Assembly (NCBI GenBank): GCA_963813075.1
Contig: CAWEXU010000012.1
Coordinates: 1 to 41,356, forward strand
From: Methanotrichaceae archaeon
GTDB taxonomy: Archaea; Halobacteriota; Methanosarcinia; Methanotrichales; Methanotrichaceae
Direction: 5' to 3'
Length of the DNA: 41,356 nt
Under the pieces are notes generated by a model. It was not told where the DNA came from, made no database searches, and was given only the letters and a program-made list of their open reading frames with translations. This document shows, piece after piece, positions 1 through 41,356 of the stretch. Position 1 is the first letter of the stretch. Each line of letters starts with the position of its first letter. A program made the translations under genes and the position numbers.

Positions 1-118
1 ATCCGAAAAGGTATAAAGGCATGAGATGCAGGCATGAGAAGACGAGTGTGATAGCGATGCAACCACCGACAAAGGGGGACTGTGCCTTCTGACTGAAGAT
101 CTCTGGGTCATATCTTTC

Positions 119-1270
119 ATGGGCCGGGACAGATCCGGGCTCATACGCGACATTCTGGCTGAGCCCGCCAATCAGAATGTGAACATAGTGGACATGGATC
201 AGAAGGTGATGCAGGGAATCAGCGTCATGACAGTGGTTGCCGATTTCCAATCAGCAAAAGTCACCCCGGAAGGGCTCAAAAAATGGTACCGGGATAATGC
301 AGAGAGCCTGGCCATCGACTCCTCCTTCCTCCCCCTGGATAGGCACCAGGGCCGGCGTCAGGCAGCTAAAGAGCTTTACGTCGTCACCATCCTCGCCAAA
401 GACAGGCCGGGGATCATTCGCGATGTAGCAGACCTGGCCGCCCGGAATGGTGTCAACCTGGAGAGGGCCTCGGTCACCGCCCGGGGTGAGCTCATTTCCA
501 TCGAGTTTTTGATGGACTTTGCCGACTGCACTGCAGAGGACTGCCGGGCACAGCTCAAGAGGGAGTGCGAACGCCTGGGGCTGGATGTCTTCATCCAGGA
601 CCTGGGCCGCTCCCGGAAGGAGAAGAGGCTCATCGTCTTCGATATGGACATGACCATAGTGGACTTCGAGATCATCAACCGCCTGGCCAGCTTCGCCGGG
701 GTGGACGAGCAGGTGAAAGCGATCACCGACCGGGCGATGAACGGCGAGATGGACTTCAAGGAATCCCTCCGCCAGAGGGTGCGCCTCCTGAAGGGAATGC
801 CCTTTTCCACCCTGCAGGAGATCGCCGCCGACCTGCAGCTCACCCCGGGCTCTGAGGAGCTCATCCACCACTTAAAGCAGGTCGGATACAAGATCGCCCT
901 GATCAGCGGCGGATTCACTTACTTTACCGATGTGCTCAAAGAACGCCTGGGATTCGACTATGCCTTTGCCAACGATCTGGTGATCGAGGACGGAGTCCTC
1001 ACCGGGGAGATCAAAGGGGAGATCATCGATGCCGAGGCCAAGGGGCGTATAATCTACCAGCTGGCGGAGAAGGAGAAGATCAGCCCGGACAACATCGTGG
1101 CGGTGGGGGACGGGGCCAACGACTGCCTGATGATCAAGAATGCCGGCCTGGGGGTGGCCTTCAATGCCAAAGAGGTGCTGAAGAAGGTCTCGGACGGATC
1201 GCTATCCAGAGAGAACCTCCTGGGATTGCTGAATGTCCTGGGGCTGGCGGAGAAGGAGAGAGAGGTTTAG
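119..1270 (+). CDS. serB: Phosphoserine phosphatase SerB with two N-terminal ACT domains (true start probably ~30 nt upstream)
   Basis: HAD motifs FDMDMT, LISGGF, AVGDGAND; two ACT repeats (GRDRSGLI, AKDRPGII). The frame is open upstream of the ATG and encodes LTEDLWVISF, the expected first ACT strand. Confidence 0.95.
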   Translation: MGRDRSGLIRDILAEPANQNVNIVDMDQKVMQGISVMTVVADFQSAKVTPEGLKKWYRDNAESLAIDSSFLPLDRHQGRRQAAKELYVVTILAKDRPGIIRDVADLAARNGVNLERASVTARGELISIEFLMDFADCTAEDCRAQLKRECERLGLDVFIQDLGRSRKEKRLIVFDMDMTIVDFEIINRLASFAGVDEQVKAITDRAMNGEMDFKESLRQRVRLLKGMPFSTLQEIAADLQLTPGSEELIHHLKQVGYKIALISGGFTYFTDVLKERLGFDYAFANDLVIEDGVLTGEIKGEIIDAEAKGRIIYQLAEKEKISPDNIVAVGDGANDCLMIKNAGLGVAFNAKEVLKKVSDGSLSRENLLGLLNVLGLAEKEREV

Positions 1271-1371
1271 CCGGGCATCATATTTAAACTGAAATGGGCG
1301 GCAATTCCCGCCTGACCGGCCACAAATCGTGGGAATAGATTTACTTTCTAGGGACACCACTAGTACGACAG

Positions 1372-1605
1372 ATGAAGCCGATAAAGATAATAATAGAGAA
1401 GCATCCGGACGGTTATGTTGCCTATCCTATCGGCGTCAAGGGTATTGTGGTCGGGGAGGGGGATACATACGAAAAAGCCCTTGACGATGTCAAATCTGCT
1501 ATCCAATTCCACATCGAGACATTTGGCGATGAGCAGATGATCGAGGCCCTGAGGGCATTGCGATATGATAAGGTCAGCGATCAATCATCAGAAATCAAAA
1601 AATAA
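1372..1605 (+). CDS. HicB-like antitoxin (partial RNase H fold) with an atypical C-terminus
   Basis: IIIEKHPDGYVAY...GEGDTYEKALDDVKSAIQFHIE is the short HicB/UPF0150 signature; no intact hicA is adjacent. Confidence 0.8.
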   Translation: MKPIKIIIEKHPDGYVAYPIGVKGIVVGEGDTYEKALDDVKSAIQFHIETFGDEQMIEALRALRYDKVSDQSSEIKK

Positions 1606-1620
1606 TGCACTTGAGACGTT

Positions 1621-1800
1621 TTACCTTATGCCTCCTCCCCCGCCCTTGACTGTCTCTGCACCCAGATACTTCTCCGGATTCTCATCAAAGGCCTTCTTGC
1701 ACCCTGGAGCGCAGAAGTAGTACTTCTTGCCCTTGTACTCGCTCACCAGCTTCGCCGTCTTCTCGTCGACGGTCATCTTGCATATCGGGTCTATTGCCAT
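1621..1800 (-). CDS. YHS-domain metal-binding protein (59 aa)
   Basis: MAIDPICKMTVD...YKGKKYYFCAPGCKKAFDENPEKY. The ATG at 1800 lies 5 nt after the copA stop; the ORF track fuses it to a copA fragment only because of a frameshift. Confidence 0.9.
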   Translation of the reverse strand: MAIDPICKMTVDEKTAKLVSEYKGKKYYFCAPGCKKAFDENPEKYLGAETVKGGGGGIR

Positions 1801-1805
1801 CTTCC

Positions 1806-4297
1806 TCATCCTCCAGTGCCCGTAATCCTGATTGCTTTCTTTTTCGTTGCTGGCGGTATATACCTTTTGAGCAGCAGAGAGAGGGTGACCACAGTCACAG
1901 AGGAGAGGGCCATGGCCAGGCCGGCCAGCTCCGGCCGGAAGGTTATGCCATAGATCGGATACAGAACTCCCGCAGCCACTGGAACCAGCAGAGCATTGTA
2001 GGCGAAGGCCCAGAAGATGTTCAGCTTGATTCTGGATATGACCTTGCGGCTGAGCTGAATGGCAGCCACCGCATCCAGACAGGTTGTCTTTCATCAGCAC
2101 GATGTCCCCGGTCTCAATGGCCACATCCGTGCCGCTGCCAATGGCAATCCCCACATCCGCCTCCGCCAGAGCGGGAGCATCGTTGATGCCATCCCCCACA
2201 AAGCCCACCCGGCTTCCTGCCTCTCTAAGCCTTCTGACCTCATGGGCCTTCTCCTCGGGCAGGACCTCGGATAGGGTTTTTCGAATGCCTATCTTCTCCG
2301 CCACTCTGGCCGCGCTGCGAGGATTGTCCCCGGTGATCATCACCACCTCCAGATTCATCCTCTCCAGCTCCTCTACCGCAGAAGCGGCCGAGTCCTTCAG
2401 CTGGTCGGATATGGCCAGAACTCCCGCCGCCTTGCCGTCCACCGCCACCAGCATAGCAGTCATTCCCTCCTCCTCGAAGCCTGAGGCCTTTCTGAGGAGG
2501 TCATCGGGCAAATCGATATTCATCTCCCCAAAGAGAATCCTGTTTCCAGCGACCACGCTCTTCTCGCCAATGCGGGCAACGACCCCCTTTCCGGGAAAGG
2601 CCTCGGAATTGCTCTGCAGCAAGGAGATCAACCCCATCCTCCCCGGCCCGGCGCACCACTGCTTCAGCCAGTGGATGCTCGCTGGGCTTTTCCGCCGATG
2701 CCGTCAGGCGCAGGAGCTCTTTCTCATCCATTCCGCGGGCGAATAGGTCGACCACATCCGGCCGGCCTACGGTCAGGGTTCCGGTCTTGTCAAAGGCCAC
2801 CACATCCAGCCTCTCCGCCGCCTCTAAAGCCTCGCCGCTCTTGACCAGAATACCCAGTTCCGCTCCTCTTCCAATGCCTACAGTAATGGCGGTGGGCGAG
2901 GCCAGCCCCAGGGCACAGGGACAGGCCACCACCAGGACGGATATCAGTGCGGTTAAAGAGAATAGGAGGGTATTGTGGGCGACGAAATACCAGTAGACAA
3001 AGGCCGCTGCAGCGATAGCCAGAATGGTGGGGATGAAGTAAGCCACTATCCGGTCTGCAATCCTCTGCATGGCGGGCCTTGAGCCCTGCGCCTCCTGGAC
3101 CAGCGCTATGATCCCCGCCAGGACGGTATCCTTTCCCACCCTGGTGGCCCTGAAGGTCAATGAGCCGTTCTTGTTCAGGGTCCCACCCACCACCTTCTCC
3201 CCTGCGGCCTTGAAAGCGGGGACGGGCTCTCCGGTGATCATGGACTCATCCACATAGCTTTCTCCCTCCACCACCAGGCCGTCTGCCGGGACCTTCTCCC
3301 CCGGCCGGACCAGGACCAGATCCTCAACCATTACCTCTTCTGCCGCCACCTCGATCTGCCGACCATCTCTTAAGACCGTGGCCCGCCTGGGCTGCAGACC
3401 CACCAACTTGCGGATGGCTTCGGATGTGCGCCCCTTGGCATTAGCCTCCAGGTAGCGGCCCAGGGTCAGAAAGGTGGCGAGCATCACCGCCGTCTCATAG
3501 AACATGAAGTCAGAAGTGAGAACGATCCCGAATGTCCCCAGGATGCTGGAGGCGTAAGCGACGCCAATGCCCATGCCGTACATGACATCCATGTCCAGGA
3601 TTCTGTTAGAAAGAGCCCTTACTGCCGCCTTGAAAATGGGATAGCTGACATAGATGAAGACTGGAAGGGATACGACTAGCATAAGCAGGTTCATGGGATT
3701 GGCGTCGAGAGAGGTGGCGATCTTGTGGGGGATGATATTGTGCAGAGGAAGGTACATCATGGCCATGAGAAGAATGCTGGCTGCAAAGCCGATGATGATC
3801 CGCCGTTTCTTAAGGGAGAGGTCTTTTTCACGCAGCTCCTGCTCTCTTTTCGCCGCCTCTTCTGTCTCCTCTCCGGCCACTCCCAAAAACTGGTATCCAG
3901 AGTCGATGATGGCCTTTTTCATATCATCCAGGCTGACCATGCCGGGATTGTAGGCGACATAGGCCTTCTCTGCCGCCAGGTTCACCCTGACGTCCACCAC
4001 GCCGTCCAGATTGCCTAGAGCTGCTTCTATTGCCCCCACGCACATGGCACAGACCATGCCCCCGATCTTGAGCACAGCCTGCTCTTCGATCACCTCATAG
4101 CCCAGATCGCGAATCGCCTTTTCGATATCAACGAGCTTGAGCTTATCCGGATCGTACTCTACCGTCGCCGTCTCCCTTCCCAGATTGACCAGAACTAGAG
4201 AGACTCCATCCAGGTCCAGGAGGGTCTTCTCAATGGCTGATGTGCAGGCAGCGCACATCATCCCACCAACCTTCAGCTCCGCCTTTTTTCTCGCCAT
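1806..4297 (-). CDS. copA: Cu(I)-translocating P1B-type ATPase, split over three frames (frameshifts near 2605 and 2078)
   Basis: Two GMxCxxC metal-binding domains, TGEP, CPCALGL, DKTGTLT, SEHP (ORF 2501..4297); MITGDN, GDGINDAPAL (ORF 1621..2637); YNALLVP, MALSSV (ORF 1806..2069). Confidence 0.93.
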
Positions 4298-4300
4298 GGA

Positions 4301-4380
4301 TAACTCTTGCTAGCTCTTGGTAGCTCTTGGTAGCTCTAAGTGGCTCTTAGGAGAAATAAGTAGCTCTGGGTGGCTCTAAA
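4301..4380. repeat. Degenerate 10-bp tandem repeat (TAGCTCTTGG-like, about 7 copies) in the fdr-copA spacer
   Basis: taactcttgc tagctcttgg tagctcttgg tagctctaag tggctcttag [gagaaataag] tagctctggg tggctctaaa. Confidence 0.85.
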
Positions 4381-4904
4381 TGAACCTCTCAAACCTCTCT
4401 TTGCCCGCTTTGCAGATGGGGCAGACCTCAGGAGGGCCATCTCTGCCGCAGAGGTAGCCGCAGACAACGCACCTCCAGACGGGCACTGAGAGCTTCTGGC
4501 CGGTGAGGCCGGCTCCACTTCCGGATGCCTGCGTTTGGGCCGTAATTTCTGCCTCTCCTCTAGTGGTGGCCTCCTCTCGGGATGGAACCCAGCTCCTGCT
4601 CGCCCTTCAGCACTGCTTTGGAGACATAAAGAGCGCAGTAGCAGGCCCCGAATTCTGTGACATCCGCATCTCTATAGTTGCAGGGGCAGATGATATCCAG
4701 GTCTTGAGCTTTGTCCTCTCCTGCCAGCCGGCAGGGGCAGGCCCGATAGCCGTACCGCCGCTCGTTTATAATCAGGCCCTTGACCAGACCCTTGACGAAA
4801 TCCACATCGGGATTTAGATTATAACCTCCCTGCTTTGCGTCTTTGACCAGCTGGTTGTACAGCCGATCAATCTCCTCATTCGTGGGCTCCTCAAATTCGC
4901 TCAT
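4376..4904 (-). CDS. Ferredoxin:thioredoxin reductase-like ferredoxin-disulfide reductase (FDR) with a C-terminal rubredoxin domain, frameshifted around 4580-4530
   Basis: FTR catalytic motifs CPCR, CPC, CYC in ORF 4560..4904. Another frame downstream encodes [36 protein letters not shown] (stop 4376-4378), the FTR+rubredoxin layout known from Methanosarcina FDR. Confidence 0.88.
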
Positions 4905-5179
4905 ATCCCCAAAGCCTCCTTGATCTCTTTCTCCCGGAAGCCAATGATCGCCTTTTCCCCAACCACAAGAGTGGGAAAAGATAGGCTGCCATTGTATTTC
5001 TTAACATCGGCTATGGTCTTCGCCCTCTCCTCGCCCTTTAACAGATCCACATAAATGTAGTCAAAGGCGACATCCTTTGAAGAGAGGTATTCCTTGGTCT
5101 TCTTGCACCAGACGCAGGTGCTCAATGCATAGAGCATGACCTTGCCCTTATCCCTACCAGCCATATGTTCAAGACTCAT
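4901..5179 (-). CDS. Glutaredoxin-like protein (methanoredoxin type)
   Basis: LYALSTCVWC active site and SFPTL cis-Pro motif; ATGA overlap with the FDR gene. Confidence 0.9.
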   Translation of the reverse strand: MSLEHMAGRDKGKVMLYALSTCVWCKKTKEYLSSKDVAFDYIYVDLLKGEERAKTIADVKKYNGSLSFPTLVVGEKAIIGFREKEIKEALGI

Positions 5180-5309
5180 AAAATCACTTATCATCAGAAA
5201 ATAGGCTTAGGCAGATAAATAAGTGATTATTACAAAAGAATTGCCCGGCAAAAAGAGTGTCGCCTGCAGTGCAGAAGTGCTGCAAGCGAATTTGCTGGAT
5301 ATTTTCTGA

Positions 5310-6057
5310 TCATAGATAGGGATTGTATGGCTGGCCCTGGGGAGGAGATGGATAGTCGTAGACTGATATGATCGGCCCATCATCGTGTGAGTAGGGGTAA
5401 GGATAGGGATATGGAGATGGATTGGGGCCGGGATTGGGGCTCACCCAGTTGCTCGGGCCGCTGACATAGATGTAGGCATAGTTGCTCCAGCCATTGCAGT
5501 AGAACTGGAGGATGTGCCAGCCAGGGACATCGGCGAAGAACCATCTCTTATACCAGCCTGGATAGTAGACATTTCCGGCATAGTTCGTCTCCAGGGCTCC
5601 ATTGGGATACCACTCATAAAACCAGATGTTTCCCTTGCCGGAGATCTGCATCCATAAGGGCAGGTTGGCATAAAGATAGCAGCCTGCGACGGTCTGGGGA
5701 GCATAAGAGATATAGAGGTTGTTCTGGGTCACCACTCCCGAGGGATAGGTCGCCTGAGGATAGGTCGCCTTGGTAGAGATCGGGCCGGTTGAGGTTGATT
5801 TCAAGCTCTCCGGAGCAGAGGAATAGGCCGCCTGCTCGGTCGACCGGATCATGCCCTGGCCGCTCTCCTGCACAGAAGGAGACTGTCCTGAGGTGGTGGT
5901 AATTGCCGGCACCTCCAGCCCAATGGAATCTGGACTGGTAGGCGTGGCTGGTTTGGGAGCGCCTCCGGTCGTGGTGGTGGAGTAAGTGCCCTCCTGCCCT
6001 AATGATGCGGTGCATAGGAGCATGATCAATGCTACAGCCAATAGAGTCCAGTTTCAT
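5310..6057 (-). CDS. Secreted Ser/Thr/Pro/Tyr-rich hypothetical protein (probable +1 error just after the start codon)
   Basis: Hydrophobic signal (WTLLAVALIMLLC), low-complexity linker, and aromatic beta-rich domain (WFFADVPGWHILQFYCNGWSN). The ATG at 6057 comes into frame if one base is removed. Confidence 0.65.
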
Positions 6058-6192
6058 CAAAGATCACTTTTAGTAATTATTAAAACTGCTTATTTAAATA
6101 GGTTGTCGTCAGGAAGCGAATGATCTTTTGGCCTGAAACACATTCGCTCCGCATCCATCATATTTTTATCTGGACCAAAGAGAGATTACAGC

Positions 6193-7356
6193 GTGATCAA
6201 AGGCAAGGAAGCCTATCTTAAAAAGCTGACCTCCAGCATGTACATCCCATCTCAGGAGGTGGGAACGGAGCTGGATGGCAGCACCCCGCCCTCGGTCTTC
6301 ATCGGCAGCTGGAACTATCCAAAGATCTTCGCTGGACCGATGATCGCTCCCCAGCATGGGGATACGGGAATCATGGACCGGCCGGAGTCCTGGATACCGG
6401 AGAAGAAGTCCCAGGAGGAGATCATAAGATACCGGCTGAACCTTATAAGAGGCAAGAGAGAGGTCAAAGTCACCGACCTTGGTGGCCGGTTCTCGGAAAT
6501 GCTGCGCGACATCTCTCTTTCCAATTCGTCCATTGAGAGCGAGGCTCAGTTCATTAAGGCACCCAAAGGGATGTCCTTTAGCGATGAGCACACTCCCTTC
6601 GGCCCCAGCGCTCCCCTGGAGAGGTTTGAGATCGGCAATGCCAGATGGGATCCAGATCTGGAGAAGGTCTATTTTGACGGGGACCTGAAGGCGGCAGATG
6701 CAGTAGAGGACCTTCACCAGCGGGGCCTGCCCTTCTCCAGTATCCAGAAGGCCTTCTCAGTAGGGGCCATGGGCACCAAAAAGAGGAGGAGGCTGGTTCC
6801 CACCCGCTGGTCCATCACCGCCTGCGATAGCACTTTAGGAAACCGCCTTCTCCAGAAGGTCAGAGACTATGATCCCATTGACTGCTGTCAGGTGAGGGAA
6901 TTCGCCAGCCTGAACAACTACTATGCTGTTCTTCTTCTCCCCACCCTCTGGCAGTATGAGTGGATGGAGGCCTTCCTGCGCATTATGGGAAATGAGGAGC
7001 TATTATTCTCCGATTTTGAGACCAACGGCGGCAAGAGGGGATACTCTCGAGTGGGAGGATGCTACTATTCCTGCAAGATGGCGGTCCTGGAGGCACTGGC
7101 GAAAGAGAGAAGTCAAGCCGGTGCCATCATCCTCAGAGAAGCCTATACCGGCTATGTGCCCCTGGGCGTTTTCAATGTCCGGGAGAACGTGAGAAATGCA
7201 ATGCACCAGAAGCCTCTTGAGTTTGAGGACATGAAAAGCGCGCTGGGATACGTCTCCACAAAGCTTGAGCTTCCAGTTAAGAGGTTCATCTGCCAGAGCG
7301 ATCTTCTCCGGGAAGAGCTGAAGAGCCGGCAGACCACGTTGAGCTCCTTTTCATGA
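6193..7356 (+). CDS. nreA: Archaeal Nre-family DNA repair protein
   Basis: [34 protein letters not shown] and [12 protein letters not shown] motifs; C-terminal PIP box RQTTLSSF. Confidence 0.9.
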
Positions 7357-7461
7357 TGCTCTCATCTTTCATGGCATTCTAATCTTTCAGGCATTCCATC
7401 AATATATTTTCATAATATTCTTATCATATTATCCCGTTTATCGGAAACTTACTTTAAGTCA

Positions 7462-8355
7462 TTGATCGAATTATCTGCCATGCCATTCGAAGCTAACAGG
7501 ATTATGAGCGGCGATATGCCGCCAGAGCTCAGGGAGAGAGTGGACAGAATCGCAGAGGAGTTCGTGGCCATTGTCGATCGCCTGGTCGATGAACGCCACC
7601 TGCAGAAGGGAATAGCCAGAATTCAGCTGCCTTGCAGCATAGTGTTCATCCTTGACCGAGATTGGTTTTACATCCTGGGTCAGTTCAGAGTGGAGAACAG
7701 GATTACAGGCTACTATCATAGGCCGGATAAATCGATGAGCCCCCAGAAGATAGCCGACAACGCTAGGTGGGAGTTTGGCTTTGAGGATGCTTTTGTAATT
7801 CAACTACCTGCAGACGTGCTGGAGAAGGGCGCTGATGAGAGGCGCAGCTCTCTGCAGGAGATCGCCTCGAAGCATATAGATGAAGAGTTCCTGAGGCTGG
7901 CTCAACTTCTGAACCTGATACGTACCCGTCCCGTATTTGGCCCGGCCAATTATCCTGTGCAGTCAGGGAGCCTTCTCTTGCTCCTTCCCCGAGATGAAAA
8001 GGCAAGAGTGAATACAGATTTAATCAAAAGAGCGGTTGGGGCCAGCGGCCTTTTAGGCGAAGAGGCGGAAGATATCAGGAACGGAAAGGCTGCCGTCCGG
8101 GAGATATGGCAATCCATCAATCAAGCGGCAGTAATCCTGGCCGATCTGACTGGGGCTGATCCTCAGGTAATGTATTGCTTGGGCATCGCTCATACCCTGG
8201 GCAAGGATACCATCCTCGTTCACCCGCAAAGCTCAAAATACCTGATTGATATTCCCAGAACAGAAAGCATAGAGTATGAGGATAGCGCTCAGGGCAGGGA
8301 AAAGCTGGAGGAGCAGATCAGAGAGACTATGAGCTCCTTAACCGCTTCCCTTTAG
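7462..8355 (+). CDS. Hypothetical protein with a C-terminal nucleoside 2-deoxyribosyltransferase-like domain (start may be the ATG at 7504)
   Basis: IWQSINQAAVILADLTGADPQVMYCLGIAHTLGKDTILV resembles the NDT-like motif IADLTxxNPNVxYELGxAHA. Confidence 0.6.
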   Translation: MIELSAMPFEANRIMSGDMPPELRERVDRIAEEFVAIVDRLVDERHLQKGIARIQLPCSIVFILDRDWFYILGQFRVENRITGYYHRPDKSMSPQKIADNARWEFGFEDAFVIQLPADVLEKGADERRSSLQEIASKHIDEEFLRLAQLLNLIRTRPVFGPANYPVQSGSLLLLLPRDEKARVNTDLIKRAVGASGLLGEEAEDIRNGKAAVREIWQSINQAAVILADLTGADPQVMYCLGIAHTLGKDTILVHPQSSKYLIDIPRTESIEYEDSAQGREKLEEQIRETMSSLTASL

Positions 8356-8498
8356 AAATAAGACTTGGGCTCACCAGGATTCCGGGGCAGGCCATATTCA
8401 TCAAAGCCTATAACGTTATATATGTCCTGCCTTTATACGAAGCTCCGAATCCTAACTCAGGTCTCCAGGCTTCACACGACCCAGGAGGGGAAAAGAGG

Positions 8499-9641
8499 TT
8501 GAAGAAGATAAGGTTGGCAATCGCGGGCATAGGAAACTGCGCAAGCTCCCTAGTTCAGGGGATTGAATATTACAAACATATTGATAAAGAGGATTGCATC
8601 GGGCTGATGCATTATGATATCAACGGCTATAGAGCTGGTGATATTGATGTTGTCGCTGCCTTCGACATAGATGCTCGAAAGGTGGGGAAAGATGTGAGCC
8701 AGGCCATATTTGCCAAGCCCAACTGCACCAATATCTTCTACTCTGATGTCCCCCAAAAAAATATTGAGGTCAAGATGGGGCCTGTATTAGACGGCATTGC
8801 ACCTCACATGATGAACTATCCTGAGGAAAGGAGGTTCGTCCTGGCCGATGCCGAGCCTGTGGATGTCACCCGGGAGCTCGTCGACAGCGGCGCCGACGTG
8901 CTGGTGAACTACATGCCTGTGGGATCGGAGAATGCCACTCGCTTTTATGCTCAGGCAGCTCTTGATGCCGGGGTGGGATTTGTCAATTGCATGCCCGTAT
9001 TCATAGCATCCAATCCCGAATGGGCGACGAAGTTCCAGGAGGCAGGGGTTCCAATCGTGGGAGACGACATAAAGTCCCAGATCGGAGCCACCATTGTGCA
9101 CCGCGCTCTCACTCAGCTGTTCAAGGACCGGGCCTGCATCATGGACAGGACTTACCAGCTTAATATCGGCGGCAATACTGACTTTCTGAATATGCTCAAT
9201 CGCGAGAGGCTCAAGTCCAAGAAGATATCCAAGACCGAGGCAGTTCAATCTATCCTGGACACACCGCTATGCGATGATGATATTCATATTGGCCCCTCGG
9301 ACTATGTGCCATGGCAGAAGGACAACAAGGTCTGCTTCCTGAGAATGGAGGGCAGGATCTTCGGAGATATCCCCATAAACCTGGAGCTGCGCCTGTCGGT
9401 CGAGGACTCTCCCAATAGCGGAGGAAGTGCCATCGACGCCATAAGGATCTGCAAGCTGGCCAAGGATAGAAAAGTGGGAGGGCCGCTGCTGGCCATATCT
9501 GCCTATACCATGAAGCACCCGCCAGTGCAGTATCCGGATGAGCTGGCCAAAGAGATGGTGGAGCAATTCATTCGGGGCGAGGTCACTGAGCAGGAGATCG
9601 TCAGGCCGAAGATGCGCCAGGCGGTAACTTCCGATAATTGA
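8499..9641 (+). CDS. ino1: Inositol-3-phosphate synthase
   Basis: GIGNCASSLVQG, GDDIKSQIGAT, YQLNIGGNTDFLN, VEDSPNSGG; TTG start with purine-rich RBS. Confidence 0.95.
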   Translation: MKKIRLAIAGIGNCASSLVQGIEYYKHIDKEDCIGLMHYDINGYRAGDIDVVAAFDIDARKVGKDVSQAIFAKPNCTNIFYSDVPQKNIEVKMGPVLDGIAPHMMNYPEERRFVLADAEPVDVTRELVDSGADVLVNYMPVGSENATRFYAQAALDAGVGFVNCMPVFIASNPEWATKFQEAGVPIVGDDIKSQIGATIVHRALTQLFKDRACIMDRTYQLNIGGNTDFLNMLNRERLKSKKISKTEAVQSILDTPLCDDDIHIGPSDYVPWQKDNKVCFLRMEGRIFGDIPINLELRLSVEDSPNSGGSAIDAIRICKLAKDRKVGGPLLAISAYTMKHPPVQYPDELAKEMVEQFIRGEVTEQEIVRPKMRQAVTSDN

Positions 9642-9667
9642 GGCTTTTGGCTCTGAATGATTCTGAG

Positions 9668-10000
9668 ATGAGTGAATTGTTCTACCGGATCGTTGATGCT
9701 CCTGAGGTGCAGATGGCACCGGGCCTAAGAAGACGCACCCTTGTGAGCGGAAAAGCTTTGATGATCTGCCGGTTCGATCTGGAATGCGGGGTTGTGATCC
9801 CGGAGCATTCTCATCCCCATGACCAGGCCGGCTATGTGGTCTCGGGCAGAGTCCGGATCACCGTGGATGGAAATAGCCTTGAGCTGGGACCGGGCGACAG
9901 CTACTGTGCTCCCTCGGGAGCGCCACACAGTGCCAGGGCATTAGAAGCGACCGTGGTTGTGGATACCTTCAGCCCGCCCAGAGAGGACTATCTCTCCTAA
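9668..10000 (+). CDS. Cupin-domain protein
   Basis: PEHSHPHDQAGYVVSG, PSGAPH and DTFSPPREDY motifs. Confidence 0.88.
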   Translation: MSELFYRIVDAPEVQMAPGLRRRTLVSGKALMICRFDLECGVVIPEHSHPHDQAGYVVSGRVRITVDGNSLELGPGDSYCAPSGAPHSARALEATVVVDTFSPPREDYLS

Positions 10001-10069
10001 TAGCCTCTTTCACTCACTTTCGCCTCGCAAGCACATCGGTTATAATCCATGAGGCACAATTATATTTGA

Positions 10070-11257
10070 ATGGTCACCCTGGAGAAGATAGCTCACCTGG
10101 CTGCAGATTGCGTATTCGACTCTCTCGGGCCGGGCATAAATGTCAACCGGGAGAAGCTCTCAACCCTGGGAGAGGGAACTCGTCATGATGTATGCGCATC
10201 CACCTACTCCCCTCGCGATTCGCCCCTGCCCGGGATATGCCATGCCTTCACCCAGGATGGCAGGTGCGTGAGCCTCTTCAAGACCCTTTATACCAACCAC
10301 TGCAGCCATCAGTGCAACTACTGCATCAATGCCACCAACTGCAGCCGCAGGGTGCAAACCTTCTCCTATACTCCGGATGAGCTGGCCAGGATCACCATCT
10401 CCCTGTACCGCTCTAACTACATCGAGGGCCTCTTTTTGAGCTCTGGCGCGGGCAGGGATGAGGAGCTGATCATGGAGAGGATGATAGAGACGCTGGAGAG
10501 GCTGAGAAACCAGTATAGCTTTTCTGGATATATTCATCTCAAGATTCTTCCCGGCTCCTCCCAGGCCCATATTCAGCAGGCGATGGAGCTGGCGGACAGG
10601 GTGAGCATAAACCTGGAGGCTGCGAGCGCCTCGCATCTGAATGAGATCTGCGCCACCAAGAGCTATGAGAATGATATCCTGCAGAGGCAGAAGTACATTC
10701 GAGACCTGAGGACGGATGGCAATCTGCCCGCGGGCCAGACCACCCAGATGGTGGTGGGAGCAGCGGGGGAGAGCGATCAGGAGATCTTCAAACGAATCCT
10801 TTATGAGTATGAGGAGATCGGGGTCAAAAGGGCCTACTACAGCGCATTTTCTCCCCTGTTGGGCACGGCATTCGAGTCCCGAGAAGGCCAGCCCCTCTGG
10901 CGGGAGCACCGACTCTATCAGATGGACTGGCTCTACCGGATCTACCACTTCTCTCCGGGCGATATTCACATGGCATTTGACGAGGAAGGCTTTCTCTCCA
11001 ACTCCGACCCCAAGCTGGCCATAGCCAGGGAGCTACTGGATTCACCGGTGGATCCCAATGTGGCCCCCTACCGGGAGCTTGTCCGGGTGCCTGGCATCGG
11101 GCCCCGGAGCGCAAAGAGAATCGTAGCCCTGAGAAAGACGAAGAAAATCGTCGCGAAAAGAGATCTTCAGGCCCTGGGGGTAGTGATCAAAAGAGCGGCT
11201 CCCTTTTTGAATATCAACGGCTGGAGGGATGCCACCCTGGAGATGTGGTCAGGATGA
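10070..11257 (+). CDS. Putative DNA modification/repair radical SAM protein with helix-hairpin-helix (TIGR03916-like)
   Basis: GICHAFTQDGRCVSLFK, CSHQCNYC, YIEGLFLSSG, GYIHLK, REHRLYQMDWL, LVRVPGIGPRSA. Confidence 0.9.
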   Translation: MVTLEKIAHLAADCVFDSLGPGINVNREKLSTLGEGTRHDVCASTYSPRDSPLPGICHAFTQDGRCVSLFKTLYTNHCSHQCNYCINATNCSRRVQTFSYTPDELARITISLYRSNYIEGLFLSSGAGRDEELIMERMIETLERLRNQYSFSGYIHLKILPGSSQAHIQQAMELADRVSINLEAASASHLNEICATKSYENDILQRQKYIRDLRTDGNLPAGQTTQMVVGAAGESDQEIFKRILYEYEEIGVKRAYYSAFSPLLGTAFESREGQPLWREHRLYQMDWLYRIYHFSPGDIHMAFDEEGFLSNSDPKLAIARELLDSPVDPNVAPYRELVRVPGIGPRSAKRIVALRKTKKIVAKRDLQALGVVIKRAAPFLNINGWRDATLEMWSG

Positions 11258-11920
11258 GGATGCCCAATGATTATTCCCGCTACCTTTCCATGCATGAAAA
11301 ATCAAGCGAAAGGCTGCTAATTCGGGCGGAGTCCTTCACCGCTCGTGAATTGGAGCTCTCGTCCAGATCCAGAGGCCGTGAGCCTGAGAAGGATGGTCTA
11401 TGCGGTGATGGGGGAGGTGCACAGGATGAAGGCCTTCATCAGGCTCCAGCCCCTGGGGGACCGGGTTTTATGGGGCTATATTAAACCCAGACACCGGATC
11501 GGAAGGCATATCAGCGAGCACTTCGCCCGCCGGAATCCGGGCACGATCATCGTCCTGGGAAACGGCAGCGAGAGCTGGACGGCATTCTTCCGGCAGGGCA
11601 GGATATTGATAGATCGCGGAAGGGGATTGAATGAGACCCTGGATAGACTGAAATCTGCCCTGAAGATACCGGAAAAAGAGAAAGAGGCGGATGCAGAGGG
11701 TGCCGATATAGACGGTCCGGATGCAAATGGTCTGGATGCGGACGATATCTGGCAGACCTATTACGACAGCCAGTACTGCCCGGAAAGAAAGAACCTGCAG
11801 GCATTCCGCCAGAGGATGCCCTCAAGGGATCAGCAGTCTGCCGGTCTGCGGCTGGTGCAGAAGAAAAAGGAGATGACTTTGGAGGACTTCCTGGATCCAG
11901 GGAAGGGCAAGATCCACTGA
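11254..11920 (+). CDS. DUF4130 / TIGR03915-like DNA metabolism protein, frameshifted near 11365
   Basis: EVHRMKAFIRL, P.H.I...ISEHFARR, DIWQTYYDS...PERKNLQAFRQRMP. This family is the usual downstream partner of the radical SAM gene, and its ATG overlaps that gene's stop. Confidence 0.8.
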
Positions 11921-12064
11921 GCAGCAGCAAGATCTCCAGCCGGGTCAAGATCCTGGAACTGGAGCCCTCCAGAGCCGCTGATGATTATGCCGCCATTCAG
12001 AAGGGCGTCCAGCCAAGCCGAATGGCTGCCATTCAGGTGTCCATCCAGGTCCATCCGGATACGA

Positions 12065-13068
12065 TCAACTCTTTCTCTTCCTCCGGGCTCCTTCCACCCC
12101 CAGACATACCATGGCTAGAGCCAGTAATGCTCCAAAGCCTGGAGTAAACTCGGTGGCATCTTCTACCGCTCCACTGCTGCAAACTCGCTGACCTCCATCT
12201 CCTTGGCTTCTGCCACCTACTCTGCTACCACGAATCCGCCGGTCCTCGTCCCTCTGGTTGCCATCCTCTCCTTTTCGGTCAGCATGGTGGTGGCATTGAG
12301 AAGCACGCTATCCTGGCCCCCTCCGACGACGACAGAGTCGCTCCAGATCAGCACATCGACGAAGTAGTTGTATTTATCAGGAACCGTGAGGTTCACGCTC
12401 CTAATTTCCGTACCATCGGGAATGATATTTCCCGTGCTGCTCCACTGCTTGTCCGCCACCAGCCTGGAGTCCATGTCTGTGGCCTTTATCATTAGCTGGT
12501 AGTCCTTGCTGGTCTTGGCTCCCGAGTTTGTGACGTAAATGTCGCTTTGTATGACCACCTTCTCATCCGAGACCTTCCTCACCATAAAGTCGATTCCATC
12601 GATCCTCAGGCCGGTAATCATGGTGTCTGCCGGCAGGCTCTCCAGATTGTAGACCGTCCTGCTCCCCCAATCGACCTCTTTTCCGTCTTCGAACAGAGTG
12701 GCTACGAGCTTATAGCCGCCTTTCTTGGGAAGCACCAGCGTCTGAGTGGTGTTTATGGTCTGGCCGGAATTCATCTTCCCCAAAAAGGTCGATGTCTGGT
12801 TGGTCAGGAAATCCTTGCTCGTATCTGTGGCCTTCAATTGAAGGGTCAGATTCTTGCTGGTCCTGGGAACGGTGCTCTCTTTGTATTCGATATAAGTCGT
12901 GATGTTCAGCTCAATGGAGGAGGTTTTCGTCTCGCCCTGAACGATTTCCATATTCTTTACATTTAAGATAACCGGATTCCTCGGTGTACTCTCGAGGCAT
13001 CCGCTGAATACGACCACTGTGACTAATGATATTATCAGCAGCAATGGTCCAAAATGATTTCGGATCAA
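12065..13068 (-). CDS. PGF-CTERM-anchored surface lipoprotein; C-terminus disrupted by an in-frame TAG at 12217 and a frameshift
   Basis: Lipobox-like FSGC and Ig-like beta strands. Downstream in another frame: DATEFTPGFGALLALAMVCLGVEGARRKRKS* (PGF motif, TM segment, basic tail). Confidence 0.75.
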
Positions 13069-13099
13069 AACAATCCCTATATAGTTATTCTTCCTGAAT

Positions 13100-14230
13100 C
13101 TATTTAAAAACTTTCCTTGTGGGAAGAACGCTCGCTGCTATGCCCAGAATCGGGCCCAGGATCATTCCCGACCCACCCAGGAGAGCTATGGTTCCGATGA
13201 CTGCCAGGAGAGATCTCTGCAGGATTCCGGCCTCCCCTCTGGCCAGGCGGATGCATCGCCACTCCGAGAAGTGCATGGAAGAGGATTATGGCCATGGTGA
13301 TATAGACCTCCGGGCCAAAGGGAGCGCGGGTGAGGCTGTAGATCATCTGAGTGAGGACCAGAGAGCTGGTGGCAAGAAACAGAAAGCCGGCTAAAGTTCC
13401 CGCCAGGCTAAACGGGCTGCGGCGACTTGCCCCTCCAGTAGATGAGGCCTCCGGCGATCAAAGCCACCAGAAAGGGGATGAGGATCATGAAAAGGCTCTG
13501 CCCTTCCCAGAGGTAGACCGATGCGATCTGTATTGGCGCTATCATCCGGTCGGTGAAGCTGAACTCCTCGCGATAGCCCACCACCAGGCTGTAGTGCCCC
13601 TCTCTTTGCGCATCAACTGCCTCCGCGGCCAATGAAGCTACTTCTTTGCTGTTGTTCATGCCGCTTTCATAGACCGCAGCATAATAACGGCCTGACTGAG
13701 GAGCGGAGAGGTTGATCTCTGCCAGCTTTATGTAGCTGCTGGGCCCAAAAGGCTCATAGGTTGCCGTTTCCTCCCTTCCATCGGCTGCCAGGACTCCCAG
13801 ATCCGTTCAGGCTCTCAGGAAGGACAATATTTTCCGGCAGGACGGTATTTTCTGGAAGAACGATGCCTTCCGGCTGCCCGGCAGTAGTGCTGCTGCTCTG
13901 CCCGATGCCCGGCCCCATCAAGACGAGCATTGGCTGAAAGCCCTCATCCGCTGGATCTGTGGACTTGAGAAGCCCAAGGTAGATCCTATCTCCTTCTTTG
14001 AAATCAAAGCTGAAATAATGTTCCGTTTCGTTATCCAGAGCGGCATAGACCGCCCAGGATTTGGCCGGATTAGAGATATGAATGGCTGTGGAGATATCCT
14101 CATTTCCTCCACCTATCAGTGGCACGTGGCCAGCGGCAGCGAATGAAAGCAGGAGCAGGACAAGCAATAGAGTGGAGACTACTTTCTGGCGGGCAACACA
14201 TCCTTGAGCAACACATTCTCGCATAGCCAT
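13100..14230 (-). CDS. Conserved membrane protein with an extracellular N-terminal domain, broken by at least 3 frameshifts
   Basis: Consecutive fragments: signal+HVP...NPAKSWAVY (13754..14230); YEPFGPSSY...GHYSLVVGYREEFS+TM (to 13408); TM pieces (13104..13346); final TM ...ASVLPTRKVFK* ending at 13100. Confidence 0.6.
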
Positions 14231-14320
14231 TCTATCAGTATTGAATATTTCGGCTTATGCAGAAGGTTTATCTTTTAGCCAGTTGATCAATTATTCAGTT
14301 AAATGAGTGGAGGTTATGAT

Positions 14321-15262
14321 ATGACAGGGAAAAACTGGATATTCCTGGGTCTGTTGTTCATTGCAGGATGGCTTTGCACGGGTTCATGCCTGGCGCAAAA
14401 TAATACAACTGCCGATGGAGTTTTAGATGCAGCCGGGGAACTGGGCCTGACAGAGTTCTCAGAACTGATAGAAAGCACTGGATTTGCCAATACTCTGGAC
14501 AACCAGGGCGTTCTTCTCATCGGCTCCGGATCATTTGTGATCTTCGCCCCCAGCGATGAGGCTTTTGCCGCTGTTGATGACATGGCTATGAACACTCTCG
14601 TGGAGAACCAGACGGAGCTATTAAGGGTCCTCTCCTATCATGCGGTCTGGAACAGCGGCGGCTTTGTGAACATCTCCGACATTGATAGCGCAAGGACTCT
14701 TCAGGGCGAGAACCTGAGCATCAACAACACCGGTGGTCTGATGGTGAATGGCGCCAATGTCACAGAGAGCATGGAGTATGATAACGGCATCATCTACGTG
14801 ATCGACAGGGTACTGATGCCTGAGAAGAGTTCAATGGCCGGCGTGGCAGAAGCCGCAGAGAGCCTGGAGGCAGTGGACTTTGCCTCCGCCATTGAAGCTG
14901 AGGGTTTGGAGGAGAGGCTGAACGGCCAGGGCCTGATGGGAATTGCCACCCTGGCAGAAGGGCCGTTTACCATCTTCGCCCCCAGTGATGAGGCATTTGA
15001 TGCTGCCAGGTCCGCCGTCGACTCGGTCAAAAAACAGGACATGGGAATGGTAGACCTGCTTGGCTACCACATGGTAGAGGCAAAGGACCTCATCAATATG
15101 ACCGACTCCGGCTCTGCCAAGAGCCTGCAGGGAGAGTCTCTGGCAGTAGATTCCGCCAGCGGCTACGTGAGCACGGCCAGGGTATTGGGATCCGAGAGAT
15201 ACAGTAACGGCATCGTCTACCTGATAGACCAGGTTTTAGTGCCCATAAGCCTGAGCCTGTAA
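14321..15262 (+). CDS. Secreted protein with two fasciclin (FAS1) domains
   Basis: Two copies of FxIFAPSDEAF, YH and NGIxYxIDxVL; signal peptide; GGAGG RBS. Confidence 0.92.
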   Translation: MTGKNWIFLGLLFIAGWLCTGSCLAQNNTTADGVLDAAGELGLTEFSELIESTGFANTLDNQGVLLIGSGSFVIFAPSDEAFAAVDDMAMNTLVENQTELLRVLSYHAVWNSGGFVNISDIDSARTLQGENLSINNTGGLMVNGANVTESMEYDNGIIYVIDRVLMPEKSSMAGVAEAAESLEAVDFASAIEAEGLEERLNGQGLMGIATLAEGPFTIFAPSDEAFDAARSAVDSVKKQDMGMVDLLGYHMVEAKDLINMTDSGSAKSLQGESLAVDSASGYVSTARVLGSERYSNGIVYLIDQVLVPISLSL

Positions 15263-15291
15263 GCCTGAAAGGCGTTTAGCCGCCACAGGGG

Positions 15292-16089
15292 TTAATTCTC
15301 GGGATCGGGGACTGGGCCAGTGCCCAGCCCTCGATCCCGAATTTCAAAGACGTCATCAGCACTGATGGTCAGGGGCTTAGAGGGAGTGAAGCTCGGATAA
15401 ACGGGGTCATAGCCCAGCCAACTGTAGGCTCCCGCATGGATAATGTCGTTGCTGCTGATGTTCATATTTTTTGATATATGGAACGTTCCGATGTACTCCT
15501 CTTCCAATTCCAGGGTGGGGTTCTTCCAGGCATTGGCCTTGCTGCCAGCAGCCTGACCCGACATCGACTGAGAGTGGTCTGCCTGAAATGCACCGATATT
15601 GACCTTACCTTCAGTAACAGTCTCATCGATCTTCATTCCAATGAACGTCGAGCTGACCTCTGTCGAATCGCCCTCCTGGTAGCTTCTTTCTGATACTATG
15701 TACTCTGCCGAGCCCGAGACCTCCCTGGCGGATTGGATGGAGTGATGCAAGGAGGCTGGAGACGAGCCCTTATTGACCACCTCAGTCCGGCTGGAGACGG
15801 GAGCAAAATAGGCGATGGGATGAGATGAATAATAGCCGTTTTCGGCGGTGATGTTCGCTGTTGAGTTGGTGTTGGAGTGGTTGATATTGTTTTGGAGTTG
15901 GAGATGAATGGATGAAGCGGAAACTCTATTCAGTTGATCCAGCTGATCCAACCGATCCTCTTGGGCTGCTGCACAGCCTATCAGGGCTATTTCGATCGCC
16001 ACCAGGGCGCAGATGATGGCCATACACGGCACTGCTCTGGATCTACTGATCCGATGAGGAATGAGTGAAAATATCGCTTTTATTGTCAT
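15292..16089 (-). CDS. Secreted hypothetical protein (start uncertain)
   Basis: Long ORF with a hydrophobic segment (MAIICALVAIEIALIGCAAA) followed by a Ser/Asn-rich beta region. Confidence 0.6.
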   Translation of the reverse strand: MTIKAIFSLIPHRISRSRAVPCMAIICALVAIEIALIGCAAAQEDRLDQLDQLNRVSASSIHLQLQNNINHSNTNSTANITAENGYYSSHPIAYFAPVSSRTEVVNKGSSPASLHHSIQSAREVSGSAEYIVSERSYQEGDSTEVSSTFIGMKIDETVTEGKVNIGAFQADHSQSMSGQAAGSKANAWKNPTLELEEEYIGTFHISKNMNISSNDIIHAGAYSWLGYDPVYPSFTPSKPLTISADDVFEIRDRGLGTGPVPDPEN

Positions 16090-16200
16090 TTGTCCTTTAG
16101 CTCCCTCTTGGGCTCTATTGGCCCCTGAACATATATTTTGATCGGTTGGAACTGGACGGGATGCAATTCCAGGAGTAAGGTGCAAGACAAACAGAAGCGA

Positions 16201-16614
16201 TTAAGGATTGTTGACGGATGGATAGATGACCAGATTTCTGTCGCGAGTTAAGATCGATGATATTATCCAGTCCATCAGGTCCGGCAGCCGGCAGAGAATG
16301 TGCTCGAGATTAGTGGATACGGGATACCCTCTTCCCTCCGAAGAACGCTTACCGTCAAAGCCATTCAAGATGGAATCGTTGATCCCTTCATCAAAAAGCG
16401 AGCTTAGCTCTCCTTTTCCGTTCAGAGCGAAACCGTCGATGATATGTGTCTTTATATCCTCTCCTTGAAAGTCGCAGGTTTGAATGCATAAAGCTGCCCG
16501 GCCTCCCTCAGATAGTATAAAGAAGTACCGTCCGGGATTGTCCAGGAGTTCATTTTGCAGCTTTTTGCGGCTGACCTCAATTCCAATCTTTATCATAATC
16601 CCCAAATCCCACAT
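16201..16614 (-). CDS. Hypothetical protein
   Basis: 137-aa ORF with a protein-like composition and an AT-rich TATA-like region upstream; no family recognised. Confidence 0.5.
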   Translation of the reverse strand: MWDLGIMIKIGIEVSRKKLQNELLDNPGRYFFILSEGGRAALCIQTCDFQGEDIKTHIIDGFALNGKGELSSLFDEGINDSILNGFDGKRSSEGRGYPVSTNLEHILCRLPDLMDWIISSILTRDRNLVIYPSVNNP

Positions 16615-16872
16615 AGCCCGTAATATAACATTAAATAATTAACAATCAAGGGTTATATGTTTTTTGGTCGTCTCTTTATAAGCGGGATATATAGTGGAAT
16701 ATATATTCATCATTATTGCTAGCTGGCAGAGCTATTTTCTCCGGAAAATGCATAGAGCCTAAAATATTTTAAGGCATCAGGTGAGACGCACCGATAAAGG
16801 GTTAATATGGGTATAGGGGATAGCTCGATCTGGAGGATGGATTCGAACATCGATCCATGAGGATTCTGTCTT

Positions 16873-17478
16873 ATGAGGCTGATTGAGATTTTTCGTTCAA
16901 TGCAGGGCGAAGGCCCGGCCATGGGGAGGCCGGCCTTATTCATCCGGCTATCAGGCTGCAACCTGAGATGTGCTGGATGCGACACCGATCTCAAGCCATC
17001 CCTGGACCTATCCATTGCCCAGCTGCTGGAGAGAATTGAGGGCCAGGGGAAGAGAGTGATCATAACCGGTGGGGAGCCGACGCTGCAGATGGAGGAGCTA
17101 TCGGATCTGATCTGCAGGCTGCACCGTCAGGGAATGGAGATTCATATCGAGAGCAATGGCACCAATATAATCCCACAGGAGACCCTGGAGAAGATCAGCT
17201 GCGCAGTGGTGAGCCCCAAGAGGGGATCGAACTTTCATCTCGAATTCTGGGCGAATAAGGAGAATGTGCATCTCAAATTCGTCCTGGGAAAGCCAGACTG
17301 GTGCTGGAGAGCGGAGGAATTGAAAGATCTCATCCCCACCCTTGACCGGGAGAGAGTGTGGATAATGGCTTATGGCGCCGATCAGGGAATGCAGAACGCT
17401 AAGGAGGCCTGGGACCTGGCACTGGAGCTTGAGGCCAACTACTCCGATCGCCTGCATATCAGATTGAAAAGAAGCTGA
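16873..17478 (+). CDS. queE: 7-carboxy-7-deazaguanine synthase (radical SAM)
   Basis: EIFRSMQGEG, FIRLSGCNLRCAGCDT, IITGGEP, IESNG, VSPK, RLH. Confidence 0.9.
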   Translation: MRLIEIFRSMQGEGPAMGRPALFIRLSGCNLRCAGCDTDLKPSLDLSIAQLLERIEGQGKRVIITGGEPTLQMEELSDLICRLHRQGMEIHIESNGTNIIPQETLEKISCAVVSPKRGSNFHLEFWANKENVHLKFVLGKPDWCWRAEELKDLIPTLDRERVWIMAYGADQGMQNAKEAWDLALELEANYSDRLHIRLKRS

Positions 17479-17655
17479 AATCAACAAAATCCGCTTCAGG
17501 AGAAGCTCATCTGCTGGTAAATAGGGGATGGACCCGCCCGCAGGGAGTAATCAGAAGGGGTTTAGGCTCGGGCGGTCTAACTCATAGTAGTATCGGTGGC
17601 TATGAATAGCTTGGCCGTGCAGGGCGAAAGTGAGGACAGTTGGAGGAGGAGCTTC

Positions 17656-18012
17656 ATGAAGTCGATGATAATTGAGGTCGAAGGAAAGGGAAGGGCCCTG
17701 GCAGAGCTGGATGAGAGAAATCCGGGCATCAGAGAGGCCATATGGCAGGCGCTGCCCATAGAAGGCAGGGCGGTCATCTGGGGCGAGGAGGTCTACTTCG
17801 ATCTCTCTCTGCAGATGAAGGACGAGAATCCATCCCCTTCCTCTGAGGCAGGAGACATATGTTACTGGTCGCCAGGTCCTGCTTTTTGCATATTCTATGG
17901 CCAGACTCAGCCTTATTCCAGGGTTAACCACATCGGAAAGGTGGTGCAGGGCCTGGACCTATTCGAGAGGGTCAGGGCAAAAGATCGGATAGTCCTGAAA
18001 AGAATCCTATAA
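17656..18012 (+). CDS. Cyclophilin-like fold protein (DUF369-like)
   Basis: ALPIEGRAVIWGEEVYF, GDICYWSPGPAFCIFYGQT, VNHIGK; GGAGG RBS. Confidence 0.85.
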   Translation: MKSMIIEVEGKGRALAELDERNPGIREAIWQALPIEGRAVIWGEEVYFDLSLQMKDENPSPSSEAGDICYWSPGPAFCIFYGQTQPYSRVNHIGKVVQGLDLFERVRAKDRIVLKRIL

Positions 18013-18069
18013 CATTTAAATATTGGGAGCTGAGATACGGGATAGCTGTCGCAGGGCATGCGACAGGGA

Positions 18070-18141
18070 GCGGCTGTGGTCCAGCGGTTATGACATGAGC
18101 TTCCCAAGCTCGTAACCCGGGTTCGAATCCCGGCAGCCGCA
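18070..18141 (+). tRNA. tRNA-Gly (anticodon CCC), no intron, CCA not encoded
   Basis: Acceptor GCGGCTG/CAGCCGC+A; anticodon arm TGAGC-TTCCCAA-GCTCG; T arm CCGGG-TTCGAAT-CCCGG; TTTAAATA box at ~18015. Confidence 0.97.
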
Positions 18142-18148
18142 CGTCTTT

Positions 18149-19708
18149 TCACTCTGATACCGCCTTCTTCCTCAGCAGCCGGTTATAGGCTATGGCGAAC
18201 CTGTGCGCCTCATCCCTTATCTCCTGCAGATAAAGCGACGCCTTTTCATTCTTCTTGATATCCAGCGGCCCGTCCAGCCCTGGCACATATATCTCCTCCT
18301 CCCTTTTGGCCAGGGATATGATTGGGACCTTAACTCTCATATCCCTGAGCACCCGCAGGGCTGAGCTCAGCTGGCCCGAGCCGCCATCGATGACGATCAG
18401 GTCCGGAAACTGCTTGTTCTCTTTTTTCAGGCGGGAGTAGCGCCTGCGCACCACTTCGGCGATGGAGGCGAAGTCGTCCACTCCCTGCACATCCCTGATC
18501 TTGAAGCGGCGGTAGTTGCTCTTGTCCGGCTTTCCGTTCCTGAACTGGACCATAGAGCCCACAGTAAAGGAGCCGGCCAGGTGGGAGATATCAAAGCACT
18601 CTATGACCTCGGGCTTTTTGGGGAGATTCAATGCTTCCTGAAGAGCGAATAGCTTTGCCCGATCTCCATAGAAGCTTATCTCCAGATTCATTTGGGCGAG
18701 CAGGAGAAGCTCCTTTTTCTCTCCCTGCCTGGGGACGGTGACACGAACCTTCTTTCCCCTGACATGAGCCAGAAACTCCACCAAAGAATCATCGAATGGC
18801 TCCGGAACGATCAGCTCCTCTGGGGGCTCTTTATCCGAGTAGTACTGGACAATGAACTCCTCTAAGAAATCCTCGCTGCTGGGAAACTGATAAACCTCCT
18901 TTCCCTCCAGTGTGCCCCGGTAGACCTTGAAGAGCATGAGATAGACATTCTCGCCATCTATGGAATAGCTGAGGACATCCTGGTCGTACTTGCGGTTATG
19001 CTCGACCCTCTGCCTCTCCTGAAGGTGCTCGAGGGCATTGATCTCATCCCGCAGCTCAATTGCCCGCTCATAATCCTGCCGGCAGGCCCTGCTCATCATC
19101 TCCTCTTTCATGGAGCCGATCAGCTCTGCCGTCTTCCCGCTCAGGGCTGATTTGGCCCTCTCTACCCGGGCCTGGTAATCCTTCTCCGCTATCTTGCCGA
19201 TGCAGGGACCTGAGCAGTGGCCGAGATGATAGCGCAGACAAGCTCTCTTAGGGAGGCGCTTGCAGGTGCGCAGGCCAAAGGCTTTGCGCACTATCTGGAA
19301 GACGAATCCCCTCTCTTTGGCGGATACAAAGGGGCCATAGAATGAGCCCTGGCCCTGGGCTTTGCGGGATATTCTGATCCGGGGGAACTGTTCATCAGTG
19401 AGGTGGATGGAGGCATAGCGGGAGGAGTCCTTGAGCTTGATGTTATAGCGGGGCTGGTGCTTCTTGATGAGGGTGTTCTCCAAAAGAAGGGCTTCAACCT
19501 CGGTGTTTGTGACGATGAAGTCCATCCCTTTTATCGCCGCCACCAGGGCTGCGGTCCTTGGGCCGTGGTTTTGCTTTTGAAAATAGTTGGCGACACGCTT
19601 TTTTAGGTCTCTTGCCTTGCCCACATATATGATATTGCCTATATTGTCAGGGCTGTCCCGGAATAGGTAGCACCCGGGGAGGTGGGGTAGGGAGTCCAGG
19701 GAGATCAT
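18149..19708 (-). CDS. uvrC: Excinuclease ABC subunit C
   Basis: GIY-YIG (PGCYLF...IYVGKARDLKKRV, EALLLE, PRYN), UVR domain, RNase H-like (IECFDISH, DLIVIDGG, RDEAHRFA). Confidence 0.96.
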   Translation of the reverse strand: MISLDSLPHLPGCYLFRDSPDNIGNIIYVGKARDLKKRVANYFQKQNHGPRTAALVAAIKGMDFIVTNTEVEALLLENTLIKKHQPRYNIKLKDSSRYASIHLTDEQFPRIRISRKAQGQGSFYGPFVSAKERGFVFQIVRKAFGLRTCKRLPKRACLRYHLGHCSGPCIGKIAEKDYQARVERAKSALSGKTAELIGSMKEEMMSRACRQDYERAIELRDEINALEHLQERQRVEHNRKYDQDVLSYSIDGENVYLMLFKVYRGTLEGKEVYQFPSSEDFLEEFIVQYYSDKEPPEELIVPEPFDDSLVEFLAHVRGKKVRVTVPRQGEKKELLLLAQMNLEISFYGDRAKLFALQEALNLPKKPEVIECFDISHLAGSFTVGSMVQFRNGKPDKSNYRRFKIRDVQGVDDFASIAEVVRRRYSRLKKENKQFPDLIVIDGGSGQLSSALRVLRDMRVKVPIISLAKREEEIYVPGLDGPLDIKKNEKASLYLQEIRDEAHRFAIAYNRLLRKKAVSE

Positions 19709-19842
19709 CTTTCAATACCTGTTGGATGACTCAATTATTAAGCCTTCGCGCATAGCTCAGGTCGCATGCTGGAGACGAATGGGTCGGAAAAGAATTAAAG
19801 GTACCAATATCTATATAAACTTAGACTCCAATAGATTACTTG

Positions 19843-19998
19843 ATGCCCAAGACCACACTGACCCTATCCGAGCCGGTGGCCAAGACGCTCAAGGTCTACA
19901 CGGTGAAGTCCAAAGGCAATATGCATGCTCAGAGCCAGGTGGTGGAAGAGGCATTGATTGAGTTTTTCAAGAGGCATGGAATCCAGATAGAGGACTGA
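19843..19998 (+). CDS. Small ribbon-helix-helix (CopG/Arc-like) protein, 51 aa; not in the ORF track
   Basis: MPKTTLTLSEPVAKTLKVYTVKSKGNMHAQSQVVEEALIEFFKRHGIQIED*: alternating beta strand then two helices with an SxVVxEAL motif; TATATAAA about 30 nt upstream. Confidence 0.7.
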   Translation: MPKTTLTLSEPVAKTLKVYTVKSKGNMHAQSQVVEEALIEFFKRHGIQIED

Positions 19999-20187
19999 AT
20001 CATAAGGGTAGGAATCCGGACTCTAGCAGCCAATATTGAGCCATTTTATTTAGATGATAAAAGAATCTTGGATCCCCCGATATCGATGCTAATGCATCTG
20101 TATACTTCATATTCAAAGACTTTATATCTTATTATTTCTAAAAAGAGGTTGACTATATCTAGAACAATATACACTGGATGGATAAAA

Positions 20188-20575
20188 ATGGAATCGGATG
20201 ATATTAATTCAGGGGAAAGATTCAGCGGAACCTATACAGATGCATTAGGTTTCATAAGAAAGAAAAGGAACAACATGGGCTTTTTTTTATGGATTGCAGT
20301 CGGTATTTCAGCTTTACTATTGAGATTATATGCCGAGCGATTATAATATTCTAGCATTTCTGTTCTGGCCCGTCTCTGCATATCTCTTGCTCATGGCCAT
20401 AAAGATGGCAAGCAGCCACGATATTGATACCTGGAGAGGAACTCCACACGTCAAGATATGGATATTCCTGGCCAACTTGATCAGCGGATTGCTCGGATTG
20501 CTCGTATACGAGCTATTAAAGCGGCGGGAGAAAAATTATCTCAAAAAGAGGCTGGCACCATATAGGACCACATAA
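20188..20575 (+). CDS. Small AT-rich membrane protein, probably one gene frameshifted near 20330
   Basis: MESDD...GFFLWIAVGISALLL overlaps a second frame (SDYNILAFLFWPVSAYLL...LISGLLGLLVYELLKRR); about three TM segments in total. Confidence 0.5.
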
Positions 20576-20682
20576 CTGAGGCGGTTAGAATAAGCTCTTG
20601 AGGTGAAATATTACAGAAACAGCAGTAAATCACATATTGATACACTTTCCTCGGGGCATATCCGTATCAATCTTTCTGGCTT

Positions 20683-21282
20683 TCAGAACAGGTCCTGGAA
20701 CCTCTTGATTTGGGCGGCGACGTCACTGCTGGCAACGACACAGGATATAGCGCACAGGCCGTCCGCTCCCGCCCGGATGACCGCAGGGGCATTGGAATGA
20801 TCAATCCCACCAATGGCTATCAGTGGTATGTCAACCTGCTGGCGAATCTCTTCGATTAGAGTTATGCCCGCCGGCTTTCCTGCATCGGTCTTTGTCGCCG
20901 TCTTGAATATCGGCGAGACCCCCAGATAATCGGCTCCCAGCCTCTCTGCCTCCAGAGCCTCTGACAGGTTATGGACGGTCACCCCTATCACCTTCTCCCG
21001 TCCCAGCAGCTTTCGAGCAGTGGTGCAGGGCATATCCGACTGGCCCAGGTGGACGCCATCGGCATCCACGGCAAGAGCGATGTCTATTCGGTCATTGATC
21101 AGGAAGGTCAGATCCCGGCAGATCTCCCTCAGACGCAGAGCTTCATCATACATCTCCCGGGTCTCGGCATTTTTATTTCTGTACTGGACAACCTCTATTC
21201 CGCAGGCTGCAGCCTTCATCACGTCGCTGGTATTTCCCGCCCGGCTCAATCCCGAGTCGGTAATGAAATAGTATCCTTTCAC
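20683..21282 (-). CDS. thiE: Thiamine-phosphate synthase
   Basis: VQYRNK, INDRIDIA, DGVHLGQSD, SPIFKTATK, AIGGI. Confidence 0.95.
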   Translation of the reverse strand: MKGYYFITDSGLSRAGNTSDVMKAAACGIEVVQYRNKNAETREMYDEALRLREICRDLTFLINDRIDIALAVDADGVHLGQSDMPCTTARKLLGREKVIGVTVHNLSEALEAERLGADYLGVSPIFKTATKTDAGKPAGITLIEEIRQQVDIPLIAIGGIDHSNAPAVIRAGADGLCAISCVVASSDVAAQIKRFQDLF

Positions 21283-21337
21283 CCTTAGTTCCTCTGCTTA
21301 TTGATTCAGCAATTATGCCTGTTTGCGCAATGCGATC

Positions 21338-22135
21338 TCACTGGAACTCGATCTTCTGCATTCTCCTTATGGTCCCGGAATCCAGGTTGTAGACGGCATC
21401 ATAAAGGTTCTCCTTGAAAGATCCCGGTCCGGCCGAGACCAGGGCGGCAACCTCGGCCGCAACCTCATAGCAGACCAGCCCGGAGACAGAAGCGGCAACC
21501 TGATCTGCTTCCACAGCCGCAAATGCACCAATCACCGATGCGGCCATGCACCCTGTGCCCACCACATTGGCCATCATGGGGTGACCGTTATGCACCCATA
21601 CCGCTCTCTTCCTATCGGCCACAATATCGTCCTTGCCGGTGATGACCACAGTGCACTCTCTTTTCTCTGCCAGAGATCCGGCCACCTCCATCAGGTTTGC
21701 TTCGATATCTGCAGCATCAACTCCTCTGGTTTTAACGTCCTCTCCGGCGATGCGGGCGACCTCAGATGAGTTGCCTTTGATGATGCTTACATCCACCGCA
21801 TCCAGGATCTCCAGGCATTTATCGTCCCGAAACTTCGTCGCTCCAGCGCCGCAGACGTCAAAGACCACAGGTATCCCTTTTTCATTGGCGCTCTTTCCGG
21901 CAATCAGCATGGCCTGGACGAATTCCGTGGTGAGGGTGCCGATATTCAGGACCAGAGCAGAAGCTATCTTCGCCATATCAGCCACTTCCTCTCTGGCATG
22001 GGCCATGACCGGTGAGGCTCCAAAGACCTTGACGATGTTGGCGCAATCGTAAATGGTAACCAGGTTCGTCAGGTGATGTACCAGGGGCTTATCCCTTCTC
22101 ACCCTCTCAAGAACCTCTGCTGCATCTAATATCAT
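21338..22135 (-). CDS. thiM: Hydroxyethylthiazole kinase
   Basis: PLVHHLTNLVT, GASPVMA, LNIGTL, IKGNSSE, VVGTGC. Start placed at MILDAAEV because the upstream extension is repeat-derived. Confidence 0.95.
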   Translation of the reverse strand: MILDAAEVLERVRRDKPLVHHLTNLVTIYDCANIVKVFGASPVMAHAREEVADMAKIASALVLNIGTLTTEFVQAMLIAGKSANEKGIPVVFDVCGAGATKFRDDKCLEILDAVDVSIIKGNSSEVARIAGEDVKTRGVDAADIEANLMEVAGSLAEKRECTVVITGKDDIVADRKRAVWVHNGHPMMANVVGTGCMAASVIGAFAAVEADQVAASVSGLVCYEVAAEVAALVSAGPGSFKENLYDAVYNLDSGTIRRMQKIEFQ

Positions 22136-22296
22136 TGGATCTCCGTTATTGCATCTATTTCTGTTGCATCTACTATTGTGCCTTATTGTTGCCTTATTGT
22201 GTGCCTTCCGATGCGAAGGGGGATGGGATGAGGATGAGGATGAGGCCCTCATCCAGCGCTCTTCCCCAAGGCACCAACAAGGGTCGGAAGCCGGCT

Positions 22297-23880
22297 TTAC
22301 AGCTCCACCATCTTGGCGCTCTTAACTCCAGGAACCTGCAAGAGCTTTTTCATGACCTCATCGGGGACCATCTGGTCGACGCTCAATACCATGAGCTGAG
22401 GCTGGCCTTCATCTATGCGGCCCACATGCATTGAGCCGATGTTGATATTGCCCTCGCCCAGGACCACGCAGCAGGGCCCAATGATATTCGGCTTGTCATC
22501 GATGACGGCTATCACCATGTCTCCTTCAGTTGGGATATAGGTCCGGTAGAGATCAAACTGCACAATGCGCTTCTCCTTGTTTCCGGAGACCGTGCCCTGA
22601 ACCATGCTAGTCGTGCCGTTCTTGGCAAGCTTCATGGTTATGACATTGCTATATCCATTGGCGGACTCGGTCTTGCTCTCCAAGAGCTTTACTCCCATCT
22701 CTTTGAGCGTTCTTGTGGCATTGACGAAGTTCACGCTGTCCTTGCCCATCAGGCAGCCCAAAAGACCCCTGATAGCGGATATGGTCACTGGCCTCGTATC
22801 CTTCTCGGCAATGGTGCCGCTGTAGACAATCTCCAGGCTATCAAAGCCGCTGCCCACTATCTGCCCGAGGAGAGATCCCATCCTCTCGGCCAGCATCATA
22901 TAGGGCTCCATGACCGCCAGCGTTTCAGGCGATATGGCAGGCATATTGATGGCATTGGTGGGCAGGCCGCCTTTGGCTATGGCCAGGATCTGGTCTGCCA
23001 CCGCTAAGGCGACATTGACCTGGGCCTCAGCAGTAGAAGCTCCCAAATGGGGAGTGGTTATGATCTTCTCCTGCTCGAGCAGGGGGTTCCCGGTGGGCGG
23101 CTCCTTGGTGAAGACATCGATTGCCGCTCCGGCAACCTTTCCCTCGGCCACCGCACGGGCCAAGGCGGCCTCATTGATGATCCCGCCGCGAGCACAGTTC
23201 ACAATCCTGACCCCGTCCTTCATGATCTTGAACTCGTCCTCATCGATCAGGTTGCGGGTCTCATTGGTCAGGGGAGTATGGACGGTGATGAAGTCGCCCT
23301 CTCGCAGAACGGTCTCCAGGGGAGCGAGGGTTAGCCCCATCTGCTGGGCCTTCTCTTCAGTCACAAATGGGTCATAGGCCAGGATCTGCATGCCAAATGA
23401 CTTCATACGGCTGGCAACCTCAGCCCCTACCCGGCCCAGACCGACGACGCCCAGGGTCTTGTTGAAGAACTCGACGCCTGTGTACTTTTTCCGGTTCCAC
23501 TCCCCCTGGTGCAGGGCGGAGTTGGCCTGGGGGATGTTCCTGGCCAGGGCCAGCATCATGGCGATGGTGTGCTCGGCTGCGGAGATGGTGTTTCCGCCCG
23601 GGGTATTGAGAACGATGATCCCCTTTTTGGTCGCTGCCTCGACATCCACATTGTCTATGCCCACACCCGCTCTGCCTATCACCTTGAGCCTTTTAGCGGC
23701 ATTGATGACGTCAGCGGTCACCTTGGTCCCGCTGCGGATTACCAGGGCATCGTAGTCTCCAATCCTCTGGATGAGCTCCTCTGGGGAGAGGTTGGTGATA
23801 ACATCGACATCTGCTCCCGACTGCAGTCTCTTCACTCCATCCTCTGCTAAAGAATCACTGACAAGAACCTTCATGATCAT
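22297..23880 (-). CDS. serA: D-3-phosphoglycerate dehydrogenase with ASB and ACT domains
   Basis: GRAGVGIDNVD, GVVGLGRVG, NCARGG, TPHLGAST, C-terminal ACT (DDKPNIIG, NINI). Confidence 0.96.
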   Translation of the reverse strand: MIMKVLVSDSLAEDGVKRLQSGADVDVITNLSPEELIQRIGDYDALVIRSGTKVTADVINAAKRLKVIGRAGVGIDNVDVEAATKKGIIVLNTPGGNTISAAEHTIAMMLALARNIPQANSALHQGEWNRKKYTGVEFFNKTLGVVGLGRVGAEVASRMKSFGMQILAYDPFVTEEKAQQMGLTLAPLETVLREGDFITVHTPLTNETRNLIDEDEFKIMKDGVRIVNCARGGIINEAALARAVAEGKVAGAAIDVFTKEPPTGNPLLEQEKIITTPHLGASTAEAQVNVALAVADQILAIAKGGLPTNAINMPAISPETLAVMEPYMMLAERMGSLLGQIVGSGFDSLEIVYSGTIAEKDTRPVTISAIRGLLGCLMGKDSVNFVNATRTLKEMGVKLLESKTESANGYSNVITMKLAKNGTTSMVQGTVSGNKEKRIVQFDLYRTYIPTEGDMVIAVIDDKPNIIGPCCVVLGEGNINIGSMHVGRIDEGQPQLMVLSVDQMVPDEVMKKLLQVPGVKSAKMVEL

Positions 23881-23986
23881 TCCTTCTTCTTCTTCTTCCT
23901 CGGGGGCTAAAGACGTACAAGCATTTTATCCTTTCGAGAGACACCTCTGAAGATATGGCTTTATGACTTAAATCAGCGTCAAAATT

Positions 23987-24676
23987 CTATTGAGTCGTCC
24001 TCTGCCTTATCATCTCTTGAGCCGCTTTATAGTAAGCATCCCTGGGCATCAGCTCTCTATTCACTGCCTTCTCGGTATCCTCTGAGATCCTGCCCTCTCG
24101 TGCAAGCTGGTGGCCGGCCTCTCTGGCCGCGCTGAAGATGCCTTCGACCAGTCTGGTCTCCCCGGCCTTGATCATCTCGTTCATGCCCTCTGCCATGGGG
24201 CGGAGAAGCGCGCCGGCGAACTCGAATCCCTCCTGGGGGTGGTCGTAGATGGCCCTCATCTGCACCAGAAGCGGATCGAACATGGAAATCTCCCAGGCGG
24301 AGCAGGTGGAGACTAAAACCGCCTTCTGCATCTTAGATCTGGGTTGGCCCAATATATTGGCTGGCAGCTGCCTGTCCATCAGGGTCTTGAGAGGGCCGGT
24401 GATCCCTGCATAGTAGACCGGGCTGGCCCAGACGATGACGTCTGCATCTTTGATCTTTGGAAGGATGGTCTGCATGTCATCGTCTTTGGCGCAGGTGCCG
24501 GGATTCACAAACCAGCAGCTCAGGTCTCCGCTGCAGGGACCGATGTTCAGCTTCCCAGTGTAGAGCAATTCGACCTTTGCGCCCGCTTCCTTCAAGCCCT
24601 CCAGGAATGGGTTCAGGATCTTTGCCGTATTTCCCTCATTCATGTGAGGGCTACCGTTTATGGCCAGGACATTCAT
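23987..24676 (-). CDS. Iron-sulfur flavoprotein / flavodoxin-family (NADPH-dependent FMN reductase-like) protein
   Basis: INGSPH..GNT, PCSGDLSCW..PGTCAKDDDM, ASPVYY, LKTLMDR. Confidence 0.88.
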   Translation of the reverse strand: MNVLAINGSPHMNEGNTAKILNPFLEGLKEAGAKVELLYTGKLNIGPCSGDLSCWFVNPGTCAKDDDMQTILPKIKDADVIVWASPVYYAGITGPLKTLMDRQLPANILGQPRSKMQKAVLVSTCSAWEISMFDPLLVQMRAIYDHPQEGFEFAGALLRPMAEGMNEMIKAGETRLVEGIFSAAREAGHQLAREGRISEDTEKAVNRELMPRDAYYKAAQEMIRQRTTQ

Positions 24677-24869
24677 GATATATCACAATGAGATTATGGG
24701 TGGTCGATCGCTTATGTACATATCTGTGCACGGTTGCTGCCTTTGCCTGGGCATTTGGTCAATGATGATGTAAAAGCGTTTGATGATTTTAAGACATCGC
24801 GCGCACTCACATTTGCCCCACAGCTTCAGTCGGAGGTCGCTGATTGCCGTGATTGACATTTGGCGATGC

Positions 24870-25256
24870 CTATTTCCAGAACTGCCACCAGTGCTTGGCC
24901 TTTGTATTTATTTGTCTAGCTTCAATACCATTTATTCTTCCACTATCTCTAAATTCTATAAGTTCTTTTGCTATTTCTGCGGATTTGTTTGACTGCCAGA
25001 TGCAATAAATCCCAAATAGAACCATTATTAAACCAACGCCACCTCCGGTCCATGGAAAGTCCGCGCCGATGAGAATTCCTAAAGAGACCCAAAATAAGTA
25101 GGCGAAAATGCAAATCATAAAATAATCTTTATTAGTTTTTGCTAAATATTCTGCAGCATCATATTGCACAGTCGAGATGATTGCATTCGGTATATTCGGG
25201 CATACCGCACTTACTCCTAACACTGCATGATGTCGGATACTTTTTGATTGATCCAT
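24870..25256 (-). CDS. AT-rich small membrane protein (start uncertain)
   Basis: Two TM segments and a C-terminal KAKHWWQFWK tail. Confidence 0.45.
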   Translation of the reverse strand: MDQSKSIRHHAVLGVSAVCPNIPNAIISTVQYDAAEYLAKTNKDYFMICIFAYLFWVSLGILIGADFPWTGGGVGLIMVLFGIYCIWQSNKSAEIAKELIEFRDSGRINGIEARQINTKAKHWWQFWK

Positions 25257-25667
25257 TTACCAGCTCAAGATATATGGCCATATCCACACTCTTTTTTAGC
25301 CACGATCTAACAGCATAGACTCTGCAAGGTGCAATTACATCCTTAATCCTCTAAATACCTTTGTGGATCATGTTCAGGCGCTATTCGTGGATGGTTTGTT
25401 AAAGGATCTCGTAATCGTCGAATTTGGTCGTGCAGCATTAGCAGAATGGCAATACCATTAATTGCATAAAAAACTGTGATGAGCTTAGTGATACAATCAG
25501 GCAAACTCTGTCAGGGAATTGAAAAAACATTTTCAGTGATCTTTGCGAAATCGTGAATAATTTGATTTTTGAAATTTTAATACATCTCCACCACATAGTA
25601 TTCAGATACCAGCAACTATAAATATCTATAACTATAAACAATTACAATAAATTGTTGAGATGATATT

Positions 25668-27233
25668 ATGAAAACTCTTGCATTATTGTTGGCACTTCTC
25701 CTAGCAGCGATCCTGATACCCCAAGCCGCCAGCATATCGATAAAAACCAGTGGTTGCGATGCAGGAAACTGCTTTTCCGATTCGATGAACATCGATGCAC
25801 CAATCGATGCGACAGTCAGTGGCAGGACGACTATCTCCGGAGCCAGTTCGGCTCAGGCGATCTCTGGCCGCGGATCTCTCCATAAAAGATACTTTGCAAC
25901 CAGCCCTCAGGGCGATAATGCATCAATATCAGTCGACGTCCTGATGGCCAGGTCCTATGAGTACAACCAGCCATTTAGAACTCCGGGTGAGGCCAAGTTG
26001 AGCGGCTTTTCTCTGGATGCCAGCAATGCCCTTGCCATCAGCTGCGATGCCGATGCGGTGAACAGGGATGGTGCCAGGGCGAGCGTTCAGACGGATGTAA
26101 TCATGGGCTCTTTAGATGGATACACCAGCTCCGCCCAGGCAGATGAGAGCGGTGCGAGAGCAGAGCAGTTGGCAGGACCGACATCTGGCGCTCTGGTAAG
26201 CTTCAGCTCATCCTCCTCCAACGGCGCAGATCTGCATTCAAATGCCAACACTCTTGCCGCTGGCGGGTCCTTCGGAGGCTTTTCCAGTGAGGCTAACTCC
26301 AATCCCCAGGAGGCCCAATCCCGCCAGGCCTTCTCCTCGGCAAACGGACAGATGATATCTGCCTTTTCATCGGCACTGACAGCAGAGAACCTGATTTCCG
26401 GCCAGACCACGGTCTCGCAGGGATCAATAGCCAGCTACAGCAGCTCTGCCAGCTCCAATACTTCAGGAGAAGCTGAGGTCGTCCAGGGCATGCTTGGCGC
26501 AAATGGGGAATCGATCCACGTCGCCGACACCTCAATCGGCCAGTCCGTAGCCAGGGTATCCACGGATGTGAAAGAGGGCAATGTACTATTCCTTGAAAGC
26601 CGCTCTTACGTCAGAACCATGCCGATGGGCGCGGAAGGCGAATACATCAGGATCCCTGATGCCTGGCACTATGCTACCGCTGCCGGCGAAGATATCTTGA
26701 TCAGATCCACAGCAGCGAGTCTATTTTGCAATGCAGACTCCTCGACCAGTATCGATAATGGTACCATCTATGAATACCTGAATGAGGCAGCATCCCATCC
26801 ATATGCAGGGATAGCGGCGCAGATTGCTGCCGCGGCGGATGGAGAGAATATACACCTCGAAGCGTCATCTGCAGATTATACGACGGCGTCATCTGCCCAT
26901 GCACAGTCAAATATCCAGGAGGGCAGTCTGGAGAGCTTTTATAGCGGCACTGGAGCGAACATCGTTCTCAGCGAGACTGGCGGTATCCAACTGTCTCCAG
27001 GATCTTTGATCGCTGTGCAGAGGGCTTCAGACTTTACAGGGAATGTCAGCCTATCCGCCCGGGCGGACATAATGGACCTGAACATGACTTCGGAGCTATC
27101 TGTTCCTCCGGGGTTCAGGAGCTTTCTCCAGCTGGCCGGAACGCAGGACGGTTATCCTCCTCTGGCATTTCAGATGATCTCTCCACTTCCCGATGGCGTT
27201 CCTGACCCCTTTGCCGGCTTTTGGCTCCCCTGA
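25668..27233 (+). CDS. Secreted Ser/Ala-rich protein with internal degenerate beta repeats
   Basis: Signal peptide MKTLALLLALLLAAILIPQAAS; recurring GSLxxYxSxA / NGExI-like units. Confidence 0.7.
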   Translation: MKTLALLLALLLAAILIPQAASISIKTSGCDAGNCFSDSMNIDAPIDATVSGRTTISGASSAQAISGRGSLHKRYFATSPQGDNASISVDVLMARSYEYNQPFRTPGEAKLSGFSLDASNALAISCDADAVNRDGARASVQTDVIMGSLDGYTSSAQADESGARAEQLAGPTSGALVSFSSSSSNGADLHSNANTLAAGGSFGGFSSEANSNPQEAQSRQAFSSANGQMISAFSSALTAENLISGQTTVSQGSIASYSSSASSNTSGEAEVVQGMLGANGESIHVADTSIGQSVARVSTDVKEGNVLFLESRSYVRTMPMGAEGEYIRIPDAWHYATAAGEDILIRSTAASLFCNADSSTSIDNGTIYEYLNEAASHPYAGIAAQIAAAADGENIHLEASSADYTTASSAHAQSNIQEGSLESFYSGTGANIVLSETGGIQLSPGSLIAVQRASDFTGNVSLSARADIMDLNMTSELSVPPGFRSFLQLAGTQDGYPPLAFQMISPLPDGVPDPFAGFWLP

Positions 27234-27306
27234 GGAGCCCTCCTTTTTTCTGCCCGTCGATTCTCTGCCTTGCCACCCTTCTATCTAGCCACTCCTCTTC
27301 TATCTT

Positions 27307-27849
27307 CTATCGAGCCACCAGTTCTATCAGATCCTGATCGATGGGAGTTCTCTCGTCCACTGCGGAAAGGAGCTCATCGTGAATGGAACTCTCCGAGTAA
27401 AACAGGGTTACCAGTACGCCTGCATCCTTCGCCGCCTCGATGGCGGGGAGAAAATCGCTGTCACCAGTGACGATAACCGCTTTTCCGATCATCCGGCCGC
27501 AGCTCAGCCGGACGAGGTCCGCGGCCAGGGCGATGTCCACCCTCTTTTGCACGAACTCTCCTCCCACCCGGCCCAGACGGCCCAGCTTAACCTCGAATCT
27601 GGGGAGCTTTCGCAGAGTGTAGACGAACTTGTCCATGGAGGCGAACCTGCGGCTCTCCTCGTCGGTGGACGGACAGCTCTGGTAAGGCATACAATTATAA
27701 TAATAGGTCCGAAGACGCTCATAGTTGCCGCAAAGAATATCAGAAAAACGAGCAAGGTCGATCTTCGGTTTTCCGAAATCGACATCTAATATCTTGGTTA
27801 GATAAGCACCATCGATAAAAACTGCTGCACGATCAGCCAAACTATTCAC
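27307..27849 (-). CDS. NYN-domain (LabA/DUF88, PIN-like) ribonuclease
   Basis: AVFIDGAYL, QKRVDIALAAD, VTGDSDFLP, AKDAGV. Confidence 0.92.
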   Translation of the reverse strand: MNSLADRAAVFIDGAYLTKILDVDFGKPKIDLARFSDILCGNYERLRTYYYNCMPYQSCPSTDEESRRFASMDKFVYTLRKLPRFEVKLGRLGRVGGEFVQKRVDIALAADLVRLSCGRMIGKAVIVTGDSDFLPAIEAAKDAGVLVTLFYSESSIHDELLSAVDERTPIDQDLIELVAR

Positions 27850-27943
27850 CTAAGTCCATAATTACTGCCATCCTCAAGGAACGGCAGTGATCATTATCTT
27901 TACTTACTTTCTCATCCCAATCTATATCTAATTTGCGTCCCAG

Positions 27944-27974
27944 GATAGCCTTTTCTATATAGAGAGAGGCTATC
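27944..27974. terminator. Inverted repeat between slyD and the NYN gene (terminator or operator)
   Basis: GATAGCCT-tttctatatagagag-AGGCTATC: perfect 8-bp arms, extendable with G-U pairs. Confidence 0.45.
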
Positions 27975-28020
27975 TTTGTATCTCAATATCACTGTAGTTC
28001 AGTTCCTATTGTCCTGACGG

Positions 28021-28458
28021 CTACTTGCTTTTCGTTATCTCCAGCAGCTTAATATCGAAATACAGCGTCTGCTCGACCAGGGGATGATTTGCATCCAGAG
28101 TGACTGTGGTCTCTGTCACATCTGTGACCTGCGCAGGGACAGAGGTGTCCTCAGAGACGCAGATCTCAAGGCTCATTCCTTCCACTGGGGCCAGATCTGA
28201 AGGGAAATCCTTTTTATCCAGGGTTATCGCCCGGTCATCCCGGTAGTGGCCATAGCCCTTTTCCGGAGGGATCTGGACCGTCTTGGATTCGCCCGGACTC
28301 ATCCCCACTACCGCCTCTTCAAAGCCGGGTATGAATGAACCTGATCCGACCTCAAACTCCAGTGGATCGCATCCTTCTGATGTATCAAATATGACGCCTG
28401 TGTCAAGCTTCCCGGTGTAGTGCACCTTTACGGTGTCGCCAATTTTCGCCTGTGCCAT
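28021..28458 (-). CDS. FKBP-type peptidyl-prolyl isomerase (SlyD-like)
   Basis: GDTVKVHYTGKL, IPGFEEAVVGM, LDANHPL. Confidence 0.93.
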   Translation of the reverse strand: MAQAKIGDTVKVHYTGKLDTGVIFDTSEGCDPLEFEVGSGSFIPGFEEAVVGMSPGESKTVQIPPEKGYGHYRDDRAITLDKKDFPSDLAPVEGMSLEICVSEDTSVPAQVTDVTETTVTLDANHPLVEQTLYFDIKLLEITKSK

Positions 28459-28643
28459 ATAATCCACCTCTTTATCCTTGACCCCTTTTCTTATTACCTA
28501 CATATAGCTTCACCTATCCCATAGCCGCCCAGACGAAAGATAAAATCCATCGAATACATGATCCATCAGGAAGGTCCATATCTGAGTAGCGACAAATAAA
28601 TGGCGGATACAATTAAGCGGCATATCAAGGGTGAAATTAAGAT

Positions 28644-29525
28644 ATGATTAGATGGAAAGCGGACAGGGGGCTTGAAGCCAGAATGCTGCTGACCATGGCC
28701 CTTCTGGCAGTCCTGTACCTGGCGTTTCTGGCAGTTCTCTTATCCCAGGGCGTTGACAATATTGTGATTATTCTATTCATAGGCGGGTTCATGCTTTTTC
28801 AATACTACTATTCCGATAAGATGATCCTGTCGAACATGGGCGCTAAAATGGTCTCTGAGAGCGAAGCTCCTGAGCTTCATCAAATCGTCTCCAGGCTCTG
28901 CGCCATTGCCGACCTGCCTATGCCAAGGATTGCCGTAGTGAACAGCTCAATGCCAAATGCTTTTGCCACCGGCAGGAATCAGAAGAATGCGGTGGTGGCG
29001 GTGACCACGGGCATTATGCAAAAGCTGGATGCAAGCGAGCTGGAGGCGGTGCTGGCCCATGAGCTGACTCATATTAAGAACCGGGATATGATGGTCATGA
29101 CCATAGCCACATTTCTCTCCTCCGTCGCCCAGGTTCTGGTCAGAAATTTCCATTTCATGGGCGGAGGCGGTGGCCGCGGTCGCGATTCGGGAGGCAGCTT
29201 CATCGTGATCTTCGCCGTCTCCCTGATAGTATGGATTTTGAGCTTCATACTCTTGCAAGCCCTATCCAGGTACCGGGAGTTTTCTGCCGACCGCGGAGCG
29301 GCGATAATCACCGGTCAGCCCTCAAACCTGATGAGTGCATTGATGAAGATAAGCGGCTTTCAGGTGCCAACAGAGGATCTGAGAAAGGTGGAGGGGCCAG
29401 TCAGAGCTCTGTTCATAGTGCCTGCCCTCACCCGCTCTTCCATTATGAACCTCTTCTCCACCCATCCATCTCTGGAGGCGAGGATCGAAGCCCTGCAGAG
29501 GATCGAGCAGGGCCTGGAGATCTGA
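28644..29525 (+). CDS. htpX: Zinc metalloprotease HtpX (M48)
   Basis: PNAFATGR, AVLAHELTHIKNRD, SRYREFSADRG, FSTHP. Confidence 0.95.
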   Translation: MIRWKADRGLEARMLLTMALLAVLYLAFLAVLLSQGVDNIVIILFIGGFMLFQYYYSDKMILSNMGAKMVSESEAPELHQIVSRLCAIADLPMPRIAVVNSSMPNAFATGRNQKNAVVAVTTGIMQKLDASELEAVLAHELTHIKNRDMMVMTIATFLSSVAQVLVRNFHFMGGGGGRGRDSGGSFIVIFAVSLIVWILSFILLQALSRYREFSADRGAAIITGQPSNLMSALMKISGFQVPTEDLRKVEGPVRALFIVPALTRSSIMNLFSTHPSLEARIEALQRIEQGLEI

Positions 29526-29527
29526 AG

Positions 29528-30091
29528 ATGGGATTATTGGACTCCATCCTGGGAAAGACCCGCCTGCCCGAGGCCAAGACCGACCGGCTGTTCGCCATCT
29601 CCACCGCAGCGGTGACAATGGAGGCGAACCTCGATCTTAAGCCGGATGGACAGGCCGGGTTATGCATCAAGCCCATGGAGTCCTCTTACTATGAGTCTGC
29701 GAAAAAGGAGATCGATGACCTCCTCAAGCTGAGCTTTAAGGAGACGGGCACAGTACACAGCATCCAGAAGGATGAGTACGGCTACATCTGGGTAGTGCTG
29801 ACCGACCCGGATTTTGAGGATCTGGTGGCTAATATCCAGATGATCAGCCAGATATTGATGGAGCAGGGATTCGGAACACAGCTCCTGGCGGCAGTCTACC
29901 GCTTCCGGGGAGCTACTGTTGCTTACTGGATATACAACTTCAAGCTGGGATCTTACTATCCCTTTGTGCCGAAATCCAGTAAGCAGCGCGACTCAGCAAT
30001 GGAGTTCCGGCTGAGGTCCCTGATGCAAAGGGAGATACCGATAGAGAAGGATATGGCCAGGTGGTATCCCATGTGGGGAATGCCACTTTAA
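29528..30091 (+). CDS. PspA-associated protein PspAB-like
   Basis: MGLLDSILGKT...DRLFAISTA, DEYGYIW, GFGTQLLAAV, YNFKLGSYYPFVP, WYPMWG; this family is typically found next to htpX. Confidence 0.7.
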   Translation: MGLLDSILGKTRLPEAKTDRLFAISTAAVTMEANLDLKPDGQAGLCIKPMESSYYESAKKEIDDLLKLSFKETGTVHSIQKDEYGYIWVVLTDPDFEDLVANIQMISQILMEQGFGTQLLAAVYRFRGATVAYWIYNFKLGSYYPFVPKSSKQRDSAMEFRLRSLMQREIPIEKDMARWYPMWGMPL

Positions 30092-30155
30092 GCCGCCATT
30101 CTCATCGCTCCTCCAGGATTGGAGCCTTTGCATCGATTCAGACCTTTTCAACCTT

Positions 30156-30205
30156 GCAGTCTTACAGCCTTATAGTCTTAGCTCAGCCTTACAGCCTTAC
30201 AGTCT
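30156..30205. repeat. Degenerate 8-bp tandem repeat (CAGYCTTA) at the convergent pspAB/DOMON gene ends
   Basis: cagtctta cagcctta tagtctta gct cagcctta cagcctta cagtct. Confidence 0.75.
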
Positions 30206-31334
30206 CCTCAAACTCGCTCCTCTCAAGATGACGCGGCTCGTATTCTATTCCCTGATCCCGAAGGTCGGAAACATAAGAACGAAGGTGCTTTCTGGAGCCT
30301 GCCAGCAGTCCCTGATACATAGTCCTGACGTCCTCTTTTTCCGCCACCGCCAGCTCAGCCTCCAGGTCCATGATGCTTATCTCCTCGAATTCAGCCGCTA
30401 CCATCAGGGCATTCTCATCCGACTCTAATCCCTCTTCCAGGAGGCGGTCGTGGATCTCCTGCAATGTCTGATTTTGGAACACTCCCGGCACATCCTCGGG
30501 GAGGGAAAGGTTGTACTTATCGATGACCGCCCTCGCCTGGTCCATGTGGCTGATCTCCGATCTGGTCAGATCCAGGAAGATTGTGAGATTATTCATCTCA
30601 TATAGCGATGTGTAGATGTCTCTTGCTGCTTTTTCCTCCTCCCAGATGAAGACGAGACCATCTTCCTCTCCTGGGGTCAGCGCTCCCAGGACGGAAGCAG
30701 ACGCCTCCCCACCCGCGCGGGTCAGGGAGAGGATGCCCTCGCCGTAGGCCACATCGTGCTTCTGGCTGATGTCGGGGTTGTCGGATAGCGCCCAGATGAT
30801 GGAGACCGCCTGTCCAGGGGAGAAGGACTTGTCGAACCGGTCAGAGGACTGGAGCGACCTCTTCAGCTCAATAGTGGTCCAGCCAGCTGATTCGCTTCCC
30901 GCAAATTCCTTGATATCGGATGTACCACCCAACATGGTATCCTCGATATGCGGGCCGTAGTTGCCTGTGCAGTACTCGTCCAATACTATAGCCTTGCCCG
31001 TGTCCACCGAGGCCAGGATAATATCGGATTCTTTCATCCACTCCAGGGGCTCAAAGCCCAGGGCTAGCCAGCCGAGAGTGCTGCCGTTCAGGGCGAGGTA
31101 GAGATCCTCTTCGTCATTTCTCCAGGAGATCTCTATGTCCCCGCCGCTATAGCCCTGCCTGTTCGGGGCCTGGAGGAGCATGCTGCGAGTATATTCGCCT
31201 TCACTGACTATCCCATCGGCCTTCCATTCCTCTGTGGCCTCCTGCTCTGAGACCGCCGGGGCCTCTGGCCGCTCAACGCAGCCCGAAAAGACAAGCAGCA
31301 GAGCCAGGAGCAAAAAAGCAATGATCGCTCTCAT
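30189..31334 (-). CDS. Lipoprotein with a DOMON domain fused to a DUF2202 ferritin-like domain
   Basis: FSGC lipobox; DOMON (GWLALGFEP..WMKESDII, IIWA..QKHD); ferritin-like (EEEKAARDIY, SEISHM, EEISIMDL, GSRKHLRSY). Confidence 0.8.
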   Translation of the reverse strand: MRAIIAFLLLALLLVFSGCVERPEAPAVSEQEATEEWKADGIVSEGEYTRSMLLQAPNRQGYSGGDIEISWRNDEEDLYLALNGSTLGWLALGFEPLEWMKESDIILASVDTGKAIVLDEYCTGNYGPHIEDTMLGGTSDIKEFAGSESAGWTTIELKRSLQSSDRFDKSFSPGQAVSIIWALSDNPDISQKHDVAYGEGILSLTRAGGEASASVLGALTPGEEDGLVFIWEEEKAARDIYTSLYEMNNLTIFLDLTRSEISHMDQARAVIDKYNLSLPEDVPGVFQNQTLQEIHDRLLEEGLESDENALMVAAEFEEISIMDLEAELAVAEKEDVRTMYQGLLAGSRKHLRSYVSDLRDQGIEYEPRHLERSEFEETVRL

Positions 31335-31479
31335 ATCCAAACACCATTTCAATACACCTGGACTGCAAGCTATATCAGGCTATTCCATCCGCAGCTTATT
31401 GTTTCCAATTCCTACCGAGCTATTATGAGAGGAAAACATAGATATATCAAAACATCACTATTAATTATTGTGATTGATC

Positions 31480-31566
31480 ATGATAAGGCTCGTCATTGCA
31501 TTCCTGCTATTGTGGCTGCTGGCGGCCTGGATTCTTGCCTGGCCAAGAAAAGCAACCAGAGCATAA
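31480..31566 (+). CDS. Candidate 28-aa single-pass membrane microprotein; not in the ORF track
   Basis: MIRLVIAFLLLWLLAAWILAWPRKATRA*: a ~19-residue hydrophobic run and a basic tail, with GTGA 5' of the ATG and an AT-rich promoter-like region upstream. Confidence 0.45.
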   Translation: MIRLVIAFLLLWLLAAWILAWPRKATRA

Positions 31567-31653
31567 ATCTCCCTGTAGCCTAGCTATTGTGGTGAGTTTA
31601 ATGTCAATGATAGCCGGCCAGCCATTGGAGGCAGAGTGATATTTTCATCTTTT

Positions 31654-32244
31654 CTATCTCTCATGGCTTTCCAGGATCTCTATCAGCTCCTTTGAGGTGA
31701 ACCGGCTTATCAGATCCAGCGTCTTTTTCATCTCCCCATAAAACTGCAATGATTCCGCCAAACGAGCCTTTAGCTTCTCCTCTGTCCTGTCCCTCTCATC
31801 ATCTTCTCTCTTGATCCCAGCATCCCTCGCACCCCTCTTCTCTTCATTCTCTTCATTCTCTTTTCTATCCAGGTTATCTCTCACCTGAATGAGGGCTTGC
31901 AGGATCAGATCGACCTCCTCTTTGGCTGCAGAGAGGATGACCTGCCTTTTGGCTTCGGCATCGTTCACCAATGCATATCGATGCTGCTTGATGCTATGAT
32001 GCATATCCTGGGGGCTGACCACCCTACGAGCTATCCCCAGGTTCTCCAGCAGGTTCATGCTGGATCGGACGGTGGTTTTGCTGTAGCCGGTGCTCTCTGC
32101 CAGCATATCCAGGGACATGGGTTCGCTCTCCAGGAAGAGGGTGCCTCGAAGAAGTCCAATGGCATCACTCTTTCCATATTTCCGGGCTGATTTGATGCAT
32201 GCCTCTATAATTGGCTTTTTCAGCTTCGGAGATTCCCTATCCAT
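31654..32244 (-). CDS. GbsR/MarR-family transcriptional regulator
   Basis: YGKSDAIGLLRGTLFLESEPMSLDMLAESTGYSKTTVRSSMNLLENLG winged HTH followed by a coiled coil. Confidence 0.82.
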   Translation of the reverse strand: MDRESPKLKKPIIEACIKSARKYGKSDAIGLLRGTLFLESEPMSLDMLAESTGYSKTTVRSSMNLLENLGIARRVVSPQDMHHSIKQHRYALVNDAEAKRQVILSAAKEEVDLILQALIQVRDNLDRKENEENEEKRGARDAGIKREDDERDRTEEKLKARLAESLQFYGEMKKTLDLISRFTSKELIEILESHER

Positions 32245-32338
32245 CACAGCGTTCCACTCGAAAGAGGCGTTTAAGTAATTTGCTCTCCCCGCAGCAAGGA
32301 AGCAAAGGGTTTTATGATACAAAGACCCATTTTTGCAT

Positions 32339-32789
32339 ATGAAATCAAGTCCATCTGGAAGCAGCGATCTGGAGCAGATGATAGGCAGTGCAGCGGTTGA
32401 GGTTGCTCGCATATCAATCCAGGCGGCAAAGAAGATCCTGGGTGAACTGCCAGGCGATATCGCTATGGAAAAGAGCCAGGATCACCCTCCCATAGATCTC
32501 ATGGACATGGAAGGATGAGCTGGTCGCTCTTGTATCCCTGCCGGGGATGAGCAAGGATATGATCGACTTGCGGGTGACGGAGGACACCCTCACCATCAGC
32601 GCCAAAGCAGCGGTCAGGGAGGGAAAATACCTGCGCCATGAGATAGAGAACCGAAATTTAGAGCGTGAGATCAAGCTGCCTGTTGAGGTCAAGCCGGAGC
32701 AGGTTAAAGCGAGCTTCAATGAGGGAATCCTGGAGGTCCATCTTCCCAAGCTGGTGGTGGTAGACTCTCAGAGGATTCCGGTGGAGTGA
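32339..32789 (+). CDS. Hsp20/alpha-crystallin small heat-shock protein, frameshifted near 32513
   Basis: PPIDLMD (first frame) joins DELVALVSLPGMSKDMIDL...EREIKLP..VKASFNEGILEVHLPK. Confidence 0.85.
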
Positions 32790-32848
32790 TCTCGAAAAAT
32801 TATTTTTTCTCTGTAATGTAATTATCCGGCTCCGATTTTAATAAACTG

Positions 32849-34096
32849 ATGACAACCCCTACCAAAGGCCCAAAGCCCGATCCCCGGACGGATGCAAAGA
32901 CGAAAAAGAACGTCCTCTTATTGGGCTTTGTCAGCTTTCTCAACGACATCAGCAGCGAGATCATCCAGCCCATTCTGCCCCTTTTCATCGCTCAACTGGG
33001 TGGGGGGAGCATGGCGGTGGGCCTCATCGGCGGGGTGAGCGACGGCCTGCCCAGCATTCTCAAGGTCTTCTCAGGATGCTGGTCCGATCGTCTGGGCAAG
33101 AGAAAGCCGCTGGTGGTGGCTGGTTATGCCCTCTCGGCAGCCGGAAAGCTCTTCTTGCCTTTTGCCTCCGCCTGGCAGCAGGTCTTTTTCCTCAAGACCC
33201 TGGAGAGGAGCGGCAAAGGAGTGAGGTCCGCTCCCAGGGACGCCATGATATCCGAGTCCACAGATGAGAGCTGCAGAGGAAGGGGTTTTGGCCTGCACCG
33301 ATCCATGGACTCAGCGGGTGCGGTCATCGGCTCGTTGCTGGCTTATCTACTCTGGCAGGGCGGCTACAGCTATACCTTTATCCTGGCGGTAGCGGGAGTT
33401 CTTTCCATTGTGGCTCTCATTCCCTTCTACCGGGTAAAAGAAAGCTTTCGCGCTCCTGATTGCAGCACCAGAAGTGCTAGCAGCACAAGCAGCGCCAGCA
33501 GCCCAAGCAGCAACAGAATGAATCTATCCTCTCTATCGCCTGAATACAAGCGCTTTCTATTCATAGCCTGCCTCTTCGCCCTGGGCAACTTCAGCTATAT
33601 GTTCTTCATCCTCCGCGCCCAGGAGCATTTCTCCGGGTCAATGGCCGTGGCAGCGCCTCTTCTTCTCTATCTGCTATTCAATCTGGTCTATGCCCTCCTG
33701 GCCCTGCCGGTGGGCATATGGTCGGACCGGGTGGGAAGAAGGAGGATTCTGGTCCTGGGATACTCCCTTTTTGCCCTGACAGCAGTTGGATTTGCCGTCG
33801 TCTCCAGCCTCTGGGGACTGATCGCCCTTTTTGCCATGTACGGCCTGGTCTATGCCCTGGTGGACGGCTCGGAGAGGGCTTATGTCTCTGACCTGTGCCC
33901 GGCCGGGCTTCGGGGCAGCTCTCTGGGCATATATTACGGGGCAGTGGGGGTGGCCTCCATCATCTCCAGCCTGGTTGCCGGAGCCCTCGGGTCCCGGTGG
34001 GGCGCTGAGGCTTCGTTTCTATATGGAGCATCTGCTGCGGCTTTAGCGGCAGTGGGGCTATTGGCGATGATAAAGAGTGGTGATGAATCACTATAA
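32849..34096 (+). CDS. MFS transporter
   Basis: SDRLGKRK and SDRVGRRR motif A, GKGVRSAPRDA, about 12 TM segments. Confidence 0.93.
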   Translation: MTTPTKGPKPDPRTDAKTKKNVLLLGFVSFLNDISSEIIQPILPLFIAQLGGGSMAVGLIGGVSDGLPSILKVFSGCWSDRLGKRKPLVVAGYALSAAGKLFLPFASAWQQVFFLKTLERSGKGVRSAPRDAMISESTDESCRGRGFGLHRSMDSAGAVIGSLLAYLLWQGGYSYTFILAVAGVLSIVALIPFYRVKESFRAPDCSTRSASSTSSASSPSSNRMNLSSLSPEYKRFLFIACLFALGNFSYMFFILRAQEHFSGSMAVAAPLLLYLLFNLVYALLALPVGIWSDRVGRRRILVLGYSLFALTAVGFAVVSSLWGLIALFAMYGLVYALVDGSERAYVSDLCPAGLRGSSLGIYYGAVGVASIISSLVAGALGSRWGAEASFLYGASAAALAAVGLLAMIKSGDESL

Positions 34097-34275
34097 GTTA
34101 AATTGTGTCTACTCCTGCAACTTTGAGCGGATGCATGCCGGCGTTCTGCATCTGAGAGAGCATTGCCTGGTCGACATTGAACACCTTCCTTGAATCAATC
34201 TTATATATGGCGAAAAAAAAAGGGATAACTTGCGCGATTCCATGCGAATGGCCAAACAGATGAGAGATCATAGGG

Positions 34276-35149
34276 ATGTATTCAATCGAGACACGGGATT
34301 TAACCAAGAGGTTTGTGCTGTATAGAGGATTCCTGGATGCATTTAAAAAGTCCGGAAATAGAGATATTTTGACCACACTGGATAAAGTTAACATCAAAGT
34401 TCGAGAGGGGGAGGTCTTCGGCCTTCTCGGTCCCAACGGAGCTGGCAAGTCCACTCTGATCAAGATACTGTGCACCCTGATTCTCCCCTCGGAGGGAGAG
34501 GCATACATCAATGGCTATGATGTGGTGCGGGAAGGGCAGAGGGCCAGAGAGTCCCTGGGCTTTGTGACCACCGATGAGAGGAGCTTCTACTGGAGGCTCT
34601 CAGGCAGAGAGAACCTGCAGTTCTTTGCCACCCTCTACAATCTGCCTCAGAATGTCGTCAGGTCAAGGACAGAGGAGCTATTGGATGTGGTCCGGCTCAA
34701 ACACCGGGCGGATGAGCCCTTCTATAGCTACTCTGCAGGTATGAAGCAGCAGATGGCCATCGCCCGCGGGCTTTTAAACGATCCTGCGGTCCTCTTCATG
34801 GACGAGCCGACCAGAAGCCTGGACCCGGGAGCGGCAAGGAATCTGCGCAATTTCATCAAGGAGAAGATCGTGGGAGAGAAGGGAAAGACCATCTTCATCT
34901 CCACCCATCAGCTGGATGAGGCGGAGGAGCTCTGCGATAGGGTGGCCATACTGGATGAGGGGAAGATCAAGGCCAACGGGAGCCCAGCGGATCTGAAGGC
35001 TGGCCTATTCCGAGGGCAGCACTCTGGGCGATGTCTTCAGCCATTATACCGGCAAGGCATCTCTTGAGGAGCATTCGACCTCATTTCCGGTAAGCGTCCC
35101 CAGGCAGAGGAGCAGAGGGCGGGGCATGAGCAGGAGGAGAGGAATATGA
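34276..35149 (+). CDS. ABC-2 type exporter ATP-binding protein; C-terminus frameshifted near 35010
   Basis: GPNGAGKST, YSAGMKQ, MDEPT, STH. Another frame continues STLGDVFSHYTG... to a TGA overlapping the permease ATG. Confidence 0.9.
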
Positions 35150-35952
35150 TCTTCGAGAAGGCATTCTGGTTCATCAAGAAAGGCTATATGCTGCAGATGA
35201 GCTACAAGTTCGACTTCTTCTTAAGGCTATTTTTCATGCTCTTCAACATACTGACCTACTACTTCATCGCTAAATTGATCGGGGAGGGGGCAGCCAGGTA
35301 CCTGGAGCCCTATGGCGGGGATTACTTCTCATTCGTTCTCATAGGCATGGCCTTCTCCGGTTATCTGATGATCTCACTCCGGAGCTTTTCCGAGAGCGTG
35401 CGAGACGAGCAGATGATGGGGACCCTGGAGGCCATGCTGGTGACTCCTACCAGCACATCGAGCATCATCGCCCTGTCATCTCTCTGGAACTTCATCTTCG
35501 CCTCCTTCCGGGTGCTGATGTATCTGATCATAGGCATCTTCCTGGGAGTGGATATGACCCGAGCCAATGTTGGCGGGGCGATATTGATCCTGATCCTCAC
35601 CATAATATGTTTCAGCAGCATAGGAATATTATCGGCCAGCTTCATCATGGTCTTCAAGAGAGGGGACCCGATCAACATGCTCCTGATGGGCACCTCTGAG
35701 CTCTTCGGCGGGGTCCTCTTTCCCATCGAGGTCTTCCCGTCCTGGATGCAGAGCATCTCGCACATCCTGCCCATCACCTATTCGGTCAATGGCATGAGGC
35801 ATGCCCTCCTGCAGGGGTACACTCTGGGCGAGCTGGCTCCGGAATTGCTTACCCTGCTACTGTTCTCGATTGTGCTGCTCCCACTGAGCCTGTTTGTGTT
35901 CGAGAGGGCGGTTCTGAAGGTCAAGGCGGAAGGGGGATTGGTGCAGTACTGA
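35146..35952 (+). CDS. ABC-2 type transporter permease
   Basis: EQMMGTLEAMLVTP, GGVLFPIEVFPSW, LPITYSVNGMRHAL; six TM segments. Confidence 0.92.
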   Translation: MIFEKAFWFIKKGYMLQMSYKFDFFLRLFFMLFNILTYYFIAKLIGEGAARYLEPYGGDYFSFVLIGMAFSGYLMISLRSFSESVRDEQMMGTLEAMLVTPTSTSSIIALSSLWNFIFASFRVLMYLIIGIFLGVDMTRANVGGAILILILTIICFSSIGILSASFIMVFKRGDPINMLLMGTSELFGGVLFPIEVFPSWMQSISHILPITYSVNGMRHALLQGYTLGELAPELLTLLLFSIVLLPLSLFVFERAVLKVKAEGGLVQY

Positions 35953-36108
35953 AGAGGTAGGGTCTCGATGCCTGCGGCTGATGGATGTCGTGCGATGGAG
36001 CTGAAACCACATCAAAGCCTGTTGGGGGGCACGCAAGGTTATTTGCGGGCGGTTGCCTCCCCCTTCAGGCTACCGAATCTGGATGCCAGTATTCGGAGGG
36101 ATGGACGG

Positions 36109-36224
36109 GATTGCATTATGGTTAAGACTGATCTAGACAGGGTGTCTTTTTTAGTGGGCGCCGCGAGTCGGCCTGTCGGGCCGCGGCCAACGAGGTCCCC
36201 TCAACGCCGGGGTGGCTTGGATAC
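36109..36224 (+). repeat. Copy 1 of a duplicated ~115-bp non-coding element (candidate promoter plus structured sRNA)
   Basis: The first 27 nt are identical to 37190-37216; core 36161-36224 is 61/64 identical to 37241-37304. Confidence 0.9.
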
Positions 36225-36633
36225 AATTGGATGCAAGCCGTTGAAGGGTTGGGATGCATCGATAAGGATGTTCTCCAGATGCAGAACGAAAAGGCTATGG
36301 AATTCACGAATAAGGAACGCAGTGGTAGCTAGAAAATTTTATAATTAAAAGAGTATTCGCCAGGCGGGCACAAAGCAATTTGCCTTTATTCTCGAATGAA
36401 TCCATAAGTATGGATCTGTCCCTGAGGATCATATGCCTGATAGCTATCGATTAGGAGCAAGATATAATCCTGATAGCTTTTTCGAGAGGCCAATTGAAGG
36501 GCTATTCTGAGGAAAAAGGAATCCAAATAGAATTAACTAATAGATATTTTATGAAGTGTTCTGGGAGGTGATACTGATTATTGGACAAAAAAAGATTTAA
36601 ATGATGGATACTCGCCTTACAGTCGCTCAGGGA

Positions 36634-36997
36634 TTAATACGGATTGCATGGATAGATTGTGAAAGTGGCTACATGCCCTTCGGGATTGCCATCGGTTTTC
36701 ATCAGCTGGTAGTATAGATTAGTGCGCTTTACCCCTCCGCTGGCGGGAGGAATAACCAGGAATGAACCATCTTGGTTTACAATAGATATCACCAGCAGCA
36801 GGATTGGTGAACTCAAGATACCATGGATTGATGACTCCAAGATAGTTGCTATGAGCTCCAATCAGCCCATGGGCAGCGTCGCGTTCATTGTTACAGTTAT
36901 TGATTATATACCCGCTCGGATTCCATGCCAGTGCGGATGGCATGGCCAGGACCATCACCAGAAAGATGACGGCCAGAACTGATCTCGTCATACTCAC
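36634..36997 (-). CDS. Small secreted protein with a single Ig-like (Big_9/cadherin-like) domain, frameshifted near 36785
   Basis: Signal peptide (SVLAVIFLVMVLAMPSALA), DAAHGLIG, then PAAGDI joined to VNQDGSFLVIP...LYYQL...VATFTI. This resembles the G.l.vn.DGSF.Y.P pattern of Big_9-like repeats. Confidence 0.55.
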
Positions 36998-37189
36998 GCA
37001 ATTAGTTTTTCATGTCTTAAATAGTTTTTGATAAATAATTTTTTGTACTAATTTAATTATTTATTATTGCATAAAAAGTTTCCAGACCGGACCTTTTGTA
37101 GTGGGCTTGTTAGTGCTCATTTATCCCTGCTCAGATCGGGGTGTTTTAAGGTTTACCGGCCATACTTGAATCTTGATTGCATTATTCTT

Positions 37190-37304
37190 GATTGCATTAT
37201 GGTTAAGACTGATCTATACAGGCTCTTTTTTCAGTGGACACCGCGAGTCGGCCCTGCGGGCCGCGGCCAACGAGGTCCCCTCAACGCCGGGGTGGCTTGG
37301 ATAC
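37190..37304 (+). repeat. Copy 2 of the duplicated non-coding element
   Basis: Matches copy 1 as described; preceded by an exact 15-bp tandem duplication TCTTGATTGCATTAT x2 (37171-37200). Confidence 0.9.
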
Positions 37305-37622
37305 CATATTCGGATGGATAGACGGGGTTGGTTTGATTTGCTTTTCCGGATGTTCAGGATATGGGTTGCTTCGGCCAGCGGCATTTTTACCGGAAGCGCT
37401 GGGTTTGAGGGTTCGCTGAATGGTGATATGGAGTCTGGAGTCTCACAATTATAGGAGGAGACAGATGGGGATTGTCCGTGGATTTTTATAAATTACTTGA
37501 TATTCTCCGGGCGGGCCAGGGTCTTAGCTACCCCAACTGCTGATTGAAGGATCGGTTTGGATTTCGTCAGTCGATCTGGAATTGGCTGCGGGCATTCGAA
37601 GCTTACCGTTTATTTTGCAGTA

Positions 37623-38252
37623 TCAGAGGAGCAATTTGCCGGTGAGGGTAATTCGAAGCTCCTTTGTCTTGCCCTTCGGCAGTACCTCCAGGGCCTGGAT
37701 ATCAGCCAGCCGGGCAACCTGTCTGGAGATGGTGCTCTCAGAAAGGGATAGCCGCTGTGCGATATCTGTGATGCTCGTGGGCGAGAACTCAGATACATCC
37801 TTTAAGATCCTTATCTGCTTCTCATCAAGCGCTGAGACTATATTGGGCAAGCGGATTTCATTGAGGCTTCTGTCGATATCGCTGAAGTTGGTAGTCTTGT
37901 GGATCTTCTCTGGCTTGGAGATGCAGGCTATGGTGAATGCGAGGAATATCTCCCGCGGCCCTCCGGAGAGATTCGCGATGACCTCACCCTCCGCTTTTTC
38001 CAGGAGGTCTTTTAGAGAAAGTACCATCCCCTCGAAATCCTGATGGTTGACCCGGTAAATCTCTAGATTTATGGAGCTGTCGATCTGGCGGGAGAGATCT
38101 CGAATGGCCTGAGTGGTCAATTCTCCGCGCGTGTCCGGCTCTACTTCAGGACGGATAAGGACTATTCTATCCCCGCCTTCAATACCATACTTCACTATCA
38201 GGGATACTATCTGGGAGGAATCGAAGCCTGAGAGAGATAGGTAGGTTTTCAT
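37623..38252 (-). CDS. csa3: CRISPR-associated CARF-wHTH transcriptional regulator Csa3
   Basis: TYLSLSGFD, ANLSGGPR (CARF motif), C-terminal HTH SITDIAQRLSLSESTISRQVARL...ITLTGK; divergent from cas6. Confidence 0.9.
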   Translation of the reverse strand: MKTYLSLSGFDSSQIVSLIVKYGIEGGDRIVLIRPEVEPDTRGELTTQAIRDLSRQIDSSINLEIYRVNHQDFEGMVLSLKDLLEKAEGEVIANLSGGPREIFLAFTIACISKPEKIHKTTNFSDIDRSLNEIRLPNIVSALDEKQIRILKDVSEFSPTSITDIAQRLSLSESTISRQVARLADIQALEVLPKGKTKELRITLTGKLLL

Positions 38253-38375
38253 TGCTTAATATTGCAATTCCTAGCTTAAATTCTTTCCGTTGCATTCTTC
38301 TGAATTTATAGACTTATTATTGCAGAAATATGAAATTATTGCAATAATCGACAGATTTAAATGCAAGGGAATGTA
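38251..38375. promoter_or_regulatory. Divergent csa3/cas6 promoter with repeated TGCA motifs and a perfect 14-bp palindrome
   Basis: ATTATTGCAATAAT at 38335-38348; further TGCA at ~38263, 38291, 38321 and 38362; TATA-like TTTATA and TTTAAA. Confidence 0.65.
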
Positions 38376-38386
38376 ATCTCTGATCG

Positions 38387-39235
38387 ATGCCACAGAAGAT
38401 CACACTCATACTCCGGCCAGAATCTGGATTTGATATTCCATACAGCGATGGTTACCAACTATATTCTTCATTGCTGGGGGTCATGCGGGAGGCGGATGAG
38501 ACAGCCGCCATCCACACGCACGATTCTCCTATCAGCTCTATATCCTTGGGCCCTCTAGAGGGAAAATTTCTGCGCACTGATAGGTCAAGGCATAAAAGGG
38601 TAGACCCAAACGAAAGATACAGTCTCAAGATAGGGATAACCGATCCAAATGAGGTGGAGATCTTCCGCTCCATCATCCAGCCATTGGTCTTGAGAGAAAG
38701 AAACCTCCGCCTGGAGAGAGGAGATTTGCGGGCGGAGGAGGTTTCCAGCTCAACTACCAGCTTCCAAGATATTGTGAAGTCAGCGGGAGAGGTCAAAAAT
38801 CCATACCTTGATTTTGAGTTCAAATCGCCGGTCTGCATTCAGTACAGGAACAGCAAGGTCTTTGAGATGTTTCCTCACCGGGAAGCGGTATTTCAATCTC
38901 TCTTATCAAAATGGAACTCGGTATCTCCAGAGGAACTGAGGATGAATATTGAGCGGGATGAGATGGCACGCTACATCGTAGAAAAGCCTCTGGCCTACGA
39001 TACGCACAGCGTGGTGGTGAACACCGTGTTCGACAAGGTCAAAGGCCATCCAAGGCCGATAATGAGGCAGGGATTCGTGGGGCGTTGCCGGTACACCTTC
39101 GCCAGGGATGCACCTGATGGCATGAGGAATGGAATTGTAGCCCTGGCCATGTTTGCAGAATATAGCGGTGTGGGAAGTGCAGTCGCCCGCGGGTGCGGGG
39201 CGGCGAAGGTGATTGTGGGGGAGGTGGAGAGATGA
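38387..39235 (+). CDS. cas6: CRISPR pre-crRNA endoribonuclease Cas6
   Basis: FKSPV, QSLLSKWN, GFVGRCRY, and the G-rich loop FAEYSGVGSAVARGCG. Confidence 0.93.
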   Translation: MPQKITLILRPESGFDIPYSDGYQLYSSLLGVMREADETAAIHTHDSPISSISLGPLEGKFLRTDRSRHKRVDPNERYSLKIGITDPNEVEIFRSIIQPLVLRERNLRLERGDLRAEEVSSSTTSFQDIVKSAGEVKNPYLDFEFKSPVCIQYRNSKVFEMFPHREAVFQSLLSKWNSVSPEELRMNIERDEMARYIVEKPLAYDTHSVVVNTVFDKVKGHPRPIMRQGFVGRCRYTFARDAPDGMRNGIVALAMFAEYSGVGSAVARGCGAAKVIVGEVER

Positions 39236-41356
39236 TTTCTATTTTGGATTCAGACGATTTGGAATTAGAAGAATATAATTCAGAATATCTGGAAAATATC
39301 TCAAACGAGAAGGTGGAAGATTATAAGGAAATAAAACTTCGTATCAAAGAGTATGTGAAAGAGGTCTTACCACATCTATTTAAAGAATCTGCTCAATTGG
39401 ACGCAAAATTCAATAAAGCTCTGAGCTTTTCTGCTCATGTAATTACAGCAGTATTTACTGGATCAATTTTGTACATATATGATCGGATATCAACTGAGCA
39501 ATCACTCCCAAATTCACATGACATGAGACTTCTTTGTACAGCGCTCACCCTTCATGATATCAATAAATATTGGAACGAAATAACTAATTCTAGAAATAAA
39601 GGAAATTATTATACTTTAATTCAAGATTATTTTAAAACAGATCCCTTCAATATAAAGACATACTTCCCGGAATGGGAAAGTGAGCTGGATGAGATTGTTT
39701 TTCTAGTTCAACACGCGGAGGAAAAAGATGTTTCGCAGTGTGAATCAAGATTCTTTCAGCCAAAATACGCCCGACTTCTACCATATGTAAAATTTGGGGA
39801 TAAGGTCGCCAGTTTGGGTAAATCTGAATACCCATTGCAGGAAATTCAAAAGCTACTGAACAGCAGTGGATATAACGTGCACATCTTGCTACTTCCTGAA
39901 ATGCCGCAGCAATTGCTATCGAGATTGTATATCGAAGCGCCAAGCAATATTTGGTCCAATCCAACGGGATTCCACTGCTCATATCTCCCCAGGGAATCTT
40001 ATATCTATCTTCAAATAAAATAAACATTAATGCATCGGAGTTAAAAAATTTAATTAGCAAGGAACTTGTAAGAAATACGAATGCTAAACCAACATTAAAT
40101 AACAAGAAATTCGATCTATCTCCGTTACTATCTATCCCGCTTGATACACAAACACGTTTTAAAGTTTATGTAGGATCAGTACGAGAGAGAACTGAAGCAG
40201 GCTTGTTGAGCGTTCTTGGAAAGACAATTTACCCACCAGAAGAAGATATCCAAGAAGCCCTAGCATGCATTTCTTATTTTATATATAATGATAAAAAAGG
40301 AAATGATTGGACAACATTTCCTAAATTGGAGAAGGAACTAAATGACGAAAAGTTGCGAAATGAATTAAAGAAGATCGGAGTTATCCGAGATACATTCGCG
40401 AATCAGGATGATGTTGGTGGGCAGAATTGCAAGTCATACACAGTTCATGAAATTGTTAATAATCAAAATAACTTGAAAGATACCTTGAGATTACTGCATG
40501 ATCCTCTCAAAAAAGAAATTTTGTCTAAATTAGAGGATAATTCATCCGCCTTAGATCCAATAATCGAATTATTGTGCGCTCAAAATGGGGAAATATCCAC
40601 CGGCCTTGTTGAGATGGTCGTCCCAAAAGGAAATGAAGATACTTGCTTTAAATGTGGTGCAATCGCAAAGAAGGAATACAAGCCGGGAAAGCACTTCATG
40701 CAATCAGGAGGCTTCACCAAACGTGCAACATTGAATGATCAATATAAGCGTGAATGCGATGTCTGCCAGATGGAGCATTTATTGATCGATAATATGATAC
40801 AAAAGAGCGGATTTAGAATAACAGACGATGTTATTTTCTTCTATTTCTATTTTGATTCGATATTTGTGAACGTGGACATGTTCCATGAACAAATGAGTAA
40901 GGTGCAAATAAGCGTCCAAGGAACAAGAGACGGAAAAACTCGGCTTAACATTTCGGCTAGGAGACTTTGAGACACCATTTCATATTGAGCCTATGGCTAT
41001 AAAACTGCCACCTGGGGTGCGAGAGCAATCAAGCAAAAGCACTCGTAGAGCACGAGCGATTCACACAGCTATAAAAGCTTGCTTGGACTGTGGCTGCAAA
41101 TGTGTAATAACAAGTCCATACACCCTCATGCGAATGTACAACGAGGTATTTTACAACGAACGACCAACAACGCTCGAAAAGACCATGGGGCTAGATAATA
41201 TTAAGGATTTTAGAACTGCGAGACTTATTGATCATAGACTTGACTTCATAAATCAATTAGATGGCATGAAAGGATTGCACCGCGTACAGAGCTTCGAACC
41301 TATCAATGTTATTCCTTTTGTAAAGAGAACCGTTGAGAATTTCGAAGGCTGGGTTA
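39232..41356 (+). CDS. cas10d: Type I-D large subunit Cas10d (Csc3), frameshifted near 39925 and 40935, running off the window end
   Basis: N-terminal HD nuclease (LSFSAHV, LTLHDINKY, FGDKVAS); QQLLS...NGIPLLISPQGILYL; Zn finger CFKC...CDVC. A third frame stays open to the end (LGDFETPFHIEP...FEGWV); ATGA overlap with cas6. Confidence 0.8.

Follow-up and report, generated by a model that had tools for sequence, protein, structure and literature searches.

The window, a stretch of 41,356 nucleotides from a Methanotrichaceae genome assembly (contig CAWEXU010000012.1), carries two copies of a structured repeat belonging to a family that is dispersed through Methanotrichaceae genomes and occurs on viruses. 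We hold, with moderate confidence, that this is a non-autonomous hairpin repeat of REP/REPIN-like character, carried by proviruses and providing a homology anchor for the turnover of gene modules. The initial annotation, made from the window alone, had proposed a duplicated promoter-plus-sRNA unit specific to a type I-D cas locus. An uncatalogued structured element with two real hairpins, enriched near defence genes, is what endures of that reading; the cas-specific sRNA gene does not, since the copies are dispersed, their promoter is unconserved and the head sequence is local.

The two window copies and their setting

The first copy, of subtype A, extends over positions 36149..36225 of the plus strand, with hairpin 1 at 36161-36186 and hairpin 2 at 36197-36212, a T-rich lead, a GG run and an A-type tail reaching to GGATAC; it scores 78.7 bits with the covariance model of the family (R1) and 31.8 bits with the model of the full-length form (R2). 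The second copy lies on the same strand at 37229..37305 (hairpin 1 37241-37266, hairpin 2 37277-37292; R1 74.4 bits). Both represent a derived subtype lacking the third hairpin of the full-length form. Each is preceded on the plus strand by a head and spacer (36109..36148 and, by sequence comparison, 37190..37228) lying outside the conserved family core, and the first of these is common only to copy 2 and to a single copy on another contig, C31. Each is also followed by a second repeat, motif B, consisting of an AT-rich stretch and then a 15-nt GC-rich word, at 36355..36369 and 37502..37516 (plus strand), co-oriented with subtype A. The two units lie where they had originally been placed, with heads identical at 27/27 positions, cores at 61/64 and a spacing of 1080-1081 bp.

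The copies sit between an ABC-2 permease gene (35146..35952, plus strand), upstream of copy 1, and a csa3 gene for a CARF-HTH regulator (37623..38252, minus strand), downstream of copy 2. As had been noted earlier, cas6d and then cas10d follow (38387..41355, plus strand), the latter split over three ORFs and leaving the contig end. Between the copies lies a minus-strand module at 36545..36997, its low end approximate, containing a small gene (ORF 36719-36997) with a signal-peptide-like start and no Pfam match. This gene is likely frameshifted, because it carries one extra base near 36784 relative to its C31 paralog and to contigs of RNA runs. Immediately before copy 1, a degenerate stretch (36040-36108) resembles a decayed hairpin 2 together with the DNA downstream of copy 2 and is possibly an older third copy. 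The entire MFS-ABC-csa3-cas6 region is present twice in the assembly at about 92% identity, in the window at 32849-41356 and on C31 at ~26000-35000.

In agreement with the earlier failure to assign the units to a known RNA, no Rfam family was found for them at gathering score, and none at E≤10 apart from two sub-threshold chance hits (E 4 and 9); the only other match in the window was a tRNA elsewhere. The two hairpins originally proposed are borne out by covariation across the family, but the minimum-energy folds of the window cores differ from the two-hairpin model and, each folded alone, the cores are not more stable than shuffles (z +1.75 and -0.20).

Copy number, anatomy and range of the family

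An iterated profile search of the source genome (G000; 82.8% complete, 31 contigs) located 53 copies in 23 clusters, all 53 intergenic by a simple gene call, where the initial annotation had counted two. The head that it had called invariant recurs with three mismatches or fewer in only three of these copies; the remainder carry other head types, and heads, hairpin 1 loops and tails are mixed in all combinations. Co-orientation prevails in 29 of the 30 neighbouring pairs at most 5 kb apart; divergent and convergent pairs about 110-120 bp apart are also present, together with 200-250 bp tandem arrays. For the TATA element proposed about 30 nt upstream, no positional A/T motif was found before 128 distinct members, 21 of which carry a TATA-like word there, and upstream base frequencies and alignments reveal a T/C-rich lead and a GG run with no conserved tag. 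Many dispersed copies, which the initial annotation had itself named as counter-evidence to its proposal, are thus what the genome contains, 36 of the 53 lying at distances above 5 kb from every cas gene or array identified. The same intergenic gaps also hold short imperfect repeats of another, unrelated family, in which CAGAG and CACAG words abound (L182, which is the ACS-RimK gap of genome G005; L031:2911-3468; L249).

The shared plan consists of a T/C-rich lead, the GG run, hairpin 1, a linker and hairpin 2, followed by one of three tails, with an overall length of 75-105 nt and two or three hairpins. Hairpin 1 has a CGCG-based stem with a freely varying top, and hairpin 2 closes its TCA..GCC loop of 8-9 nt with a stem of 4-5 bp. 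A third hairpin comes with the X tail and produces the full-length form of about 100 nt; several full-length copies form a stable cloverleaf (z -2.3 to -3.2), and other copies fold weakly (-0.3 to -2.0). For the shorter A tail, carried by the window copies, conservation drops four to six bases after its GG, and downstream of many subtype A copies there is an 8-nt inverted repeat with no conservation between species.

Hairpin 2 shows the strongest covariation: at least eight Watson-Crick stems occur there with exact partners (GCCC, CCCC, CCAC, CCGC, GCAC, GTCC, GCGC and TCCC), 14 of 128 sequences remaining unparsed. Over the whole structure, double-change cells number 111 against 36.6 in shuffles (128-sequence model alignment), and alignments A2 and A5 agree on covariation. 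A2, A3 and A5 were all filtered for or fitted to structure, and paired percentages are inflated because entry into A2 required pairing in hairpin 2 (132 of 233 candidates passed, and 38 representatives were then taken) and A3 was fitted to the model; the distinct hairpin 2 stem types are not an artefact of this filtering. The earlier suggestion that pairing is kept only on the plus strand is not confirmed for the family: outside the column closing the hairpin 1 loop, mismatches are balanced (16 G-T against 19 A-C). That one column favours the plus strand, with 46 G-T and no A-C, 28 of 113 rows being unpaired there.

Mean folding z is about zero on both strands, as RNA or DNA (43 of 128 sequences), RNAalifold yielded no consensus structure for 43 unfiltered copies with flanks, the subtypes misaligning, and an Rfam scan of the viral full-length copy gave no match. 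Contigs assembled from RNA runs of relatives, compared for 4 of 9 runs, showed no joints or transcript ends and bear on transcription neither way. At the ends of the element, terminal inverted repeats amount to at most four shared end bases, and a 10-bp match in one virus is absent from its relatives. In a look for target-site duplications, 11 of 27 copies had a longest shared flank word of 5 nt, where shuffles had 2.5, and none exceeds 6 nt.

The R1 model detected the family in 47 of 100 Methanotrichaceae genomes, with 42 positives among 54 genomes of the genus, 5 among the 5 of two sister genera and none among the other 41, and in none of 150 other genomes from the phylum. The R2 model detected the full-length form in 39 of 74 family genomes, from seven genera, one of the 39 being a single weak match, and in none of 76 other genomes of the class. 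Copies per genome range from one to at least 45. Nine of 14 exact pattern matches fell in Methanothrix, Methanosaeta or uncultured Methanosarcinales, and the remaining five, on short contigs in unrelated bins, are probably misbinned. A plasmid collection contained no match to the repeat.

Gene neighbours, module turnover and viral copies

Cas genes or arrays, which cover 3.2% of the genome, are found at most 5 kb away from 17 of the 53 copies, belonging to 7 of the 23 clusters; this enrichment is overstated because the copies cluster and the cas list was partly drawn from their own neighbourhoods. The cas loci concerned include types I-G and III in addition to I-D, and genome G008 has a csa3-cas6 pair with no repeat copy on the contig or elsewhere. 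The CRISPR repeats of the source genome are unlike the repeat core. Toxin-antitoxin (TA)-family genes, encoding PIN, ParE, HicAB, TumE, PemK, MazE, HEPN and MntA proteins, occur in the examined flanks of 11 of the 23 clusters, and are also found beside copies in the sister genera. Flanks additionally contain Mrr, GmrSD, TPR proteins and pieces of family A polymerase genes. Many TA genes and arrays end facing the 3' side of the repeat, and one toxin stop codon adjoins the 3' end of a copy.

Motif B replaces the last 8 nt of the terminal CRISPR repeat in several arrays, and it also precedes lone CRISPR repeat fragments elsewhere; further sites in G000 lie at C17 1428-1480, C7 108170-108220 and C10 ~96600. 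Fragments of the 3' region of csx3, a ring-nuclease gene, are scattered on C17, C10, C27 and C7 of the same genome, most of them adjoining copies.

Several other features of these regions deserve mention. Genes or gene pieces for family A DNA polymerase occur between copies beside CRISPR arrays in several Methanothrix genomes (L004:6542-8420, L006:18-1019, L047, L291), and a TnpB gene occurs between a cas1 fragment and cas2 at L016:3510-5835. An IS110-family element of about 495 aa is located inside CRISPR arrays at three places in G000 (C7 ~300-2080, C7 ~108400-110000 and C10 ~95000-96500), which suggests that it targets the CRISPR repeat.

Comparison of loci points to module turnover. The C31 paralogous locus, 92% identical to the window, has three copies with a PIN-type TA module between the second and third, a module absent from the window. 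Window copy 2 has the core of the first type and the downstream DNA of the third C31 copy; it is likely a recombinant, because its core resembles that of copy 1 and its post-tail DNA matches the third C31 copy. The junction between the ABC-2 gene and the repeat is lineage-specific, since 18 of 19 relatives have no copy in the stretch examined downstream of that gene (up to 1.5 kb) and only one has copies. In the gap between the acetyl-CoA synthetase and RimK genes, G045 carries a copy, motif B and a csx3 remnant directly after the T-run 3' of the synthetase gene, G000, G005 and G021 carry truncated copies joined at a 5-nt microhomology, and four more distant genomes have no copy. Among the matches listed (86 modules), homology of shared modules ends at scattered positions, from about -52 to +107 around copies, which fits homologous exchange and not a single crossover base; locus L103, an apparent palindromic assembly artefact, was left out of this reading.

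Viral scans with five subtype A and X patterns gave no match, whereas a sister-genus pattern matched three viral contigs and a protein search yielded four. Each of these four related contigs, from tailed dsDNA viruses with terminase and portal genes, carries one intact full-length copy, located in the gap between a pair of co-directional genes, upstream of the terminase-portal module, and better conserved than the adjoining coding DNA. The element, about 96 nt with sharp ends, is the only sequence that the four have in common with G000. They are likely Methanothrix viruses, because related DNA and proteins occur on Methanothrix contigs. No Rep gene was recognised in the parts of the viral sequences examined. 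Methanothrix proviruses carry the full-length form too. At the orthologous intergenic position of a G042 provirus, whose neighbouring proteins are 59-91% identical, the subtype is a different one; a provirus in G041 carries its copy at another position and in the other orientation relative to its genes.

Among other features, the virus at L376 encodes a 1037-aa fusion of ATP-dependent DNA ligase, uracil-DNA glycosylase-like and prohead protease domains (14489-17602) and an ArdC-type anti-restriction protein, and a GC-rich, structured-looking non-coding stretch lies beside a provirus integrase and a repeat copy at L335:2585-2735.

Competing explanations and known systems

If the repeat is non-autonomous and REP/REPIN-like, it would spread between hosts on proviruses. 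A protein would recognise the element folded as a single strand, most likely through hairpin 2 and its TCA..GCC loop, as suggested by the turnover of stem sequence while pairing and loop are kept. New copies may arise at T-rich intergenic sites through an enzyme acting in trans, and a module with co-oriented copies on either side could be deleted, duplicated or swapped when these copies undergo homologous recombination or gene conversion. Such recombination would explain the mosaic copies, the tandem arrays and the scattered breakpoints. Two observations sit less easily with this reading: the different subtype at the orthologous G042 position suits a viral function better than selfish spread, and the cloverleaf folding of some full-length copies would also be explained by a role as RNA.

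In the search for a mobilising enzyme, clustering of 1,624 ORFs from 169 loci revealed none recurring beside the repeat. RAYT (NF047646) remained below cut-off in all five genomes searched, some partly incomplete. The Y1 matches in G000 are all IS200/IS605 TnpA proteins (seven), whose element ends are unlike the repeat, and the presence of TnpA does not follow that of the repeat: no TnpA match was obtained in G068, which carries at least 45 copies, and TnpA without any R1 match occurs in 12 of 16 genomes from genus g12. Neither does the number of tyrosine recombinases or integrases track copy number. IS91-type Y2 transposase gave no match in 105 family genomes and Rep_1 searches gave nothing tied to the repeat, both weak blanks, the controls being silent too. 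In G000, no resolvase and no reverse transcriptase (RT) exceeded cut-off and the one tyrosine recombinase is broken, and IS110 and DUF559 searches revealed no enzyme tied to the repeat.

Several candidates were rejected. IS110 was discarded as the mover because its copies near the units actually lie inside CRISPR arrays, and retro-mobility because G000 has a single RT-like ORF, a LINE-like gene that none of 58 other genomes of the genus contains. That ORF, of 1910 codons at the start of C31 (~1-6000, L038), resembles the RT of eukaryotic non-LTR retrotransposons and is likely contamination or a chimeric join. A hammerhead-like word in one subtype, a relaxase nic-like word and a rolling-circle nick word were set aside, as the relevant bases vary or partner segments are missing.

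Other explanations centre on the viral copies. We regard as tentative, and less likely than not, the possibility that the repeat is a recognition site through which Methanotrichaceae viruses are served by an undescribed single-strand mobilisation system, hairpin 2 being bound by a protein from the virus or the host, with dispersed copies co-opted by the host as integron-like platforms that exchange TA, restriction and CRISPR modules with no adjoining integrase. It seems rather unlikely that the repeat is primarily a cis-acting signal of temperate viruses or integrative elements, namely a folded single-strand origin, a nick or priming site, or a signal for RNA processing or expression, and that chromosomal copies are captured relics amplified by recombination. 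The single, well-conserved viral copies and the G042 provirus, keeping a different subtype at the same site, argue for such a signal, as does the location beside integrase or provirus-like genes of the lone copy in G013, of that in G057 and of the two in G041. Nevertheless, position and orientation relative to genes differ between the related proviruses L376 and L425, a copy occurs at only 1 of the 30 best integrase loci, most copies in low-copy genomes adjoin ordinary or TA genes, and the tail has no exact match to the pGT5/pTN1 origin word given in PMC9569500.

The remaining explanations are weaker still. A role as RNA in read-through transcripts from TA genes, arrays or viral operons, where it would stabilise the 3'-UTR, terminate transcription or cleave itself, would suit the exclusively intergenic location and the convergence of TA genes and arrays on its 3' side, and the hairpin 2 loop is loosely like the L3 loop of HDV-like ribozymes. 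We consider it improbable, in that both orientations occur relative to neighbouring genes. For an HDV-like ribozyme in particular, 31 of 127 subtype A copies lack the segment needed for P1, conservation stops four bases beyond the putative P1.1, so that neither a catalytic C nor P2 is conserved, nothing is conserved where P4, J4/2 and P2 would lie, and neither form matches an Rfam ribozyme. That the repeat is an attC-like site, at a fixed point of which a recombinase of an integron-type cassette system moves modules, is about as improbable. Co-oriented arrays, gene-sized modules, the many TA pairs, the toxin stop codon abutting one copy and the inverted repeat downstream of subtype A point towards it, but the scattered breakpoints and free combination of heads, loops and tails imply no single crossover, the inverted repeat varies between species and L boxes are absent, the broken tyrosine recombinase is the only one in G000, and the downstream gene is antisense in only 32 of 53 cases against a background of about 46%. 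Least credible, in our judgement, is the original idea of independently transcribed sRNAs acting with type I-D Cas proteins. The covariation is real, a third or so of the copies lie near cas genes, those accompanied by motif B border the ends of arrays and the 3' ends of csx3, and one column favours plus-strand G-U pairing; against this, neither promoter nor head is conserved, most copies are distant from cas loci, the neighbouring loci include other CRISPR types while the G008 pair has no copy, the core differs from the CRISPR repeats and there is no overall strand bias.

Elements such as CreTA and crRNA-like RNAs share with the repeat the presence of a non-coding element beside cas genes, but the repeat is not derived from a CRISPR repeat, is not confined to cas loci and has no promoter. 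Archaeal rolling-circle origins, as described for Rep-Arvir (PMC13107129) and pGT5/pTN1 (PMC9569500), likewise combine a conserved hairpin, a sequence-specific loop and an adjoining variable inverted repeat and are single in each virus; in contrast, the repeat occurs on tailed dsDNA viruses and in dozens of chromosomal copies. Non-autonomous IS200/IS605 derivatives and MITEs resemble it in being small, structured, non-coding and dispersed, with T-rich intergenic sites favoured, although it shows no similarity to the ends of the genome's seven elements and lacks real terminal inverted repeats. With integron attC sites and CALINs, including archaeal ones (PMC9668308), it shares co-oriented structured repeats and TA-rich, gene-sized modules with no integrase alongside, though a few copies lie near integrases; unlike attC, it has no R or L boxes, is not one long hairpin, has no fixed crossover and occurs in inverted pairs. 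The main text of that archaeal integron survey names neither Methanothrix nor Methanosaeta.

The closest likeness is with the bacterial REP, BIME and REPIN elements, as presented in PMC3733652: extragenic GC-rich palindromes, lineage-restricted with large swings in copy number, that occur as singletons, head-head and tail-tail pairs and tandem clusters with flanking DNA. CGTC REPs are also reported to lack a dedicated transposase. Classical REPs are 20-40 bp in length, compared with 75-105 nt and two or three hairpins for the Methanotrichaceae repeat. The repeat differs further in having no GTAG or CGTC tag and no RAYT found, in the conserved loop on a covarying stem, in its archaeal hosts and in its presence on viruses. 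It probably works like a REP/REPIN and is, like them, a multicopy intergenic palindrome, yet it lacks the tag, and no RAYT was found over cut-off in the five genomes searched.

No description of the repeat was found in the literature searched, which covered open main texts. Small structured repeats of this kind have so far been a bacterial topic, and an abundant covarying family in the main acetate-consuming methanogens and their viruses would provide a handle on the shuffling of TA and CRISPR modules, with the 8-9 nt loop, conserved although its stem changes freely, serving as bait for the recognising protein. Caution is also warranted, as calls of a duplicated sRNA beside cas genes in Methanotrichaceae can prove to be this hairpin repeat. 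The best reading of these comparisons is that of a REP/REPIN-like structured repeat new for archaea.
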